From Gammaproteobacteria bacterium (lineage in GTDB: Bacteria; Pseudomonadota; Gammaproteobacteria; Eutrophobiales; Eutrophobiaceae): 64,000 bases of DNA. The stretch lies in NCBI GenBank assembly GCA_965116495.1, contig OZ220696.1:3872001-3936000 (forward strand), in the 5' to 3' direction. The position numbers and the translations under genes were made by a program. Shown piece after piece: positions 1 through 64,000 of the stretch (positions are counted from its first letter, which is position 1; every line of letters starts with the position of its first letter). The notes under the pieces were generated by a model, which was not told the DNA's origin, searched no databases, and saw nothing but the letters and a program-made list of their open reading frames with translations.

Positions 1-1
1 G

Positions 2-214
2 AGACGCTATGCCGTCCTGGCGGGTATTACCAAGACACTCTCACCGCATGTAATCAGACATGCCTTTGCCACCCACTTGTTGAACAATGGCGCGGACCTG
101 CGCGTGGTACAGATGTTGCTGGGACACAGCGATATCTCGACAACACAGATATATACCCACGTCGCCAGGGAACGGCTGAAAAACCTGCATGCCGAACACC
201 ATCCGCGTGGGTGA
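2..214 (+). CDS. xerD: Tyrosine recombinase XerD, C-terminal part (cut by window start; not in ORF track)
   Basis: Frame 2 reads [70 protein letters not shown], with the HxxRH, LGH and catalytic Y motifs; lies upstream of dsbC as is typical. Confidence 0.95.
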
Positions 215-248
215 GCCGGAAAGAGAAACAGACACTTAATGTGCGTTT

Positions 249-324
249 GATGTGCGCCTTCCCTGGCGCACACCTTGCGGGCGCTCTCTGAGCGTCCAAA
301 CCTGCTCCTGGTAGATTTGTCCCG
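249..324 (-). repeat. 76-bp three-hairpin repeat module (second copy at 21075-21150)
   Basis: Reverse complement CGGGACAAATCTACCAGGAGCAGGTTTGGACGCTCAGAGAGCGCCCGCAAGGTGTGCGCCAGGGAAGGCGCACATC aligns gap-free with 21075-21150. Confidence 0.85.
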
Positions 325-477
325 GCGAACAGTGAACTAGGGATGGCGAGGCTGGGGCTTATCGAAGTCATTAATGTTGCGCCAGATTGGAATACTAACG
401 CGGGATTTGGGTAACCAAGTTGGACTTTACTATTGTCCGTAGATAGAATTAATACAAATTAGACAAGGAGGCGATAT

Positions 478-1197
478 ATGCGATTTGATTGGGTATTATT
501 TTTTTCGGTTTTCCTGTTTTCCTCTGGTATAAACGCCGACCCGGACCGGGACAGCCTGTTACGCAAATCTATCAGTGATGTTTTTCCGGACGTTGAAATC
601 ACCCGGATCAAGCCGGCGCCCGTTCCCGGACTGTACGAAGTCATGCTCGGCACGGACATGATCTACCTGAGCGAAGACGGCCGCTATATCCTGCAAGGGG
701 ACCTGATCGACCTGGGTGAAAGGATTAACCTGAGTGAACGGGAACGTGCAACCGCCAGGAAAGAAGTACTGGAAAGTATCCCCGCGAGCGAGACCATAGA
801 CTTCTCTCCCCCCGCTAAACAGCATACTGTCTATGTATTCACGGATATTACCTGCGGCTATTGCCGGCGGTTCCACAGCCACATGGCGGAGTTGAACGAG
901 AAGGGTGTGGCGGTCAGATACCTGGCTTTCCCCCGCGCGGGTATTGGTACGGATTCTTTCAGGGATATGGAATCGGTCTGGTGTGCCGCGGACCCGAATG
1001 CAGCCATGACCATGGCCAAGCAGGGCAACCAGGTAGCGCCGGCACAGTGCGATAACCCGGTGAAGCGGCAATATGAACTGGGGCAATCCCTGGGAGTGCG
1101 GGGGACGCCCGCCATTTACCTGGAAAACGGACAGGAAATGCCCGGGTACGTCCCGCCGGACGACCTGCTTGAGGCGCTTAACCATTACGCAGGCTGA
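478..1197 (+). CDS. dsbC: Periplasmic thiol:disulfide isomerase DsbC
   Basis: Signal peptide, N-terminal dimerisation domain, FTDITCGYC active site, GVRGTP cis-Pro motif; GGAGG RBS. Confidence 0.95.
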   Translation: MRFDWVLFFSVFLFSSGINADPDRDSLLRKSISDVFPDVEITRIKPAPVPGLYEVMLGTDMIYLSEDGRYILQGDLIDLGERINLSERERATARKEVLESIPASETIDFSPPAKQHTVYVFTDITCGYCRRFHSHMAELNEKGVAVRYLAFPRAGIGTDSFRDMESVWCAADPNAAMTMAKQGNQVAPAQCDNPVKRQYELGQSLGVRGTPAIYLENGQEMPGYVPPDDLLEALNHYAG

Positions 1198-1206
1198 ACT
1201 GCAGTA

Positions 1207-1953
1207 TCAGGGGATGGACTTCAAGTCCGTCCCCGGTGAGCGCTGCTGCAGTTCCCCACGCAATGATTTGATCACCGCAACCGTCCTGCTGCCGTCTTTT
1301 TCGGTGTGCTCGACCTTTATCGGCAGAAACTCCAGGTCGGGCGCGCACCAGAAAACGGACCTACGGCTGCTGCCGGGTTTGTGCCTGAGCATTTTCACGG
1401 TATTGAAACTGCCCAGGGGCGTGTCGACGATTTCCTCGCCCAGTTTCTCGAAACGGTAAGTCTTAATCCCCCCTCCGTCGGCTATCAGGTAGGTATCGGG
1501 CGTCTGCCCGTTTTGCAGATCGTACATGATTGCGAGCTGGTAAAGCAGTTTGTCCATCACGGCCGGTTCTATCGGCATGTGCCAGAAATCGCCGTTAATC
1601 GTATTTTTTATTTTGCTGGTCTGCCAGTTGAACTCGATGGAGACGTCACGTTTTTTCCTGTCACCGGTTCGCTTGTAAGTGTAGTAGACCGGCCTGAGCA
1701 GCCGTTCCCGGACAGTCAGACGGCTGGTTTCGATAATATGCACCTTTCTGAATAATGAAATCAGGCCGACCGTTTTCGTCTCGGAACGGTACTCGTAACT
1801 GTTATCATCCTGTCTTGTCAGGCGCCGGGTTACCCGTGCAGCTTTTGTGTTTTTGGCGTATAGCGTATATTCCGCTTCGAAAGCAGGCAGGACAGCAACG
1901 CTTTCGGCCCATATGAAGCCCGGCATCACGAGCAGGCAGAAAAAAATCAGCAT
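1207..1953 (-). CDS. Exported DUF3108-like protein
   Basis: Signal peptide from ATG 1953 (MLIFFCLLV), then F.AEY.L, E.IVDTPLGSFNT and W.APDL.FLPIKV motifs. Confidence 0.75.
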   Translation of the reverse strand: MLIFFCLLVMPGFIWAESVAVLPAFEAEYTLYAKNTKAARVTRRLTRQDDNSYEYRSETKTVGLISLFRKVHIIETSRLTVRERLLRPVYYTYKRTGDRKKRDVSIEFNWQTSKIKNTINGDFWHMPIEPAVMDKLLYQLAIMYDLQNGQTPDTYLIADGGGIKTYRFEKLGEEIVDTPLGSFNTVKMLRHKPGSSRRSVFWCAPDLEFLPIKVEHTEKDGSRTVAVIKSLRGELQQRSPGTDLKSIP

Positions 1954-2013
1954 TGTGAATAACCGGGGAACGGCGGTATAGTAAACCTGCCGTAAATTTG
2001 GTTCTGTCGGGAC

Positions 2014-3468
2014 ATGCAGACAACTCGAAAAAATTTTTATCCCAGTAATCATTCAAATATCCTGGTAGCCGGTGACGTGATGCTGGATCGTTACGTTTAT
2101 GGTGATGCCGACAGGATTTCACCGGAAGCGCCGGTCCCGGTGGTAAAGGTGGGCAGAATTGAGGAACGACCGGGCGCCGCCGCTAATGTCGCAGCCAATA
2201 TCAGCTGCCTGGGGTTGAAAGTCACGCTGGCTGGCATTACCGGAGAGGATGAGGAGGCCGGGGTTCTGGAGCGGGCATTATCGGAATTGGGAGTCAGTTC
2301 TCGTTTTTATCGTCAACCTGGGACTTCCACTATAACCAAACTCCGGGTTTTAAGTCAAAACCAGCAATTACTGCGCCTGGATTACGAGGATGATTTCGCG
2401 GCGGACGCGACCGGCCCGCTGCAGGAGATTTATGCCGGGCTGCTGCGCGACGCGACTGTTGTGGTGTTATCCGATTATGCCAAAGGTAGCCTGGCCCGTG
2501 TGGAGGCCTTCATCAGGCTCGCCGCCGGACGTACCCTGCCTGTCATAATCGACCCGAAAGGCACTGATTTCTCCCGCTATAAAAACGCCGCGGTACTGAC
2601 GCCGAACTACCGGGAGTTCGAGGCCGTTGCGGGTGCTTGCATGACCGAGGAACAGGTATGTACAAAAGGCATGAACCTGTGTGAAACATTATCACTTGAC
2701 GCCTTGCTCATTACCCGGGGCAGGCGCGGGATAACCCTCCTGGACAGGGCAAATCATGAAATTATCGATCTCCCGGCTGAAACCCGCGAGGTCTATGATG
2801 TCACCGGCGCCGGCGATACCGTCATCGCGACGTTTGCGGCAGCTGTTGCCTCCGGTTACGACTACCGGGATGCCGTCGGCTTCGCCAACGCGGCCGCCGG
2901 TATTGCCGTACAGAAGCTGGGTACGGCGGCCGTACGCCTCGCTGAATTAAATGCCCCCGTTGCCCATTCCGCCGCACGGGGGAGCGCCAGGCACATGCAG
3001 CTTGACGGCCTGCTCGATGCGCTCAGCGCGAGCAGGAGGAATGGAGAAAAAATCGTCATGACCAACGGTTGTTTTGATCTCCTGCACGCAGGCCACGTCG
3101 ACTACCTGGAACAGGCCAGGGCGCTGGGTGACAGGCTGCTCGTCGCGGTAAATGATGATGCGTCCGTGCGCAGGCTCAAGGGCGCCGGCAGACCGTTGCA
3201 TGACCTGGAAAAACGCCTGAAGGTACTGGCGGGACTGGCCGCGGTCGACTGGCTGGTTACGTTTTCCGAGGATACGCCGGAGCGATTGGTGGAACAGATC
3301 AGTCCCGACCTGCTGGTAAAGGGCGGTGATTATGCCGTCGATGAGATTGCCGGGGCCGGGCATGTAAAAAAACAGGGAGGCGAAGTAAAAGTACTGCCGC
3401 TGGTGGATGGCTGTTCGACCAGCAGTATTGTGGCCCAAATCAGGAATACCGGCCGGGGCTCGGCATGA
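2014..3468 (+). CDS. hldE: Bifunctional heptose-7-phosphate kinase / heptose-1-phosphate adenylyltransferase
   Basis: GDVMLDRY, RISPEAPVPV and DVTGAGDT (PfkB) motifs plus C-terminal TNGCFDLLHAGH domain. Confidence 0.96.
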   Translation: MQTTRKNFYPSNHSNILVAGDVMLDRYVYGDADRISPEAPVPVVKVGRIEERPGAAANVAANISCLGLKVTLAGITGEDEEAGVLERALSELGVSSRFYRQPGTSTITKLRVLSQNQQLLRLDYEDDFAADATGPLQEIYAGLLRDATVVVLSDYAKGSLARVEAFIRLAAGRTLPVIIDPKGTDFSRYKNAAVLTPNYREFEAVAGACMTEEQVCTKGMNLCETLSLDALLITRGRRGITLLDRANHEIIDLPAETREVYDVTGAGDTVIATFAAAVASGYDYRDAVGFANAAAGIAVQKLGTAAVRLAELNAPVAHSAARGSARHMQLDGLLDALSASRRNGEKIVMTNGCFDLLHAGHVDYLEQARALGDRLLVAVNDDASVRRLKGAGRPLHDLEKRLKVLAGLAAVDWLVTFSEDTPERLVEQISPDLLVKGGDYAVDEIAGAGHVKKQGGEVKVLPLVDGCSTSSIVAQIRNTGRGSA

Positions 3469-4397
3469 TCGTCATTACCGGGGCAGCCGGGTTTATCGGC
3501 AGTAACCTGGTGCGCGGCCTGAATGCGGCCGGGCGTACGGATATTATTGCCGTCGATGATTTATCCGATGGGACCAAGTTCCGCAACCTGGTTGATTGCG
3601 ATTTTCTGGATTATCTCGACAAGGATGAGTTCATCTCTTCCCTGCACCACAGGCTGGACGGCGTGGAACTCGTGTTTCACCAGGGCGCCTGCTCGGATAC
3701 CCGGGAATGGGACGGCAAATTCATGCTGGAAAACAATTACGCCTGGTCCCGCAACCTGCTGGATGCCTGTATCGTCAACAACGTTGCCTTCATTTATGCT
3801 TCCAGCGCCGCGGTGTATGGCGGCAGTCGAAGTTTTATCGAGAAGCCGCACTGCGAGAAGCCCGTGAATGTATATGGTTACTCCAAGCTGTTGTTCGATC
3901 GCTATGCCCGCCGGATGGCGCAAAATCCAGCCTCCCGGATAACGGGATTGAGGTACTTCAACGTCTACGGCCCCGGCGAGCAACACAAGGGCGCAATGGC
4001 CAGCGTGGTATTCCAGTTGAATAAACAATTACTGGAAACCGGCGCGGTAAACCTGTTCAGGGGCAGCGGCGGCTACGCGGACGGGGAACAGCGCCGGGAT
4101 TTTATTTATATCGATGACGTTATTGACGTTAATCTGTGGTTCATGAATAACAGCGGGAACAGCGGTATATTCAACGTCGGTACCAGCAGGAGCAGGAGCT
4201 TTAACGATGTCGCCCGGCTGGTGACGGACTGGCATGGCAAGGGCAGTATCCGCTACGTGGATTTCCCCGAGGGTCTCTTGCCCGCTTACCAGAGCTTTAC
4301 CCAGGCGGATGTTTCGGCATTGCGGGAGGCCGGCTACCGGACTCCGTTCAAGGGATTGGAAAAGGGCATCGGAACATACCTGGACCGGTTGAATTGA
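3465..4397 (+). CDS. hldD: ADP-L-glycero-D-manno-heptose 6-epimerase
   Basis: MIVITGAAGFIGSN, FHQGACS, YGYSK, LRYFNVYGP.E.HKG.MASV; ATGA overlap with hldE. Confidence 0.96.
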   Translation: MIVITGAAGFIGSNLVRGLNAAGRTDIIAVDDLSDGTKFRNLVDCDFLDYLDKDEFISSLHHRLDGVELVFHQGACSDTREWDGKFMLENNYAWSRNLLDACIVNNVAFIYASSAAVYGGSRSFIEKPHCEKPVNVYGYSKLLFDRYARRMAQNPASRITGLRYFNVYGPGEQHKGAMASVVFQLNKQLLETGAVNLFRGSGGYADGEQRRDFIYIDDVIDVNLWFMNNSGNSGIFNVGTSRSRSFNDVARLVTDWHGKGSIRYVDFPEGLLPAYQSFTQADVSALREAGYRTPFKGLEKGIGTYLDRLN

Positions 4398-4408
4398 AAT
4401 CCGGACCC

Positions 4409-5683
4409 ATGCGGTTTATATACAGCCTCGTACTGTACCTGTCCGTACCCCTGGTGTTGCTGAAACTGCTGTTGCGTGGGCTGAAAAACGCAGCTTACCT
4501 GGAACGTATCCCCGAGCGGTTCGGATGCGTACCGGAACCGAAGTCCGGATTACCCCTGATCTGGGTTCACGCGGTATCCGTCGGCGAGGTGCAGGCGTCC
4601 GGCGCGCTGGTGAAGCGCCTGCTCAGAACGTATCCCGGCTATCAGGTACTGATGACGACCATCACACCGACGGGCGCGGCACAGGTAAGGTCTGTATTTG
4701 CGGGCGCGGCGGAGCATCGTTACCTGCCCTATGACCTGCCCCATGCTGTCCGCATGTTTCTGCGCAGGATCAATCCGGAGTTGCTGATAATCCTGGAGAC
4801 GGAAATATGGCCGAACCTGCTGCATTATTGTGAGCGTCGCGGCGTCCCCGCGATCCTGGTCAATGCCAGGCTGTCTTCCGCTTCATACCGCGGTTACCTG
4901 GGGTTGCGCCGCTTCTCGGCGTCTGCCGTGCAGTCGTTGAGTCATATCGCCGCCCGGGGCGCTGAGGACGCCGACCGTTTCCTGGCGCTGGGAGCGGACC
5001 CCGCCAAGGTCTCGGTAACAGGCGACCTGAAGTTCGACATCGAGGCGGATAATGGCGTCGCCGACAAGGCGCTGTCATTGCGGCGAGAGCTTGCTGCAGG
5101 CCGTCCTGTATGGATCGCGGCCAGCACCCACGAAGGTGAAGAAGAACAGATCCTGGATGCATTCCGCCAGGTCAGTGAAACGCTTGCGGAGTGCCTGCTG
5201 GTTATCGCGCCGCGTCATCCCGAACGCTTCAATAAGGTATATAAGCTGTGCCGGCGCCGCGGCCTGTACGTCGTCAGGCATACCGACGCCGCAGGCGCTG
5301 CGCCCCGGGATACAAACATATATTTGCTGGATACGCTGGGAGAGCTCCCCCTGTTCTACGCCTGTGCCGATGTAGCGTTCATCGGCGGCAGCCTGGTCCC
5401 TGCAGGAGGACACAATGTGCTGGAAGCAGCCAGGTTGGGCGTGCCGCTGATAAGCGGGAAGCATACCGGCAATTTCGCGGAGATTACCGGTTTGTTCAAG
5501 GCCGCCGATGCAATCATGATCGCGGCCGGTGCCTCACAACTGGCCGCGGTAGTTATCCGCTTGTTGCAGGACGGCGAACTGAGGCAAACCTGTGGTGAAC
5601 GCGGGCAACGGCTGGTGCAGCAGAATCAAGGCGCGATCGACTCGGTCATGGCATTGCTGGAAGGATATGTGGGGTCGGAGTAA
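4409..5683 (+). CDS. waaA: Kdo transferase
   Basis: IWVHAVSVGE, ETEIWPN, GDLKFD, AASTHEGEE, APRHPERF and GGHN.LE motifs. Confidence 0.95.
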   Translation: MRFIYSLVLYLSVPLVLLKLLLRGLKNAAYLERIPERFGCVPEPKSGLPLIWVHAVSVGEVQASGALVKRLLRTYPGYQVLMTTITPTGAAQVRSVFAGAAEHRYLPYDLPHAVRMFLRRINPELLIILETEIWPNLLHYCERRGVPAILVNARLSSASYRGYLGLRRFSASAVQSLSHIAARGAEDADRFLALGADPAKVSVTGDLKFDIEADNGVADKALSLRRELAAGRPVWIAASTHEGEEEQILDAFRQVSETLAECLLVIAPRHPERFNKVYKLCRRRGLYVVRHTDAAGAAPRDTNIYLLDTLGELPLFYACADVAFIGGSLVPAGGHNVLEAARLGVPLISGKHTGNFAEITGLFKAADAIMIAAGASQLAAVVIRLLQDGELRQTCGERGQRLVQQNQGAIDSVMALLEGYVGSE

Positions 5684-5985
5684 AAATATGGTTGATCAGG
5701 CCGGGCGCTCTGAATTGTGTAAGTTTTTTTACTCCGACCCCAAGTACCTCTTGATTGTTATATACGCAACCACTAACCTGTACATGGTGGTTCGGTTTAA
5801 AGAGACAGTGAAACGATAAGATAGAGACTTCTTAAATCGATTTCTTCTCTATTAGTTGCGATCACAACCATGTCAAATGTATGATTGTATTAAAGGTATC
5901 TTATAATAGTTAAGCTACCCAGTTCGCCGTGACTTTTATATTGTTGTAGTTACAAATCATAACTATAGATAAAAGGGGGCTTTGA

Positions 5986-8277
5986 ATGAATCAAGGTAAT
6001 TCCAAAAAACGCTTCTCACCCTTATCTCACTGCGGACTGATGGCAATCGCTGCGGCAATCGTCTGGGTACCGACAATATCCGTTGCCCAAGATGTCCTGG
6101 AAGAGATCATCGTCACGGCAACCAAGCGTGAAGAGTCACTTCAGGATGCACCGTTATCGGTCAGTGCGTTTACGGGTAGTGATCTTCAACGCCAGGGCGT
6201 TGCCGATATGCAAGGACTATCCAATATCGTTCCTAATGTGACCATTGGTACGGAAGGGGCGCGGGATGCAACCTATATCGCCATTCGCGGTATCTCACAG
6301 AGCGAACGTCGTAATACGGATGATGCCACCACGCCATTCTTTATAGATGGTGCGACTGTGCCCAGGATGTCGGGTGTTGCAGCTTATTTCTATGATGTTG
6401 AGCGTCTTGAAGTACTGCGCGGCCCCCAGGGTACATTATACGGCCGTAACAGTACGACCGGCGTGGTTAACCTCATAACCAGGAAACCTAATTTTGATGG
6501 CATAAATGGCGATTTCGAGTTGGGCTATGGCGATTACAATGATTTCACGGCAAATGGCGCGATTAATTTACCCTTATCTGGTGATGTCGCGGGGCGAGTG
6601 GCCTTTACCTACAGAGAACGTGATGGCTATCGTGATAATGGACCCGACATTGAGGATTCAGATGATGCGGATGACTTCGGTATACGCGGCCACCTGTTAT
6701 GGAATGTCACCGATGACACATCACTGTTATTTACCGCAGATTATTACCAGAGGAAGGGCGTCGGTCTGAATATCTACGGGGTGCCATGCGAGTCTGACGT
6801 AACATGTCAGCTGGGTTCGGGCATCACCAGTAACAAAGGAAATGTACCGCTGAATACCCAACCTTTTCGTGATAACTCCGACACCGATTTTAAGTTTGAA
6901 TTGAATCATAGTTTTGAAAACTTCGATTTCACCGGACTGGTCTCCTACCGGGAGCATGAGCGAGATTATCAGAATGATGAAGGGTGGGGAGACAGTTTGA
7001 GGGGCATCCCGGTTAAGGCAGATGTTGTAGAAACCACCGAGTCTGAATCCATTAGCGCTGAAGTGCGATTCACTTCCACCACGGATGGCCCACTACAATG
7101 GATACTGGGCGGCTATATGCTGGATGAGGAAATCAACGGCACCTTCTTTTTCCGTCCGGTATTCGTTGGCAGTCCTTTTGTGGGTAATCACCTGAACCTC
7201 CAGTTTACGGATGATGATTTGAGTATTGAATCCTGGGCGGTATTTGGCAACCTGGCCTATGATGTCACTGATCAATTGACCCTTAGAGGCGGCGTCCGCT
7301 ATACCGACGATGAGAAGGACAAGGGCGGTAGCGCTACGGACCCGTCCGCGGGTAGTTTTATGAGAGTCGGCATATTGGAATCGGGAATAATCTTTGGCCC
7401 ACCTTTCCGTGCGCAGGTGGCTAATCCCAAGTGGGACAAGGTGACCTACAATGTTGGTTTTGACTATGCTATCAATGATGATGCCATGATCTATGCCAAG
7501 TTCAGCACCGGCTACAAGGCGGGTGGTTTTAACCGTGGCAGCGCCGGTCCCGGCACTGCGCCACCGGTTTTTATGCTGGATGTATACGACCCTGAAGAGG
7601 TGGATGCTTTTGAGATCGGTTATAAGGGAACCTTACTGAATGGCCGGGCGCGGTTTAACATTGCCGGATTTTATAACGACTATGCAAGTAAGGTAGAATC
7701 AGTAGTCAGAACCATTAATGGCGTACCTACCAATACCGCAGTCAATGCAACGGATGTTGAGGTCTGGGGTGTTGAAGTAGAGACTTCAATGGTATACGGT
7801 AATTCCGGTGGACGGGTTGATTTCAACCTGGGTTACCTGGATGCGACCTATGGTACGTTCGATAATCTGCCGGACCCTATTATCGGTAGTGGGGCAACCC
7901 TTGATGTTTCCGGAGCAACAGTGCTTAATGCGCCTGACTGGAACCTGACTTTGACCTGGGTCCCCGTCGAGTGGGGTGTGATGAATGGTCGCTTATCCCC
8001 AATGGTGCAGGTGGCATATAAGTCAAAATATAAAACACGCGCACATGGATTGTTGAATGATATCCAGGATGATTTCACTCGGACCAATCTCAGCCTGCAT
8101 TGGGAGTCTGATAATAACGGCTTCTATGGAGAGGCATATGTGCGTAATCTTGAGGATGAAACTATCCAGACAAACTCAGACTGTGCTAATCAGCTTCAGG
8201 GCGGCCTGGGTATCGGTTGCAGAAAGATGTTTGCTCCCCCGCGTACCTTCGGAGTAAGGGCGGGCTATCGCTTCTGA
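5986..8277 (+). CDS. TonB-dependent outer-membrane receptor
   Basis: Signal peptide, EEIIVTATKRE TonB box, ERLEVLRGPQGTLYGRN plug motif, C-terminal Phe. Confidence 0.93.
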   Translation: MNQGNSKKRFSPLSHCGLMAIAAAIVWVPTISVAQDVLEEIIVTATKREESLQDAPLSVSAFTGSDLQRQGVADMQGLSNIVPNVTIGTEGARDATYIAIRGISQSERRNTDDATTPFFIDGATVPRMSGVAAYFYDVERLEVLRGPQGTLYGRNSTTGVVNLITRKPNFDGINGDFELGYGDYNDFTANGAINLPLSGDVAGRVAFTYRERDGYRDNGPDIEDSDDADDFGIRGHLLWNVTDDTSLLFTADYYQRKGVGLNIYGVPCESDVTCQLGSGITSNKGNVPLNTQPFRDNSDTDFKFELNHSFENFDFTGLVSYREHERDYQNDEGWGDSLRGIPVKADVVETTESESISAEVRFTSTTDGPLQWILGGYMLDEEINGTFFFRPVFVGSPFVGNHLNLQFTDDDLSIESWAVFGNLAYDVTDQLTLRGGVRYTDDEKDKGGSATDPSAGSFMRVGILESGIIFGPPFRAQVANPKWDKVTYNVGFDYAINDDAMIYAKFSTGYKAGGFNRGSAGPGTAPPVFMLDVYDPEEVDAFEIGYKGTLLNGRARFNIAGFYNDYASKVESVVRTINGVPTNTAVNATDVEVWGVEVETSMVYGNSGGRVDFNLGYLDATYGTFDNLPDPIIGSGATLDVSGATVLNAPDWNLTLTWVPVEWGVMNGRLSPMVQVAYKSKYKTRAHGLLNDIQDDFTRTNLSLHWESDNNGFYGEAYVRNLEDETIQTNSDCANQLQGGLGIGCRKMFAPPRTFGVRAGYRF

Positions 8278-8365
8278 TTCAATCATAAGACAAGGGAAAG
8301 GAGCACTACGAAGAGTTGTTCCAGTAACCAGTAAAAATTGTATTTAACCGTACCACCGAACCAGC

Positions 8366-8418
8366 GTAATGGGGGTCAGGTCGCACATTGCATATGTGTG
8401 CGACCTGACCCCCATTAC
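8366..8418. repeat. GGGGTCAG-class REP-like palindrome
   Basis: Perfect 22-bp arms GTAATGGGGGTCAGGTCGCACA / TGTGCGACCTGACCCCCATTAC; related arms at 29528-29626. Confidence 0.85.
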
Positions 8419-8493
8419 AGGATTGGCATTGATTTTGACGCCGGGCCCCTGTATCGTAGGAACTCCTGATTTTATCCCATAGGTTCCCAGATC

Positions 8494-8865
8494 ATGCTGA
8501 AAGCCGTAACAATACTTGCCTTATTGGTCCCTTCATTCGTCGCGGCTGCCGGCTTCCCGACAGTTGAAACAGTCAGGATGGTCGTCAGTTGTATGGCCGC
8601 GCTGGGCGATCAGACCGAAGAAAATTTACTCACCTGTGCGTGCCGGCAGGATGTTCTTGAGGCTGAAATGACCTTCGAGGATTTCGAGGAGGCCAGCCTG
8701 CAGGAACGCTATTCCGGGATGCCGGGCAAACGCGGCGGCCTGTTTCGTGATGATGATGCCAGCAGGGAATACCTTAAAGCGCTGAAAGCCGCCAGAAAGA
8801 AAGCGGGAACTGCGTGTCCCGAGGTCAGGAAGGTTAAGCGGGCGGGGGAGAGAAACTCCGAGTAG
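8494..8865 (+). CDS. Small exported Cys-containing protein of the type found beside PQQ-dehydrogenase clusters
   Basis: Signal peptide; FPT..V..V..CM, C.C..D and G.RGGLFR pattern; convergent with the SoxYZ-like gene. Confidence 0.7.
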   Translation: MLKAVTILALLVPSFVAAAGFPTVETVRMVVSCMAALGDQTEENLLTCACRQDVLEAEMTFEDFEEASLQERYSGMPGKRGGLFRDDDASREYLKALKAARKKAGTACPEVRKVKRAGERNSE

Positions 8866-8913
8866 TAAACCCGGTCGCCGGGCGATTATACTTCTTTGGG
8901 GACGGACTTAACT

Positions 8914-8945
8914 CCGTCGCCGGACAGATGGAAGTCCGGCGACGG
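8914..8945. terminator. GC-rich hairpin between convergent genes
   Basis: CCGTCGCCGGAC-N8-GTCCGGCGACGG perfect 12-bp stem; no clear U-tract. Confidence 0.5.
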
Positions 8946-8953
8946 CAGGATGG

Positions 8954-9790
8954 TCAATTAACAATAAATTCCGAAGACCACGACGCGTTTTTGGTATCCG
9001 TCGCTTCGATCGTCAATTTCCCCTCGTCTTCCGGCACGAAGAAGAAACGCAGGCTTGGGTCCATACTGATTGCAAAGGTCAATATTGCTTTCATTATCGG
9101 AGCCCCGTCGTAATTGACGTTCAACGTATTGACGAAATGCGCGGGGGGATGGACATGGGAGCCTATCCTCATCGGTTGCAACCCGGTAATGTTGGGATGT
9201 TTTATCTTGAGCTGCATCAGGTTCGGTTTCCTGTATTCAACATCGCCAATCAGTTTCATTTTCATCGCACCCATGTTGGCTATGGAATCACCGATGCTCT
9301 TGGGTGGCGGCGCAGAACATGCACCCGTTGCCCGGACAAAACTCTTGGCCATGTAAAGCTCGCCTGTATTCAACTCGGCAATGGCGCGCACATAGGTGTG
9401 GTCATTTACCCTGACGCGCATGGCCAGGTCGGCCTTGCCGCTGGCAGGAGTAAAATCAAACATGCCCACCAGCGGGACCGGGTTCTTGTCGATAAATACA
9501 TGCATCCGTTGTATGTACAGTTCATCGCTCTGGGGTATTTTGGTATGTATGGAAACCGGCGCCAGGGTGGCGTCTTCCGCCCTGTACGGAGCCTTGACTT
9601 CCAGAACGTTCTGCTCGGCATCTTCAACTATTTCCCTGTCCTGGAACGTTGCATAACGCAGGTTCTCCTCCCATGCCTGGTCTGACAATTTATGCCGCCA
9701 GTCATGGGGCATGACATCAGCAAACACTGCTGATACCGAAATGAACAATCCGGTAACATATATAAGCGTCTTTATGGTTTTGTGTAACAT
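8954..9790 (-). CDS. Quinoprotein dehydrogenase-associated fused SoxYZ-like carrier
   Basis: Signal peptide; APYRAEDA, IDKNPVP and V.A.GACSAPP (SoxY-like arm) followed by SoxZ-like I.HPN.TGLQ...ISMDPSLRF. Confidence 0.88.
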   Translation of the reverse strand: MLHKTIKTLIYVTGLFISVSAVFADVMPHDWRHKLSDQAWEENLRYATFQDREIVEDAEQNVLEVKAPYRAEDATLAPVSIHTKIPQSDELYIQRMHVFIDKNPVPLVGMFDFTPASGKADLAMRVRVNDHTYVRAIAELNTGELYMAKSFVRATGACSAPPPKSIGDSIANMGAMKMKLIGDVEYRKPNLMQLKIKHPNITGLQPMRIGSHVHPPAHFVNTLNVNYDGAPIMKAILTFAISMDPSLRFFFVPEDEGKLTIEATDTKNASWSSEFIVN

Positions 9791-10005
9791 ATGTTCCTCT
9801 GTAATTCCTGTTTTAAAACTTGTTTATCAAGACTGTTCCGGTAATCCGGTCTGGTCTGCCGAGTATACAATACCGATAATAGTATTTCCATTATTTGCAT
9901 GGATCCGGGACAGATCACGAATATATGCTTGACTTCTTCGTCTATAAGGGTGAAGAATGGGCCGATATGTAAAAAACTTGCTTATTGTATGAAAATTTCC
10001 TATAT

Positions 10006-10033
10006 TTGACATGTTCTAATATTGTGATAGTAT
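10006..10033 (+). promoter_or_regulatory. Putative sigma70 promoter of xoxF
   Basis: TTGACA-N16-TAGTAT with TG extension, in an AT-rich divergent intergenic region. Confidence 0.5.
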
Positions 10034-10190
10034 TCATTAAAATAATAACAGCATTAGGATAATAAAGTTTGACGCAGGGTTATCGCTCTGATAATTTAAC
10101 TCTCAGCTATCTTTCATGATCTCGAGATAGCGGGGAGGTCAATAAAATCGAGATCAAAATAACTTGTTATATATAAAAGAGGAGGAGGTC

Positions 10191-12203
10191 ATGAGTAAAT
10201 TTTCCTTCAGTAAATGGATAATTGTCTCTCTGGCCCTGTTCATGTCCCTGTCAACTTACGCTAACGACGGCGTAAGGGAATTGATGAAGGATGCGAACTA
10301 CTGGGTCTATCCGGGAGGTAATTATAATAACTGGCGTTATTCTGAACTGGATCAGATAAATAACAACAATGCCGGTGACCTGGTGGCTGCGTGGACGTTT
10401 TCAACTGGACGTCTGCAAGGTCATGAGGGAGGTCCCCTGGTCCTGCCGTCAAGCGAGACCGGTCTGGACGCAGACCATCTGTATATTCACGCATCATTCC
10501 CGAATGATGTTTTTGCCATTAATCTTGAGACCCTGGAAATTACCTGGGATTTTGTACCAGCTCAGGATGAGGCGGCAACTGTCCCGAAGATGTGTTGTGA
10601 CATCGTGAATCGCGGGTTGGGATACAGCATGGGCCAGATTTACCTGCAAGCGGCTGACACCACTTTGTATGCATTGAATCCGGCGGACGGCAGCATTGTC
10701 TGGCAGACAAAGAACGGCGCTGATATCTCTGACGACATGGTTGGCCCCAGTGCTATGGGTGATGGCTCCGGTAAAGGTTATGGTCCGCATAACGGTATGA
10801 CCAACACCAACGCGCCGCACCCGATCAAGGACAAGGTCTTAACCGGATGTTCCGGCGCCGAGTTTGGCGTACGTTGCTGGATTGCAGCTTTCAATGCTGC
10901 TGACGGCAGCCTGGCCTGGCGTGCGTTCAGCATGGGTCCCGACGAGGATATCCTGTTTGACGAGAATACCACGTCCATGGGCGAACCGGTTGGTGCGGAT
11001 TCTTCCCTGAAGACCTGGTGTGCGTTTGACGCCGAAGTAGGTACCGGGAAGAGTTCCTGGGGCGAAATGGCACTGCGTGCCAACTCAGCCGCTGAGCGTG
11101 AATGTAAAGAGACTACCGACCAGTGGAAGATTGGCGGCGGCTCCGTATGGGGCTGGTGGCCTGCCGACTTCGATGAGAACCTGATGTACTACGGTAACGG
11201 CAACCCCGGCACCTGGAACCCGGTTGTTCGCCCTGGCGACAACAAGTGGTCCATGTCCATTTTTGCCCGTGACATCGACACCGGCGTAGCCCGCTGGGTT
11301 TACCAGATGACGCCCCACGATGAGTGGGACTATGACGGTATTAACGAGATGATCCTGGCCGAACTGGATATCGGCGGCACCATGACACCGGCATTGGTCC
11401 ATTTCGACCGTAACGGTTTCGGTTATACCATGAACCGCAAGACGGGCGAACTGCTGGTAGCTGAGAAGTATGACCCGGCCGTTAACTGGGCAACCCACGT
11501 CGATATGAAGACGGGTTATCCCCAGGTTGTCAATGAGTTCAGTACTCACTACAACGGTCAGGACGTTACTTCCAAGGATGTCTGCCCTGCCGCACTGGGT
11601 ACCAAGGACCAGCAACCTGCTGCCTACTCCCCGAAAACCAACTTGTTTTACGTACCGACAAACCACGTTTGCATGACCTATGAACCGGTCAGCGACGACG
11701 CTGGTGGCGTTACCTATGAACAAGCAGCCGGCAGCTGGTATGTAAATGCCAACCTGACGATGTATCCGGCCGGCCAGGTAATGGGTAACGGTACGACCAA
11801 CATGGGCAACTTTATTGCCTGGGATGCCAGCGAAGGCAAGATCGTATGGTCTATTCCTGAGCGGTGGTCGGTATGGAGCGGCGCACTGGCAACCAACGGT
11901 GACGTAGTCTTCTACGGTACACTTGAAGGCTATGCCAAGGCGATTGATGCCAGTTCCGGCAAGCTGCTGTGGCAATTCAAGACCCCATCAGGCATTATCG
12001 GCAACTTCAACACCTGGACCCATAAGGGCAAGCAATACGTTGGTGTCCTTTCCGGCATCGGCGGATGGGCCGGCGCTGTTGTGGCTATCCCGGTTCTGCG
12101 TGACATGTCCGGTGATGCAGCGTTGGGTGCTGTCGGCGGCTATCGCGCACTGTGGAATTCAACACGTAACAGTGGTGTGTTGATGGTGTTCAGCCTGCCG
12201 TAG
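10191..12203 (+). CDS. xoxF: Lanthanide-type PQQ methanol dehydrogenase (divergent XoxF)
   Basis: GAGGAGG RBS; signal peptide; CCD.VNRG vicinal Cys, GAEFG (metal Glu), GNPG.WN, HDEWDYDG.NE with the extra Ln-binding Asp, CPAALG.KDQQP, SGIGGWAG. Confidence 0.88.
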   Translation: MSKFSFSKWIIVSLALFMSLSTYANDGVRELMKDANYWVYPGGNYNNWRYSELDQINNNNAGDLVAAWTFSTGRLQGHEGGPLVLPSSETGLDADHLYIHASFPNDVFAINLETLEITWDFVPAQDEAATVPKMCCDIVNRGLGYSMGQIYLQAADTTLYALNPADGSIVWQTKNGADISDDMVGPSAMGDGSGKGYGPHNGMTNTNAPHPIKDKVLTGCSGAEFGVRCWIAAFNAADGSLAWRAFSMGPDEDILFDENTTSMGEPVGADSSLKTWCAFDAEVGTGKSSWGEMALRANSAAERECKETTDQWKIGGGSVWGWWPADFDENLMYYGNGNPGTWNPVVRPGDNKWSMSIFARDIDTGVARWVYQMTPHDEWDYDGINEMILAELDIGGTMTPALVHFDRNGFGYTMNRKTGELLVAEKYDPAVNWATHVDMKTGYPQVVNEFSTHYNGQDVTSKDVCPAALGTKDQQPAAYSPKTNLFYVPTNHVCMTYEPVSDDAGGVTYEQAAGSWYVNANLTMYPAGQVMGNGTTNMGNFIAWDASEGKIVWSIPERWSVWSGALATNGDVVFYGTLEGYAKAIDASSGKLLWQFKTPSGIIGNFNTWTHKGKQYVGVLSGIGGWAGAVVAIPVLRDMSGDAALGAVGGYRALWNSTRNSGVLMVFSLP

Positions 12204-12237
12204 ACCGAACAAACTTATTTACAAGTTTGTAATCATG

Positions 12238-12270
12238 ATCCCCGATATCAGTGATATCGGGGATTTTTTT
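12238..12270 (+). terminator. Intrinsic terminator after xoxF
   Basis: ATCCCCGATATC-AGT-GATATCGGGGAT followed by a T run. Confidence 0.88.
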
Positions 12271-12410
12271 GTGGAACTTATCCGGGAATTATCAATCATA
12301 TCCATATGGCCGGAGCGGCCGATTATGCTATGATGACGACAAAAAAATGAACAATCCGGTTTTTTCGCCAGGTGATGAGAAAACCGGGATGGATTAAGGG
12401 GATAGAGAAT

Positions 12411-12881
12411 ATGTATTTGAAAAGAAGTCTTTTTATAATGTTACTGTTACTGGGCTCCATGCAGGTGTCCGCCCAGCAGATTCACATCATTAACGCGGAA
12501 GCGCGTATATTCAATCCGGACGTGATTTACGTAGAGCCGGGCGATAACGTGAGGTTCGTCAATATGACGTCCCATGACGCCGTATCGATTAATCAAGTGC
12601 CGCTTCCCGACGGCCAGGTGTTCGAGGGAATGCTTCCCGAAGGCGCCGAAGGCTGGAAAAGTAAAATGGGCAACGATTTTACCCTGCAACTAGACATAGA
12701 AGGTGTGTATCCCTTTGTGTGCATTCCCCATATCGGGTTCGGAATGGTGGGTGTCATCGTAGTAGGTGAGCCGGTCAACATCGATACTGCCATGGAGAAT
12801 GCGAGAGCCAACCTTACGGGTGGCTGGCGGCGGCTTATCGGCAAGATCCTCAAAGTGCAGCGGGCTGCGAAGAAAGGTTGA
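12411..12881 (+). CDS. Periplasmic type-1 copper protein (pseudoazurin/plastocyanin-like)
   Basis: Signal peptide; F.PD.I.VEPGD.V.F, SH, and Y.FVC.PH...GMVG (His/Cys/His/Met ligands); helical C-terminal tail. Confidence 0.88.
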   Translation: MYLKRSLFIMLLLLGSMQVSAQQIHIINAEARIFNPDVIYVEPGDNVRFVNMTSHDAVSINQVPLPDGQVFEGMLPEGAEGWKSKMGNDFTLQLDIEGVYPFVCIPHIGFGMVGVIVVGEPVNIDTAMENARANLTGGWRRLIGKILKVQRAAKKG

Positions 12882-13753
12882 TGAAAATGAAAAAATACTT
12901 GCTGGCGTGCCTGTTGCTGGTATCCGGTGTGGCGTCCGTACCGGCAGACGTCGGGGAAATGACCGCGTTGAAAGTGTGCGCCGACCCGTTTATGCTGCCC
13001 TTTTCCAATCGCAAGGAGCAGGGCTTCGAGAACAGGATTGCGGAATTGTTCGCGGAGAAACTGGGCGTGGAACTACAGTATGAATTTTTCCCCCAGAGAA
13101 TAGGGTTTATCCGCAATACTCTCAAGGCAGAATCCGAGTCAGGCACCGGCTACAAGTGCGACCTGGTGATGAGCGCGCCGGTGAATTTCGAGCGGGCTGC
13201 GGCTACAAACCCTTATTACACCAGTTCCTATGCCCTGGTCATGGCCAGGGGCCGGGGAATGGATGATGTCACCTCTCCGGAAATGCTGGTTGAAATGGTC
13301 AACAATGGATTGGAAATAAAATTTGGCGTGACTGATCGTGGCCAGGACCAGTTCTGGGTGTTCAGGCACGGTCTGATGGGGAGTATAGTGCCGTACCAGG
13401 GACAACCTGGCGACCCCGAGGTGTATCCGGGTAAAACATTGACCGAGGATTTGCTTGCCGGGAGAATTGATGCGGCGATTATCTGGGGGCCTACCATAGG
13501 ATATTTTGCCAAAACCATGGAAGGTGGTGAGAATCTTATCATCCTGCCGTTAAGTGATGATCCTACGTCCGCCTACCTGAAGTTTACGTTCACTGTAGCA
13601 ATGGCGGTAAGGCACGGAGAAAAAGAGTGGAAGGACAAGGTAAATCAACTGATTGCCGAGAACCAGGCGGAAATCAACGCCATCCTGGAAGACTATGGCG
13701 TACCGTTGCTGCCGCTGGAAAAAATAGAAATACGGGAAGATGATGACGACTAA
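12881..13753 (+). CDS. xoxJ: MxaJ/XoxJ-family periplasmic binding protein
   Basis: LKVCADP..LPFSN...GFENRIA, GFIRNTL, CDLVM, WGP..GYF, L.DYGVPL. Confidence 0.9.
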   Translation: MKMKKYLLACLLLVSGVASVPADVGEMTALKVCADPFMLPFSNRKEQGFENRIAELFAEKLGVELQYEFFPQRIGFIRNTLKAESESGTGYKCDLVMSAPVNFERAAATNPYYTSSYALVMARGRGMDDVTSPEMLVEMVNNGLEIKFGVTDRGQDQFWVFRHGLMGSIVPYQGQPGDPEVYPGKTLTEDLLAGRIDAAIIWGPTIGYFAKTMEGGENLIILPLSDDPTSAYLKFTFTVAMAVRHGEKEWKDKVNQLIAENQAEINAILEDYGVPLLPLEKIEIREDDDD

Positions 13754-14522
13754 AATATCGGCCACAGAGATTCATCTGCGGATAATTCTATGCGCCCTGT
13801 GGCTATTTTCATCGGTGGTCGCTGTTGCCGAGGACGCGGATGACGGCGTAGAAGTGAAGGGGGCTACCATTGGCAGAATGGGCGACCCCGTTGCCGTTGA
13901 CCCGGATACCTATGAGTTTGCCGACGCGGAAGCCAAACTCTGGCTGGATAATCACCTGCAGAACATCAACAGCCCGGGGCGGCTTTATTACGATTTCGTC
14001 AAGCGCGGGAGTTACGAGGAAGGTTTCAGCGACTCCGTCTACCTGGATATCGTCGAGGTGAACGAGGACGGCAGCAAGAATGCCGACCTGGAATTTTTCA
14101 CCGCAGATAGACAGCAGGATGCGCGCGGCGACAACCTTGTCGGCGTAACGGGTAACCCGGTCCTGCTTGTCTATATGCAGGGAGACGTCTACGAGATGAA
14201 TCGCCTGACCAACGGCAGTTGGCGCTATTTCCAGAGGCGGATCAAGTCTGCTTTTGCAGAGGAAGCGAAAATAGAAACGGTTTCGTTTGAATATGACGGA
14301 ACGCAACTGACCGGCGAGAAAATTTCCATCACCCCGTATCTCAACGACCCCAGGCGGAGGCAGTTCGCCGAGTTTGCTCCCAAGGTGTATGAATTCATCC
14401 TGTCCGATCAGGTACCGGGGAAACTGTACCAGATCAAGACCGTCATCCCGGACACAGCACCGGACAAGGAACCGTTGATAGAAGAGATCCTGACCCTGCA
14501 GAACGCAGAATTCACGGACTGA
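13740..14522 (+). CDS. Conserved exported hypothetical protein of the xox cluster
   Basis: Overlaps xoxJ; signal peptide; GNPVL, YF..RI, I.PY..DP and VPG..Y.I pattern. Confidence 0.7.
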   Translation: MMTTKISATEIHLRIILCALWLFSSVVAVAEDADDGVEVKGATIGRMGDPVAVDPDTYEFADAEAKLWLDNHLQNINSPGRLYYDFVKRGSYEEGFSDSVYLDIVEVNEDGSKNADLEFFTADRQQDARGDNLVGVTGNPVLLVYMQGDVYEMNRLTNGSWRYFQRRIKSAFAEEAKIETVSFEYDGTQLTGEKISITPYLNDPRRRQFAEFAPKVYEFILSDQVPGKLYQIKTVIPDTAPDKEPLIEEILTLQNAEFTD

Positions 14523-14559
14523 TTTTTTCGTCGTTTGACAGTCCCATCAAGCAGCGCGT

Positions 14560-15381
14560 TCACCTGGCTGCATTGAGCAGCACCATGACTTCTCCCTTGC
14601 CTTTGTTCGCCATATCGCCGCTGTACAAACGGACTTCCGGGCCGAAATTTCGGAAAAACCGATAACGGCTGCCCATCCGGGAGAGCTGTTTGAAAAACAG
14701 GCGCAGATATTCCATCTTCAACGTACCGCAGTTCGCCAGGGTGGTGCCGATTTTCTCAGGACGCCTGCCCAGTATGATGGTCCCGCGTTTCATCCCGTAA
14801 CCCGGGAGTTTGCCGGATTTGCCCAGTATCAAAATGGTGCCGGCAACCATCCCCGCGCCGCTGAAGTCACCGGCGTCACCACCAATCATGATCATCCCGC
14901 GCCGCATCTTGTCACCGAGACGATTTCCGGCATTGCCCCATACCGTTATCAGGCCGTCCCGCATTCCCTGCATGCTGGTTCGGGCCCCGGCCCCGATGTA
15001 ATCGCCGGCATCGCCTTCGACATCGATCCTGCCCCAGTACATATCGCAGCCGAGCCAGTCGCCGCAACTGCCGTTGACCCTGATTGTGCCGCCTGTCATC
15101 CCGTGTCCGAGGTAACTGCCGCCGTGCGCCTTGACACTGATATGCCCGCGCGTCATCCGGTCGCCTATCCGGGTAACCAGTTCCGTCGTGCGGCGTAATT
15201 CGATATGCTCAGGGTCTTCCCCGCTAATGGAAAACAGCTCCCCGGCCCTGACCGGCCTGGAACCGTAGGCCAGTTCGATCCCGGCGATATTATCCGCGAC
15301 CGACAGCCTGTCCGGTGTCAGCGCTGATAAATCCAGTGTCCGCTGCGGTTTTTTCTTCAAGGTGAAAATCATGGGATTCAT
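14560..15381 (-). CDS. fhcC: Formyltransferase/hydrolase complex subunit C
   Basis: GltB/FmdC beta-helix GxxMxxG repeats; LDLSALTP and GD...GKGE motifs. Confidence 0.92.
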   Translation of the reverse strand: MNPMIFTLKKKPQRTLDLSALTPDRLSVADNIAGIELAYGSRPVRAGELFSISGEDPEHIELRRTTELVTRIGDRMTRGHISVKAHGGSYLGHGMTGGTIRVNGSCGDWLGCDMYWGRIDVEGDAGDYIGAGARTSMQGMRDGLITVWGNAGNRLGDKMRRGMIMIGGDAGDFSGAGMVAGTILILGKSGKLPGYGMKRGTIILGRRPEKIGTTLANCGTLKMEYLRLFFKQLSRMGSRYRFFRNFGPEVRLYSGDMANKGKGEVMVLLNAAR

Positions 15382-16274
15382 TTCAGAATTTCCCTGAGAT
15401 GGAAATGGTGAGGTCCCAGTTTTCCGCCGTAGTTGCCGGCACTGATCCGGTAGATGCCCTTGTCGGGCCCGTTTTTACAGACCGCCTCGATACCGGCGCG
15501 CATGGCGGCGCGGATCGCCGCTTCATTCAGGCCGTCTATGACGATCTCCAAGACGGAGCCGATTTCTTCCGTCAGCACGCTGTTTACCCGGCTTTTCAGG
15601 GTGGGACAGAAGACCTCGTTTGTCGAGGCCGGTAGAAATGAGTATTTCGAGCCTACCTTGGAACCGGAACCGACTATTCCGCCGGGAAACGTGGTAACAG
15701 CACCATCTACGGCGCGAATCGCCTTGACGGCTTTTTCGCAGGCGCTCAGACCGTGACGGGAGGTTTTTGCCATGACAAGGAAATTGCCGCCGCCGATGGC
15801 AGGAACGACGCCGGTGGTTTCTTCGCACAGAAATTCGCCGTGCATGACCGGGATGCGCCAGTAACGGATACCGTCCAGTATTTTTGATATCTGGTGCCCG
15901 TCGCCAAAATATCGCAGGCTTTTACCCAGGGGTAACATGGTATCGCTGTGGGTCCCGGCAAAACAGGCGCTGGTCGCGGTAGTCATTACGGATTGTCCGA
16001 CGCGCCGGGTGAGCTGGTCGGCCAACTGCGATTTCGACATGGCAAACATGATGATCGCTACACCGGGCCTGCCATCCGGGGTTTCTTCCGGTTTCAGTTC
16101 CCGCTCAATATCCGCCTCACAACCGCAGGCAATCACGGACGAAGCAAATCCGGTCAGGGAATTGGCCGCGATGTATGCATACTTCATGGTCATGGCGGTG
16201 ATGATCAGCCGGGTCGCCTTCATGGGGAAGGCTTCCGCAAACGTATCGTCAATGGTTACGCCGTTGATGTTCAT
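15378..16274 (-). CDS. fhcD: Formylmethanofuran:H4MPT formyltransferase (Fhc subunit D)
   Basis: IDDTFAEAF, TPDGRPG, LRYFGDG, GGGN, GSKVGSKY, SAGNYGGKLG. Confidence 0.95.
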   Translation of the reverse strand: MNINGVTIDDTFAEAFPMKATRLIITAMTMKYAYIAANSLTGFASSVIACGCEADIERELKPEETPDGRPGVAIIMFAMSKSQLADQLTRRVGQSVMTTATSACFAGTHSDTMLPLGKSLRYFGDGHQISKILDGIRYWRIPVMHGEFLCEETTGVVPAIGGGNFLVMAKTSRHGLSACEKAVKAIRAVDGAVTTFPGGIVGSGSKVGSKYSFLPASTNEVFCPTLKSRVNSVLTEEIGSVLEIVIDGLNEAAIRAAMRAGIEAVCKNGPDKGIYRISAGNYGGKLGPHHFHLREILK

Positions 16275-16292
16275 AATTAAAAGATATAATAA

Positions 16293-16431
16293 ATCCGCAG
16301 ATGACGCAGATTAACGCAGATGTTTTCAGGTATTATTTATGCCAGTCTGCTGTATGCCTGCATTCACGATAACAGCCTGAAAGATATAAAACTCTTAATA
16401 TAATCTGCGTTAATCTGCGTCATCTGCGGAT
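16293..16431. repeat. REPIN-like inverted repeat between fhcA and fhcD
   Basis: Perfect 29-bp arms ATCCGCAGATGACGCAGATTAACGCAGAT and its complement around an ~80-bp spacer; right arm encodes the fhcA C-terminus and stop. Confidence 0.85.
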
Positions 16432-18086
16432 AAATCCTGTTTGCAGTCATGCACCAGCAGCGAATGTTGATTATACCCCTCCAATTCGTCACGGCTGAGT
16501 TTGTAGTTTTCCAGGTTCATGGTCATGTACCTGTCAAAATAGCGTTTCAGGGGTTTTTCTATGCCCCGGTCGTAGTCCGGTTCGACCACGTGGGTGGACG
16601 TGGCCGGTATGGCGCAGACCTTGCCGTTCCGGACGCAGAGTTCGCCGCGTTTGAATACGTACTCCGGGCTGCTGAACATGGTCTCTGCGTTGCCGTCGGG
16701 TTTATAGACGGTGATATCCGCGGTTGCTCCAGTACCCAGGTGGCCGAGGTTGTCCAGTCCCAGGCTCCTGGCCGGCGCGGCGCGGGTGAGAATTGCGATC
16801 TCGTATAATGAATATTCCCGGTCGATTGTGGACAGGATACTTGCGCTGGCGGCATCCTTGTTGATAGTGGCCAGCATGTCGTTGCGGAAGCCCTTGTCCA
16901 TGAGCAGCCTGATCAAATGCGGATATGAAGTGAATGGTGCGCCGTTGGGGTGGTCGGTGGTCAAAAAGACGCGCCAGGGATCGTCAACGAGTAAAAATAT
17001 CTCAAGGCCGATACACCACTGGAGGGCATTGACGAAATTCCTGTCCCGGTAGCGGAACGGCACCACGCCGCAGCCGGCATCGCATTCTATGTCCATGCAG
17101 ACCCATTTATTCGGATGGGCGTGAACATGTCCCCTGTGCTGCGTCATACTGTCGGCAGACGTGGTGATGGTCTGGCCGAACATGATCTGGCCGACGTCAA
17201 TGGATACGTTTCCGTTCCGGTTGACAGCCTCTGCTATCCGGGCCGCTTCGGATGAGAATTTCCTGTCACCCTCCTGCCCGTAACTGTGGAACTGTACATG
17301 AGTCAGGTGCAAGGGCTTGCCCTCGGCTGCAGCTATGGTGTCAAGCGTTGTCCGGTAATTTCCGGGCACCCCCAGGTTGCAGCCATGCACGTGCAGTGGA
17401 TGAGGAATGCCGAGGGCGTCCAGTGCGTCAAGCAGCGCGCACAGGATGTTACGTGGGGTGATCCCGTAGCCGTTGTTTTTTTCATCCAGGTCCAGCTTTC
17501 TCTGGTTGAACTTGAACGCATTGATACCCCCCGGGTTCACTACCTTGATGCCCATTGCCCGTGCTGCGTGGATTGTCCAGGCCACATAATCGTTGATCAC
17601 GGATTGGTCTTTTTTGCCCTGCAGCAGGCGCAGCAGGAAATCGTCGTTACCGAGCAGAACGTAAGCGCCCGTGTCCAGCATGGGGGTGTCCGCCATTTCC
17701 AGGTGCGAGGCGCGTGCATTTACAGGCATCATCGCCGGTTCGAAACAGGTGGTATAACCCATTTCGGCATAACGGTAGCCGGTGACGAAACTGGTAGGGG
17801 CAATGGTGCCGGAGCCCGAATGCGTGAGGTCTCCCGGGGACACCGGGTGACTGTCGTGGTCATCTGCAAGTAGTAACCTGGCGATATTGACCTTGCCCCC
17901 GCCGATGTGGGTATGGATGTCAATACCGCCTGCCATCACGATGCGGCCGCCCAGGTTTATTACCTGGTGAATTTTCTGATCCGGCGCCGGTTCGACCAGC
18001 ATGCCGTCCTGGACGTACAGGTCCAGTATTCTGCCGTCTATGCCGTTAGCCGGGTCGTAGACCTTACCGCCTTCGAGCTTTATCAT
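16410..18086 (-). CDS. fhcA: Formyltransferase/hydrolase complex subunit A (amidohydrolase)
   Basis: Start MIKLEGGKVYDP at 18086 (ATGA overlap with fhcB); DIHTH, KVVNPGG, HPLHVH, HVQFHSY, TTDHPNG. Confidence 0.95.
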   Translation of the reverse strand: MIKLEGGKVYDPANGIDGRILDLYVQDGMLVEPAPDQKIHQVINLGGRIVMAGGIDIHTHIGGGKVNIARLLLADDHDSHPVSPGDLTHSGSGTIAPTSFVTGYRYAEMGYTTCFEPAMMPVNARASHLEMADTPMLDTGAYVLLGNDDFLLRLLQGKKDQSVINDYVAWTIHAARAMGIKVVNPGGINAFKFNQRKLDLDEKNNGYGITPRNILCALLDALDALGIPHPLHVHGCNLGVPGNYRTTLDTIAAAEGKPLHLTHVQFHSYGQEGDRKFSSEAARIAEAVNRNGNVSIDVGQIMFGQTITTSADSMTQHRGHVHAHPNKWVCMDIECDAGCGVVPFRYRDRNFVNALQWCIGLEIFLLVDDPWRVFLTTDHPNGAPFTSYPHLIRLLMDKGFRNDMLATINKDAASASILSTIDREYSLYEIAILTRAAPARSLGLDNLGHLGTGATADITVYKPDGNAETMFSSPEYVFKRGELCVRNGKVCAIPATSTHVVEPDYDRGIEKPLKRYFDRYMTMNLENYKLSRDELEGYNQHSLLVHDCKQDLSADDAD

Positions 18087-19321
18087 GCCGGATTGCCTTC
18101 CAATTGTGAGATAACCTCCCTGATGATCCGGGCGGCGCTGGGGGATCCGGAGTCTCTCACTTGTTTCAGGGGCATATTGATGATGTTGTCCGTCCTGAAC
18201 AGACTGCCGGCGTGGTCGATGCCGGGAATTCCCACGGGGATATAAACGTCGGCGTCTGCTGCCCCGGTACGGTATGGGGATAAAATTATCGTGGGGACGT
18301 TTAACGCCGGGGGACGGTCGTCTGCTAAAGTCGAGATCCATAGCAGGCTGTCCACGGCAGATATGTCGGCAGCGGCGCCGGACGGACATCCGGAACGAAA
18401 ATTGACGCCGGTCGGGAATCCGGTCTGCCAGGTAGCCACGCCCTGGAAGGATGCAGCGCCGTTACTGCCGCTGAGTGACAATCCGGCGAAGCGCTGCCGG
18501 GTGTTCAGGTCGCGCGCCAGGTCCAGTATCGAATTGATGATCAGGTCCGCATGGTCCTGCGGTAATGCTGCCGGGCACCATACCAGCACGCCATAACGCG
18601 CGTTCCGTACCATCCCTGCAACCTGGTTCAGTTTGCGGTTTTTTGCCGCCGGTATGGCCTGGTAGTCAGACAGTTGTTCATCTGCCAGTCTGGCGCGCAG
18701 CAGCGCCAGGTTGTCGGCTATTTCATCAGCGTGGCCGGACACGACAACGGGAGCGTGGTCATTGAATTCATTCAACTCCGCAGTACCGGGCCGGCCCAGG
18801 TAGGCCAGTTTCCTGTTGTTTGATGCGGCGAACAGGGAGTAGGGGGATTTGATGAAGCGTTCGATGAACCGGGGATAATCCCCGGTAACGTTTTCACCGA
18901 TAAAGATGACGGTATCCGCCCTGTTTTTCACCTCTGCCAGGGTGGTCATAATCCCGCCCCGGGTCTGTAGCGCTTTCAGGTTATGGCCGGCATGGTGTTC
19001 GTGTGCCTGCAGGAGCGCGGCATCGACCTTTTCGGCGAGGCGCAGGGCTGCGCGTATGCCGTCCACGTCGGTGCCGAGGCCCGCTATCAGCGGTTTGCCG
19101 GACTGTCGAAGTAGCGCGGCTGCGGCTGTTACCGCCTGGTCGATGGTCGCCGGAATGCCTTTAACGCTTGCCTGCGCAGCAGGGGGGGGAGCGGCAAAGC
19201 CCTGCACGGCAAGCCGGCAGTCGTTGGCGGATACGTCAAGTTGTTGCTGATTGTTACGGACCGTCAGGTCATCGCACAAAAGACTGCAAAACGGGCAGGT
19301 TACATTCGCTGTTGACGCCAT
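18083..19321 (-). CDS. fhcB: Formyltransferase/hydrolase complex subunit B (no Mo/W site)
   Basis: CPFCSLLCDD N-terminus, TTLAEVKNRAD, WQTGFP, G.LFRTD; lacks VCHGP and RGH motifs. Confidence 0.9.
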   Translation of the reverse strand: MASTANVTCPFCSLLCDDLTVRNNQQQLDVSANDCRLAVQGFAAPPPAAQASVKGIPATIDQAVTAAAALLRQSGKPLIAGLGTDVDGIRAALRLAEKVDAALLQAHEHHAGHNLKALQTRGGIMTTLAEVKNRADTVIFIGENVTGDYPRFIERFIKSPYSLFAASNNRKLAYLGRPGTAELNEFNDHAPVVVSGHADEIADNLALLRARLADEQLSDYQAIPAAKNRKLNQVAGMVRNARYGVLVWCPAALPQDHADLIINSILDLARDLNTRQRFAGLSLSGSNGAASFQGVATWQTGFPTGVNFRSGCPSGAAADISAVDSLLWISTLADDRPPALNVPTIILSPYRTGAADADVYIPVGIPGIDHAGSLFRTDNIINMPLKQVRDSGSPSAARIIREVISQLEGNPA

Positions 19322-19336
19322 TCGAAGTTAATGACT

Positions 19337-20701
19337 TCAGTCCAGCAGGGCCAGCATTTCATTGACATAGGTGTATTTCTCCCGGGGTTTGCCTGCAGGT
19401 TCACCCCGTGTAATCTCGGCAGCATCGATTATTTTCCAGTCTGCGAAGCTGATATGGCGGATATTACTCCGGTCGAGGATTTCGTAACACCCCGCCGCGC
19501 CGCTCTTGTTTGCACCGGTATCCAGGCTGTCAAGGTCATCCATTAACATGCTTATTGTTTCCACGCTGTCTGCCTTGTTGGTACCGATGATGCCGGTAGG
19601 GCCGCGTTTTATCCACCCGGCCGCATACAAGCCGGGTTCCACCGCGCCGTCCTTTGTGACCCTGCCTTTGTCATTCGAAAACACCCCTCGTGATTCGTCA
19701 AACGGTACTCCCGGCATCGGAATGCCGTGGTAACCTATACTGCGAAATACGATTCCCGCGTCAATACTGAACGTCTCACCACTGCCTCTTGCCGACTGCC
19801 GGAATGCCTCCCCTGACAGGGTGTTTTTTTCAATTAGCAGTCGTTCGACCCTGCCGGCGCCGGATATTTCCCTGGGACTCTTGAGGAAAGTAAAGATACA
19901 GCGTCGCTCACCGGCCGCTTCCCGGCCGGCAAAACCGCAGAACAGGTCGTAGATTTTTTTATTGCCGGTATTTGCCAGTTCGGCTTCGCTTTCCGGGTTC
20001 AGCGCCAGTTCACCGGCGTCGATCACCGGGTCGCAGGCAGCCAGTACGCCGAACTCCTTCAATTCCTTGGAGGTGAACTTGGCCTGTGCCGGTCCGCGCC
20101 GGCCGATGACATAGATATTTGTTACTTTGCTCTCGGCCAGGGCATCCAGGGCGTGTCCGGCGATATCCGTGTGCTTCAGTTCATCAACTGTTTTGGCCAG
20201 TATCCGGCTCACGTCGGCGGCGACGTTGCCCTGGCCGATGATGACGGCGGTCTCGTGGGACAGGTCAAACTCCCTGTCGCGGTAATCGGGATGGCCGTTG
20301 TACCAGCCGACAAATTCCGTTGCCGTATAGCTGCCGGGAAGGTCTTCCCCGGGAATGCCGAGACGGCGGTCGGTCTCAGCCCCGCAGGTCAGGATCACCG
20401 CGTGGTGTGTTGCCCGCAGTTCATCTACGCTGATATCGGTGCCTACAACGACGTTCCCGATGTAATTGAACTGTTCCGCTTCGGCGATCCTGGCATAGAC
20501 CTTGATAGCCTGTTTCAGTTTCGGGTGATCCGGCGCAACGCCGCTTCTCACCAGGCCATACGGTACCGGCAAGCGTTCGAACATGTTGATCCTGACTTCG
20601 AGGTTCGCTTTGAAGAGCGCGTCAACAGCGTAGAATCCGCTGGGACCGCTACCGACTACGGCAACGATCAAGGGGTTATCCTGGGTTCCTAATCGACTCA
20701 T
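19337..20701 (-). CDS. Ferredoxin-NADP+ reductase, adrenodoxin-reductase/FprA type
   Basis: VGSGPSG.Y, PYGLVR.GVAPDH, FVGWYNGHP, IGQGNVA.D, RRGP.QA.F, GWIKRGPTG.IGTN, GKPREK. Confidence 0.92.
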   Translation of the reverse strand: MSRLGTQDNPLIVAVVGSGPSGFYAVDALFKANLEVRINMFERLPVPYGLVRSGVAPDHPKLKQAIKVYARIAEAEQFNYIGNVVVGTDISVDELRATHHAVILTCGAETDRRLGIPGEDLPGSYTATEFVGWYNGHPDYRDREFDLSHETAVIIGQGNVAADVSRILAKTVDELKHTDIAGHALDALAESKVTNIYVIGRRGPAQAKFTSKELKEFGVLAACDPVIDAGELALNPESEAELANTGNKKIYDLFCGFAGREAAGERRCIFTFLKSPREISGAGRVERLLIEKNTLSGEAFRQSARGSGETFSIDAGIVFRSIGYHGIPMPGVPFDESRGVFSNDKGRVTKDGAVEPGLYAAGWIKRGPTGIIGTNKADSVETISMLMDDLDSLDTGANKSGAAGCYEILDRSNIRHISFADWKIIDAAEITRGEPAGKPREKYTYVNEMLALLD

Positions 20702-20879
20702 GATTTACACAATAATATTCAGCCTGGATGTTCACATCCACTGACGTAATATCCGGGTTGGAAGAGAAACGTATCCCGAACACCCGACGCCGCGCCGAAC
20801 GGGTTTGTCCGGGGATGAACTGGGGAACCTGTTAAGCCAGGGGTTCCCTGAATTTGCAGAATACCTGCCAGCCGGAGTA

Positions 20880-21198
20880 CTAGCCCGGATTTCTCACCAG
20901 GTCGCTTGTTGCTATCTGAAACATATTTGCTATCAATAATTTATGGTAATAGTTTTACTATTCTGTCATTACAGACTGCGCTTGATGCGCCCTCGCTTGT
21001 CTTTTGTCCGCCAGCGGGCACGTGCTTCCTCAACCATAGCTACGGCTATGCTTTCGGTCGCAGGCGCCCGCTGGCGGGACAAATCTGCCAGGAGCAGATT
21101 TGGACGTCCGCAGGACGCCCGCAGGGTGTGCGCCACGGAAGGCGCACATCTAAAATCCGGCGCGATCATCGCATCACCTGGTGAGAAATCCGGGCTAG
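20880..21198 (+). mobile_element. MITE family A, copy 1 (carries nested 76-bp module)
   Basis: CTAG flanks, perfect 19-bp TIR CCCGGATTTCTCACCAGGT; body homologous to 26849-27097; no transposase. Confidence 0.85.
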
Positions 21199-21500
21199 AA
21201 ACCCAGGGCGGCTTTCCTTTCGTCCGCGCCGGGTAACGGATCCATGGTATCGGTGATGACCGGCAGCTCCTTGGATTTTTCCGCGTTGATTTCAATCCAC
21301 TCGTACTTGTCCTCGGGCAGGTCATCTTCCTCGTAGATTGCCTCGACCGGACATTCCGGCAGGCACGCACTGCAATCGATACAGACCTCCGGGTCGATAT
21401 ATAACATCTGATCGTCGTAGTGGAAGCATTCTACCGGGCATACCGCGACGCAATCGGTATAGCGACAGTCTTTACAGTTATCAGTTACGATAGTTGTCAT
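21195..21500 (-). CDS. fdxA: 7Fe ([3Fe-4S][4Fe-4S]) ferredoxin, Azotobacter FdI/FdxA type
   Basis: VTDNC..C.YTDCV.VCPV.CF and CIDC.AC.PECP..AI.EEDDLP motifs; AGGAG RBS. Confidence 0.92.
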   Translation of the reverse strand: MTTIVTDNCKDCRYTDCVAVCPVECFHYDDQMLYIDPEVCIDCSACLPECPVEAIYEEDDLPEDKYEWIEINAEKSKELPVITDTMDPLPGADERKAALGF

Positions 21501-21554
21501 GATATTCTCCTAAATAAGCCCATCTGCGATCAGTCTACCCCGGCAGCCGTGGTT

Positions 21555-22364
21555 TTATCCAGCATATAATAATATTTCACCCCGGTTCAATTCAACACTG
21601 TCGCCGCAGTAACGTTTGAATAAACCCTGAAGGTATTCTTCACCTATCGCAAAGACATCCATCAGGTAGATGAGGTAAAGCATCAGGTAACCCGGCCGGT
21701 AAGTGCAAGAATAGCTGAAGGTGGGCAGCAAGTGTGCGCTCTTCAGACTGGCGATGCTGCCCCGTTTCATGCCCGCCCCGGTGCGGATACCCAGTTCTCC
21801 CAGTACAATTATGCTGCCGGAGAGCATATTGACCCCGGTGAAGTCCCCGCTGTTGCCGGCAACGGCGATTAACCCGTTGCGCATTGCATTGCCGGTCTCG
21901 TTACGCACATTGCCGTGAATGATGATTTCCCCGCCTGTCATGCCCATGGTTGCACCCCGGTAGGCGCTCCCTACCATGTGGCCTGCATTGCCGCGAATTT
22001 CAATTCTGCCGCCGGACATCTCCGGCCCAACCCAGTCGGCGGCATTGCCGTTAACCCGTATTTCACCCCCGCTCATGGCGGCCCCAAGGTGTTCGCCGAC
22101 GTCACCTTCCACCTGGATGGTCCCCCGTGACATCCCGGCGCCGATGAGTTTTACCCGCCCCAGGTGGTCTCCCTGCACGTTGATGACCCCGTCGGATTGG
22201 CCTGTCACGCTGAAGAAGTCACCGATATAACGGGGTTCACTGCCATGCATGACGGTCAGTTTTTCCACGCTCGCCGGGGTCTGGCCGGTGAGGCGGGCAG
22301 GGGTAATGTTGTCCGCCTCAAGGGGAACGTCCGGTGTCGCGATTTGTTTCAGCGAAAAAGGCAT
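21555..22364 (-). CDS. fwdC: Formylmethanofuran dehydrogenase subunit C (second paralog)
   Basis: PLEADNITP, G.HLGA.MSGG, GSAYRG...GMTGG, LLPTF, GD......GEI. Confidence 0.9.
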   Translation of the reverse strand: MPFSLKQIATPDVPLEADNITPARLTGQTPASVEKLTVMHGSEPRYIGDFFSVTGQSDGVINVQGDHLGRVKLIGAGMSRGTIQVEGDVGEHLGAAMSGGEIRVNGNAADWVGPEMSGGRIEIRGNAGHMVGSAYRGATMGMTGGEIIIHGNVRNETGNAMRNGLIAVAGNSGDFTGVNMLSGSIIVLGELGIRTGAGMKRGSIASLKSAHLLPTFSYSCTYRPGYLMLYLIYLMDVFAIGEEYLQGLFKRYCGDSVELNRGEILLYAG

Positions 22365-22378
22365 CTCAGGAACCTACC

Positions 22379-22403
22379 GGGGACAGATTTCAAACCTGTC
22401 CCC
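22379..22403. repeat. GGGGACAG REP-like palindrome
   Basis: GGGGACAG-ATTTCAAAC-CTGTCCCC; same arms at 58762-58812. Confidence 0.7.
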
Positions 22404-22440
22404 TGTCTGCAAAAATAGTTCATCCGGCGATACACAGCGG

Positions 22441-23331
22441 TCAGGCCACCAGTTCATGCAGGTTAATCTTGTACTGGCCGAGGTTGCCGCCGTAGTTTCC
22501 GGCAGTGATCTGCCTGATCCCCGGTTTTGCCGCAGCCCGGATGCCCGCAGCCATGGCCTCCCTCACCGCGCGCTCTGTCAGGCCGTCAATCACGATTTCC
22601 AGGGCGCAGTTGACATCTGCCGGGAGGCTGCTGTCGGTTACCGCTTTCAGCGTTGGACAGTAGGCATCATTGGTGGACGCGGGCAGGGTTTTGTAACGTG
22701 AACCCACTTTGCTGCCGCTGCGCACGACACCATCGGGAAAGGGCAGGATAATATCCTTTACCGCAGCCATGGCCCGGGTGGCCGCGCCGGCTGCAGCCAG
22801 GGCTTTTTTCTCATCGGTCCCCAGTATGATGATATTCCCTCCGCCTACGGATTTCTGTACGGCAAACGATTCTTCCACGGTAAATTCACCATCCATGACC
22901 GGGATACGCCAGAACCGCCGCTGCGCCAGTTTCTTGCTGCCCTGGAAGCCATCGCCGAAATAACGCAGTTGCGAACCGACCTGGACAACCTCTTCACCAT
23001 CCAGGCCGTTGAAACAAGCCGTAGTCGGGCAGGTCATCACACACTGGCCGATGCGTTCAAGCAGGCGCTTGCCTACCGACGCCTTGTCCATGGCGAATAA
23101 CAGGATGCTGACGCCCGGCCGGCGGTCCGGGGTCTGATCGGGTGGCAGGATGCTCTCTATACCGGCCTCACATTTACAGCCGATCACCGAGGTGGCAAAC
23201 CCGGTCATCGATTGTGCCGCGGCCAGGCTCCAGCGTTTGGTCGCCGCGGTAACAATCACCCGCGCTCCCCACATGCTGAAGGCTTCGGCAAAGGTTCCGA
23301 CAATTTCCGTTGACCTGAGCTTCATCATCAC
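22441..23331 (-). CDS. ftr: Formylmethanofuran:H4MPT formyltransferase (second paralog)
   Basis: TFAEAF, TGFATSVIGC.CEAG, TPD.RPG, RIGQCV.TCPTTACF, LRYFGDG, AGNYGG.LG. Confidence 0.93.
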   Translation of the reverse strand: MMMKLRSTEIVGTFAEAFSMWGARVIVTAATKRWSLAAAQSMTGFATSVIGCKCEAGIESILPPDQTPDRRPGVSILLFAMDKASVGKRLLERIGQCVMTCPTTACFNGLDGEEVVQVGSQLRYFGDGFQGSKKLAQRRFWRIPVMDGEFTVEESFAVQKSVGGGNIIILGTDEKKALAAAGAATRAMAAVKDIILPFPDGVVRSGSKVGSRYKTLPASTNDAYCPTLKAVTDSSLPADVNCALEIVIDGLTERAVREAMAAGIRAAAKPGIRQITAGNYGGNLGQYKINLHELVA

Positions 23332-24965
23332 ACCGTTGCGATCACTTCATGGTCATGCAGGTAACTGTCATTGACCGCATAATTCGCAAATTCGATGGAA
23401 TAATAGCTCTCAAAAAACGGCCTGACCTCGGCGACGATGGATTCGTCGTATGCGGGTTCCGTATGCAGGAATTTCCCGTAGAAATCCCGGCAGAACTCGT
23501 GGTTGTCGATAATGACGTTACCTGATTTAATCACGTAACGGGGCGCGTTGAACATGGCCTCCTTGTCGTCCATCTCATCGTAGATGGTGATATCCGCGTC
23601 CGCGCCCGCGCCCAGGTGCCCCTTGTTTTTCAGGTTCAGTGCCCGGGCCGGGCCGGCGCGGGTGATGATTGCTATCTCATTGAGTGTATATTCGCGGTCC
23701 AGTTCATTCAGTATCGTACCGTTGATGGCCTTCTGGTTGACGCGCTTGATTTCCTCCTTGCGGAATTCCTTGTCCATCAGCAGGCGGATCAGCTTGGGGT
23801 AGCTCATAAAGGAGCCGCCATTCGGATGGTCGGTGGACAGGACGATACGCCAGGGGTCCCTGGACAGCAGGAACAGTTCCAGGCCGATAGCCCATTGCAG
23901 GGCATGGACATAGACATGCTCCTGGTAGCTGAACGGAACGATACCGCAACCGCTCTCGCATTCCGTATCGGCGTTGACCCATTTCGCTTTTTTAAAACCC
24001 CTGAGCATGTAGGCCAGCGGTGCGTCCGCGGTCATGATCGTGGATTTGCCGAACATGACCTGGCCGACGTCGCAGGTGATATTGGGGTGGTCGTTAACGT
24101 ACTCGGCGATCTGCCGGGACGCGGATTTGGGGTTCTTGCCGAGCTCTCCCGCGTAGCTGTGGAATTGGATGTGGGCCAGGTGCGCGCGTCTGTCGCCCGC
24201 CGTTTTCATGGTCTCCAGGGTGGTCTCGAAGTTGCCGCTATGGCCCAGGTTGTTGCAGTGAATATGGGGCGGATGCGGTAGACCCAGTTCATTGACCGTT
24301 TCAATAAAAGAATCGATTACCTGCCGGGGTGAGACCTCTATAAACTCACTTTTTTCATCAATATCCTTGACGTTTGAATTCTTTTTGCCCTTCCAGGGTT
24401 CATCTCCGCCCGGGTTCACCAGCTTGGTCGTGTAGGCCTTGGTCGCGTTAATCCACCAGGCTACCGCATGGCGAAACTCTTCCTTGCGGCCGGCCTTGAT
24501 CAACTGCTGTAAGAAAATATTATTACCCAGGAGTACGTAAAATCCTTTATCAATAACCGGCGTATCGTGAAACTCTTCAATGGTATGCCGGGCGCCGATA
24601 GGTGTGACGGCCGCTTCCATGGCGGTGGTGTAGCCCAGGGTGGCATAACGGTACCCTGTTGCAAAGGTGGAAGGAACGGTACCGCCGGCGCCGGACCGGG
24701 TGTGTTCCGTGGCAGGGTGGGGATCGCGGCGATGGTCTTCAGGCTGCAGTTTCCTGGCCAGGTTTACCTTGGGGCCGGCTATATGGCAGTGGATATCCAC
24801 GCCGCCGGGCATCACTACCATGCCGCTGACGTCTATCCTTCGGGGCGTGGAGGAAGGCGTCTCGACCATGCGCCCCTGTTCCAGGTAAAGGTCTTTTATT
24901 GCCCCGTCGATGCCGTTGGCCGGGTCATGAACCTTGCCCCCTGCAAGTTGAATGCATTCCGTCAT
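23328..24965 (-). CDS. fwdA: Formylmethanofuran dehydrogenase subunit A (second amidohydrolase paralog)
   Basis: DIHCHIAG.KVN, KLVNPGG, H.HCNNLG, HIQFHSY, STDHPNGG metal ligands. Confidence 0.93.
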   Translation of the reverse strand: MTECIQLAGGKVHDPANGIDGAIKDLYLEQGRMVETPSSTPRRIDVSGMVVMPGGVDIHCHIAGPKVNLARKLQPEDHRRDPHPATEHTRSGAGGTVPSTFATGYRYATLGYTTAMEAAVTPIGARHTIEEFHDTPVIDKGFYVLLGNNIFLQQLIKAGRKEEFRHAVAWWINATKAYTTKLVNPGGDEPWKGKKNSNVKDIDEKSEFIEVSPRQVIDSFIETVNELGLPHPPHIHCNNLGHSGNFETTLETMKTAGDRRAHLAHIQFHSYAGELGKNPKSASRQIAEYVNDHPNITCDVGQVMFGKSTIMTADAPLAYMLRGFKKAKWVNADTECESGCGIVPFSYQEHVYVHALQWAIGLELFLLSRDPWRIVLSTDHPNGGSFMSYPKLIRLLMDKEFRKEEIKRVNQKAINGTILNELDREYTLNEIAIITRAGPARALNLKNKGHLGAGADADITIYDEMDDKEAMFNAPRYVIKSGNVIIDNHEFCRDFYGKFLHTEPAYDESIVAEVRPFFESYYSIEFANYAVNDSYLHDHEVIATV

Positions 24966-24971
24966 ATTGGC

Positions 24972-26336
24972 TTACTGCATGGGTGCTGCGGCTTTGCTCT
25001 CTCCGCTTGCTCCTCTGGCCTGGCCTTTCGCCAGAACCAGTTCGCGCACACGCTTTTTGACTGCGGTAAGAATTTCCTCATCGTTCGGAAAAGGTGAATC
25101 AAAGGCCTTGCGCAAGGTGATAGGCACGTCGTCCATGCGGTATACGGTACCGGCCGTATTGATGCCGTAGGTAGAGGTCCGAAAAGCAACGTGCGCCAGC
25201 TTGCTGGTGAGAGTCGCCTTGGTATCCAGGCATATCACCGGAATTCTGGACAGGTGGTCAATAGCCGCCTGGGGAAAATTGGACGCAGGGTCGGTGGCAA
25301 CAATCAAAGCGGCGTCGACATCTTGCTTGGCCAGTAAATCGACGGTGGTGAACTCGCCCGGGTTGAAACGGGGGAACCCCCGGCTGAAATTAACACCGAA
25401 GGGATAGCCGGTCTGCCAGGACATGACGTTATCTGCGCCGGTTACGTTGCCATGGCCGCGCACAGGCTTGGCAACGAAATGGGTATATTCATTCAGGTCC
25501 GTAGCCAGGGCCAGCAGCGCGCCTGAATTAAAGTGCCGGCCGCGGGTCATGGTCAGGCCCATGCCGAAAAACAACACGCCGTAGCGGCAGTTTTTCATCC
25601 TGTCGACCAGTTCCTGCAGGGTTTCCAGGCTGATTCCGGTAATCTCCTCGATTTCCGGGTCGATTTTGCGGTTTTTCACCAATGCCCTCAGGGCCCATAA
25701 CAACTCGAAGTCTTTTCCGGGTTTTACCTGGATGAACTGGTGAGCTGCCGGCGCGCTGGGTGTCCTGCGTACGTCGACCATGACCACGTGACGGTCCTTT
25801 TTGCCGCGCGGCGTAAACATCCCTTTGGCGGTGACGGCATAACGGCCGAAATGGCGCGGGTGGGACTCCGCAGGATTGCCGCCCCAGTAAATGACCAGGT
25901 CGGCGCGGTTTTTTACCTCGCCCAGGGTCATGGTGCTTTCACCGACGCCCTGCAAGGCAATGCCGGAAGGCCCGTGGCAGACTGAAGTTGTGGTGTCGAT
26001 GTTGCCCTTGATGGTATCGGTAATGGCCACGGCTTGTTTCTGCGCCTCACAGGTCGTATCGCTGAGACCGTAAGTGATGGGGAACCTGGCGTTAACCAGG
26101 GTCCTGGCGGCTTCTTCCACTGCCTCGTCAATGGAGACGGGCCGATTATCTATCATGGCGGCAGGAGCGTCTTCCTCGATATAGTGCTCCGCAAACCAGG
26201 CTTTGCCGAGTATGCAGGCGTTCTTTGACTTGGTAATCCGTTTTTCGTCCAGGTCCACCGTCAGGATCATGTCATCACAGACACAACCACAGAAGGTACA
26301 GGTGGCATTTTCTACAACTTTGACGTTTTCACTCAT
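24972..26336 (-). CDS. fwdB: Formylmethanofuran dehydrogenase subunit B with intact Mo/W-pterin catalytic motifs
   Basis: Start MSENVKV (GGGGAGA RBS); CTFCGCVCDD...C [4Fe-4S] motif; SVCHGP (metal Cys + His); TLGEVKNRAD; WG.NP..HPRH; RGH.NV.G; GT.YRMD.VP. Confidence 0.92.
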   Translation of the reverse strand: MSENVKVVENATCTFCGCVCDDMILTVDLDEKRITKSKNACILGKAWFAEHYIEEDAPAAMIDNRPVSIDEAVEEAARTLVNARFPITYGLSDTTCEAQKQAVAITDTIKGNIDTTTSVCHGPSGIALQGVGESTMTLGEVKNRADLVIYWGGNPAESHPRHFGRYAVTAKGMFTPRGKKDRHVVMVDVRRTPSAPAAHQFIQVKPGKDFELLWALRALVKNRKIDPEIEEITGISLETLQELVDRMKNCRYGVLFFGMGLTMTRGRHFNSGALLALATDLNEYTHFVAKPVRGHGNVTGADNVMSWQTGYPFGVNFSRGFPRFNPGEFTTVDLLAKQDVDAALIVATDPASNFPQAAIDHLSRIPVICLDTKATLTSKLAHVAFRTSTYGINTAGTVYRMDDVPITLRKAFDSPFPNDEEILTAVKKRVRELVLAKGQARGASGESKAAAPMQ

Positions 26337-26368
26337 GATTTCTCCCCACGGAATCGCGGCAAGCCATT

Positions 26369-26713
26369 TTAACTGATTTTTTCCACCTGGACAGAAATAT
26401 GTTTTGACAGGGGCATTCCGCTGCCGGCTGTGTCGCTTTCCATCAGGCGGCTCGACACAGGCCCGTAAGCTATGAACATCATGCCTTCCGGCAGGTCGGT
26501 GGCTTTTTTGGAAACGCAGGTAACAACGACCTCCCCGATATGATTTTTCAAGCACAGCTTATCACCGTTGTCGAAACCGAGCCGGGCCATATCATCCGCA
26601 TTTATTTCGACGGTGGATGTGACGTCCCGGTACTCATCGCCGAGCTTCCCCTTGTTAAGGGAAGTCCCCTGTTTACTGGATCGTCCCGGGATTAACAACA
26701 TGGTTACAGGCAT
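26369..26713 (-). CDS. fwdD: Formylmethanofuran dehydrogenase subunit D (molybdopterin dinucleotide-binding)
   Basis: LI.GRS.KQG, D..LG, P.G..FI.YGP, T.G.GMP..K...V.V; first gene of the run, directly before fwdB. Confidence 0.88.
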   Translation of the reverse strand: MPVTMLLIPGRSSKQGTSLNKGKLGDEYRDVTSTVEINADDMARLGFDNGDKLCLKNHIGEVVVTCVSKKATDLPEGMMFIAYGPVSSRLMESDTAGSGMPLSKHISVQVEKIS

Positions 26714-26848
26714 ATATCAGCTCCGTTAAAGTACTGTCTGGATAGGTGAAATGTATCGGGAAATATGCCGGCGCCATAATCCACAGCTTCCAGATAATTA
26801 ATACCATTTTCATAGGGAATCGTCAAATCATCCTGGGGAAGCTGCCAC

Positions 26849-27097
26849 TTAACCCGCATATCTCACCAATGGATGCGATGATCGCTGAGGATTTTTGCTG
26901 CCAGCGGGCGCCTGTGACCGAAAGCATAGCGGTAGCTATGGTTGAGTGAACACGTGCTCGCTGGCAGCAAAAAGACCAGCGAGGGCGCATCCAGCGCAGG
27001 GTGTGATGGCGACAAGGCCAGAATTGGATATGTAACCATTTGACGATACATAAGTTTCAGTCTTCCTCCAAGCGAATTGGTGAGATATGTGGGTCAA
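26849..27097 (-). mobile_element. MITE family A, copy 2
   Basis: TTAA/TCAA flanks; TIR CCCGCATATCTCACCAAT / ATTGGTGAGATATGTGGG; body homologous to 20880-21198 in the opposite orientation. Confidence 0.82.
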
Positions 27098-27189
27098 GTC
27101 AGAGTTTTCTTAGAATTCATGGATGTCCCAAATTAGAATACTTGGAATTTATGGATATCCCGAATTAGAATATCCCCGTGGTTTTGAAG

Positions 27190-28206
27190 ATGAAGACACG
27201 AGAAGACATCGCTGCTGCTGAAACTGTGAGGGTTGCCGCGGCAGCCCGCCTGCACCTGGGCTTCCTGGATTTGAACGGTGGCTTGCACAGGCGCTACGGC
27301 AGTATCGGGGTCGGGATAACGGGTTTTTCCACGGTGGTGAGTGTCTGCCATAGCGACCGGGTTGATATCGAGGGAGCGGATGATGAATATATCGCCCGGA
27401 TAACGGAAACCGTCCTGGATTATTTCCGCCTGAATTCCGGGGTCAGGGTTAAAGTTGAAGAATATATTCCCCGGCACCAGGGTCTGGGTTCCGGCACACA
27501 GATGGCCCTGGCATTGGGCGCTGCCATCACCGGCCTGTACGGTATCGACACCACGGTTGACGAACTTGCGCTTGCAACAGGAAGAGGAGCGCGTTCCGGG
27601 GTAGGGCTGGGGGTGTTCAAGGAGGGTGGTTTCATTCTTGACAGCGGCAAGACCGGAGGACACGGGTTGCCGACGCTGATATTCCGCCACGACCTTCCTG
27701 AAGAATGGCAGTTCGTCCTGGTGATGGATGAACGGGCCAAAGGGATAAACGGGATGGAAGAAATCGAAGCGTTCAATTCATTGCCGGATATGTCCCCCGA
27801 GGCCAGCGCGGAGATTTGCCAACAGGTATTGATGCGGATGCTGCCGAGTATTATAGAAAAAGATTGCGGGCAATTCGGTGCATCCGTCAGCAGGATACAG
27901 GCGCGCATCGGCGACTATTTCAGCGCTGCCCAGGGAGGTATGTTTGCCAGTGACAATGTAAGACGGACGCTTGAATTCCTGTTGGAAAACAAGGCAACAG
28001 GTATCGGCCAGACATCCTGGGGGCCGACCGGGTTTGCTGTATTCCCGGATAAAAAATCGGCAATGCAGGCCGTAGACAATTTAATCGGGAGGGATATGCA
28101 GGTAAGCCTGCGGTTTGCCGGGGCGGAAAACAACAAGGCCCAAGTCAACAGACTGGTGACGGCGGAGGCAGGACTGAAATCAGACCCCGCAACCCTGTTA
28201 CGGTAA
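27190..28206 (+). CDS. mptG: beta-ribofuranosylaminobenzene-5'-phosphate synthase (H4MPT biosynthesis, Orf4)
   Basis: ARLHLGFLDL, P.H.GLGSGTQ (GHMP), R.ARSG.G...F..GGF..D.G, GQ.SWGPTG. Confidence 0.9.
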   Translation: MKTREDIAAAETVRVAAAARLHLGFLDLNGGLHRRYGSIGVGITGFSTVVSVCHSDRVDIEGADDEYIARITETVLDYFRLNSGVRVKVEEYIPRHQGLGSGTQMALALGAAITGLYGIDTTVDELALATGRGARSGVGLGVFKEGGFILDSGKTGGHGLPTLIFRHDLPEEWQFVLVMDERAKGINGMEEIEAFNSLPDMSPEASAEICQQVLMRMLPSIIEKDCGQFGASVSRIQARIGDYFSAAQGGMFASDNVRRTLEFLLENKATGIGQTSWGPTGFAVFPDKKSAMQAVDNLIGRDMQVSLRFAGAENNKAQVNRLVTAEAGLKSDPATLLR

Positions 28207-28270
28207 ACTGCTATAAACATCAGTAATTCCCTCATCCGGCATAATCAGCGGGGGCCCCTGTATAAACATT

Positions 28271-28299
28271 TGGACATTTGCCGGGCAGTGTTTTACAAT
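28271..28299 (+). promoter_or_regulatory. Possible sigma70 promoter upstream of mch
   Basis: TGGACA-N17-TACAAT. Confidence 0.35.
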
Positions 28300-28502
28300 T
28301 CGCTCCCTTGCCGTAGGTATAACGTGATTAGCGTGGTGCAGATGGGGCCTTACGTTTTGGTGTGCCGACAGGTGTACAGCCCGTATATCAACATGCGCAT
28401 TTCACGCCGCGCTGCCGACGGGTTTTTATCCTGCTCGGAAAATTTCGTGAATTATTGGTCCGGGAAGACCCGGATGTGAATACACACATTACTATTAATG
28501 AC

Positions 28503-29498
28503 ATGAGAAATTTTGGCGCAGAAGAAACAAACCTGAGCATCAACACCTTGATCGCTCCGAAGGTAAATCAATTGATCAACACTTCGGGTGGGCTCGGATT
28601 GAATACCAGCCGCGCGGAAAACGGAAGTTTATTGATAGACGCGGGCATCGCCGGCTGTGGCAGTATTGAGGCCGGCAGACAAATTGCTGAAATCTGTCTT
28701 GGAGGACTGGCTACTGCGAGATTGCGGGCTTCGCGAGACTATGAAAACTGGCCGTGGCACGTGGACGTTCATACCAGCCATCCGGTGATTGCCTGTCTGG
28801 CCAGCCAATACGCCGGTTGGAGTCTTTCCAACGGCAAAGGCAAGGGGACATTCAACGCGTTGGGGTCCGGTCCGGCCAGGGCCCTGGGCAGCAAAGAACC
28901 GTTGTTTGATGAAATCGGTTATCGTGATAAAGCGGACCAAACCTGTATCATACTGGAAGTTGATACTATCCCGCCGGTTGAAATTGCCGATAAAATTGCC
29001 CGGCGGTGTCAGGTTTCGCCGGAAAACCTCACGCTTATCATGACGCCTACCTCAAGTTTGGCCGGCTCAGTGCAGGTTGTCGCCCGGGTATTTGAGGCCG
29101 CATTGCATAAGGCCCACACTATGCGTTTTCCCCTGAAAAGAATTGTAGACGGCATGGGCACCGTCCCCTTGTGTCCCCCCGCGCCGGATTTTCTGACGGC
29201 CATGAGCCGTACCAATGATGCGATTTTGTTCGGTGGCCAGGTCCATTTGTTTGTCAATGCGGGTAATGAAGATGCAGAGGCGCTGGCACGCGCGTTGCCA
29301 AGCAATACGTCAGAAGACTACGGCAGGCCGTTTGCCGAGGTATTCAGAAGCGCCGGTTTTGATTTCTACAAGCTTGATCCCATGTTGTTCAGCCCGGCTA
29401 TGGTGATCGTGAGTTCTCTCAGTACCGGGCGTTCGTTTAAGGCAGGAGAGATCAACCTTAGCGCCTTGAACAAATCATTCACCAGCATATTCAGTTAA
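28503..29498 (+). CDS. mch: Methenyl-H4MPT cyclohydrolase
   Basis: IDAG, ICLGGL, PV.ACL.SQYAGW, GSGPARAL, RTNDAILFGG, FY..DP.LFSPA; exact start uncertain. Confidence 0.95.
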   Translation: MRNFGAEETNLSINTLIAPKVNQLINTSGGLGLNTSRAENGSLLIDAGIAGCGSIEAGRQIAEICLGGLATARLRASRDYENWPWHVDVHTSHPVIACLASQYAGWSLSNGKGKGTFNALGSGPARALGSKEPLFDEIGYRDKADQTCIILEVDTIPPVEIADKIARRCQVSPENLTLIMTPTSSLAGSVQVVARVFEAALHKAHTMRFPLKRIVDGMGTVPLCPPAPDFLTAMSRTNDAILFGGQVHLFVNAGNEDAEALARALPSNTSEDYGRPFAEVFRSAGFDFYKLDPMLFSPAMVIVSSLSTGRSFKAGEINLSALNKSFTSIFS

Positions 29499-29527
29499 AC
29501 GGTAACTGTGTAACACCCGCAACATGG

Positions 29528-29626
29528 GAACATGGGGTCAGGTCGCACAATGCACGTTCTATCTTTTCTACAACTTACTTATCCAGTTCTTTGCCTGTGT
29601 GCATTGTGCGACCTGATCCCATGTTC
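29528..29626. repeat. REPIN-like element (GGGGTCAGGTCGCACA family)
   Basis: 28-bp arms GAACATGGGGTCAGGTCGCACAATGCAC / GTGCATTGTGCGACCTGATCCCATGTTC, one mismatch. Confidence 0.85.
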
Positions 29627-29628
29627 TC

Positions 29629-30462
29629 GTGGTTAACTTGGCCGCGCAGGTGTATGACTGTTTCATCTGCGATATCAATGCGTTAAAACCTGGTAACGTA
29701 GGCCGGCACGGCGCCGGCCACGGTATGGAATGTGCGGACTTTATCAGGAGTGCACAAGTCGTCACGCCCATCCTGTGTAATCATCGGCTTGGGCTTGGCG
29801 AAAGAATTCTGGCAGGTGTCGAGGCCACTCTTGCCGCGGTTCACTGCAATACCAACCTGGGCATGCTATTACTCATCGCACCTGTCATCAGGGTGTTTGA
29901 ACAGCTTGTTTCTCCGGAAGATTTCAAGGATACGATCAAACCCACCCTGATGTCGTTGGGGCGGCGGGAGGCACAGGACATCTTTGCGGCCATTCGCCTG
30001 GCCAATCCGGGGGGGCTTGGCAAGGTGGATAAATATGACGTAAACTCACCACTGGAAATTGATATATTTTCAGCTATGGATGCCGCGAAGGACCGTGACC
30101 TTATTGCCTTGCAATACGCAAACGGTTACCGGGAAGTCGTTAATTTGGGCATAAAATGCTTGCAAAACTATCACAATCGCTGGAATAGTGTAGAATGGGC
30201 GGTCGTTGCCTGTTATCTTATGTATATGGCGAGTTTCCCGGATTCCCATGTCCGCAGAAAACACGGAATGGAAATAGCGGAGCAGGTGAGGAAGAATACA
30301 GTACTTGTGCGGGAGCGGTTTACGGACTGCGATAATCCGGGGGATGCGAAAGATGTGTTGATGATCTTTGACAGGGAACTCAAAGAATCGGAAATTAATC
30401 CGGGCACCTGTGCAGATCTGACGATAGCCAGCCTGTTGTTGTACCGGCTCGGTGTTGGTTGA
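29629..30462 (+). CDS. CitG-like protein of H4MPT clusters (Orf7)
   Basis: KPGNV, NTNLG..LL.AP, F.AIRLA.PGGLG, DSH..RK.G, NPGT.ADL. Confidence 0.88.
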   Translation: MVNLAAQVYDCFICDINALKPGNVGRHGAGHGMECADFIRSAQVVTPILCNHRLGLGERILAGVEATLAAVHCNTNLGMLLLIAPVIRVFEQLVSPEDFKDTIKPTLMSLGRREAQDIFAAIRLANPGGLGKVDKYDVNSPLEIDIFSAMDAAKDRDLIALQYANGYREVVNLGIKCLQNYHNRWNSVEWAVVACYLMYMASFPDSHVRRKHGMEIAEQVRKNTVLVRERFTDCDNPGDAKDVLMIFDRELKESEINPGTCADLTIASLLLYRLGVG

Positions 30463-30581
30463 TTCTGGCTGTTGTAGCTGCTGGTGCGGGTGATAGTTGA
30501 TAGACCTTACGGAGGTTTATTATGTTTAAAATTCTTGACAAACTTACTAGTATATTTAAATCAGAAGAAGGAGGTAATGAT

Positions 30582-31094
30582 ATGGCCGTTATTGATAGAG
30601 TACTCGTTGGTGAAGCATTGGTGGGAGATGGTAATGAGGTCGCACATATCGACCTGATCATGGGGCCCCGTGGTAGCGCGGCAGAGACCGCGGCCTGCAA
30701 TGCCCTTACCAACAATAAAGACGGTTTTACATCCCTGTTGGCAGTCGTATCACCAAACCTGGCATGTAAACCTACTACGGTTATGTTCAACAAGGTGACT
30801 ATCAAGGGCGCAAAGCAAGCCGTGCAGATGTTCGGTCCGGCTCAACGTGCAGTGTCGATGGCGGTCATGGATTGCGTTGAAGATGGCACCATTCCTGCCG
30901 ATGAAGCCGATGATATTTTTATCTGTGTCGGTGTGTTTATACACTGGTTGGCAGAGGACGATGGCAAAATTCAGGATTACAATTACGAATCCGTGAAGAT
31001 GTCAATCAAACGTGCTGTTGCTCGTGAACCCAAGGCTTCCGAAGTATTGAGCAAGCGGGGAGACGCGGATCATCCGTTCCAGGCTCACTCATAA
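30582..31094 (+). CDS. fae: Formaldehyde-activating enzyme (alternative in-frame start at 30522)
   Basis: [51 protein letters not shown]. Confidence 0.97.
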
Positions 31095-31123
31095 CAACTA
31101 TTTGTAACCACTTGTCGTACCAT

Positions 31124-31148
31124 AACCCCGGCGCAAGCCGGGGTTTTT
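31124..31148 (+). terminator. Intrinsic terminator after fae
   Basis: AACCCCGGC-GCAA-GCCGGGGTT-TTT. Confidence 0.88.
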
Positions 31149-31150
31149 GT

Positions 31151-31344
31151 TATACACAACGACATAAATAATGCCGCATCATGGTTTGTCATTTGCAAAT
31201 GTTTATCCGGGCGAAGGCAGGGACCGGAATCCAGTAGACGATAAAACTCCTTATAGGGAATGTTTTTTCGCTGGATTCCTGCATTCGCAGGAATGACGAA
31301 CAGCAGGAATGACAAACGTGGCGCGATTTATGACGTTACGTATA
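31151..31344. mobile_element. MITE family B containing GTCATTCC..GGAATCCAG-type palindromes
   Basis: TIR TATACACAACGACATAAAT / ATTTATGACGTTACGTATA (16/19 match), TA ends; left end recurs at ~48973. Confidence 0.72.
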
Positions 31345-31356
31345 GAACTGTATTTT

Positions 31357-32058
31357 CTATACTTTCTGTATCTGGATCAGGTGCTCGGATGTGATCTTTT
31401 TGTTGTGTAAAGATGAGGCGAGCAGCGCCCCGTGCACGCCGCAGGCGCTGAGCAGGCGCAAGTCATCCGCGTTACGCACGCCTCCGGCTGCATAGACCTG
31501 TTTGTCAGGCAGTTTATCGATCAGGCTACGGATGCGTTCCAGGTCAGGCCCCCTGTTGCTGCCTACCCGTTCCAGGGCCATGATGATCAGCCGTCGCGGC
31601 AACAGATCAGGCCGCTCCAGCAGGTCTGTATTGCCCAGAAGACGTCTGCCGGTGTAATCCAGTGATAAGATACTATCCGGATTGCGCGTATAATCGGCGA
31701 GTTGATCGACGGCGATTCCGGTTTCCGAGCCCAGTACGTTGCAGACGCGATCCTGGAAGGAACCGGGGTTTCCGCTGCTGAACAGCTCCAGGCCTGAATC
31801 TATCCATAAGCTGATTTCGTCGTTGGTCTCCAGTAACCGGGTGATGAGAGTGTGGTTGTTGCCGTTATTTTCAATGGCATTGAGATCCGCGATGTAAAAT
31901 GTCTTGAATGGGAATACCGACAGGTAGGCGCGGACGACGGCCAGGATATCCGGTACCGGACAAAGTGGCGTGGCCAGGGGCCGGTATGTTTGTCTTTTTC
32001 CCTGTCTGGCCGCAACTACCAGGCCGTCTTTCAAATCAATAACGGGTATGATATGCAT
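31357..32058 (-). CDS. HisA/HisF-like TIM-barrel protein of H4MPT/methanofuran clusters (Orf17)
   Basis: IIPVIDL..G.VV.A..G.R..YRP, YIADL.AI, V.GSET, RVGS..GPD, AAGGVR. Confidence 0.85.
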   Translation of the reverse strand: MHIIPVIDLKDGLVVAARQGKRQTYRPLATPLCPVPDILAVVRAYLSVFPFKTFYIADLNAIENNGNNHTLITRLLETNDEISLWIDSGLELFSSGNPGSFQDRVCNVLGSETGIAVDQLADYTRNPDSILSLDYTGRRLLGNTDLLERPDLLPRRLIIMALERVGSNRGPDLERIRSLIDKLPDKQVYAAGGVRNADDLRLLSACGVHGALLASSLHNKKITSEHLIQIQKV

Positions 32059-33105
32059 GTGGAAAATTATACAGGTTGGGATATCGGCGGTGCACATTTA
32101 AAGATCGCCAGTCTCGATAAAAACGGGGCCCTGCGTATCCTGGACCAGTTTGCCACTCCATTATGGCAAGGTATCGATATGCTGGAGGATCCGGTCAACC
32201 GGGCGGTTGATTCTCTACCACCGGGTAACTGCGTCCATACCCTGACCATGACCGGGGAACTGGCGGACTGCTTTCCCGGGCGCCGGGACGGGGTGATACG
32301 GCTGGTGGATTATATATCGGCCCGGCTTGGCCGTAATAACCCCATCTATGTATATGCGGGCAACAAAGGTCTGATTACGCCTGACCGGGTACATGACTGT
32401 CATACCGACATCGCCTCAGCCAACTGGCATGCAACTGCGACATTTGTTGCCAAAGACCTGGGCTCGGGAATCCTGGTCGACCTGGGTACTACCACCACCG
32501 ATATCATTCCTTTCCATGCACACCGGGTTTGCAGCCGCGGCTATACCGACCAGGAACGGCTGAGAACCGGTGAACTGGTGTATACGGGCATAACCAGGAC
32601 GCCCGTTATGGCAGTCCTTGATCGCGTACCATACAAGGATGCGTGGCAATCAATCGCCGCGGAGTATTTTGCCGGCATGGCGGACGTATACCGTATCACC
32701 GGAGACCTGGATGAGCACTGCGATTTAATGCCCGCGGCTGACGGAGGTGAGAAAACCCGCTACCATAGTGTTAAACGCCTGGCGAGAATGCTGGGAGCGG
32801 AATATAAGGCGACAGATGCCATTGAGCCCTGGTTGGACGTAGCACACCATATTGCTGAAAAACAATTTGAACGAATCGACCAGGCTTTCAACACCGTTAC
32901 GGACAGGCTGGGAAAAACCATACGGAACAACATCGTCGCTGCAGGAGCAGGGCGCTTTATTATTGAGAAACTGGCCCGGAAAAATAATTACGGAGTAACC
33001 GATTTTGAGGATTTATTACCGTCATCCGACAAGAAATTGCGCTTCGTTAATAATTGTTCCACAGCAGTGGCAGTCGCCGGGTTAACCCGGATATTGCGCC
33101 GTTGA
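32053..33105 (+). CDS. Hydantoinase/oxoprolinase-like methanofuran biosynthesis protein (Orf9/MfnF-like)
   Basis: GWDIGGAHLK, PLWQG, TMTGELAD.F, ASANW.ATA, DLG.TTTDIIP, GELVYTG..RTP. Confidence 0.88.
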   Translation: MHVENYTGWDIGGAHLKIASLDKNGALRILDQFATPLWQGIDMLEDPVNRAVDSLPPGNCVHTLTMTGELADCFPGRRDGVIRLVDYISARLGRNNPIYVYAGNKGLITPDRVHDCHTDIASANWHATATFVAKDLGSGILVDLGTTTTDIIPFHAHRVCSRGYTDQERLRTGELVYTGITRTPVMAVLDRVPYKDAWQSIAAEYFAGMADVYRITGDLDEHCDLMPAADGGEKTRYHSVKRLARMLGAEYKATDAIEPWLDVAHHIAEKQFERIDQAFNTVTDRLGKTIRNNIVAAGAGRFIIEKLARKNNYGVTDFEDLLPSSDKKLRFVNNCSTAVAVAGLTRILRR

Positions 33106-33135
33106 GTATTATGACAAATTGTTGGGATATGCGTA

Positions 33136-34488
33136 ATGCGCCTGGTTGAACTGGATTATGCCCGTGACTCTGCGCTGTTGTTCAGCCGTATCGCCGCTGA
33201 GCCGTGGAGTATTTTCCTTGACAGCGGATATCCACTGATTGACAGGGGCCGTTACGACATAATGACTGCCCGGCCCTATCGTACCCTCGTCACCTGTGCA
33301 GATGAAACACGGATAGCCGACGGGGAATCGGTGCAATTCTCGGGGGAAGACCCGTTTGACCTGGTCAGACGGCAGTTGGGTGAACACCGTATCAATTTCT
33401 CCGGGCTCCCGTTTTCCGGCGGGGCGCTGGGGTATTTTTCCTACGACCTTGGACGCCGTATAGAACAGTTGCCGGCCCTGTGCCGGGACGACATCGGTAT
33501 ACCGGATATGGCCATAGGCCTGTATGACTGGGCGCTGATTGTCGATCACCACAGGAGACGAACCTGGTTGATTGCAGCTGAAGAGGCCAGGCTCGGCGTT
33601 GAGGACTGGAAGGGTTTGCAGGAGTTGTTCAGCACTGACGATACCCGGGAGATGGCGGGTCATTCGATAGGGTCGCGTATGTTGAATCACACTGGCAAGG
33701 AGCAGTACCGCGCCGCTTTTGACCGTATTCAATGCTATATCCACGACGGTGACTGCTACCAGGTCAACCTGGCCCAGCGTTTCAGCGTTGCCGTCACAGG
33801 TGATTCATGGAGCATTTACCGGCAGTTGAGAAAATCCAACCCTGCTCCCTATGCCTGCTTTTTCCGGCTCGAGCAGGGCTGCATCCTGAGTTCATCGCCG
33901 GAACGGTTCATTTCCGTATCCAATGATCAGGTGGAGACCAAGCCAATAAAGGGTACCATCAGGCGCTCCGATTATGCCTACGAGGACAAAGCCCTGGCAG
34001 AACAATTACTGGAGAGTGAAAAGGACCGGGCGGAGAACCTGATGATCGTGGACTTGCTGAGGAATGATATCGGCAAGAACTGCGAGATCGGCAGCGTCAT
34101 GGTCCCCAGGTTATTCGCCCTGGAAAGTTTTGCCACCGTACATCACCTGGTAAGCACTGTGACCGGCCGCCTGGCTCGGAGCAGACATGCGCTCGAGCTA
34201 TTACGAGGGGCTTTCCCGGGGGGTTCCATAACGGGCGCGCCCAAACTTCGCGCCATGCAAATCATCGAAGAACTGGAGGACTTTCGCCGTACCGTATATT
34301 GCGGCGCCATCGGCTATATCGGGTTTGACGGTAATATGGATACCAATATTGCGATTCGTACCCTGGTACATAAAGATGACAGAATTTACTTCTGGGCAGG
34401 CGGGGGAATAGTGGCTGACTCCATGCCTGAAAGTGAATACCGGGAGTGTTTTACCAAGGCTGAGGCTATTATGCGGCTGTTTGAGTAG
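33136..34488 (+). CDS. pabB: Aminodeoxychorismate synthase component I
   Basis: GDCYQVNL.QRF, SSSPERF, TKPIKGT (PabB Lys), MIVDLLRND, FPGGSITGAPK. Confidence 0.93.
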   Translation: MRLVELDYARDSALLFSRIAAEPWSIFLDSGYPLIDRGRYDIMTARPYRTLVTCADETRIADGESVQFSGEDPFDLVRRQLGEHRINFSGLPFSGGALGYFSYDLGRRIEQLPALCRDDIGIPDMAIGLYDWALIVDHHRRRTWLIAAEEARLGVEDWKGLQELFSTDDTREMAGHSIGSRMLNHTGKEQYRAAFDRIQCYIHDGDCYQVNLAQRFSVAVTGDSWSIYRQLRKSNPAPYACFFRLEQGCILSSSPERFISVSNDQVETKPIKGTIRRSDYAYEDKALAEQLLESEKDRAENLMIVDLLRNDIGKNCEIGSVMVPRLFALESFATVHHLVSTVTGRLARSRHALELLRGAFPGGSITGAPKLRAMQIIEELEDFRRTVYCGAIGYIGFDGNMDTNIAIRTLVHKDDRIYFWAGGGIVADSMPESEYRECFTKAEAIMRLFE

Positions 34489-34490
34489 AG

Positions 34491-35117
34491 ATGTGGGTAG
34501 TTAAGGTTGGCGGTAGTCTGGAAACGGCGCCCGGGTTAGGTGACCTGCTGGCGTTGCTGGTTGAATATGGGCATTCAAGGATCGTTATCGTGCCCGGTGG
34601 CGGACGATTTGCCGACCGGGTCCGGTCCGGTCAGGCTGAATTGAACCTGAGTGATGAAGCCGCTCACGTCATGGCCATACTGGCCATGGAACAGTTTGCC
34701 GGGGTATTGTGCGGCCTGAATCCGAATTTACACCCGATTGTCCATACAGGCGAAATTGGCGCCATAAACAACAAGGCGGCGATACCCGTCTGGCTTCCCG
34801 CTGAACTGCTTACCGGACAACCTGACATCCCGGTGAGCTGGCAGGTGACCTCCGACAGCCTGGCCCTGTGGTTTGCCGGAAAAATCGATGCAGACGCGCT
34901 AATACTGGTCAAATCGGCTAGCAACGAGACCCCGGACGCAGGACAACTGGCTGCGTCCGGCTACCTGGATGAATTTTTCCCGAAGATGCTTGCAAAAACA
35001 GAAGTGAAGAAAATTGCCTGTGTCTGTATCAATGACCTGGAAATCCTGCAACAGGCCCTGGTCTCTGGCACAATCCCACCTGAAATACGAATTGATACAA
35101 AAGGAAACGGAATTTAA
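34491..35117 (+). CDS. Amino-acid-kinase-family protein (Orf21/MfnE-like)
   Basis: VVKVGGSL, VPGGG.FAD.VR, AH.MA.LAM.Q, SW.VTSDSLA, D..F. Confidence 0.85.
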   Translation: MWVVKVGGSLETAPGLGDLLALLVEYGHSRIVIVPGGGRFADRVRSGQAELNLSDEAAHVMAILAMEQFAGVLCGLNPNLHPIVHTGEIGAINNKAAIPVWLPAELLTGQPDIPVSWQVTSDSLALWFAGKIDADALILVKSASNETPDAGQLAASGYLDEFFPKMLAKTEVKKIACVCINDLEILQQALVSGTIPPEIRIDTKGNGI

Positions 35118-35322
35118 TTCCGTCCCCGTGCTACGAAGGGATTTAACGCAGGATTTTATTTGTCAGACGAGGAAGACCAACGAAGGATGGCAAAAAAAGA
35201 CAAGTTAAATTAAGAAGGCCTGGCGCCTGAAGGAGGTTGGAGGCGCCAGGCAATAGCCGAGCTCCTGCTGGGCTTCCCGCTGAAATCGTTTTATTCGGTC
35301 TGTTTAGTCGGAGCAGTCTCCG

Positions 35323-36534
35323 TCAGTCCCAGTTCAATACGCCGCCGGTCTGGTATTCGGTGACGCGTGTTTCAAAAAAGTTCTTTTCCTTGTTCAGGTC
35401 CATGAGTTCGCTCATCCAGGGAAAAGGGTTGCTGGCCCCGGAATATTGTTCACTCAAACCAATCTGGGCACAGCGTCGATTGGCGATGAACTTCAGGTAC
35501 TCCTCAAACATATTGGCATTCAGGCCCAGTACGCCCCGCGGCATGGTGTCGTAGGCGTAGCGGATTTCCAATTCCACTGACTCGCGCAGGATGGCAATGA
35601 TTTCCTCCTGGAATTCCGTGGTCCACAAGTGTGGGTTTTCGATTTTTATCTGGTTGATAACATCAATGCCGAAGTTCATGTGCATGGATTCATCCCGCAG
35701 GATGTATTGAAACTGCTCGGCGCAACCCGTCATTTTATTGCGCCGGCCCATGGACAGGACCTGTACGAAGCCGACGTAGAAGAAGATGCCTTCGAATACG
35801 ATATAGAAGGCAATCAGGTCTCGTAACAGGCGTTGGTCGGCCGCCGGCGTACCGGTATGGAACGCCGGGTCTCCCAGGCTGTGAGTGAAGCGCATGGCCC
35901 AGGACGCTTTGTCGTGTATGGATGGAACTTCACGATACATGTTGAATACTTCAGCCTCATCCAGCCCCAGGGATTCGACACAGTACTGGTAGGCATGGGT
36001 ATGCAATGCTTCTTCAAAAGCCTGCCGGAGCAGGTATTGGCGGCATTCCGGGTTGGTAATATGACGGTATACCGCGAGCACCAGGTTGTTGGCCACCAGT
36101 GAGTCCGCAGAAGCGAAAAACCCCAGGTTACGTTTTATGATGGTCCGTTCATCTTCAGTCAGGCCCTCAGGGTTTTTCCACAGCGCGATGTCCGCAGTCA
36201 TGTTGATTTCCTGGGGCATCCAGTGGTTGGCGCATGCGTCCAGGTATTTCTGCCAGGCCCATTTGTATTTGAACGGCACCAGTTGATTCAGGTCGGCGCG
36301 GCAGTTGATCATCTGTTTGTCATCGACACTGATCCTGCCGGCGCCGAATTCAACTTCCTCCAGGCCGGTAATTCCGCCTTGATCCTGCCCGTTCGCAATG
36401 ATCAGGTCCGGGCCGGATTGTGCAGCGCTGTCCGGTGCGCCCATTTCGGACTCTATGGCCGGCCGGAGCGGAAAGCTGTTTTCACTCTTCTCTTGTTTGA
36501 TACAGGCAATAGGATCATCCCAACTGGTCAGCAT
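35323..36534 (-). CDS. nrdB: Ribonucleotide reductase class Ia beta subunit
   Basis: [24 protein letters not shown] (radical Tyr), EG.FFY, RDES.H, NFFETRV.EY. Confidence 0.96.
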
Positions 36535-36629
36535 AATTTTCACCCGTCATCATGATGGTTTACGTTTCCGACATGTATATAACCTGCCGGGAGCTTTGCA
36601 GAGACCTGTCCCAGGCACTTGTCCAATGG

Positions 36630-39560
36630 TTACTGGCATGACTCACACTCCGTGTCATCCAGCGTACATATGTTGGTATCTTCCTGCTCGGAGGCTACGC
36701 GCTCGACCGCAGCAAGCTTGTTTTCCCGGCCACCGCTCAGGGTGCTTTTCTCTACGTGCGTTGCGCCCAGGCTGCGCAGGTAGTAAGTTGTCTTGAGTCC
36801 GCGTATCCAGGCCAGTTTGTACAGGTTATCCATTTTTTTACCGTCCGGCGCGGACATGTACAAATTCAGTGACTGTGCCTGATCGATCCATTTCTGCCGG
36901 CGTGACGCGCATTCCACCAACCAGCGCGGGTCTACCTCAAAAGCGGTCGAATAAAGCATTTTCAAATCATCCGGTATGCGGTCTATCTGCTGCACGCTGC
37001 CGTCAAAATACTTGAGATCGCTGACCATGACGTCATCCCAGAGGCCGCGCTCCTTGAGATCGTTCACCATGTAAGGATTGACTACGGTGAACTCGCCGGA
37101 CAGGTTCGATTTGACGAACAGGTTCTGGTAGGTGGGCTCGATGGATTGCGCGACACCACAAATGTTGGAAATGGTTGCAGTGGGTGCAATGGCCATGCAA
37201 TTGGAATTACGCATACCCGTTTTTTTCACGCGTTTGCGTAACCCGGCCCAGTCCAGGTTCTGCGACTTGTCCATATCCAGTAAACCGTCGCGGTTTTTTT
37301 CAAGTATGTCGATGGAATCAATCGGTAAAATTCCCTTGCTCCAGAGTGAACCCTTGAAACTGGTATAAGTGCCGCGCTCTTCGGCCAGGTCGGTTGATGC
37401 CTTGATGGCGCAGTAACTGACCATCTCCATACTGCTGTCGGCGAACTCAATGGCTTCCCTGGACGCGTAGGGCAGGCGCAGTTTGTACAGTGCATCCTGA
37501 AACCCCATGATCCCCATACCTACCGGACGATGTTTCAGGTTGGAGCGGCGCGCCTGCGGCACACTGTAATAGTTGTAGTCGATTACGTTATCCAGCATAC
37601 GCATGGCGACGTTGACGGTGCGCTCCAGTTTTTCCTGGTCGAGCCCGTTTTCCGTCACATGCTGCGCCAGGTTGACGGAACCCAGGTTGCAGACGGCAAT
37701 CTCGTCATCCGAGGTGTTCAGCGTGATCTCGGTACACAGGTTGGATGAATGCACAACGCCGGTATGCTGTTGTGGTGAGCGCAGGTTGCAGGGATCCTTG
37801 AACGTGAGCCAGGGATGGCCGGTTTCGTACAGCATTGAAAGCAGCTTGCGCCACAGGTCAAGCGCCTTGAGGGTCTTGTGAAGTTTAAGCTCGCCGTCAG
37901 CAGCCATTTGCTCATATTCCACGTAGCGCCGATTAAATTCCCGCCCATACAGGTCATGTAAATCCTCGGTATCGTCCGGTGAGAACAGGGTCCAGTCGCC
38001 GCCTTCGCTGACCCGCTGCATGAACAGGTCGGGTATCCAGTTGGCGGTATTCATGTCATGGGTGCGGCGCCGGTCATCACCGGTATTTTTACGCAGTTCC
38101 AGGAACTCCTCGATATCGAGATGCCAGGTCTCCAGGTATGCGCACATGGCGCCCTTTCTTTTCCCACCTTGGTTAACTGCTACGGCGGTGTCGTTGGCAA
38201 CCTTGAGAAAGGGCACGACACCCTGGGATTTCCCGTTGGTTCCTTTAATATGCGCGCCCATTGAGCGCACCCGGCTCCAGTCATTGCCCAGGCCGCCGGC
38301 AAATTTGGATAACAGGGCGTCATCCTTGATCGCGCTGAAGATACCGTCCAGGTTGTCAGGTACCGTGCTCAGGTAGCAACTGGAAAGCTGCGGCCGGCAC
38401 GTTCCTGAATTAAACAGGGTAGGGGTGGAACTCATGAAGTCAAAGGAAGACAGCAGTTCATAAAACTCGATCGTCTTGCTTTCCCGGTCCAGTTCGTTAA
38501 TAGCCAGGCCCATCGCCACCCGCATGAAGAAAACCTGCGGCAGTTCGATACGGACCTGCTCATCGGTATGGATGAAGTAGCGGTCATACAGGGTTTGCAG
38601 GCCCAGGTAGGTGAATAAGTGGTCGCGCTCGGGTTTCAATGCCTTACCCAGGCGGTCCAGGTCGTATTTCACCAGTTCATGGCCCAGTAAATCCAGGGAA
38701 GAAGCCGCTTCAACATACTTGCGGAAATACAGTGGGTATTGTTCCGCCATCTGCGCCTGGGTCGCCTCCACGTCGCCCTGGTTGACATAGCTCAGGGCTT
38801 CCCTGCGTAAGCCGTCCAGCAACAGGCGGGCGGCGACATACGAGTAATTCGGTTCTTTCTCGATCAGCGCCCGGGCGCTCATGACCAATGCGGGATTCAC
38901 GTCAGCCTCATTGACCCCGTCGAATATATTACGCAGTGTGTCGTCAATAATCAGACTGCCGTCGACGTGTTCCAGGCCGCTACAGGCCTCGTTAACGACC
39001 GCGACCAGACGCTCCTTGTCCAGTTTTTTTAACGTACCATTCCTGGTTTTTACATTAATACCGTCCGTTGCATCGATTTGTTCGACGTCCGTCTCCTTTT
39101 CTTTTTCAACGCGGGCCCGGGCCCGTTCTTCCCTGTAGATCACGTACGCGCGCGCAACCTTCTGCTCGCCGGCGCGCATCAATGCCAGTTCGACCTGGTC
39201 CTGGATATCTTCAATATGCACGGTGCCGCCGCTGGACAGCCGGCGCGTCACGCCCCTGACCACCTGTTCGGCAAGCTCCTCTACTTTTTCGTGGACACGG
39301 GTTGATGCTGCGGCTGTTCCCCCTTCCACATCCAGGAACGCCTTGGTGATCGCTACACTGATCTTGGATGCGTCAAAGGCAGTCACTTTGCCGTTGCGGC
39401 GGATAACGTTGTATTCGCCGGGCTGGTAGGTGTTTAATACACCGGTATATTCGGGATTGAGCTGCTCGCCGTTCTGTCTGGCAGGCTCGTTGCCGGTGTG
39501 AATCCTGTCGGCACTTATGTCAACTACGGACTCCGCCACAACGGATTTTTCGCTTTGCAT
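36630..39560 (-). CDS. nrdA: Ribonucleotide reductase class Ia alpha subunit with two ATP cones
   Basis: Two cones (VIRRNG; VKTRNG), TPTLFN.G, QLSSC, SSNLCTEI, VCNLGS, APTATIS, KTTYY, C-terminal CESCQ. Confidence 0.97.
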   Translation of the reverse strand: MQSEKSVVAESVVDISADRIHTGNEPARQNGEQLNPEYTGVLNTYQPGEYNVIRRNGKVTAFDASKISVAITKAFLDVEGGTAAASTRVHEKVEELAEQVVRGVTRRLSSGGTVHIEDIQDQVELALMRAGEQKVARAYVIYREERARARVEKEKETDVEQIDATDGINVKTRNGTLKKLDKERLVAVVNEACSGLEHVDGSLIIDDTLRNIFDGVNEADVNPALVMSARALIEKEPNYSYVAARLLLDGLRREALSYVNQGDVEATQAQMAEQYPLYFRKYVEAASSLDLLGHELVKYDLDRLGKALKPERDHLFTYLGLQTLYDRYFIHTDEQVRIELPQVFFMRVAMGLAINELDRESKTIEFYELLSSFDFMSSTPTLFNSGTCRPQLSSCYLSTVPDNLDGIFSAIKDDALLSKFAGGLGNDWSRVRSMGAHIKGTNGKSQGVVPFLKVANDTAVAVNQGGKRKGAMCAYLETWHLDIEEFLELRKNTGDDRRRTHDMNTANWIPDLFMQRVSEGGDWTLFSPDDTEDLHDLYGREFNRRYVEYEQMAADGELKLHKTLKALDLWRKLLSMLYETGHPWLTFKDPCNLRSPQQHTGVVHSSNLCTEITLNTSDDEIAVCNLGSVNLAQHVTENGLDQEKLERTVNVAMRMLDNVIDYNYYSVPQARRSNLKHRPVGMGIMGFQDALYKLRLPYASREAIEFADSSMEMVSYCAIKASTDLAEERGTYTSFKGSLWSKGILPIDSIDILEKNRDGLLDMDKSQNLDWAGLRKRVKKTGMRNSNCMAIAPTATISNICGVAQSIEPTYQNLFVKSNLSGEFTVVNPYMVNDLKERGLWDDVMVSDLKYFDGSVQQIDRIPDDLKMLYSTAFEVDPRWLVECASRRQKWIDQAQSLNLYMSAPDGKKMDNLYKLAWIRGLKTTYYLRSLGATHVEKSTLSGGRENKLAAVERVASEQEDTNICTLDDTECESCQ

Positions 39561-39661
39561 AGGCCCTATCCGCGCATCTTATTCTTGTTGAGTGCCGTTC
39601 GCGGGACTGGTCAGGAATCCGAAAACGGGATGAAGTTTGTTACGTAAGGCTCATTATTACA

Positions 39662-39708
39662 CCACCATATTGTGTGGTCAAGTATTATTTTACTACAATA
39701 TCTTGTGG
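39662..39708 (-). promoter_or_regulatory. Tandem NrdR boxes upstream of nrdA
   Basis: CCACCATATTGTGTGG (39662) and CTACAATATCTTGTGG (39693), 31 bp apart, resembling acaCwAtATaTwGtgt. Confidence 0.7.
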
Positions 39709-39775
39709 ATTTTGTTGTGGTTTAGCGTTGAATTTCGTGTGGATAAGCTGAGTAAAAAGAAGGAGGTCAAAACAA

Positions 39776-41203
39776 ATGTCGACACAAAAAGCAAAAATAC
39801 GGGCGGATGTGGCGGTACTGGGATCCGGTCCCGGCGGCTACACGGCGGCATTCCGCGCCGCGGACCTGGGCATGAAGACCGTTCTGGTCGAGCGCTATCC
39901 CAGCCTGGGTGGCGTATGCCTGAACGTCGGCTGTATCCCCTCCAAAGCCCTACTGCATGTCGCCAGGGTGATCAGTGATGCCAGGGAGGCAGCCGCATAC
40001 GGGATTGAGTTCGGCGGACCGGATATAGATCGGACCAGGCTGCTGCGCTGGAAGGACAAGGTATTATCCCGGCTCACCACCGGCCTGAAAGGGTTGGCAG
40101 GAAAAAGAAAAGTTGCGCTGATCCAGGGTACGGGCCAGTTTGCCTCGCCCAACCGGATTACCGTAGACACCGGGGACGGAACACAGGATGTGGAATTCGA
40201 CAAAGCCATTATTGCCGTCGGGTCCCGATCGATAAGCCTGCCGGACTGCCCGGATGATCCCCGTGTGATGGATTCAACCGACGCCCTGGCTTTGCCGGAT
40301 ATACCGTCAAGGCTACTCATCATCGGCGGCGGGATCATCGGCCTGGAAATGGCTACGGTATACCACGAATTAGGCAGTAGGGTTACCGTGGTGGAACTGC
40401 TGGATAACCTGATGACGGGGGCCGACCCCGACCTGGTGAAACCCCTGCATAAACGCATAACCGGGCAATACGAGAATATTTACACGGGCACCCGCGTGAC
40501 CGGGATCAAGCCCTCCGAAAAAGGTTTGACGGTGGGCTTTTCCGGCTCCAGGGCGCCATCCGGGGACACCTTTGACCGGGTCCTGGTGGCGGTGGGCCGG
40601 CAGCCTGGCGGTAAACATATCGGCGCCGCTAACGCCGGTATCAATGTCGATGAGCGGGGATTTATCCCGGTGGACAAACAGCAGCGTACCAACGTTGCCA
40701 ATATCTTCGCCGTGGGTGACGTGGTCGGTGAACCCATGCTGGCCCACAAGGCCAGCCACGAGGGGAAGGTGGCCGCGCAGGTCGCCGCCGGGTTGAACAG
40801 CGCATTCGACGCCAGGGTTATCCCCTCGGTGGCCTATACGGACCCGGAGGTGGCCTGGATCGGCATCACGGAAGCGGAGGCGGAGCAGCAGGGGCTCAAT
40901 TACGGAAAGGGCGCGTTTCCCTGGGCGGCCAGCGGGCGTTCCCTGAGCCTGGGACGCAACGAGGGGTTGACCAAACTGCTGTTCGATGAACAGACCCGGC
41001 AGGTCATCGGCGCTGGCATCGTCGGTCCCAACGCCGGTGACCTGATCGCGGAAGTAGCCCTGGCCATAGAGATGGATTGCACTGCCGAAGACATCGGCCT
41101 GACCATCCATCCCCATCCCACCTTGTCGGAAACCGTCGCCTTCGCCGCCGACATGTACGAGGGGACCATTACGGATTTGTATGTGGGGGGTAAAGGGGAT
41201 TAG
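39776..41203 (+). CDS. lpdA: Dihydrolipoamide dehydrogenase
   Basis: GSGPGGY, GGVCLNVGCIPSK, GGGIIGLE, MLAHKA, HPHPTLSE. Confidence 0.96.
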   Translation: MSTQKAKIRADVAVLGSGPGGYTAAFRAADLGMKTVLVERYPSLGGVCLNVGCIPSKALLHVARVISDAREAAAYGIEFGGPDIDRTRLLRWKDKVLSRLTTGLKGLAGKRKVALIQGTGQFASPNRITVDTGDGTQDVEFDKAIIAVGSRSISLPDCPDDPRVMDSTDALALPDIPSRLLIIGGGIIGLEMATVYHELGSRVTVVELLDNLMTGADPDLVKPLHKRITGQYENIYTGTRVTGIKPSEKGLTVGFSGSRAPSGDTFDRVLVAVGRQPGGKHIGAANAGINVDERGFIPVDKQQRTNVANIFAVGDVVGEPMLAHKASHEGKVAAQVAAGLNSAFDARVIPSVAYTDPEVAWIGITEAEAEQQGLNYGKGAFPWAASGRSLSLGRNEGLTKLLFDEQTRQVIGAGIVGPNAGDLIAEVALAIEMDCTAEDIGLTIHPHPTLSETVAFAADMYEGTITDLYVGGKGD

Positions 41204-41342
41204 CAATTACGAATTGGGAATTCGTCCCTCACAAGCAAGGTCAAAGCTACGGCCGGTATGTCTCTGCAATTGTAAATTGTCAGGCGGGTCAATATACTTG
41301 CCGTGTAACAAGACTTAACAACCACTCAGAGGATGTCACGTC

Positions 41343-42095
41343 ATGCCAGCCACAACCGGAATTTACCGGTCGGATCGAATTTCCGAATCTATCGGATCTT
41401 TGCGCATCATCCTGTTATTGGCAGCATCGCTGCTGCTAGCCGCAGGTTGTACTACCACCCAGGATTTTTCCACCATATCGGCCCTGGAATCCCAGGATGA
41501 AGGAATAGAAATCGTATTAATGCCGTTGGACGTGGAGTTATCCGTCCTGACCATGGGCGGCATTCTGGAGCCCCGCGCCGACTGGACCAGGGATGCAAAA
41601 CAACACATATTGACTGCACTGGAGACGGAACAACAGACGCGCGGTTCCAGGATGCTGCATTATGAACAGCCCGATGGCAATGATCCCCTGGCCGAGCGCT
41701 TGGTGGAACTGGAGCGTTTACACGGCGCCGTGGGACTGGCAATACAAAAGCATCAATATGAAGGGATGAAGTTGCCCACAAAAAATGGTGCACTCGATTG
41801 GACCCTGGGGCCGGAAGTAACGACACTCGCACAAAAATACAATGCTGATTACGCCCTGTTTATACGAGTCAGGAACAGTTACAGCAGCGCCGGCCGTGTT
41901 CTGGCGAGACTGGCCGCCGCAGCGCTCGGCGTTTATATGCAAGGTGGCGAACAACAAGGGTTTGCTTCCCTGGTTGACCTGCGTAGCGGTGATATTGTCT
42001 GGTTCAATCGTTTAATCAGTATAGTTGGTGATTTGCGTACGGAAGAACCCGCGGCAAAGACAGTCTCACTGTTGCTGGAAGGTTTACCGCAATAA
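41343..42095 (+). CDS. Hypothetical lipoprotein
   Basis: Lipobox LLAAGC; ADYALF and SLVDL..G.IVWFN motifs. Confidence 0.75.
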   Translation: MPATTGIYRSDRISESIGSLRIILLLAASLLLAAGCTTTQDFSTISALESQDEGIEIVLMPLDVELSVLTMGGILEPRADWTRDAKQHILTALETEQQTRGSRMLHYEQPDGNDPLAERLVELERLHGAVGLAIQKHQYEGMKLPTKNGALDWTLGPEVTTLAQKYNADYALFIRVRNSYSSAGRVLARLAAAALGVYMQGGEQQGFASLVDLRSGDIVWFNRLISIVGDLRTEEPAAKTVSLLLEGLPQ

Positions 42096-42121
42096 ACATC
42101 GTGTTGGAGGGGATGCGGAGC

Positions 42122-43327
42122 ATGTTTCGTAATAGCCTAGTCCTGTGTTGCATGTTGCTGGCCGGCCTCAGCGCGGCTGCTACGGAATTCCAGCCCTTGG
42201 ACACGAAAGTCAGTCCCGGACATGTACCTGATGCAGCGGGTATTGAGGCCGGTTTATGGATGCGGGTTGAGCAGCACGAAACGGATGTCAGAAACTCACC
42301 TCGGCGTATTCGCGACGACGCGATCAACCAGTATCTCTATGGTATTGTTTGTCGGTTATCTCCAGATTACTGCGAAGATATACGTTTGTACATCACCCGT
42401 GTGCCTTACTTCAATGCCACTATGGCGCCGAACGGATTGATGACGATTTGGTCCGGCTTGTTACTGAGAGTCCACAATGAGGCGCAGCTTGCCGCCATTC
42501 TGGGCCATGAGTTGGGTCATTATTTGCGCCAGCACGGTCTTGAAGACTTCAAGGATGCAAAGCTCAAATCCAACATAGGGGCATTGCTTGCCCTGGGCTT
42601 TGGATTTGCCACTATTACAGATATCTGGAATGCAGATATTTATTCTGATAGTAATAATATTGGACAATACATTTTGCTCGCGAGTCGGTATGCACATAGC
42701 CGATCCGCCGAGCGAGAAGCAGATCAATTTGGCATACAGTTGATGTCTGAAGCTGGTTACGATCCGTTCGAGGCTGCCAGGGTCTGGAAAAATATCATTG
42801 ATGAGGAAGAAGCGGCAAAACATGGCAAACTTCATGGCTCACTTTTCTTTGCGACACATCCGGCGCCCAGCGACCGCTTGATAACCCTGGATGCTTATGC
42901 TCGCATATTGACGTCAGGCGCAACGGAGCACGGAGAAGTGGCAACCGACAGGTTCATGCAGTATATGGCGCCGTACTGGAGGACATTGTTGGAGGATGAA
43001 TTGCGTTTGAACCAACCGGGGAAAACGAAATACATCCTCGACAATTTAATCGATAACAATGTTGTGCCCGGGATCGTACATTTTTACAAAGGGGAGTTGT
43101 ATAGACAGAGAAAGGAAACAGGCGACACCGACCTGGCGCGCCAACATTACCGGCAGGCGTTACAGGCCGATTATTTTCTTCCCGAAACCTACCGTTCGCT
43201 GGGCTTGTTGCACCTGAAGGAAAAACGCATGCCGGAGGCCAGGGAGAACCTGAAGCGGTACCTTGCGGCATCTCCTGACGCGGAAGACCGGGAAATGATT
43301 GAATACTACCTGACAATGGGGCAATAA
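42122..43327 (+). CDS. M48-family zinc metalloprotease with C-terminal TPR
   Basis: Signal peptide, FNA...PNG, EAQLAA.LGHELGH, SR..E.EAD, F.THP, TPR helices. Confidence 0.9.
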   Translation: MFRNSLVLCCMLLAGLSAAATEFQPLDTKVSPGHVPDAAGIEAGLWMRVEQHETDVRNSPRRIRDDAINQYLYGIVCRLSPDYCEDIRLYITRVPYFNATMAPNGLMTIWSGLLLRVHNEAQLAAILGHELGHYLRQHGLEDFKDAKLKSNIGALLALGFGFATITDIWNADIYSDSNNIGQYILLASRYAHSRSAEREADQFGIQLMSEAGYDPFEAARVWKNIIDEEEAAKHGKLHGSLFFATHPAPSDRLITLDAYARILTSGATEHGEVATDRFMQYMAPYWRTLLEDELRLNQPGKTKYILDNLIDNNVVPGIVHFYKGELYRQRKETGDTDLARQHYRQALQADYFLPETYRSLGLLHLKEKRMPEARENLKRYLAASPDAEDREMIEYYLTMGQ

Positions 43328-43330
43328 CAC

Positions 43331-43894
43331 ATGAACAGACTGCTCATTCTTGCCGGCGTCCTTCTGTTGAGCGCCTGTAACCAGTACACATTGGTTCAAC
43401 CCGGGCTTGTTGAGGTACAACAGATTGGGGTGTCTCCAACCAAACCCTGGAATGCAGCGCCTCCCGCGGATCGTATGGGGGGTTACCCGACCTGGACAAC
43501 TGACGGAGTTATCCTGAATTCTGTGACATTTTTCCCGGCGATAAAAAACGGGAAACCCCTGTTCAAATCAAGGCGTGATGATCCGTATCCGGCTTTTACT
43601 ACTGATTTGTTGCCGAATGAGATAGTGGAAATCGTCGAATCCTCCATCGCGAAAGAACTTGGGGCCACGATTTCCGGGAGCAGCGGATTAAAGCCGTTGA
43701 CGATTGACGGCAACCCGGGCTTTCAGTCAAGCTTTGATTTCATCGCCGGCGACGTTCCCCGGCGCGCTTTCGTTGCCGGCGCGGTAAAAGGGGAGGCATT
43801 GTACCTGATGCTTTACCAGGCAACAGATCTCTATTACTACGATAAATACCTGGAAGATGTCATGTCCATGGCTGCGGGGATGAGGTTGAATTAA
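43331..43894 (+). CDS. Hypothetical lipoprotein
   Basis: Lipobox LLSAC; WT.DG..LN...F motif; 3-bp gap after the M48 gene. Confidence 0.78.
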   Translation: MNRLLILAGVLLLSACNQYTLVQPGLVEVQQIGVSPTKPWNAAPPADRMGGYPTWTTDGVILNSVTFFPAIKNGKPLFKSRRDDPYPAFTTDLLPNEIVEIVESSIAKELGATISGSSGLKPLTIDGNPGFQSSFDFIAGDVPRRAFVAGAVKGEALYLMLYQATDLYYYDKYLEDVMSMAAGMRLN

Positions 43895-44172
43895 GAGATT
43901 TTGACAAGTGCCATTGCCTCATCGTGGTCAGTATCCACGGATGGTGAGAATTCATCCCTGAGTCGGTTTAAACAAATCTGAAAAATTTTCTGTTCAATGC
44001 GTCCGGTTCGTTTTGCTTTCAGCAGGACATGGCGAATTTCGTACCAGAAAATGTACGGCACGATAATATCCTCGCTATCCGGTCGTTCCATTATTATCCG
44101 AGCGGAATCACTATGTTCCTCATCGCGTAATAACTGGGCTATCATCACCGAAGCGTCAATTACTATAGCCAT
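43891..44172 (-). pseudogene. vapC: C-terminally truncated PIN/VapC toxin
   Basis: IVIDASV...W.EI; only 93 aa and lacks the distal YDA/D acidic residues. Confidence 0.7.
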
Positions 44173-44504
44173 CAGCGCCGCCCTTCCTCTTTCCAACGTC
44201 GAATCTCTTCTTGAGTCACCGGTTTCATGGATGTCTTCAGTTCGCTTGAAGCTGTGAGGGCTCTTCTCAGGATAAAGGCGCGGAAAGTTGTATATTCATC
44301 ACTGAATTCGGATTGATTGATGCGCGTGTACCTCCAGATATCACCAGTGGTTTTACTTACACGCTTGCACCAATCCCGCGCCGCGGCGTCTTTCTCCCCG
44401 GTTCCTTCCCATACCCGGCCTTTGGTTTCGATAATCCAGTTTACCTCACCATCCCGGGTTTTCTGTACTGCCACCCAATCGGGATGGTTTTCCCCGAGCC
44501 AGGT
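44172..44504 (-). pseudogene. Type III restriction-endonuclease-like C-terminal fragment ending in an antitoxin-like tail
   Basis: ...LGENHPDWVAV...IIETKG...KD.AA..WC followed by ...QEEIRRWKEEGRR*; TGATG-coupled to vapC. Confidence 0.6.
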
Positions 44505-44601
44505 CCTGCAATTACGAGTAATGGGCCGCCCGCGTGGCCAACGATTTTACGTTGGGCGCTATTCAGGTCCGGGTAGTGCTTTTTTATATCAGACGCTATC
44601 G

Positions 44602-44853
44602 TCACAGCAGACCCTCCTTGCGGAAGCTGAAGACTTCTTGCGCTGATATTATCAGGTGGTCCAGGACTCGTAATTGAATAGTCTCGGCAGCCAGTACGAT
44701 AGCCCGAGTGAGGATTTTGTCATGTTCACTTGGTTGCACTCGGCCATTAGGGTGATTGTGTGCCAACACGATTGCTGCAGCTCCTCTCCTCATTGACGCC
44801 TCTACTACTCGGCGTGGATAAACTACCGCCCGGTCTACAGTTCCTTGATACAT
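44602..44853 (-). pseudogene. RadC JAB-domain C-terminal fragment
   Basis: GTVD...VYPR, LAHNHP.G...PS..D, LDHLII, SF...GLL. Confidence 0.8.
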
Positions 44854-45074
44854 ACCAGCTTGTCCCGGTGCAGGGAAAGAAACGCCTCGGCATCCTGCAA
44901 CTGCGCCAGGTGTGAATGCCGTTCCAGGTCAAGGTACAATGAACCCGGCCAGGATGCCATCACAGACTTCGCCAGCGTAGTCTTCCCCACCTGCCTGGGC
45001 CCGAGAATGGCCACGGCAGGGAAATGCGCCAGGTCGTCGATAACGGTCTGTCTGGTTTCCCGTTCGATAAACAT
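44835..45074 (-). pseudogene. AAA+ ATPase (DUF4143-associated type) N-terminal fragment
   Basis: GPRQVGKTTLA Walker A and YLDLE; breaks at the Walker B (LVCI-KEL* where DE is expected). Confidence 0.8.
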
Positions 45075-45164
45075 GTGCTAATTATAAATCACATTTTCAA
45101 TTAGCACACAATGCAAGTTAGATTGGTGAATCTAAACCTCCTGTCCTGGTAGTGACATAGCCCG

Positions 45165-47669
45165 TCAGAAGCGCTTGCGCAGGGTCACGCCGTAGGTACG
45201 GGTCTCGCGCAGGTAGGAGGCGAGCTTTCCGTTCTGCAGTGGCACGTCGAACACGGGGCCAAACCAATCCTCATCCAGCAGGTTGCGCGCCCAGAAGGAG
45301 ACATCCAGGTCTAACGGCGTCAACACCAGCCCGGCGCGGGCATTGAGCAGGCCGAAACCGTCCTGCACCTTGATAGGGTCGGCATTCCCATCCATCACGA
45401 TGTCGCTCCGGTGGTTATAATCCGCATGGACATAGCCGCTCAGGTTGTCGCTGAATGAACGGGACAGGGTCGCGGACAGCAGCACGGTGTGTTCCGGGTT
45501 GCCGGCCAGGCGGTCGCCGGTACGATCACAGAAGGCATCGCCCGGGCTGGTCCTGCCCGGATCCGGCGTGCCGGTCAGGAACGGCGCCGCCACCCAGCAG
45601 TTGGCCATCTCGAACTTATCGTACTCGGCCTCGTTATAGATATATGCCGCACTCAACCTCAGGCCGTCGAGCGGCGCCCAGGCTACTTCCAACTCGCCAC
45701 CTTTGGCCTCCAGTTCGCCCGCATTGCGCAGGTTGAAGCCGGCGCCGGTGAACGAGTTGCTCTGGAAGTCCTCCACCGTCGTGTAGTGCAGCGCCAGGTT
45801 CACGCGCAGGTTCTGTTCCGGCAGGACCAGCTTCAGGCCGGCCTCGAACGAGTCCGACTTCTCGGCGCCGAACACCTGGCTGAACGCTGCGGGGATGCGG
45901 TCGGTATTGGTGCCGCCGGACTTGAATCCGGTGGCATACCCGGCGTACAGCAGCAGGTCATTGTGCGGTGTCCAGCTCAGCTTGACGTTCCAGGTAACCT
46001 GGTCGTCCTTGAGGGTCTCATCCACATCCGGGCGTGGCGCAAACACCGGCTGCAGGTAAAAACCCCAGCCCGGATACACCAGCGGCGCCAGCAATGACAG
46101 GTCCAGAGGCGCCAGGCCCTGGCTCGCCAGGAACAGGTTGGTGCCGATGGCCGTAAAGTCCGGCGGCGGACCGAAGTTGCCCTGAGTAAATGTGCCGTTC
46201 AGTTTTTTCTTCTCATCGGTATAGCGCAACCCGCCAGATACGGTCCACTGGTCATGCAACTGGACATCAACCTGGCTGAACAGCGCCCAGGCCTCATGGT
46301 CCTGCAGCATCACGTCCAGCGACCTGGCCCCGGGCAGAACAGCCGGACCGGTCATGGGGATAAACCCGCCGGTCAGCGCAGACAGGGCGTTGATGGTGCT
46401 GATCAAGGTGCCCAGTTGCGGATTACCGCCGAGAGCGAATGCTTCAAAATCCCCACCCAGCGTCGTCGTGGTCCAACTATTCAGATTCTGGTTGAAATAA
46501 TACGCCCCGGCCAGGTAATCTACCCGGCCCCGACTCCCCGACAGCCGCAACTCCTGGGAAAACATCTCCGACTCCCCGCGGTTATAGCGGTCCGCTATGT
46601 CCGCCGCATTGAAATCCACATCCGCATCGTCCGTCGTGTTGAACGTACGGTACGCGCTGATCGCCGTCAACGTGTCCCTGGCGCCGAGGTCCCAGTTCAG
46701 CTCCGCAGACACGCCACTGTCCTCGTTCCGCGACACCGGCAACCGGTTCATATGCACCACGTAGTTGGTGAATTGATCTTCGTTCACCAGCGGAATGCCC
46801 AGGCTCGCCAGCAGCGCGTCGGAACCGGGCCGGCCGTCGAACGAGAAATAATTGTTGCGGAACGTGGCCGCGGCGCAGCAGACCTCGTCGATCTCGGAAT
46901 AGTCCAGTATGACCCGCAGCGACACATCCTCCGTGGGCGTGTACAGCAGTTGCGCCCGCCCGCCGTAGCGATCCCGGTCATTGAGCAGGTTCCCGCCCTC
47001 ACCAAGCGCATCGACAAACCCGTCCCGGCTGGTCATGAACCCCGTCAACCGCACCGCCAGCACGTCCTCCACCAGGGAACCGCCGAAGGCGCCATTGGCG
47101 CTGAACAGGTCCAGGTTGCCGTAGCTCAGATCCAGGTAGCCGTCCGTCTCATGGGACGGCGCCACCGTGTTCAGCAACACCGCCCCGGCGGACGAGTTGC
47201 GCCCGAACAGCGTGCCCTGCGGGCCGCGCAACACTTCCACCCGCTCCATGTCCGCCAGTTCGTTGATCAGCGCACTCTGGCGCGCCCGGTAGACGCCGTC
47301 GACATACAGGCCGACCGAGGATTCGAGCCCGAAATTCTGGGAACTGGTGCCGATGCCGCGGATGTTGAAGTTCGCGGTGGTGGCGGTCTGGCTCTGTCCG
47401 ACATGAAGTGCCGGTGCGTTCTGCTGCAGGTCGAACGCGTCGGTAATCCCGTGTTCGATGAGTTGCTCGCCGGACAGGGCGGTGACGGCGACCGGGATGT
47501 CCTGGATGTTCTGCGCCCGTTTCTGCGCGGTGACGATGATCTCTTCAAGCAGGCCCTGTTCCTGGGCATACGGCGCCAGCATTACCGGGCAGAGTGATAT
47601 AGTCAATATTACGGCCGGCACCGCTCGTTGCCTGGTTCTGAACGACATGAGTCTCCCCCACATGATCAC
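45165..47669 (-). CDS. TonB-dependent receptor
   Basis: EEIIVTAQKR, ERVEVLRGPQGTLFGRN, GFKSGG, C-terminal RTYG.TLR..F. Confidence 0.93.
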   Translation of the reverse strand: MIMWGRLMSFRTRQRAVPAVILTISLCPVMLAPYAQEQGLLEEIIVTAQKRAQNIQDIPVAVTALSGEQLIEHGITDAFDLQQNAPALHVGQSQTATTANFNIRGIGTSSQNFGLESSVGLYVDGVYRARQSALINELADMERVEVLRGPQGTLFGRNSSAGAVLLNTVAPSHETDGYLDLSYGNLDLFSANGAFGGSLVEDVLAVRLTGFMTSRDGFVDALGEGGNLLNDRDRYGGRAQLLYTPTEDVSLRVILDYSEIDEVCCAAATFRNNYFSFDGRPGSDALLASLGIPLVNEDQFTNYVVHMNRLPVSRNEDSGVSAELNWDLGARDTLTAISAYRTFNTTDDADVDFNAADIADRYNRGESEMFSQELRLSGSRGRVDYLAGAYYFNQNLNSWTTTTLGGDFEAFALGGNPQLGTLISTINALSALTGGFIPMTGPAVLPGARSLDVMLQDHEAWALFSQVDVQLHDQWTVSGGLRYTDEKKKLNGTFTQGNFGPPPDFTAIGTNLFLASQGLAPLDLSLLAPLVYPGWGFYLQPVFAPRPDVDETLKDDQVTWNVKLSWTPHNDLLLYAGYATGFKSGGTNTDRIPAAFSQVFGAEKSDSFEAGLKLVLPEQNLRVNLALHYTTVEDFQSNSFTGAGFNLRNAGELEAKGGELEVAWAPLDGLRLSAAYIYNEAEYDKFEMANCWVAAPFLTGTPDPGRTSPGDAFCDRTGDRLAGNPEHTVLLSATLSRSFSDNLSGYVHADYNHRSDIVMDGNADPIKVQDGFGLLNARAGLVLTPLDLDVSFWARNLLDEDWFGPVFDVPLQNGKLASYLRETRTYGVTLRKRF

Positions 47670-47885
47670 CTATCCCCCTGAATAAAAGTATATCGTGAGA
47701 GGCTTGTCAAGACATATTATTTGCGGCCCGAAACCGGCGGCGCCGAACCTATATACAAAAGTATTGACAAGTTCCGTAAAAGGCACAGCATTCCATACCT
47801 GAGCAGGGATTACAAATCCTGCCCGCGCAGCGGTACGACGCGATGGTTTACTGTTCGCAGCACCTGCCAACATCAGGAAAATAAC

Positions 47886-48400
47886 ATGCAGCAACAAACA
47901 AACGACCCTCAAGACCGCAGCGCCCGTCCCGCGTGGTTCGGTTATGCCCAATTGGGTATTATTTTCATCCTGGTTGTAATTGCCTTGTACTTTGCCCGGG
48001 CGCCGGGTCGCGTCACCCTTGACACGGTGGCCGGTGAGGATGTGGACGCTGCCAAACCGGTCGTCAATGTAATCCGGCCCGAGCCCACCGAGCAGGCGCT
48101 GACGGTGAAGCTGACCGGCGCAGTCAGGGCATACAACCAGGTGGCTGTACGTTCCGAAGTAGCGGGACGCGCAGTCTGGGTAGCTCCCGAATTTGCCAAC
48201 GGCGGGTCCATTGTAGCGAACGAGACGTTCGTCAGGATTGACCCGGTACGCTACGAGCTCCAGGTGGAAGCGGCGGAAATGGCCGTCAGGGAAGCGGAAG
48301 CGCGGCTGTCCGCACAAAATTCCCGGAGCGCGGAGGCAAGACTTGGGGCAGCCCGGGCTGAACTGAAGCTTGCGCAACTTGACCTCGAGCGCACCCAGCA
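47886..48400 (+). pseudogene. RND periplasmic adaptor, N-terminal half only
   Basis: TM anchor, V.SEV.G, L..ID...Y, hairpin helix ending L.LERT; homology then stops. Confidence 0.75.
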
Positions 48401-48421
48401 TATTCTCAGAAAATTCAATCC

Positions 48422-49006
48422 CGGCGCCTGGCGTCGGCAGGGCGGGAAGCTGTCGGGGCGGAAGTCAGGATAGTCGATGATGCGGGAGTTGAATTACCCG
48501 GCGGTGAGACAGGAGAAATCCTGGTCAAGAGCGAGTCGGTCATAACCGCTTACTGGAACAACCCGGAGGAAACCGCAAGCGCAATCAGGGACGGATGGTT
48601 CCATACCGGCGACCTGGGATACCTCGATGATGAGCGTTACTTGTTTGTCGTCGACAGGAAAAAGGATATAGTGGTCAGCGGTGGTATGAACGTCTATTCC
48701 AAGGAGATTGAGAGTGTGCTGTACCGCCACCCGGCAATACTTGAAGCGGCTGTGCTTGGCCTGCCGGACGAGGAGTGGGGAGAGATTGTAACAGCCGTGA
48801 TTGCATTGAAACCCGGGCAGGAGGTAAGCGGGGGGGATCTGGTTGAACTCTGCAAGGCGTCGCTGGCCGGTTACAAGAAACCCAGGAAAGTCTTTTTCCT
48901 GGACGAATTGCCGAAAAACCCGAGTGGGAAAATCCTGAAGCGGGTACTGCGGGATAACCTGGCAAATATTGTTATACATAGCGACATAAATAATGCCGCA
49001 TCATAG
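48422..49006 (+). pseudogene. Acyl-CoA ligase (AMP-binding) C-terminal fragment
   Basis: Open frame without a start: SAGR...GEI...YWN.PEET...GWFHTGDLG..D...VDRKKD..VSGG.NV...EIE...LPKNPSGKILK. Confidence 0.85.
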
Positions 49007-49050
49007 TTCGTCATTCCCGCTCAGGCGGGAATCCAGTAAGCAAACATTCC
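48973..49050 (+). repeat. Partial MITE family B copy with REP palindrome
   Basis: TATACATAGCGACATAAATAATGCCGCATCAT..GTCATTCCCGCTCAGGCGGGAATCCAG matches the left end at 31151. Confidence 0.75.
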
Positions 49051-49141
49051 TTTGCATTAGCGCAGATCATGGCGGGCGAGCTATCGCAGGATAGCGTAGT
49101 CAGGGAAATATGCGCCAGGATAAAACTGCCGGAAAAGTGCG

Positions 49142-50872
49142 ATGAGTAACAGCTATACGGCGCCGCTGGACGATACGTTATTTATTCTCCAGCATGTTAT
49201 CCGTTGGGAAACATTGTTCGATCTGCCGGCCTACCGGCACGCCGACAGCGACCTGGCCAGGGTGGTGTTGACGGAAGGCGCAAAATTCTGCGAGCAGGTG
49301 CTGGGACCCATTAACGCCGTTGGTGACGAACAGGGGAGTATGATACAGGATGGCAAGGTCAAGACTCCCAACGGGTACAGGGAAGCCTACAAGTCGTTCA
49401 CGGCGGCAGGCTGGCCGGGTCTGGACATGCCGGAAGAATTCGGCGGACAGCAACTGCCGCTGACCGTACAGGTTGCATTTGCGGAAATGCTCAACGGCGC
49501 TTGCCTGTCGTTTGCCATGCTGCCCCTGATGCTGCGCGCCGCCTCCAGGCTGCTGATCGACCATGCCGGTGAGGAATTAAAGCAGCAGGTAGTTCCCAGA
49601 CTGATCAAGGGCGAGTGGGGAGCAACAATCTGCATATCGGAAGCACAGGCCGGTTCAGACGTCGGCCGCATAAAAACCATGGCCGAAATTCAGGCCGACG
49701 GCAGCTACCGGTTAACCGGCACCAAGGTCTTTATCACCTATGCCGACCACGACCTCACCGGGCAGATAATCCACCTGGTGCTGGCCAGGACACCAGGCGC
49801 TCCGGCCGGGACCCGGGGAATCAGCCTGTTCCTGGTGCCCAAACTGATGTTCGACGGCGGGCAGGCCAACGGGGTGCGGGTCGAGCGGCTGGAAAAGAAA
49901 ATGGGCCTGAAGGCCTCGCCCACCTGCGTGATGCGTCTGGAACGCGCGACCGGTTACCGCATCGGTGAAGAAAACAGGGGTCTGAACGCCATGTTCACCA
50001 TGGTCAACCTGATGCGCCTGGAAGTGTCAGTTCAAGGCCCGGCAATTGGCGCCGCAGCCACGGCAAAGGCGTTGAAATATGCCGCTGAGCGACCCCAGGG
50101 CGGCGCGCCGGACGCCGGGGCAGTGAGTATCATCGAACACGCGGATGTGAAACGCATGCTGCTGCTCATGCACTGCAGGACCATGGCGATGCGCACCCTG
50201 GTATTTGAAGCGGCAAGCAATCTTGACCTCGCCCGCCACGGGGGAGATGAAGACAGTAGACAGCAAGCGCTGCAGCTGGCCGAATTTTTATTGCCGGTGT
50301 GCAAGGCCTGCGGTTCCGAAACCGGCTTCGACGTGGCCAGCCTGGCCGTGCAGGTATTCGGCGGGCATGGCTATATCACTGAGTCGGGCGTTGAGCAGTA
50401 TGTCAGGGATGTGCGGGTGGCAGCGATCTATGAAGGCACGAACGGCATCCAAGCGCTGGACCTGGTGACCCGTAAGCTGCTATGGGATCAGGGCGCCAGG
50501 TTCCAGGTGCTGACAGGAAAAATTGCGGCGACACTGGCTGACACCGACGCTGTGGAGCCGGTTGAACAGATTTACCTGGCGACGCAGACAGGACTGGCCG
50601 TGCTGGAACGTACCACAAGGCATGTTTTGCAAATGGCGTCGGATCAGCGATGGCCCGACGTAGAATTTATCGCAAAGGATTATTGCCTGCTCACGGGTCT
50701 TGTCGCCGGCGCATGGATGTGGTTGCGAATCGCCCATGCGACCGGTAGATATGACCGGGACAAGCTGTTAAACAATATCAACTGCGCCAGGTTTTACGCC
50801 GAATACCTGATGCCGGAGATGCATACCCTGGCGCATCGCATAAATATCAGTTTTTCGGAGATGGAGGGATAA
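49142..50872 (+). CDS. Acyl-CoA dehydrogenase (DmdC-like subfamily)
   Basis: Y.AP..D, FGGQ.LP, SE.QAGSD, GTK.FIT, GISLFLVPK, E.KMGL..SPT, Q.FGG.GY, IYEGTNGIQALDL. Confidence 0.9.
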   Translation: MSNSYTAPLDDTLFILQHVIRWETLFDLPAYRHADSDLARVVLTEGAKFCEQVLGPINAVGDEQGSMIQDGKVKTPNGYREAYKSFTAAGWPGLDMPEEFGGQQLPLTVQVAFAEMLNGACLSFAMLPLMLRAASRLLIDHAGEELKQQVVPRLIKGEWGATICISEAQAGSDVGRIKTMAEIQADGSYRLTGTKVFITYADHDLTGQIIHLVLARTPGAPAGTRGISLFLVPKLMFDGGQANGVRVERLEKKMGLKASPTCVMRLERATGYRIGEENRGLNAMFTMVNLMRLEVSVQGPAIGAAATAKALKYAAERPQGGAPDAGAVSIIEHADVKRMLLLMHCRTMAMRTLVFEAASNLDLARHGGDEDSRQQALQLAEFLLPVCKACGSETGFDVASLAVQVFGGHGYITESGVEQYVRDVRVAAIYEGTNGIQALDLVTRKLLWDQGARFQVLTGKIAATLADTDAVEPVEQIYLATQTGLAVLERTTRHVLQMASDQRWPDVEFIAKDYCLLTGLVAGAWMWLRIAHATGRYDRDKLLNNINCARFYAEYLMPEMHTLAHRINISFSEMEG

Positions 50873-50882
50873 AACCGATCGA

Positions 50883-51077
50883 TCAGGTCAGTTTCATGAT
50901 CGCAACTGCAAGGCCGGCAATTCCCAGCATCCACTTAATCAATCTTACTTCCATGTTTGCCAGGTCCAGTTTTGTTGCTACATGTTCGGATCGGGCCACA
51001 TCGTTGGCTGCCGCAGCGGCCAGTTCTTCGTTTACACCTGCTTCCATTAACGCATTATAAAGTGAGATACAACTCAT
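50883..51077 (-). CDS. Small coiled-coil/TM protein (DUF1640-like)
   Basis: L..AG.....A, ATK.DL, RLIKW.. plus C-terminal TM; GGAG RBS. Confidence 0.6.
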   Translation of the reverse strand: MSCISLYNALMEAGVNEELAAAAANDVARSEHVATKLDLANMEVRLIKWMLGIAGLAVAIMKLT

Positions 51078-51221
51078 TTGATTTCTCCATATGTCTTTAT
51101 CATTTGCCCAGTAGTACGCCACCGGAAAAATGATATCGTTATAGTCCTTATATCCCTTGCTTCAGGTACCTAATTATAGCATGGCAACCCCTGGTTGAGT
51201 CAGGGTTCCGAAAATACTCCA

Positions 51222-52112
51222 TCAATCCCGGCTGAACACGAATTTATCCTTTTCCCGCCGCACCGGCGGTTTGATCTTCGGACGCCCTTTCTGCAGTTTG
51301 CCAAGGGCATAGCCCTGTACCTTGGCGGCTTTGGCTATGATGGTGAACTTCATCAGCCAGCCGCCAGCCGTCGCCAGGATGCAGGCCAGTAACGCCAGCG
51401 GGTCGAGCAGGGCCGGCTGGACAATGACCGTGACCAGCAACAACAACGGCAGGGCGTTGCCCAGGATGACTTGCGGTCTGTCGATACCGTCCAGGATCTT
51501 CAGCGCGGCCGGGGGAGCGTTGTCGGCCGCCAGCCGTTGCCGGTAATTACGCCAGCTCACCAAGCGCCAGCCCAGCAGTCCCATCAGCAGGTACAGGAGC
51601 CATCCCTGTGCGGCATTGGAAACGATGAGCAGGATGGACAGGATGGCCGCGCCCTCTGCCAGCCCGGTACTGATGATCAGCGGCACCACCGCCGGCTCGC
51701 GCCAGGCCGGGATACCCTTGCTGGCCTTGAGGATCCTGCCCTGGCAGTAAAGGAACAGGAAACCCAGCAACCCTGCCGCGGCAAGCAGGCTGGGGGCCTG
51801 CATGAGTACGCCGGTAAACGTGGCGGCAAACAGCAGTACGGAGACGGACGCCTCCCGGGTCATCCAGGACGTCTGGGGATGAAAAAATACGTGCAGGAAA
51901 CGCCACGGGCGGCCGATCTCCAGCCATACCAGGAACAGTCCCAGGCCCACGAACACCAGGGAAGCCAGACCTATGACCAGGTTCGGCGTGCCGGGCCAGG
52001 AAGCGATGGCCGCCATGAGTATCAGAGCGCCGCCGCTGCCGCCGAACATGAAATTCCCCGCCGCGCGCCAGTCCCACTGGGTCTGCAGAGTATTGCCGAA
52101 CGTGTTGCTCAT
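51222..52112 (-). CDS. padD: DmsC-type membrane anchor, PadD-like
   Basis: Q..WDWRAAGNF..GG.G, LEIGRPWR, F.P.TSWMTRE, ASKGIPAWR; multiple TM segments. Confidence 0.75.
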   Translation of the reverse strand: MSNTFGNTLQTQWDWRAAGNFMFGGSGGALILMAAIASWPGTPNLVIGLASLVFVGLGLFLVWLEIGRPWRFLHVFFHPQTSWMTREASVSVLLFAATFTGVLMQAPSLLAAAGLLGFLFLYCQGRILKASKGIPAWREPAVVPLIISTGLAEGAAILSILLIVSNAAQGWLLYLLMGLLGWRLVSWRNYRQRLAADNAPPAALKILDGIDRPQVILGNALPLLLLVTVIVQPALLDPLALLACILATAGGWLMKFTIIAKAAKVQGYALGKLQKGRPKIKPPVRREKDKFVFSRD

Positions 52113-52789
52113 TCCTGCATGTCCCCCTGCATGTCTTCCGGCGCTTCCTTGTCCCAGAGGTAGTAGAAACCGGGCTCGGTGCCCAGTTCCGCGTGCATCT
52201 GGAACCAGGTGTTCTCCGCCAGCAGTTCCGAGACGTTGCTGTCCTCATCTTCTATATCGCCGAAGCTCAGGGCATCGGCGATACAGGAATTCACACAACC
52301 CGGTGTGGCTTCGGGATCGATACCGGGGGTGAGGCCTTTTTCCACACCGGCATCCACCCGGTCGGAACAGAATGTGCATTTCTGCGCCACGCCCATGGTG
52401 CGTTCATCGAATTGAATCGCTTCGGTCTCGGTGGGGATATCGCCGTAGGCGAATTCCGGTTTATCCACCTTATAGCGGGCCTGGTAGGGGCAGGCCACGG
52501 TGCAGTAACTGCAGCCGATGCACAGGTCGTAATCGATGGTGACGATGCCATCCTCCCGTTGCGCCGTGGCGGTACTGGGGCAGACGTGCATGCAGGGCGG
52601 GTCCGCGCAATGCTGGCAGCCCACCGGCATGAACAGGCGTTGCACGTCGGGAAATTCGCCCCATTCGACGTCCAGCACCTTGCGCCATTGCACGCCCGGC
52701 GGGGTGGCGTTGGTGTGTTTGCAGGCGGCGGTGCAGGTCTGGCAGCCGACGCAGCGGTTAAGATCCGCAATCATGACATAGCGCGTCAT
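52109..52789 (-). CDS. padC: Four-cluster Fe-S subunit, PadC-like
   Basis: MTRY.M.ADL.RCVGCQTC, CQHC..PPC..VCP, CIGC.YC..ACP, KCTFC...C. Confidence 0.78.
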   Translation of the reverse strand: MTRYVMIADLNRCVGCQTCTAACKHTNATPPGVQWRKVLDVEWGEFPDVQRLFMPVGCQHCADPPCMHVCPSTATAQREDGIVTIDYDLCIGCSYCTVACPYQARYKVDKPEFAYGDIPTETEAIQFDERTMGVAQKCTFCSDRVDAGVEKGLTPGIDPEATPGCVNSCIADALSFGDIEDEDSNVSELLAENTWFQMHAELGTEPGFYYLWDKEAPEDMQGDMQE

Positions 52790-52804
52790 AGTCCAGCTCC
52801 CACA

Positions 52805-52835
52805 ACCGCCATACCGGCAAAAGCCGGTATCCAGT
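52805..52835. repeat. REP-like palindrome between padB and padC
   Basis: GCCATACCGGC-AAAA-GCCGGTATCCAG. Confidence 0.6.
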
Positions 52836-52856
52836 TAGTTGGCAAAATACAATCAA

Positions 52857-55604
52857 TCATAGTCCTGCTCCTATCCGGGTTACATACACCTTGGTGCCGT
52901 CGATACTGGAACCGCCCCCATCCAGCGAGTCCACGTTCATGGGGACCAGGGCATTCAGCCCCGGCCGTTTCAGGTCTTTGGCAAACGGCATCTTCCACTG
53001 GCCGAACTGGGCTATCATCACCACCACGTCGGGCCGTACCCCCTGGCGCAGGCGGGCATACCCGCGGGTGGAATTTACCGGCGAGGTGACCTCGATGAGG
53101 TCGCCTTCCTCGATACCCATTTCCCTGGCCCTGCCGGCATTCATGACGACACCGTCGTGGCCGTAGACGTTGTCCGCCACTTCCTTTATCAGTTGGATGC
53201 CGACGTTACCGCCCCAGGCGTATTGCATGCTGCGCCCGGTCAACAGCCAGAACGGGTAGTCCGACGCCTTGACGTCGTGGTTGCGTTCGATGATCTCGTC
53301 CCAGAGTTTGTTCAGGTCCTTGGATTCGGGCAGGGGTTCGTATTCTTCCAGTTGCTTGTCCCACCAGTGCACCCCGGTCTCATGCAGGCGGTTGGCCAGT
53401 TGTTTGCCCATGCGGAAATAGCGTTCCTGGTACGGCAGTTCAAAACGCAGCCCCAGGTCCTCCAGCTTGTGGTACAGGTACCAGTTCAGGCGGGAGTAGG
53501 GGCGGGTCTTGAAACCGTTTTTCCTGAACCACTCCAGGTCCAGGATCTCCTTGCCCCCGGTCAGGTCATGGCTGGCGGCCTTGCTTACCGCGTTCCAGAT
53601 CTCATTCTGGGAGTGTTCCTTGTCCGGCTCCAGGGAGAAATCATAATCGTCGGTCTGCAGGGGGATGCCGCACACGCCGGCGTTGATCGCGCCGTTATAG
53701 GCTTCCAGCAAGCCGGTGCGCCGGGCCAGTTCATTGGCGATCCAGCTGAAGTCTTTCGCTTCGTGCAATGGCTCTATCACTGCCTGGCGCAGGGCCCAGC
53801 CTTCGGATTCCCAGTGGTTCTCCATGTAATGACCGCCGCCGATTCGGTGCAACTGGTCGCTCTCCAGGTCGGTCGCCTCCGGCATGATCACGTCGGCGAA
53901 GTGGTTAGTCTCATCCAGGGTGTAGGCGAACGCGGCGACAAAAGGAAACTCTGCCATCGCATCCCCCATCCTGTTTGTTTCGGAATGGGAAATGGCAGGG
54001 TTGCATTTATAGACAAACCAGATGTCGGGCGGGTTGGGTTTCGGCCAGCTCTCGGCCGCGCGTCCCTGTAACCGTAACCAGGCCAGGGTCGTGGAGCCGA
54101 ACAGTTGTGCGCCCATCTTGCTGCCGCCCATGGGAGTCAGGCTGTTGTGGGCATGGCGGGTAAAGGGATTGGCGTCCCAGCCTTCCTTGTCGGTCGGGGT
54201 AAACGTATGGGTCATGAAGCCGTCTTCCCCGGCTTCCACGGTCAGCGACCTTTCCCAGTCCGTATCGCCGGCCACGTGGGTGGTGCTGCCCAGCATGCCG
54301 CCGGACACCTCCAGCGCGCCCACCAGCACCTGCATCATGGTATGGGCCCAGACGCACTCGTACGCCCCCCAGCCGTTGTTGACCGACTTGCCCAGCACCG
54401 TCGCCACCGGACGGAACGGCAGTTCGCGCCCGTCCACTATCTCGGTCTCGCCGATATGGGCGTGGGCCAGGTATTCATTGGTGATGCGGCGGATGGTCGC
54501 GGCCGGGACTTCGGAAATCTCCGCAGCCCATTCCGGGGTTTTGTCGGCCAGCAGTTGCCGCGTTTTTTCCAGCCCGGTCGCGCCCTCGACGCGGTCGTAA
54601 CGCCAGATCTCCTCATCGGCGCCGACCTCGATTGCGCCGGTTACGGTAAACGTCCCGACCAGGGCCGGGTCCGCACCGGCCCAGTCGTAAGGCACGGCCC
54701 CGTTTGAGTTGTTGTCCCACAACAGCGGTTTTTTCGTTTCCGGGTCGCGCAGGTAGAAACCGTTGGGTCCCACCAAATAGGGGGATGCGGTGCGGTTCTT
54801 CAGGAATGGCACATCCAGCTTGTCGATGGGGGTCTCGTGCAGCAGCACGTGCAGCATGGAATACAGCACCGCGTTGTCGGTCTTGGTCTTGATGGGGATC
54901 CATTCCGCAGCGTTGGCACCGGTCACCGACAGGTGCGGTTCGAACTGTATGCGTTTCATGCCGCGCTTGCGCGCGTCGGCATGGCGCCGCACCCCGGTCA
55001 CGCCCCCGGAGGCGTCGATGTTCATGCCGAATGAAATAATGTACTCGCAGCGTGGCGTATCGGGCAGGATGGTAAAGGCCCGGTGCCAGAGTTCGCCGAA
55101 CATGTGCTCGGTGTGGTAACACTTGACCGTGCCGCCGGCGCCCAGGCTCTGGTCGAATGGACCCCAGGCGAACAGCAGGGCCGGGAAACTGCCCATGTAC
55201 TTGAACGGGGTGGCTGCGCCGCCGGTGGTGAAGGCCAGGCGCGGGTTGCCGTTCTCGTCCATGACGCCTTTGGCCCGGGTCGCGTTCATCTTCTGCGCGA
55301 CGATATCCAGGGCTTCGTCCCAACTTATCTCCACCCAGCCCGGCTCTTCGTGGCGGCCCTTGTTCGGGTTGGTGCGTTTCATGGGCCGTTTGATGCGGTC
55401 GGGATTATACAGTTTCTGCACCAGTCCGAAGGGCTTGACACAGACCTTGCCGTCGGCAGGGTGTTCCCCTTTCAGGTCGAAATTGGGCTCAATCTTGGTG
55501 GCTACACCGTCGACGGTTTCCACGGTCAGCAGGTCGGGACCGTTCACGCACTGGTAACAGTAGGTGGAAACCCGCTTTACTTCAGGTTCAACTTTGGCGT
55601 GCAT
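52857..55604 (-). CDS. padB: Mo-bis-PGD oxidoreductase large subunit, phenylacetyl-CoA:acceptor oxidoreductase (PadB)-like
   Basis: TYCYQCV.GPDLL.V, HP..GKVCVK..GL.QK.YNP.R, MKRTNP.KGR.E.PG...ISWDEA, G.VKC.H; no Tat signal. Confidence 0.75.
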   Translation of the reverse strand: MHAKVEPEVKRVSTYCYQCVNGPDLLTVETVDGVATKIEPNFDLKGEHPADGKVCVKPFGLVQKLYNPDRIKRPMKRTNPNKGRHEEPGWVEISWDEALDIVAQKMNATRAKGVMDENGNPRLAFTTGGAATPFKYMGSFPALLFAWGPFDQSLGAGGTVKCYHTEHMFGELWHRAFTILPDTPRCEYIISFGMNIDASGGVTGVRRHADARKRGMKRIQFEPHLSVTGANAAEWIPIKTKTDNAVLYSMLHVLLHETPIDKLDVPFLKNRTASPYLVGPNGFYLRDPETKKPLLWDNNSNGAVPYDWAGADPALVGTFTVTGAIEVGADEEIWRYDRVEGATGLEKTRQLLADKTPEWAAEISEVPAATIRRITNEYLAHAHIGETEIVDGRELPFRPVATVLGKSVNNGWGAYECVWAHTMMQVLVGALEVSGGMLGSTTHVAGDTDWERSLTVEAGEDGFMTHTFTPTDKEGWDANPFTRHAHNSLTPMGGSKMGAQLFGSTTLAWLRLQGRAAESWPKPNPPDIWFVYKCNPAISHSETNRMGDAMAEFPFVAAFAYTLDETNHFADVIMPEATDLESDQLHRIGGGHYMENHWESEGWALRQAVIEPLHEAKDFSWIANELARRTGLLEAYNGAINAGVCGIPLQTDDYDFSLEPDKEHSQNEIWNAVSKAASHDLTGGKEILDLEWFRKNGFKTRPYSRLNWYLYHKLEDLGLRFELPYQERYFRMGKQLANRLHETGVHWWDKQLEEYEPLPESKDLNKLWDEIIERNHDVKASDYPFWLLTGRSMQYAWGGNVGIQLIKEVADNVYGHDGVVMNAGRAREMGIEEGDLIEVTSPVNSTRGYARLRQGVRPDVVVMIAQFGQWKMPFAKDLKRPGLNALVPMNVDSLDGGGSSIDGTKVYVTRIGAGL

Positions 55605-55683
55605 CCTTCGTTCCCCCCTTAATCTCTTGACGTGGATAATCAGGATAAAGTTTAGTGGGTTTTATCCCCGCGTTCAATCATTG

Positions 55684-56091
55684 TCAAGAATTGACAACCG
55701 CCGTTGCGGTAATCTCGATCAGGAACTCCGGCATGGCCAGGGCCTGTATTCCCAGCAAGGTATTGGCCGGCACGTGCTCCGGGTCGAAATAGCGGCCCAT
55801 GGCCGCACCGATGGGCGGTATTTTGTCCGGGTTGTAGTCCACCACGTAAACATCCAGGCGCACCACGTCTTTCATGGTAGCACCCGCCGCGGCCAGGGTG
55901 GATTTTATGTTTTCCAGGGCCTGGGCCGTCTGCGCTTCCAGGTCGTCCCCGCCTACCAGGTTCATGTCCTTGTCCCAGGCAGTTTGCCCGGCGCAATGGA
56001 TGATCTTTGTCCCCGTGGAGACGACAACCTGGGAAAAACCGTATTGGGCGGAAGGCCAGACGTCGTCGGGTTGAATATGCTGGTTTGCCAT
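55684..56091 (-). CDS. RidA/YjgF/UK114 family protein
   Basis: FSQVV, AGQ, L.AAG....DVV, PA.T..GI..LA....LIEI.ATA. Confidence 0.9.
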   Translation of the reverse strand: MANQHIQPDDVWPSAQYGFSQVVVSTGTKIIHCAGQTAWDKDMNLVGGDDLEAQTAQALENIKSTLAAAGATMKDVVRLDVYVVDYNPDKIPPIGAAMGRYFDPEHVPANTLLGIQALAMPEFLIEITATAVVNS

Positions 56092-56263
56092 GTTTCACCT
56101 GTATAGTTGTGCAATTACAACGCTGTTGTAGAAAATGTTGCCATCAGATAATTATCATAGTATATTCGCATCGTTTACACGTAAGCTTTTTTATTGTATA
56201 AATTACAATAGTCAATGCAATTTCAATATAACTTCAAATTTTAACGGATAGGTGGGGAAAATC

Positions 56264-58753
56264 ATGCTTCGTATTACTGTTATCGGCTCAGCCAGGGTGT
56301 TGAAACTCTCTTTAATCGCATTCCTGCTCAGCCCCGTCACGCTGGTATGGGCTCAGGGCAGCGCCCTTGAGGAAGTGATCGTTACCGCGCAGAAACGTGA
56401 GGAATCCATCCAGGACGTCGGCATCGCCATCACCGCGTTTTCCGGCGAGCAACTGGATGCCCTGGGTATCACTGACAGCACCGCTATCGCCGAGTTTACC
56501 CCGGGCGTGCACATTTCCGGCAACAACGCCGGCTATACGCAGCAGTTCACTATCCGCGGCGCCACCCAGAACGACTTCAACGACTTGGCCGAAGCACCGA
56601 ACGCGGTCTATATCGACGAAGCCTACCAGGCGGCCGGCCAGGCCCAGTTGTTCTCCCAGTTCGACATGGAGCGGGTGGAACTCCTGAAGGGCCCGCAGGG
56701 CACCCTGTTCGGCCGTAACGCAACCGGCGGACTGGTGCACTACCTCACCAGGAAACCGACGGACGAGTTTGAAGGCTATGGCGATATCCAGTACGGCCGT
56801 TTTGACACCATACGTTTCGAGGGGGCGGTCAGCGGTCCCCTGACCGAGGGTATCAAGGCCCGGGTCTCCGGCTTTTACCGTAGCAATGACCCGATGTTGA
56901 AGAATGTGTTCCAGCCCCAGGATGTCGCCCAGGGCGGCTACGGTCCATGGATAGGCAATACCGGCGGCCTGAATGGTTCAACGGACGGCCAGGCCGATAT
57001 GTGGGCGGAAGATTCCCATGCGATACGCGGCCAGTTATTGCTGGAGCCCAGCGATACGGTTGAGATACAGATGAAAGGCCAGTACGCCAAGCGCGTCACT
57101 ACATCCGGTCCCTACCAGAACGTCGCTACCATCAGTGAGGTCGATGCAAAGGGGCGGGTGGTAAATACCCTGTACTCCAACGCGACAACCAACCCCAACT
57201 CCTGCGAACAGTTGATTGTGGGCACCACCGACTGCATTCCCGGAGGGTCGCCGTTTGATCTGGATTTTAACGACACCAGACCGGCGCCGCATACGGACTT
57301 TTTCGGCTATCACGACCCGGACGGCTTGGAAGGGCTGACCATTTCCACGGACCATGCCCTTGATGACTATGATACGTACGAAATCTGGAGTGTGACCGGG
57401 AAAGTAACTATTGACTTTGATTTCGCTACCCTGGTGGCGGTGCTTAACTATTCCGACCAGGATAAAGATACCTCCCTGGATGTGGATTCCGGGCCCGGAC
57501 CGCAATTTATCGTGACCGGGGATTCGATCCTGGACTGGTATACCCAGGAGATACGGTTGGAAGGTGATACAGACAATTATCGTTGGATTTTCGGCACCTA
57601 TTACATGACCATCGACGGTGAGTTCTCCCAGAACCTGTCCGACACCATCGGCGGAATAAATACATTTGCTGCTCTTTTCGGCGGCCCACCGAAGTGGGGC
57701 GAGTTCTGGGATCTTTCATTTGATGCGTTCCTCAAGACCAAGTCCTTCTCCCTGTTCGGCCAGGTGGATTATGACCTGACCGACAAGTTGATGTTCTCCC
57801 TGGGCGGACGCGGCATCTGGGAGAAAAAGGATTACGAATTCAACAGCAACTTCTTCATCAATACCCGGGATGCGACAGTGGAAGGGCTGCGGAGCGGAGA
57901 CATACCGCTAGGTCCATCACCGTACCCCTACCACGAAGAAGAGACTGACGATTTTCTCTGGTCCGGCAGGGTCGGACTGCAGTATGCCCATAACGATGAC
58001 CTGATGCTCTATGCCAACTTCAACCGCGGCGTGAAAGCCGGGAGTTGCAACTCACCCTTGCTGACGTCCCTGGTACCGGATGAGTACTGTTACGATGAGG
58101 AGGTTTTGCTGGCCTACGAGGTGGGCTTCAAATCTACCGTGATGGACGGCAAGGCGAGGATTAATGGTTCCTTCTACTACTACGACTACTCCGATTACCA
58201 GGTGTTCCAGTTCATCGGCACCTCCGGCGCCGTGTTTAACGCCGATGCGAAGTACTACGGCGGCGAGGTGGAAATCTTTGCCAACCCTATCGATAACCTG
58301 GACGTGATACTGGGAATTGCCTATATAGACCCGACGGTGAAAGACGTAAGTGTCGCCAATTCGGGCGAACTCGATGGGAGCGGTAGGGTATTTCGCGACG
58401 TGGAACCGTCATTTACCCCGGAGGTACAGTTCAACGCTCTGGGCCGCTATACCTGGCCGTTGGCGGTGGGTGGCAGTGTGGTGGCGCAGGTGGATGGCAA
58501 CTATGCCTCGTCCGCATTCCACAATATCAACAATTTCGATACCCACTACATGCCCAGCTACTGGCGCGGCAACGCCAGCCTGTCCTGGTACAGTGCCGAC
58601 GAGCGCTGGGAAGTAACCGGGTTCATCGACAACTTCTCCGACACCCGCAACGTCAATATCGGCTTTGAACTGGCCGCAGTCTGTGGTTGCGACGAGCAGT
58701 CAGTCGGCTGGCCGCGTACTTACGGTGTCAAGCTGAGGTATAATTATTTCTAG
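56264..58753 (+). CDS. TonB-dependent receptor
   Basis: EEVIVTAQKRE, ERVELLKGPQGTLFGRN, C-terminal PRTYG.KL.YNYF. Confidence 0.93.
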   Translation: MLRITVIGSARVLKLSLIAFLLSPVTLVWAQGSALEEVIVTAQKREESIQDVGIAITAFSGEQLDALGITDSTAIAEFTPGVHISGNNAGYTQQFTIRGATQNDFNDLAEAPNAVYIDEAYQAAGQAQLFSQFDMERVELLKGPQGTLFGRNATGGLVHYLTRKPTDEFEGYGDIQYGRFDTIRFEGAVSGPLTEGIKARVSGFYRSNDPMLKNVFQPQDVAQGGYGPWIGNTGGLNGSTDGQADMWAEDSHAIRGQLLLEPSDTVEIQMKGQYAKRVTTSGPYQNVATISEVDAKGRVVNTLYSNATTNPNSCEQLIVGTTDCIPGGSPFDLDFNDTRPAPHTDFFGYHDPDGLEGLTISTDHALDDYDTYEIWSVTGKVTIDFDFATLVAVLNYSDQDKDTSLDVDSGPGPQFIVTGDSILDWYTQEIRLEGDTDNYRWIFGTYYMTIDGEFSQNLSDTIGGINTFAALFGGPPKWGEFWDLSFDAFLKTKSFSLFGQVDYDLTDKLMFSLGGRGIWEKKDYEFNSNFFINTRDATVEGLRSGDIPLGPSPYPYHEEETDDFLWSGRVGLQYAHNDDLMLYANFNRGVKAGSCNSPLLTSLVPDEYCYDEEVLLAYEVGFKSTVMDGKARINGSFYYYDYSDYQVFQFIGTSGAVFNADAKYYGGEVEIFANPIDNLDVILGIAYIDPTVKDVSVANSGELDGSGRVFRDVEPSFTPEVQFNALGRYTWPLAVGGSVVAQVDGNYASSAFHNINNFDTHYMPSYWRGNASLSWYSADERWEVTGFIDNFSDTRNVNIGFELAAVCGCDEQSVGWPRTYGVKLRYNYF

Positions 58754-58761
58754 CAGGAACA

Positions 58762-58812
58762 GGGGACAGACCCCTGCTTACAACATGCAGGGGCATATTT
58801 AAATCTGTCCCC
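58762..58812. repeat. GGGGACAGA REP-like palindrome with internal hairpin
   Basis: GGGGACAGA...TCTGTCCCC enclosing CCCCTGC-N9-GCAGGGG. Confidence 0.7.
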
Positions 58813-58837
58813 CGGCCATTATAGAAAAAAACCGGGG

Positions 58838-59248
58838 TCATCCCCGGTTTTCGAATGGGTCCAATACGTCCACACCGAGTTGGGTGAAATCGTTGACGTT
58901 GCGGGTCACGACCGTCAGCCTGTGAATCACGGCTACCGCCGCGATCATGGCGTCTTCCATCAATGTATCTGTCCCCCGGTGTTTGAGCCGTGCCCATATT
59001 CGAAAGGCAGCCGCATCCATGGGCAATATGTTATAGGAAGTGAGCACCCTGCCAAGCCAGTCTTCCAGTTCTGCCGCCTTTGCGGAATCCTGTTCACGCG
59101 TCAGCTCGATACCTGCCTGGATCTCTCCAACAGTTACCGCGCAGAGGTAAAGCTGTTCGGGGGCTGCATCGGCGGTCCAGTTCAGGACTCCCTTATGTGG
59201 TCTGGGACGACGCAGTTCCGAAACGACGTTGGTGTCGAGAAGATACAC
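58838..59248 (-). CDS. vapC: PIN-domain toxin VapC
   Basis: YLLDTNVVSE, T.GEI..G, D.MIAA.A, VVTRN..DF...G....PF. Confidence 0.92.
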   Translation of the reverse strand: MYLLDTNVVSELRRPRPHKGVLNWTADAAPEQLYLCAVTVGEIQAGIELTREQDSAKAAELEDWLGRVLTSYNILPMDAAAFRIWARLKHRGTDTLMEDAMIAAVAVIHRLTVVTRNVNDFTQLGVDVLDPFENRG

Positions 59249-59252
59249 CCGT

Positions 59253-59513
59253 TTACTCGAAGCTCGGCGATGTGCGGTGTCGGCGTTTCTCACGCGGCGG
59301 CGTCAAGGCGTCGGTCCTGGCTTCGGGTGCGAGCAGCAGTTCCTTGAGATCCGGTCTGGTCAATTGCTCCAATCGGCGCCACTGCTCGATCGGGACCAGC
59401 ACCGCCGCCTCCACGCCGCGTTTGGTTACGATTTGCGGCCCTTCGGCCAGGCTCGTCTCGAGGAGCTCGCTGAAGCGCGCCTTGGCGTCTTGTACTTGCC
59501 ATGTATTGTTCAT
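59253..59513 (-). CDS. Phd/YefM antitoxin
   Basis: WQ.QDAKARFSEL, GPQ.VT.RG..AAV; directly upstream of vapC. Confidence 0.92.
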   Translation of the reverse strand: MNNTWQVQDAKARFSELLETSLAEGPQIVTKRGVEAAVLVPIEQWRRLEQLTRPDLKELLLAPEARTDALTPPREKRRHRTSPSFE

Positions 59514-59542
59514 ATTTCCTCTAACATGTTTTAGTTTAATCT

Positions 59543-59562
59543 GACTAGACAGATAACTAGTC
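59543..59562. promoter_or_regulatory. Putative TA autoregulatory operator
   Basis: GACTAG-N8-CTAGTC palindrome 30 bp upstream of the antitoxin start; TTGACT on the minus strand at 59573-59578. Confidence 0.5.
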
Positions 59563-59610
59563 CATATCAAAAAGTCAAGTTATATCAAAACGGGTCAACA
59601 GAAATCACCG

Positions 59611-59672
59611 TCAAATCAAAGGGGTAAATCGACGGGGTCAGACTCGATTGATCTTGTCAGAGGGGTCGGACC
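59611..59672. repeat. Degenerate GGGGTCAGA REP relics
   Basis: AAATCAAAGGGGT, GGGGTCAGACTCGATTGAT and GGGGTCGGACC clustered together. Confidence 0.45.
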
Positions 59673-59965
59673 AACGTAACTCTCTGATTTTGCCATATAA
59701 AAGCCTGTTTATACCTCCGATTCAGGGCTTAGAATGCACTTTTGACGGTCAAAACAGTATGTTAAGACAGAGCGCGAGTAATTCAGGACATCCATAAATT
59801 TCCGGTCAACCTGCTTCCCAAAGGAAACTCTTCCTTAATTCTTAGACTGAATGTTCTCCCACCAGGAAATGTATCATGCCCCGGGAGCATGGAATTGAAT
59901 TTGATTTATCCAAACGCGTCTGTTAACTTCAGACGACATCAAACACGTAAAAGGAGACCGCCCTC

Positions 59966-60520
59966 ATGGACAATCAACTGCCTCAAGAACCCGCCACCCC
60001 CGAAGAGATCTGGGCCATTCTGCGAGAGGTATCCAAGACCCAAAAAGAAACCGCTCTGCAGATGAAGGAAACCGACCGCCGGTTGAAGAAGACGGAGGCG
60101 CTGTTTAACAGTCAATGGGGCAGGCTGGTAGAGAGTCTGGTGGAAGGCGACCTGGTTGCCTTGTTGCAGGGATACGGGATTGACGTGGAGTCGACGTCCC
60201 CCCGAGTCAAGGGACGCCGTAATGGTGAGCATTATGAATATGACATTCTGGCCGTTAACGGTGAGGAAGTGGTCGTGGTGGAAGTGAAGACCACCTTGCG
60301 GTCTGAGGATGTGACACATTTTCTGGGCAAGTTAGCCAAATTCACGGTACATCAACCGGTGTATAAGGGAAAGAAGATTTTCGGCGCCGTGGCATACCTG
60401 ACGGTGGATCATGATGTGGAGTTGTATGCGGAACGGCAGGGTTTGTTTGTCATCCGGGCCACCGGGAGCAGCGCCGGTATCATCAACCAGGCAGATTTCC
60501 AGCCTAGGGTATTCCACTGA
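59966..60520 (+). CDS. Coiled-coil + PD-(D/E)XK-fold protein (DUF3782-like)
   Basis: KETD coiled coil, WG.LVE, EYDI.A.N......EVK, GL.VI; AGGAG RBS. Confidence 0.75.
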   Translation: MDNQLPQEPATPEEIWAILREVSKTQKETALQMKETDRRLKKTEALFNSQWGRLVESLVEGDLVALLQGYGIDVESTSPRVKGRRNGEHYEYDILAVNGEEVVVVEVKTTLRSEDVTHFLGKLAKFTVHQPVYKGKKIFGAVAYLTVDHDVELYAERQGLFVIRATGSSAGIINQADFQPRVFH

Positions 60521-60546
60521 TTGACCAGTTTTCAGGTTATCCTGTT

Positions 60547-61743
60547 TTATGACAATGCCTTGAGCAATGCGCCATGCAGGTCCTCCCTGAGGTCTGCCAC
60601 GTCCTCGTGGCCGATGGACAGGCGGAGCAGGCCGGGTTCGATGCCGCTCCGGGCTTTCTCCTCATCCGTCAGCCGGTTGTGGGTGGTGGTGGCGGGGTGG
60701 GTAATGGTGCTCTTGCTGTCGCCGAGATTCGCGGTGATGGAGAACAGTTCGGTGTTGTCGATAAGCCGCCATGCCGTTTCTTTCCCGCCGTTGACGACGA
60801 AGCTGACGATGCCGCCGAAGTCCTTCTGCTGGCGCTGTGCCAGTTCGTGTTGCGGATGATCGGCAAGCCCCGGATAGTAAACCTTTTCTATTCCAGGCAG
60901 GCCTCGTAACCACTCGGCGATCTGCACAGCGTGGCGGCTGTGGGCCTGCATCCTCAGGCTCAGGGTTTCGAGCCCTTTCAGGAACACCCAGGCGTTGAAC
61001 GGGCTCATGGAGGGGCCGCCGTACTTGAGGACAGGGTATACGTTCTCTCCCAGTAGTTCATTACTGCCCAGCACACCGCCGCCGACGCAACGTCCCTGGC
61101 CGTCCAGGTATTTTGTCGCGGAATGGATAACGATGTCGGCCCCGTGCCGAAAAGGTTGCTGCAGGACGGGCGTACAGAAACAGTTGTCCACCACCAGCAA
61201 ACAGCCGTGGCGCCGGGCCATGTCGGCCAGACGCTGAATATCGGCAATTTCCGTCAAGGGATTGGAGGGGGTTTCGAGGTATAACAGCCGCGTTTTTGCG
61301 GTAATTGCGGCCTCCCAGGCGCCGTAGTCACTGAGCCCGACATAACTGGTCGCGATATCGAATTTACTGAGGATTTTATTGAACAGGTTCACTGTCGTAC
61401 CGAACACACTGTGGGAAGAGACGATATGATCGCCTGCTTGCAACAGGCCCAGGCACGTGCTCAGTATGGCGCCCATTCCGGAAGAAGTTGCAATACACCG
61501 CTCAGCGCCTTCCATCGCAGCCAGCCGCTCCTCGAAGATGCGCACCGTGGAATTGGTGAACCTGGAATAGATATTGCCCGGTTCTTCCTCGGCAAACCTG
61601 GCCGCGGCCTGGGCCGCGTCCCTGAATACGTAACTGGACGTCAGGAACAGCGGTTCACTGTGTTCGCCTTCCCCGGTAGGTTGCCGGCCGGCGCGCACTG
61701 CCAGGGTGTTCACCCCGTACCGATCAGGATCGATTTTAGCCAT
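60547..61743 (-). CDS. metZ: O-succinylhomoserine sulfhydrylase
   Basis: TLAVRAG, EHSE..FLTSS.VF, YSRFTN, SGM.AI, HSATKY.DGQGR (PLP Lys), NLGD.K.TI.HPATTTH. Confidence 0.93.
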   Translation of the reverse strand: MAKIDPDRYGVNTLAVRAGRQPTGEGEHSEPLFLTSSYVFRDAAQAAARFAEEEPGNIYSRFTNSTVRIFEERLAAMEGAERCIATSSGMGAILSTCLGLLQAGDHIVSSHSVFGTTVNLFNKILSKFDIATSYVGLSDYGAWEAAITAKTRLLYLETPSNPLTEIADIQRLADMARRHGCLLVVDNCFCTPVLQQPFRHGADIVIHSATKYLDGQGRCVGGGVLGSNELLGENVYPVLKYGGPSMSPFNAWVFLKGLETLSLRMQAHSRHAVQIAEWLRGLPGIEKVYYPGLADHPQHELAQRQQKDFGGIVSFVVNGGKETAWRLIDNTELFSITANLGDSKSTITHPATTTHNRLTDEEKARSGIEPGLLRLSIGHEDVADLREDLHGALLKALS

Positions 61744-61869
61744 GTTACCTCCTCGACCCGTCTGTTTCCGGCAGTTCCACCGGAGAAAAACAGGTCTGAC
61801 AGTTGAAACAGCAAGAGACCACCTGTCGAAAGTACATGGCTGAGTGCGAGTTTTACTGGCGGAAGGCGC

Positions 61870-61907
61870 AAAAAAACCCGCATTCAGCTTGGACGCTAAA
61901 GCAGGTT
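61870..61907 (-). terminator. Riboswitch-controlled intrinsic terminator in the metZ leader
   Basis: Minus strand AACCTGC-TTTAGC-GTCCAA-GCTGAA-T-GCGGGTT followed by a T run. Confidence 0.75.
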
Positions 61908-61911
61908 GGTT

Positions 61912-61964
61912 CTCTTTAGCCGTATTTATAATGCGCCCGCAAGCTGAATATCAAATCGGCGCAC
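61912..61964 (-). promoter_or_regulatory. SAM-II riboswitch aptamer
   Basis: Minus strand GTGCGCCGATTTGATATTCAGCTTGCGGGCGCATTATAAATACGGCTAAAGAG fits the SAM-II pseudoknot pattern (GCGC.GATTT...TTGC..GCGC...TAAAT..GCTAAA); upstream of metZ. Confidence 0.85.
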
Positions 61965-62000
61965 AACTAAGAGCAACGGTATTACAATTACTGGTCCGTG

Positions 62001-63644
62001 TCAAACATTTTGGGCATTTTGGGCGAGGAGATAATCTCCGTATTGTTCCCGCAGAGTCAGTTTACTGACTTTTCCCGTGGCCGTGTGAGGTAATTCCTCA
62101 ACGAATATCACTGCATCGGGTTTCCACCAGCGCGCAACTTTATCGTCAAACCAGGCCAGCAGGTCTTCTCTGGACACGGTTTGATCGAGCTTTTTAACGG
62201 CTATCAGCAAGGGCCGCTCGGTCCACTTCTCATGTGCGGCGCTGATCACGGCGGCTTCGGCAATGGCGGGATGGGTCATGGCGCAGTTCTCAAGCTCTAT
62301 GGAACTGATCCACTCCCCGCCGGACTTGATCAGGTCCTTGGACCTGTCGGTGACCTGGATGGTACCGTCAGGGTCTATGGTTGCAACGTCCCCGGTCGTG
62401 AACCAGCCGTTTGCGTCAACACCGGATTCCGCTTCCGTTGCCCCGAAATAACTCTCGCATACAGTCAGGCCTTTCACCTTCAGGTGTCCGGCCGCGACGC
62501 CGTCCCAGGGCAGGGCGTTATCCCTATCATCGGTGATCTTTACCTCCAGGCCGAAGATGGGCTTGCCCTGTTTCAGCGGGTACTGCCTGCGTTGTTCCTC
62601 ATCAAGTAATTCAAAGTCCGGACCGGGCACATTCAATGTGCCGGCTGAGCAGAGTTCGGTCATCCCCCAGCCCTGGGCGAGTTCCACTCCATAATCGTCC
62701 CTGAAACGTTCGAACAAGGACAGCGGGGTGGCCGCGCCACCGACAACTGCCTTGCGCAAGGTATCCAAGTTGCCACCTGACCGGTCCAGGTGATCCAGCA
62801 GCATCTGCCAGATTGTCGGCACACTGACGCCGTAAGTGACTTTTTCCTGCGTGATAAGCCGGCCTACCACCTGCGGATTGCCCATGTAGCGGCCCGGGAA
62901 CACGATGCCGGCGCCGACCAGCGGCGCACGGAAAGGCAGGCCCCAGGCGTTGACATGAAACATCGGCACGAGCGGCATAATGACGTCGTTCGCGCCGGGG
63001 CCGCCGGCATCGAGTACCGCGGTGGACAGGGTGTGAAGCAGCAGCGACCTGTGGGAATACAGCACTCCTTTGGGGTTGCCGGTGGTGCCGGAGGTATAGC
63101 ACATGGCGCAGGCCGAGTTTTCACCCGGTTCCGGCCAGGCGCAGGTGTCATCCTGGCCGGCCAGCAGGTGTTCATAGACATGTACATTCCGGAAAGAGGC
63201 GCCCGCATCATCGTCTGTGTCCAGGACGACTATGCCGTTGACATGTTTGATCTGTGGTTTCAGCCGTTCCAGGGTTGGGATAAACTCCGGCTCGGTAAAT
63301 ATCCATTTGTCCTCCGCGTGGTTGATGATGTAAGCGATCTGGTCGTCGAACAGGCGCGGGTTGATGGTGTGCAGTACGTAACCTCCGCAGATGACCCCGT
63401 AATAGAGTTCAAGATGCTGCTGGTGATTCCATGCGAGTGTCGCAATGCGCTCACCCGGCCGGCAGCCAAGCGCCTGCAAGGCGTTAAACAGCTTGCGGGC
63501 GCGCCGGAATACACCGGAATATGATGTTCTCCGGACATCCTGTTCGGATACTGCGGATACGACTTCACGCTCGCCGTGGTACATTTCCGCATGGCGCATC
63601 ACCGTGGTGATGGTGAGCGGCATGTCCATCATTAATCCTTTCAT
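62001..63644 (-). CDS. Medium/long-chain acyl-CoA ligase (AlkK/DmdB-like)
   Basis: [57 protein letters not shown]. Confidence 0.9.
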
Positions 63645-63698
63645 ATCCGTTGTTCCGGGTGGGTGATTGAACCGTGAAACAGTGCGCGTCCCGGGAAC

Positions 63699-64000
63699 TT
63701 AAAGAGACCCGACAAACTCCAGGTATTGTTGAGCCAGGTCGTTCAAGAGTGTATCCACCTGTTCCGGCGATTTGGCATAATGCAGCAGTACAAGCTCATC
63801 CACCCCGAGTTCATGATACTGCCTGATCATCTCGCGGTCATATTCATGGTCGAAAGGGCAGACATAAACGGAAATCTCTTCCCTGGGGCGTCCTGCCTCT
63901 GCCAGCGCCGCTTCCAGGTTCTCAAGTTGTGGGGCCAGTTGCTCCGGGTCGGCGCCGATGGCAAACCAGCCCTGGCCTTGCTCCGCCACCCGCCTGAAGT
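63699..64000 (-). CDS. LLM-class (luciferase-like) oxidoreductase, C-terminal part (cut by window end)
   Basis: RRVA..G.GWF...L..AGR.......Y..LGVDEL. Confidence 0.7.
   Translation of the reverse strand, partial: FRRVAEQGQGWFAIGADPEQLAPQLENLEAALAEAGRPREEISVYVCPFDHEYDREMIRQYHELGVDELVLLHYAKSPEQVDTLLNDLAQQYLEFVGSL

Follow-up and report, generated by a model that had tools for sequence, protein, structure and literature searches.

The tungsten enzyme FwdABCDFG of Methanothermobacter wolfeii (5T5I; relatives 9SFI, 9SW6, and 7BKB) combines a FwdB subunit bearing an Fe-S motif and catalytic Cys/His/Arg residues with a separate FwdD, a metal site in FwdA, and a β-helix in FwdC, all of which recur in the locus analysed here. 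In contrast to that enzyme, the present operon is bacterial, lacks FwdF and FwdG, includes ftr, encodes a FwdC with an Fhc-type C terminus, and is predicted to be oxidative and NADP-linked. A closer functional parallel is the F420-reducing Fwd of Ca. Ethanoperedens thermophilum (8RJA), which, in the available part of PMC11493965, is oxidative and has, in place of the polyferredoxin, a flavin module that leads to a two-electron carrier; the bacterial system differs in having its own Ftr and a predicted NADP+ acceptor, reached via FdxA and FNR or via a fused CysJ.

In bacteria, Fhc is called the only known methylofuran enzyme, and free formate is the product of the studied H4MPT route, according to the available portion of PMC6926001. 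FhcABCD of Methylorubrum extorquens (6S6Y), as described there, resembles our locus in its B-A-D-C order, built-in formyltransferase, and C-terminal region of the C subunit, but has lost the redox site and the FwdD that the upstream set retains. The order fwdDBA-ftr-fwdC has been published for Hakuba Actinobacteria (PMC7325909), whose FwdB has the Fe-S domain and catalytic Cys and was suggested to be possibly active; that host is without methanopterin synthesis, and the accessible text describes neither a second Fhc nor an NADP-linked exit. The available part of PMC5020050 (2016) places fwdD in NC10, Firmicutes, and Synergistetes and states that it is absent from Proteobacteria, a printed absence that the fwdD found here contradicts. 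PMC12296737 mentions fwdD for methanogens only, and a search of the accessible part of PMC6094997 (Methylomirabilis) gave no matching passage. Direct oxidation of the formyl group to CO2 with NADPH in methylotrophs is undescribed in the literature searched; Adam et al. (2019, Nat Microbiol) may treat bacterial FwdD.

Gene content of the locus

The window, i.e., the whole 64,000-nucleotide stretch of DNA that was analysed, comes from a gammaproteobacterium of methylotrophic type and carries two complete B/A/Ftr/C sets in a single minus-strand run, as the initial annotation had proposed and as open reading frames and profile matches bear out. The order, 5′ to 3′ on that strand, is fwdD-B-A-ftr-C-fdxA-fnr-fhcB-A-D-C (Table 1). 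The span originally singled out, 19337–26713, does enclose the Fwd set, but it also holds a ferredoxin and an FNR that had gone unmentioned, and the fhc set lies outside it. Identities between the paralogs (27% for B, 46% for A, 49% for Ftr, and 34% for C), together with a dN/dS of 0.04, rule out a pseudogene or recent duplicate. No riboswitch or other RNA family was found in 8000–36000, and promoter and terminator scans gave nothing above chance. The PQQ alcohol dehydrogenase region is the likely source of formaldehyde.

Table 1. Features of the two gene sets and their surroundings (window coordinates)
Feature	Coordinates	Strand	Evidence
fwdD, pterin-capping domain IV subunit, 114 aa	26369..26713	-	PF01568 above cut-off; PDB FwdD matches 2ki8, 5t5i_D
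fwdB, predicted Mo/W-bis-PGD + [4Fe-4S] subunit, Cys120/His121/Arg293 intact, 454 aa	24972..26336	-	TIGR03129, 513 bits
fwdA, predicted binuclear-metal formyl-MYFR amidohydrolase	23328..24965	-	TIGR03121; metal-ligand motifs
ftr, formyl-H4MPT:MYFR formyltransferase, within operon	22441..23331	-	TIGR03119; best PDB match 6s6y_D (FhcD)
fwdC, β-helix scaffold + Fhc-type C-terminal region (predicted Ftr dock)	21555..22364	-	aligned to 6s6y_C
FdxA-type ferredoxin, 7Fe-type Cys spacing, predicted first electron acceptor	21195..21500	-	NF045490; alignment
MITE-like repeat, 23-bp terminal inverted repeats, between fdx and fnr; no part of system	20880..21198	.	inverted-repeat scan; many genome copies
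fnr, FprA/adrenodoxin-reductase-type ferredoxin-NADP(H) reductase	19337..20701	-	1lqt FprA match; GQGNVAAD + RRGP motifs
fhcB, redox-dead scaffold; four Fe-S cysteines retained, catalytic Cys/His/Arg absent	18083..19321	-	
fhcA, formyl-MYFR hydrolase	16410..18086	-	best PDB match FhcA 6s6y_A, 438 bits
fhcD, formyltransferase of Fhc	15378..16274	-	TIGR03119; clusters with named Fhc sets
fhcC	14560..15381	-	best PDB match FhcC 6s6y_C
H4MPT/methylofuran pathway genes: mptG, mch, citG-like orf7, fae, hisA-like, mfnF-like, pabB, mfnE-like	27178..35117	.	
PQQ alcohol dehydrogenase with DYDG motif (lanthanide/XoxF-type), pseudoazurin, xoxJ-like, SoxYZ-like neighbours	8954..14522	.	

Predicted redox site and architecture of the upstream set

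The motifs initially read in the second B subunit are all present in FwdB. Counted from the ATG at 26336, Cys13, Cys16, Cys20, and Cys41 make up the N-terminal [4Fe-4S] motif CTFCGCVC...KNAC, and alignment to 5T5I places Cys120 and His121 in SVCHGP and Arg293 in RGHGNV; the roles of the M. wolfeii catalytic residues Cys118, His119, and Arg288 are given in the available part of PMC6926001. The separate FwdD noted ahead of FwdB was confirmed by its domain and PDB matches, and its NF042908 score of 77.5 bits is under the cut-off of 175 of this narrow model. On TIGR03129 (cut-off 328 bits) FhcB reaches 240 bits, well below FwdB. The best sequence and fold matches of FwdB are archaeal FwdB proteins (PDB E values of 1e-100 to 1e-117 vs 4e-12 for FhcB 6s6y; top fold match 8RJA). 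In the B-subunit tree FwdB stands outside FhcB, which rules out nesting within it; as this tree has no named archaeal tips, the archaeal link of FwdB rests on the PDB matches. FwdA is closer to archaeal FwdA (472–474 bits) than to FhcA (357), with the motifs of the binuclear metal site (4 His, Asp, carboxy-Lys; DIHCH, KLVNPGG, HIHCNN, HLAHIQF, and TDHPN) present. In the AlphaFold model, pLDDT is <50 across the segments of the active site, which leaves the pocket unconfirmed.

Of 64 homologous loci outside the planctomycetes, 62 have the full FwdB Fe-S and Cys/His/Arg motifs, and the other two are cut or gapped. Across 12 loci, dN/dS is 0.043 for fwdB and 0.04 for fwdA vs 0.21 for fhcB and 0.12 for fhcA; fwdB is under strong purifying selection.

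The downstream set clusters with named proteobacterial Fhc. In its FhcB, Ala/Gly/Ser take the place of the 5T5I Cys/His/Arg residues, and the genome holds a single fwdD, in agreement with the earlier reading of an fhcB devoid of catalytic residues and of a D partner. That reading had called this Fhc normal, which fits the lost residues and the B-A-D-C order but not the N terminus: FhcB keeps the Fe-S cysteines Cys9, Cys12, Cys16, and Cys35, unlike M. extorquens FhcB, from which this domain is missing (PMC6926001, available part). FhcB of Azospirillum oryzae and Thiodictyon likewise shows a CxxCxxxC start.

The description of the upstream set as archaeal-style holds for the redox-site residues and FwdD, but not for FwdC and Ftr. 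FwdC residues 16–266 align to FhcC (6s6y_C), including by sequence alignment the region that bears the formyltransferase-docking C-terminal helices, and the match to 5t5i_C ends at 206; the C terminus is thus Fhc-like and not of the archaeal β-hairpin type. Ftr, encoded inside the operon and not stand-alone, matches FhcD (6s6y_D, 317 bits) better than archaeal Ftr (299). The operon encodes no FwdF/FwdG polyferredoxin relay subunits, and an FdxA-type ferredoxin is found instead. Because FwdC has an Fhc-type C terminus and Ftr is closest to FhcD, the upstream complex looks like a Fwd/Fhc hybrid, with Fhc architecture and a predicted live redox site.

Predicted electron exit in this locus and in Methylococcales

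We consider it probable that FwdABCD and Ftr oxidise the formyl group of formyl-H4MPT to CO2, with electrons passing via FdxA and FNR to NADP+. Ftr, predicted to dock on the FwdC C terminus, would transfer the formyl group to methylofuran, and FwdA would hydrolyse formyl-methylofuran to formate inside the protein. An internal channel would carry the formate to the FwdB/FwdD Mo/W site, where its oxidation to CO2 would send electrons through the FwdB [4Fe-4S] cluster to FdxA, FNR, and NADP+. The adjacent Fhc would release free formate to FtfL and the serine cycle, or to NAD-linked formate dehydrogenase. Both routes would deliver the same two electrons, the gain from Fwd being NADPH in place of NADH and no free formate, with no extra energy.

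The FdxA-type ferredoxin scores 120.8 bits on NF045490, just below the cut-off of 135, and has a dN/dS of 0.015. FNR is an FprA-type sequence that carries FAD and NADP motifs and matches M. tuberculosis FprA (E 4.5e-112) and adrenodoxin reductase (E 1.5e-100) over its full length. Its gene adjoins fwd in Gammaproteobacteria, Rhodospirillales, Gemmatimonadales, and one Methylococcales genome. Neither CysJ nor an Nfn-like protein was found in the present genome by tblastn.

Reduced ferredoxin may instead feed Rnf or other low-potential users, with Fwd still converting formyl-MYFR to CO2 and FNR being a housekeeping gene in the operon. Rnf, present in 23/23 genus genomes, could take these electrons, and FNR and fdx persist where fwd, or the C1 island as a whole, has been lost: FNR is kept in G006 and G011, which lost fwd, and in all 11 family genomes without any B subunit, ruling out a Fdx-FNR pair strictly dedicated to Fwd. 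G665, whose single-contig genome retains fwd, yielded no FNR. We nevertheless regard this alternative as unlikely, since fnr remains next to fwd across classes and phyla, five complete Fhc-only genomes are without FNR, and a fusion in Methylococcales connects this enzyme to NADP(H) without any ferredoxin.

This fusion of FwdD with an NADPH diflavin reductase is new in this analysis. Among 201 Methylococcales genomes, FwdD occurs in 29, which include all 27 FwdB genomes, and 21 of the 29 have a full-length FwdD-CysJ fusion. The partner has the whole CysJ domain set (TIGR01931); FwdD is matched in 82/83 fusion clusters, and NADP, FAD, and FMN motifs are found in 81/83, 82/83, and 81/83, respectively. 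A Fdx-FNR identity, guessed from length, proved wrong. CysJ is otherwise the sulfite-reductase flavoprotein, but here it is joined to FwdD, and CysI was found in only 3 of the 21 fusion genomes (all incomplete assemblies), each with a separate cysJ, so that work for sulfite reductase is not supported. With CysI lacking in 18/21, the fused reductase likely serves Fwd, for which it would form the FMN/FAD/NADPH exit in most Methylococcales carriers. FwdD fusions are annotated as sulfite reductase in MAGs. Where FwdD stands alone in Methylococcales, its neighbours in 4/5 cases are a ferredoxin and a 1,216–1,219-aa Nfn-like flavoprotein, an arrangement that favours the low-potential alternative.

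Probable direction of the reaction and its place in C1 metabolism

The potential of NADP+ is -320 mV. For formyl-MFR, the available part of PMC11493965 gives E0′ = -530 mV. Electron transfer from formyl-MFR to NADP+ computed from these values yields -40.5 kJ/mol. Two unrelated NADP(H) modules at Fwd argue for oxidation to CO2 that yields NADPH. The low-potential electron capture first suggested for Fwd is not favoured, as the exit points mainly to NADP+ (FNR; FwdD-CysJ fusion). Nor is the suggested CO2 reduction, which would be ~40 kJ/mol uphill with NADPH, making CO2 fixation unlikely.

Genes for the Mo/W cofactor and for Mo/W uptake are present (moaA, fdhD, mobAB, moeA, moaC/E, modA, and tupA/B/C-like); they are permissive rather than specific because at least 12 other molybdopterin enzymes use them. 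Together with the motifs and the tree, they support a predicted redox-competent Fwd-type complex next to a redox-dead Fhc. It is quite improbable that FwdBD is an ordinary formate dehydrogenase acting on free formate, or part of a second hydrolase in which the conserved metal site has a structural role. FhcB, which keeps its Fe-S cysteines without dehydrogenase function, warns that motif retention alone can mislead; in FwdB, however, Cys/His/Arg and FwdD are retained together under strong selection, the genome encodes a separate NAD-linked formate dehydrogenase, and Fwd-only relatives retain their FDH genes too.

The genome encodes FtfL and a serine-cycle cluster, which fits the proposed branch point between formate release by Fhc and oxidation by Fwd. 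RuBisCO and hexulose-phosphate synthase were not found above cut-off. The genome lacks an MtdB orthologue and offers only an MtdA-type enzyme next to fchA, which makes the flux into formyl-H4MPT uncertain. This missing oxidative entry, the archaeal direction, and the presence of Rnf would suit a reductive Fwd making formyl-MYFR from CO2 as electron sink or C1 source at low oxygen, with reversed Rnf reducing ferredoxin, but such a role is highly improbable given the operon without FwdF/G, the flanking Fae and methanol-type dehydrogenase genes, the oxidative archaeal precedent 8RJA, interpreted as irreversible at a similar potential gap (PMC11493965, available part), and the uphill step from NADPH, which rules it out for the CysJ-fused form.

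This string of genes is conserved elsewhere, and the Fwd operon is the majority state in this family. Relatives retain Fwd only, Fhc only, or both, as expected if both sets close the same step. No cultured carrier was found, every named cluster member examined being a MAG; seven plasmid matches are all at 25–28% identity, and both of the two checked are without catalytic motifs. The claim of an undescribed system stands in part: a second Fhc and an NADP-linked exit beside Fwd were not found in print, in the portions of the papers available, but the operon order had been published for Actinobacteria and is common in the family.

From the genes, residues, conservation, fusion, and co-occurrence observed here, we infer that the Fwd complex would be expressed, loaded with cofactor, bound to its partners, and active in the oxidative direction. 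With somewhat better than even confidence, we propose that a lineage of bacterial C1 oxidisers of aerobic type, to which about one in seven of the sampled Methylococcales genomes belong, has an undescribed NADP-linked formyltransferase/dehydrogenase that uses tethered methylofuran to convert formyl-H4MPT to CO2 and NADPH without free formate and that has been connected independently with two or more unrelated NADP(H) modules (FdxA-FprA; FwdD-CysJ). It would represent an intermediate stage, still extant, between archaeal Fwd and bacterial Fhc, in which Ftr docking preceded loss of the redox site, and would make the proposed Fwd-to-Fhc evolutionary order testable. A small Fwd of this kind, probably working in oxygen-exposed cells, would be assayable through NADPH. 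Metabolic models would change for MAGs in which both sets are annotated alike or the FwdD fusion is labelled sulfite reductase. If true, a redox-active twin of Fhc would supply methylotrophs and some methanotrophs with NADPH directly and let them switch between assimilation and complete oxidation.

B subunits and architecture of the two gene sets

Eleven co-directional genes lie on the minus strand of the window, fwdD, fwdB, fwdA, ftr, fwdC, fdxA, fnr, fhcB, fhcA, fhcD and fhcC, and the intergenic gaps of this fwd-fhc run do not exceed 76 bases except between fdx and fnr (493 bases, mostly a MITE-like repeat) and between fhcA and fhcD (135 bases). On its flanks the cluster has mptG, mch, fae, cofactor genes and a PQQ dehydrogenase with a DYDG motif. 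Such a dehydrogenase is usually followed by a cytochrome c acceptor gene; here, a pseudoazurin-like cupredoxin gene and a xoxJ-like gene follow (window 10164-13753).

The initial annotation had read three redox-site motifs in FwdB (CTFCGCVC...C, SVCHGP and RGHGNV), all of which were present on re-reading of the sequence. Cys120, His121 and Arg293 of FwdB (the FwdB and FhcA queries began one codon past the ATG, and residues are counted from the ATG) align with Cys118, His119 and Arg288 of Methanothermobacter wolfeii FwdB, the residues named as catalytic in the available text of Hemmann et al. (PMC6926001). FwdB matches five archaeal chains with E values of 1e-100 to 1e-117 and Methylorubrum extorquens FhcB with only 4e-12. 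The FhcB of the window has Ala, Gly and Ser at the three catalytic positions and retains four N-terminal cysteines. The decay of FhcB is graded across loci, as these cysteines are kept in the source lineage and in Rhodospirillaceae and lost in Methylococcales loci; the N-terminal Fe-S domain is described as absent from M. extorquens FhcB in the part of PMC6926001 consulted. The AlphaFold model of FwdB (pLDDT 72.9) finds its best fold matches in the archaeal Fwd structures 8RJA and 5T5I (E about 1e-37, TM 0.67-0.68), compared with E 4e-16 and TM 0.49 for FhcB; since the active-site segments have pLDDT below 50, the model is evidence for the fold only.

A tree of both B paralogs, proposed with the initial annotation, places FwdB outside FhcB. 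In this tree of 155 sequences, from which 31 of 150 representatives were removed for length and which holds no named archaeal tips, the window FwdB falls in a clade with short branches made up of 21 intact bacterial proteins, and FhcB in another, with long branches and 13 members (support 1.0 for each). In the A and C trees, the copies linked to fwd stand apart from those linked to fhc in Proteobacteria, and the latter join the named Fhc sequences of Azospirillum and Thiodictyon. The Ftr tree recovers the fhc-linked clade (support 0.996) but does not resolve the fwd-linked copies under midpoint rooting. Median dN/dS against 12 close loci is 0.069 for fwdD, 0.043 for fwdB, 0.039 for fwdA, 0.077 for ftr and 0.128 for fwdC, with 0.015 for fdx, 0.076 for fnr, 0.211 for fhcB and 0.116 for fhcA.

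The remaining subunits give a mixed picture. By sequence comparison, FwdA is nearer to archaeal FwdA than to FhcA. FwdC aligns with FhcC at 16-266, including the C-terminal region that is the proposed formyltransferase dock of FhcC, whereas its match to 5T5I stops at 206, and the closest match of the upstream Ftr is FhcD. Together with the intact FwdB site, the C terminus of FwdC and the FhcD-like Ftr suggest that the upstream complex likely has an Fhc architecture carrying a live redox site; we infer that Ftr would dock on FwdC and that methylofuran would be tethered. The upstream set is not an Fhc and is predicted to work like archaeal Fwd, but it departs from the archaeal complex in two features.

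Distribution of the Fwd-type genes

The upstream system is real and conserved. A scan of species genomes yielded 66 loci, from Gammaproteobacteria, Methylococcales, Rhodospirillales, Gemmatimonadota, one Chloroflexota and two Planctomycetota. Outside the planctomycetes, 62 of the 64 loci carry all three FwdB motifs in full, and the other two are cut or gapped. The two planctomycete B proteins retain the site only in part, and no fwdD lies beside their genes (L085, L086), which are solitary and outside any fwd operon; the L086 gene is interrupted by an in-frame stop close to the N terminus.

In the genus of the source genome, fwdB occurs in 20 of 22 other genomes (83-96% identity). In its family, a B subunit scoring at least 490 bits is found in 78 of 101 genomes (motifs checked in only some) and none in 11; the Fwd-type copy is the only one in six genomes (five of these loci checked) and the Fhc-type copy in eight (seven checked). 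Among 400 other Pseudomonadota sampled evenly, 10 genomes contain a B gene and one, from the source family, has the intact type (motifs read for four of the 10, the others assigned by score). From these and the Methylococcales counts, the Fwd type is common in the source family, scattered across Methylococcales and rare in other groups. In four Fwd-only relatives (L134, L135, L136 and L142), three with genomes of 1.4-1.5 Mb, fwd-fdx-fnr leads directly into formate dehydrogenase genes; fnr is split in L136. In genome G700, both fwdB and fhcA carry frameshifts (L141:6053-7412 and 14155-15809), by assembly error or decay.

Electron exit

FwdF and FwdG are missing from the operon, which instead encodes a ferredoxin of the FdxA type and an NADP reductase of the FprA type (FNR). 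Among the 66 loci, many of them cut by contig ends, fnr is present in 32 and fdx in 30. A pair strictly dedicated to Fwd is ruled out: FNR is retained in all 11 family genomes without a B subunit and in two relatives after fwd loss (G006, G011), and was not found in a third (G665) that retains fwd. The Fdx-FNR pair therefore has another job too. FNR is also missing from five complete Fhc-only genomes, and all 23 genus genomes encode Rnf. In relatives lacking the C1 island (loci L146, L147), fdx-fnr has ribonucleotide reductase genes on one side and kdtA/dsbC-like genes on the other, which flank the C1 island in the window as well.

In Methylococcales, the fwdD frame extends to about 730 residues and joins FwdD to flavodoxin, FAD and NADPH domains, with CysJ model scores of 740 and 708 bits (cut-off 668). 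Among 201 Methylococcales genomes, a set centred on a carrier and thus perhaps enriched in carriers, 29 have FwdD, including all 27 that bear FwdB: 21 as frames of 727-770 residues, three cut at contig ends and five stand-alone. Direct checks bore out the CysJ part in 15 loci and five genomes; other fusions were assigned by frame length. A protein search returned 83 clusters, 82 with a match to the FwdD part and 81, 82 and 81 with NADP, FAD and FMN motifs, respectively; most named clusters carry a sulfite reductase annotation. CysI was found in only three of the 21 fusion genomes, which are incomplete assemblies, each time with a separate cysJ beside it, and one fusion gene adjoins the methanofuran gene mfnB. 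The strongest sign of electron exchange between the enzyme and NADP(H) is this fusion, which involves the pterin-capping subunit.

Four of the five stand-alone fwdD genes lie behind genes for a ferredoxin and an Nfn-like flavoprotein of 1,216-1,219 residues (L109:1080-4739, L112:10657-14313), one of them with fdx-fnr too; the fifth has a ferredoxin at the contig edge. The Nfn-like flavoprotein and ferredoxin are a possible third electron exit. Genes upstream in L112 resemble membrane transhydrogenase, as judged from sequence starts.

Repeats in and around the fwd-fhc run and whole FwdD-CysJ fusions in compared loci
Feature	Position	Remarks
MITE-like palindromic element	window 20880-21198	58 and 29 blastn matches in the genome for this and the next element
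Second MITE-like palindromic element	about window 26830-27116	dozens of related copies genome-wide
32-nt tandem pair	window 27109-27172	divergent fwdD/mptG intergenic region
48-nt inverted repeat	window 16293-16431	between fhcA and fhcD
FwdD-CysJ-type diflavin reductase fusion, whole	L066:7532-9742, L079:7485-9698, L081:7660-9840, L095:1084-3306	Methylococcales; annotated sulfite reductase, CysI mostly absent

Direction and metabolic role

The potential of NADP+ is -320 mV. With -530 mV for formyl-methanofuran, as given in the part of PMC11493965 consulted, its oxidation with NADP+ yields -40.5 kJ/mol; the reverse, CO2 reduction with NADPH alone, is not feasible.

In the portions of the literature covered, no characterised bacterial Fwd, dual Fwd/Fhc operon or FwdD-CysJ fusion is reported. 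The available text of Chistoserdova 2016 (PMC5020050) has fwdD kept in NC10, Firmicutes and Synergistetes and absent from Proteobacteria, Merino 2020 (PMC7325909) describes a possibly active fwdDBA-ftr-fwdC in Actinobacteria, Wells 2023 counts 149 bacterial FwdB, and an ODZ preprint reads transcribed fmd/fwd genes in Alphaproteobacteria as formate-forming.

A genome search for Mo/W cofactor and tungstate-uptake genes, also proposed initially, recovered Moco synthesis genes, fdhD, modA and genes resembling tupA/B/C, which score below their narrow cut-offs. The tupA-like gene (L088:6748-7563) and the tupB/C-like genes (L133:452-2136) are 2 Mb apart, and the Moco synthesis genes directly adjoin three others, mfnB, an orf20-like gene and one for a C1 cofactor pathway pterin dehydratase (G000:C1:1666894-1676991, partly L090). 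A 915-residue molybdopterin oxidoreductase in the window (52857-55604) has PhsA as its best family match, far under the cut-off.

FtfL and an NAD-linked formate dehydrogenase are present; a reductive-dehalogenase-like gene (TIGR02486, under cut-off; L087:12294-13385) is divergent from ftfL. As a caveat to the role proposed below, MtdB was not found in the genome, whose sole Mtd is MtdA-type and adjoins fchA (G000:C1:1158033-1158932, L156); many relatives have MtdB in their clusters. In M. extorquens, formate enters the serine cycle via FtfL. Here, a cluster with sga-like, mcl-like, mtkAB, hpr-like and ppc genes is read as a serine cycle (only mtkA and ppc over cut-offs), and RuBisCO and hps were not found in the genome.

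Judged from its genes, the upstream complex is most likely a formylmethanofuran dehydrogenase that works oxidatively, is linked to NADP and has a built-in formyltransferase. The genome content fits an Fhc/Fwd branch in which Fhc would supply formate for assimilation and Fwd would complete oxidation and give NADPH.

Follow-up and report, generated by a model that had tools for sequence, protein, structure and literature searches.

Intact-type formyl-furan dehydrogenase genes accompanied by a 7Fe ferredoxin and an FprA-type reductase in uncultured Gammaproteobacteria

The fwd-fhc locus

The window, a 64,000-nucleotide stretch of contig OZ220696.1 from a gammaproteobacterial assembly (GCA_965116495.1; labelled G000, the genome under study), carries on its minus strand the gene order fwdD-fwdB-fwdA-ftr-fwdC-fdxA-fpr-fhcBADC. 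Genes for a xoxF-type dehydrogenase, fae and mch are neighbours of the cluster. The first gene, fwdD (26369..26713), encodes 114 aa, the pterin-capping fourth domain, and scores above the cut-off of PF01568. Against the archaeal NCBIfam model NF042908 it reaches an E value of 9.5e-22, yet stays below the cut-off. The product of fwdB (24972..26336, 454 aa) is an intact-type Mo/W subunit with 512.7 bits for TIGR03129 (cut-off 327.8). The amidohydrolase subunit gene fwdA (23328..24965), the formyltransferase gene of the Fwd set, ftr (22441..23331), and fwdC (21555..22364) exceed the cut-offs of TIGR03121, TIGR03119 and TIGR03122, respectively. FwdA has the motifs of the metal ligands. Ftr shares 49% identity with FhcD of the same genome.

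The Fhc set follows on the same strand. FhcB (18083..19321) matches TIGR03129 below the cut-off; its four N-terminal cysteines are kept, while the catalytic Cys and Arg are missing. The genes fhcA (16410..18086; TIGR03121), fhcD (15378..16274; TIGR03119) and fhcC (14560..15381; TIGR03122) complete it. Between the two sets lie fdxA (21195..21500, minus strand), 54 bp after fwdC, and fpr (19337..20701, minus strand), which stops 15 bp short of the fhcB start (19321); 493 bp separate the two genes. The spacings of 54 and 15 bp had been given in the original prediction and were confirmed; the one of 493 bp had not been mentioned there. The noted lack of a FwdF/G/H-type polyferredoxin also held: ORF and profile searches found none among the genes of the cluster, and in a genome-wide scan for the motif CxxCxxCxxxCP, not an HMM search, no single ORF had more than two copies.

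Likeness to known Fwd and Fhc complexes

FwdB has the Fe-S residues Cys13/16/20/41, the catalytic pair Cys120-His121 and Arg293. In an alignment of 98 FwdB rows, His121 and Arg293 are present in 98/98, the Fe-S cysteines in 97/98 and Cys120 in 96/98; the two misses are the distant outgroup rows L135 and L136, and the outgroup is not resolved in the FwdB tree. A close structural comparison is the tungsten enzyme FwdABCDFG from Methanothermobacter wolfeii (5T5I; FwdB E 4.6e-111), in which the equivalents are Cys118/His119/Arg288 (numbering of PMC6926001). The four Fe-S cysteines, FwdA, FwdC and FwdD are also common to both. In contrast to the M. wolfeii enzyme, FwdF and FwdG are replaced here by a 7Fe-type ferredoxin and an FprA-type reductase, ftr lies within the operon, the host is a bacterium that also has Fhc, and the likely direction is oxidative. 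Since the FwdF/FwdG relay is absent, the set is classified as a Fwd-like variant and not as canonical Fwd. The genome encodes a TupA-like binding protein, so named after its motif, as well as an FdhD homologue and further molybdopterin enzymes.

FwdB of 8RJA, from Ca. Ethanoperedens thermophilum, is matched with an E value of 1.2e-112. In this F420-reducing FwdABCDGI the polyferredoxin is likewise replaced by a flavin reductase module, which makes formyl oxidation exergonic; an F420 reductase in place of FwdF is an archaeal precedent (PMC11493965). There, electrons reach F420 via FwdG and FwdI in a single complex, whereas the acceptor predicted here is NADP+, via FdxA and Fpr or via a FwdD-CysJ fusion.

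The accepted view has Fwd converted into the redox-dead Fhc in aerobic methylotrophs (PMC6926001). A statement in PMC5020050, citing Chistoserdova 2013, has fwdD absent from Proteobacteria. FhcABCD of Methylorubrum extorquens (6S6Y) lacks a pterin site, FwdD and an electron outlet and releases formate; its formyltransferase gene stands beside those of the A, B and C subunits, as in the present cluster (PMC6926001). The fhcBADC set next to fwd belongs to this type, its FhcB still having four N-terminal cysteines in the lineage studied. The fwdDBA-ftr-C set keeps FwdD and has a predicted pterin site and electron outlet. The hallmarks of Fhc, namely the lack of a catalytic Cys, of FwdD and of a redox function, are found in fhcBADC only.

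FdxA and Fpr

The 101-aa FdxA is an Azotobacter FdI-type dicluster ferredoxin (E 4e-31 against Azotobacter ferredoxin I in a PDB search). The nine-Cys FdI pattern, Cys9/12/17/21/25/40/43/46/50, is invariant in 49/49 sequences. The C-terminal extension DUF3470 is present (PF11953, 29.3 bits; cut-off 23.2), and 25 Asp/Glu stand against 7 Lys/Arg. The protein fails the NCBIfam FdxA_Protbact equivalog cut-off (120.8 versus 135 bits) and is 51% identical to the housekeeping copy of the genome, the two falling into separate clades. Having diverged as a paralogue and differing in its tail, it is filed as FdI-like and not as housekeeping FdxA.

Fpr (454 aa) is a full-length FprA/adrenodoxin-reductase-type FAD enzyme without Fe-S domains. 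It matches FprA from Mycobacterium tuberculosis (1LQT) with an E value of 4.5e-112 over residues 10-451, and adrenodoxin reductase (1CJC) with 1.5e-100. The FAD motif, the GxGNVAxD NADP motif, Arg201-Arg202 and the active-site His are invariant in 50/50 sequences and align to 1LQT. The Arg pair is the one for the 2'-phosphate. The gene occurs as a single copy. Searches of G000 for CysJ and for an Nfn-like enzyme found neither. Plant-type Fpr has about 250 aa, and no FAD_binding_6 match was found in a frame of that size; the matching frames in G000 range from 327 to 589 aa. Fpr seems to be the sole NADP-type ferredoxin reductase of the cell. M. tuberculosis FprA with its 7Fe ferredoxins, and A. 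vinelandii ferredoxin I, belong to the same families by sequence; in contrast, cluster FdxA and cluster Fpr each form a clade of their own, tied to Fwd, in quick LG+G4 trees with SH-aLRT support only.

Distribution of the gene pair

Among 36 relatives with intact FwdB, fpr is present in 33 and cluster-type fdxA in 34. The misses are G021 and G046 (77% and 75% complete) and G026 (95% complete), which has Fwd and FdxA and misses fpr only. A sample of 401 genomes from across the class contained 19 that have intact-type FwdB with FwdD. In this sample fpr occurs in 19/19 FwdB genomes (18/18 without the unpublished G232) and in 6/381 genomes without intact-type FwdB; all these counts come from kin genomes and are not independent, for which reason Fisher tests computed on them are given no weight. 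Linkage of fpr to fwd was seen in 17/18 published FwdB genomes, G310 being split across contigs. The cluster clade of Fpr occurs in 2/21 FhcB-bearing genomes without intact FwdB, and this Fpr is missing from the other 19. The pair stays with fwd where fhc was lost or moved (G010, G028, G033, G243, G417, G472), and it has been relocated in front of fwdD in G464, G510, L093, L097 and L142; the fwd genes of G510 were read in pieces. Fwd genes without a linked reductase, within the DNA covered, were found at L104, L141 and L144.

Five genomes keep fpr without intact Fwd. G369 has both pair genes, G298 has both and a fwdA remnant, and G529 has fpr only. The sister taxa G006 and G011 (98% and 97% complete) miss fwdDBA-ftr-C and keep both genes, with dN/dS values of 0.15 for fpr and 0.09 for fdxA at a dS of about 0.36. 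The pair is under purifying selection there after the loss of fwd. No faster evolution of fpr relative to fhcA/D was seen after this loss, as judged by simple Nei-Gojobori counts, in which most of the other pairs approach saturation.

A FwdD-CysJ fusion in Methylococcales

FwdB was found in 24 of 151 methane-oxidising Methylococcales, and 20 of these 24 lack Fpr and carry FwdD in a long reading frame. The proposed co-occurrence of fdxA and the reductase with intact fwdB largely holds among the relatives and in the class-wide sample, but does not extend to this order. Fpr occurs in one of the 151 genomes only, which has a stand-alone FwdD and fpr inside the fwd cluster. Of the 20 long frames, 18 have 727-770 aa and two are cut by contig ends. 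Three fusions were scanned, and all comprise FwdD followed by flavodoxin, FAD and NAD(P) domains and exceed the cut-off of the CysJ model TIGR01931. The FwdD plus diflavin layout recurs in 64/64 long FwdD-bearing proteins, two of them partial with the last domain missing. The NADPH-associated motif S-R-x-K-x-Y is kept in all 21 full-length fusion ORFs listed. By its domains the fusion is a reductase module unrelated to FdxA-Fpr, with a predicted cofactor of the same NADPH type. In G180 and G190 it lies directly after fwdC, in the slot of fdxA-fpr. The fusion ORFs form one clade and are therefore attributed to a single event.

CysJ is the NADPH diflavin subunit of assimilatory sulfite reductase, and public records label the fusion as CysJ or sulfite reductase flavoprotein. 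It differs from CysJ in its N-terminal FwdD and its position by fwdB. A separate unfused CysJ is also encoded in G061 and G065, while only the fusion was found in G062-G064. Every named hit to the fusion was a MAG or metagenome record. The best 8 of 250 plasmid records held unfused CysJ only and no fusion. A literature search found no paper on a FwdD-CysJ fusion.

In G072, G075, G080, G098 and L153 an Nfn-like protein and FdxA are encoded before fwdD. They were considered as a third electron module. An Nfn-like gene occurs in 125/151 Methylococcales and is housekeeping there, so this reading counts as weak.

Proposed electron route and alternatives

With a potential of -530 mV for formyl-MFR and -320 mV for NAD(P) (PMC11493965, PMC5861303), oxidation of formyl-MFR with NADP+ is computed to yield about -40 kJ/mol, which argues for the oxidative direction. 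That NADPH alone would be a poor driver of the reverse reaction, as originally stated, is borne out by the computed cost of about +40 kJ/mol. FdxA and Fpr, encoded in and inherited with a Fwd set of intact residues, likely form its NADP+ outlet and would work oxidatively; a probability of roughly 0.6 is given to this reading. In the proposed route, Ftr would charge methylofuran with the formyl group of H4MPT. FwdA would free formate into an internal channel, and the W/Mo site of FwdB/D, its cofactors presumably loaded, would oxidize formate to CO2. Electrons would pass from the single [4Fe-4S] cluster of FwdB to FdxA, which takes the place of FwdG/F, probably via its 3Fe-4S cluster, then to the FAD of Fpr and to NADP+. 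The clusters of Azotobacter FdI have potentials of -425 and -650 mV (PMC9044450). If those of FdxA resemble them, only the 3Fe-4S cluster would lie downhill from formyl-MFR. The outcome would be a formate-free, NADPH-yielding last step alongside the route of Fhc and an NAD-linked formate dehydrogenase.

The chain from formyl-MFR over FwdB, FdxA and the reductase to NADPH, as first proposed, is thus retained in part. The pair travels with intact fwd, oxidation is favoured, and Methylococcales have a replacement of the NADPH type. However, the route would pass FwdA and internal formate before FwdB. It is not universal, given the Methylococcales module and G026, L104, L141 and L144, which have no linked fpr. 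Nor is the pair exclusive to Fwd, as G006, G011, G298, G369 and G529 demonstrate; since Fpr is reversible and seemingly the only such reductase of the cell, the pair probably also connects ferredoxin with NADP(H) for other uses. A MtdA-type dehydrogenase and a PntA-like transhydrogenase are other likely NADPH sources in the genome and count against the preferred reading. The predicted complex of FwdB and FdxA had a median score of 0.21 (mark 0.32) and counts neither for nor against this reading. RuBisCO and Hps were looked for in G000 and not found.

An opposite flow, from NADPH via Fpr to FdxA, is unlikely but the strongest competitor. The pair would then activate or repair the oxygen-sensitive FwdB centre and supply general ferredoxin enzymes, and catalytic electrons would leave by another carrier. 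Diflavin reductases act as reactivases for methionine synthase. Purifying selection on the pair in the absence of Fwd fits this flow, as does the failure to find CysJ, an Nfn-like enzyme or a plant-type-sized Fpr in G000. Non-photosynthetic FNRs are described as running from NADPH to ferredoxin (PMC4518329), a point against the direction first proposed, and M. tuberculosis FprA delivers electrons from NADPH through ferredoxin to P450s (PMC6469627). However, no gene for another electron carrier was found in any fwd cluster mapped, and a general reductase is not expected in 18/18 FwdB versus 2/21 Fhc-only genomes. A whole reductase covalently fused to FwdD suits stoichiometric turnover. It is less probable still that FdxA is the true acceptor and that an Rnf complex takes most of its electrons to yield NADH and an ion gradient, Fpr being a side route. 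G000 has genes labelled rnf-like from their sequence, and G026 has Fwd and FdxA without fpr; the close fpr-fdxA linkage and the soluble, ferredoxin-free NADPH-type substitute of Methylococcales speak against it.

Two further readings are very improbable. CO2 could be reduced to formyl-methylofuran with ferredoxin from reverse electron transport or bifurcation. Four related Methylococcales encode the Nfn-like protein and FdxA immediately ahead of fwdD, but the Nfn-like gene is housekeeping in this order and was not found in G000, and bifurcation is not known for Fpr or CysJ. The direction is not set by the active site (PMC11493965), and FdI-type 4Fe-4S clusters reach -650 mV (PMC9044450). The uphill reaction with NADPH alone and the adjoining xoxF-type dehydrogenase, fae and mch genes oppose this direction. 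Alternatively, the pair could serve pterin/furan cofactor synthesis, or the neighbouring Fhc by way of an Fe-S cluster left in FhcB. In many members of the genus fpr lies -14 to 15 bp from fhcB, and G006, G011, G369 and G529, which have lost fwd, keep pair genes next to fhc or mptG. A DmrB-like flavoprotein was looked for in G000 and not found, so one cofactor-reduction step is unaccounted for. Yet 19/21 Fhc-only genomes and 150/151 Methylococcales lack this Fpr, and the pair is kept in Fwd genomes without an FhcB match (G243, G417, G472). Service to the FhcB cluster in particular was not supported: the four cysteines are kept in 13/17 genomes without the pair and in 10/11 with it (L290 and L301 left out).

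Implications

Intact-type FwdB with FwdD in 19/401 and 24/151 genomes, nearly always accompanied by a module of the NADP(H) type, contrasts with the accepted Fhc-only picture. On balance, a working methanogen-type formyl-furan dehydrogenase appears to have been kept in aerobic proteobacteria and wired to NADP(H) twice, by a 7Fe ferredoxin and an FprA-type reductase in many uncultured lineages and by a FwdD-fused CysJ-like module in Methylococcales, a view held with slightly less confidence than the NADP+ outlet itself. If this is true, the last step of one-carbon oxidation would yield NADPH without free formate, a route not described so far. The enzyme would be an extant link between Fwd and Fhc, and no simpler Fwd would be known, as its core has one Fe-S cluster. 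An active enzyme would give methanol and methane oxidisers a second exit from the H4MPT pathway and direct biosynthetic reductant with no free formate, and would change the redox bookkeeping of their metabolic models. Biochemistry and work on CO2/formate catalysis would gain a small Fwd from an oxygen-type C1 organism. With the FwdD-CysJ fusion, co-expression of a few genes would suffice to test the idea.

The fdxA-fpr gap

Over 45 loci, this one counted, fdxA and fpr lie 3-527 bp apart, the median distance being 94 bp. The longer gap in G000 contains a MITE of 319 bp (20880..21198) with perfect 23-bp terminal inverted repeats, which overlaps the stop codon of fdxA. The strong predicted fold of the region (z -9) is attributed to these repeats. 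A 133-aa ORF (20969-21370) was rejected as a gene; it overlaps both fdxA and the MITE and matches no Pfam family. Scans for promoters and terminators gave about as many hits as expected by chance (10 versus 8.7 +/- 2.5 and 18 versus 14.0 +/- 4.2, respectively); at that level one weak promoter-like site was seen at 21595-21566, and the gap had no terminator-like site. The genome has five near-full copies of the MITE, this one counted, with identities of 82-100%. In G003, fdxA is followed by a related element.

Gene order and protein identity

The gammaproteobacterial genome studied (G000) is a single contig of 4.34 Mb, 99.5% complete; the window covers G000:C1:3872001-3936000. On its minus strand, the genes follow the order fwdD, fwdB, fwdA, ftr, fwdC, 54 bp, fdxA (21195-21500), 493 bp, fpr (19337-20701), 15 bp, fhcB, fhcA, fhcD and fhcC. 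FdxA matches the Azotobacter ferredoxin FdI, and Fpr matches FprA and adrenodoxin reductase. No polyferredoxin was seen in a profile search and a genome motif scan. The original prediction had described a ferredoxin 54 bp after fwdC, a reductase 15 bp before fhcB and no polyferredoxin; the feature proved real, and it is conserved. A 319-bp MITE takes up most of the space between fdxA and fpr; among 45 loci the median distance is 94 bp, and 35 of them have 150 bp or less. The MITE (20880-21198) has perfect 23-bp inverted repeats with CTAG ends and five near-full copies genome-wide. Related pieces occur in intergenic gaps of relatives.

In alignments, FwdB retains Cys120, His121, Arg293 and four Fe-S cysteines, and FhcB is without catalytic residues, as is FhcB of M. 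extorquens (PMC6926001). FhcB (18083-19321) lacks the catalytic cysteine; four Fe-S cysteines are kept in 23 of 28 class genomes checked and in 0 of 30 Methylococcales checked.

A housekeeping fdxA lies elsewhere in G000 beside a mutS-like gene and is 51% identical to the cluster fdxA. In a ferredoxin tree of 42 rows, 35 cluster-type rows (including an unlinked third copy of G014) are split from seven housekeeping-type rows at 100% SH-aLRT. Likewise, four unlinked FprA-type proteins stand apart (99% SH-aLRT) from the 36 cluster reductases, which come from Gammaproteobacteria, Rhodospirillales, Gemmatimonadales and metagenome loci.

The gene fwdD has been stated to be absent from Proteobacteria (PMC5020050). 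Elsewhere, 149 bacterial FwdB matches were counted, some without the catalytic cysteine; an electron module was not given in the part of that paper available (PMC10100899). Accessible parts of two FprA background papers (PMC6469627, PMC8788690) hold nothing on an FdxA/Fpr-Fwd system. Among the titles and abstracts searched, which leave out most subscription papers, none described a bacterial Fwd with an FdxA/FprA link or a CysJ fusion.

Co-occurrence with Fwd

The expected co-occurrence of fdxA and the reductase with intact fwdB was borne out, with counts that overstate independence because the genomes are kin. Intact FwdB was present in 36 of 61 relatives, fpr in 33 and cluster-type fdxA in 34 of these 36; both genes occurred in 2 of the 25 others. 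In a class-wide sample, intact-type FwdB was present in 19 of 401 genomes. Fpr was found in 19/19 of these versus 6/381 other genomes scored; without the unpublished G232, the count is 18/18, with physical linkage to fwd in 17. In a stricter control (300 class genomes scored), FhcB occurred without intact FwdB in 21, only two of which had the cluster reductase. The pair stays with fwd where fhc is absent or elsewhere, and also where the pair has relocated upstream of fwdD.

Five genomes contain Fwd and fdxA-fpr with no match for FhcB or a second FwdA: G010, G028 and the one-contig genomes G243, G417 and G472 (1.7-1.8 Mb). There, Fwd may be the sole exit from formyl-H4MPT. In several relatives (L056, L065, L069, L048), NuoEF-like and formate-dehydrogenase-like genes follow fhcBADC, or fpr in G028. 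In one metagenome lineage, fdhD directly follows fpr (L143:15522-16418). FdhD is the sulfurtransferase for formate-dehydrogenase-type pterin sites.

Some genomes or loci hold Fwd with an incomplete pair or none. G026 has Fwd and FdxA without fpr. Within the locus DNA examined, L114, L107 and L110 have fpr without fdxA, and L104, L141 and L144 have neither; the DNA of L108 begins at fwdB. The reverse case is found in the sisters G006 and G011 (100%), next to the Fwd-bearing G005: FwdB and a second FwdA were not found, and both fdxA and fpr are kept. Between them, dN/dS is 0.09 for fdxA and 0.15 for fpr, at a dS of about 0.36. In G006 the two lie on either side of a restriction-modification/transposase block. 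Genes are also kept without intact Fwd in G369, G298 and G529; the pair therefore has a Fwd-independent use. A possible reason is that G000 seems to have no NADP-type ferredoxin reductase besides Fpr. In G298, fdxA and fpr surround a fwdA remnant (L223:1841-5454). The fwd genes of G510 (L222) appear broken into several pieces, by decay or sequencing error.

Direction of electron flow

The potentials of formyl-MFR/CO2 (-530 mV; PMC11493965) and NAD(P) (-320 mV; PMC5861303) give about -40 kJ/mol for formyl-MFR oxidation to NADP+. Oxidation is therefore favourable, and NADPH by itself does not drive the reaction backwards, much as the original prediction had argued. With the FdI potentials of -425 and -650 mV (PMC9044450, Table 1), the 3Fe-4S cluster of FdxA would act as a downhill relay (-20 kJ/mol), the 4Fe-4S cluster as an uphill one (+23 kJ/mol). 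Ferredoxins of the 7Fe type are commoner in aerobes (PMC7039249). In the Fwd of an ethane oxidiser, a flavin reductase takes the place of FwdF, resulting in an oxidative enzyme (PMC11493965); the locus studied lacks a polyferredoxin and has fdxA and fpr instead.

The pair might instead run from NADPH to ferredoxin, for activation or general supply. Ferredoxin-NADP reductases are reversible, and non-photosynthetic ones are described as producing reduced ferredoxin (PMC4518329); this lends that direction some weight, although it is the less likely one here. The proposed chain from formyl-MFR via FwdB, FdxA and the reductase to NADPH is the best explanation of the conserved feature (probability about 0.6), but the pair is not exclusive to Fwd. 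Nor is it the only solution for Fwd, given the FwdD-CysJ fusion of Methylococcales.

The FwdD-CysJ fusion in Methylococcales

Methylococcales loci with intact FwdB mostly lack fdxA and fpr and have instead a frame of about 730 aa starting with FwdD, followed by flavodoxin, FAD and NAD(P) domains. It exceeded the CysJ cut-off in 3/3 scanned. FwdB was found in 24 of 151 Methylococcales genomes, all 24 with FwdD (20 long frames, four stand-alone); FwdD but not FwdB was matched in two more genomes. An FprA-type reductase occurred in 1/151, inside the fwd cluster of a genome with stand-alone FwdD. The fusion gene (e.g. L116:7535-9745, minus strand; also L115, L118-L120, L124-L130, L132-L134, L200-L203) usually diverges from fwdB; in some genomes (G062, G064) the two are unlinked, and in G180 and G190 the fusion gene comes immediately behind fwdC. 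A search with the FwdD part among proteins 396-1262 aa long found 64 matches, every one with the fusion layout. Public annotation names the fusion a sulfite reductase flavoprotein. No separate CysJ was shown in G062-G064.

In a FwdB tree of 60 rows, the FwdBs that go with the fusion group together in a single clade (17 rows, 100%), and the remaining branches mostly have FdxA/Fpr. This indicates that an unrelated NADPH-type enzyme took over once. The strongest indication that the reductase acts on Fwd itself is that it is fused to the pterin-capping subunit.

A fused NfnAB-like protein (PRK06567-like, about 1218 aa) and FdxA lie immediately 5' of fwdD at L190:1080-5135 (plus strand), L191-L193 and L153. 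As a Fwd module in four Methylococcales, this neighbour counts for little: the family is housekeeping, present in 125/151 Methylococcales.

C1 gene inventory

The window holds, on the minus strand, two paralogous formyl-transfer sets; mptG, mch, citG-like and fae genes are in the region. Other genera have mtdB and two cofactor genes interspersed with mptG, mch and citG; here they are absent from the cluster (27178-29498), and matches to the two cofactor genes are at about 1.854 Mb of G000:C1. MtdB was not found in G000, whose sole Mtd is an MtdA-type dehydrogenase (G000:C1:1158033-1158935). Searches of G000 for RuBisCO and Hps found neither. With PF02441, no DmrB/AfpA-like flavoprotein was found in the whole genome; two matches look like UbiX and CoaBC. 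Outside the window, G000 has an NAD-type formate dehydrogenase pair, rnf-like genes, FtfL, a split PntA, a TupA-like protein and FdhD, several of these names being putative.

The PQQ dehydrogenase gene of the window, assigned to its family by a profile match, is taken to be of the xoxF type. A SoxY-SoxZ fusion gene is divergent from it. Between xoxF and xoxJ an azurin-family protein is encoded, and no cytochrome c gene was seen; next comes a conserved protein of 260 aa that matches no Pfam family. The fusion gene and these two genes lie within 8954-9790 and 12372-14522. G000 carries at least six more paralogues of the PQQ dehydrogenase.
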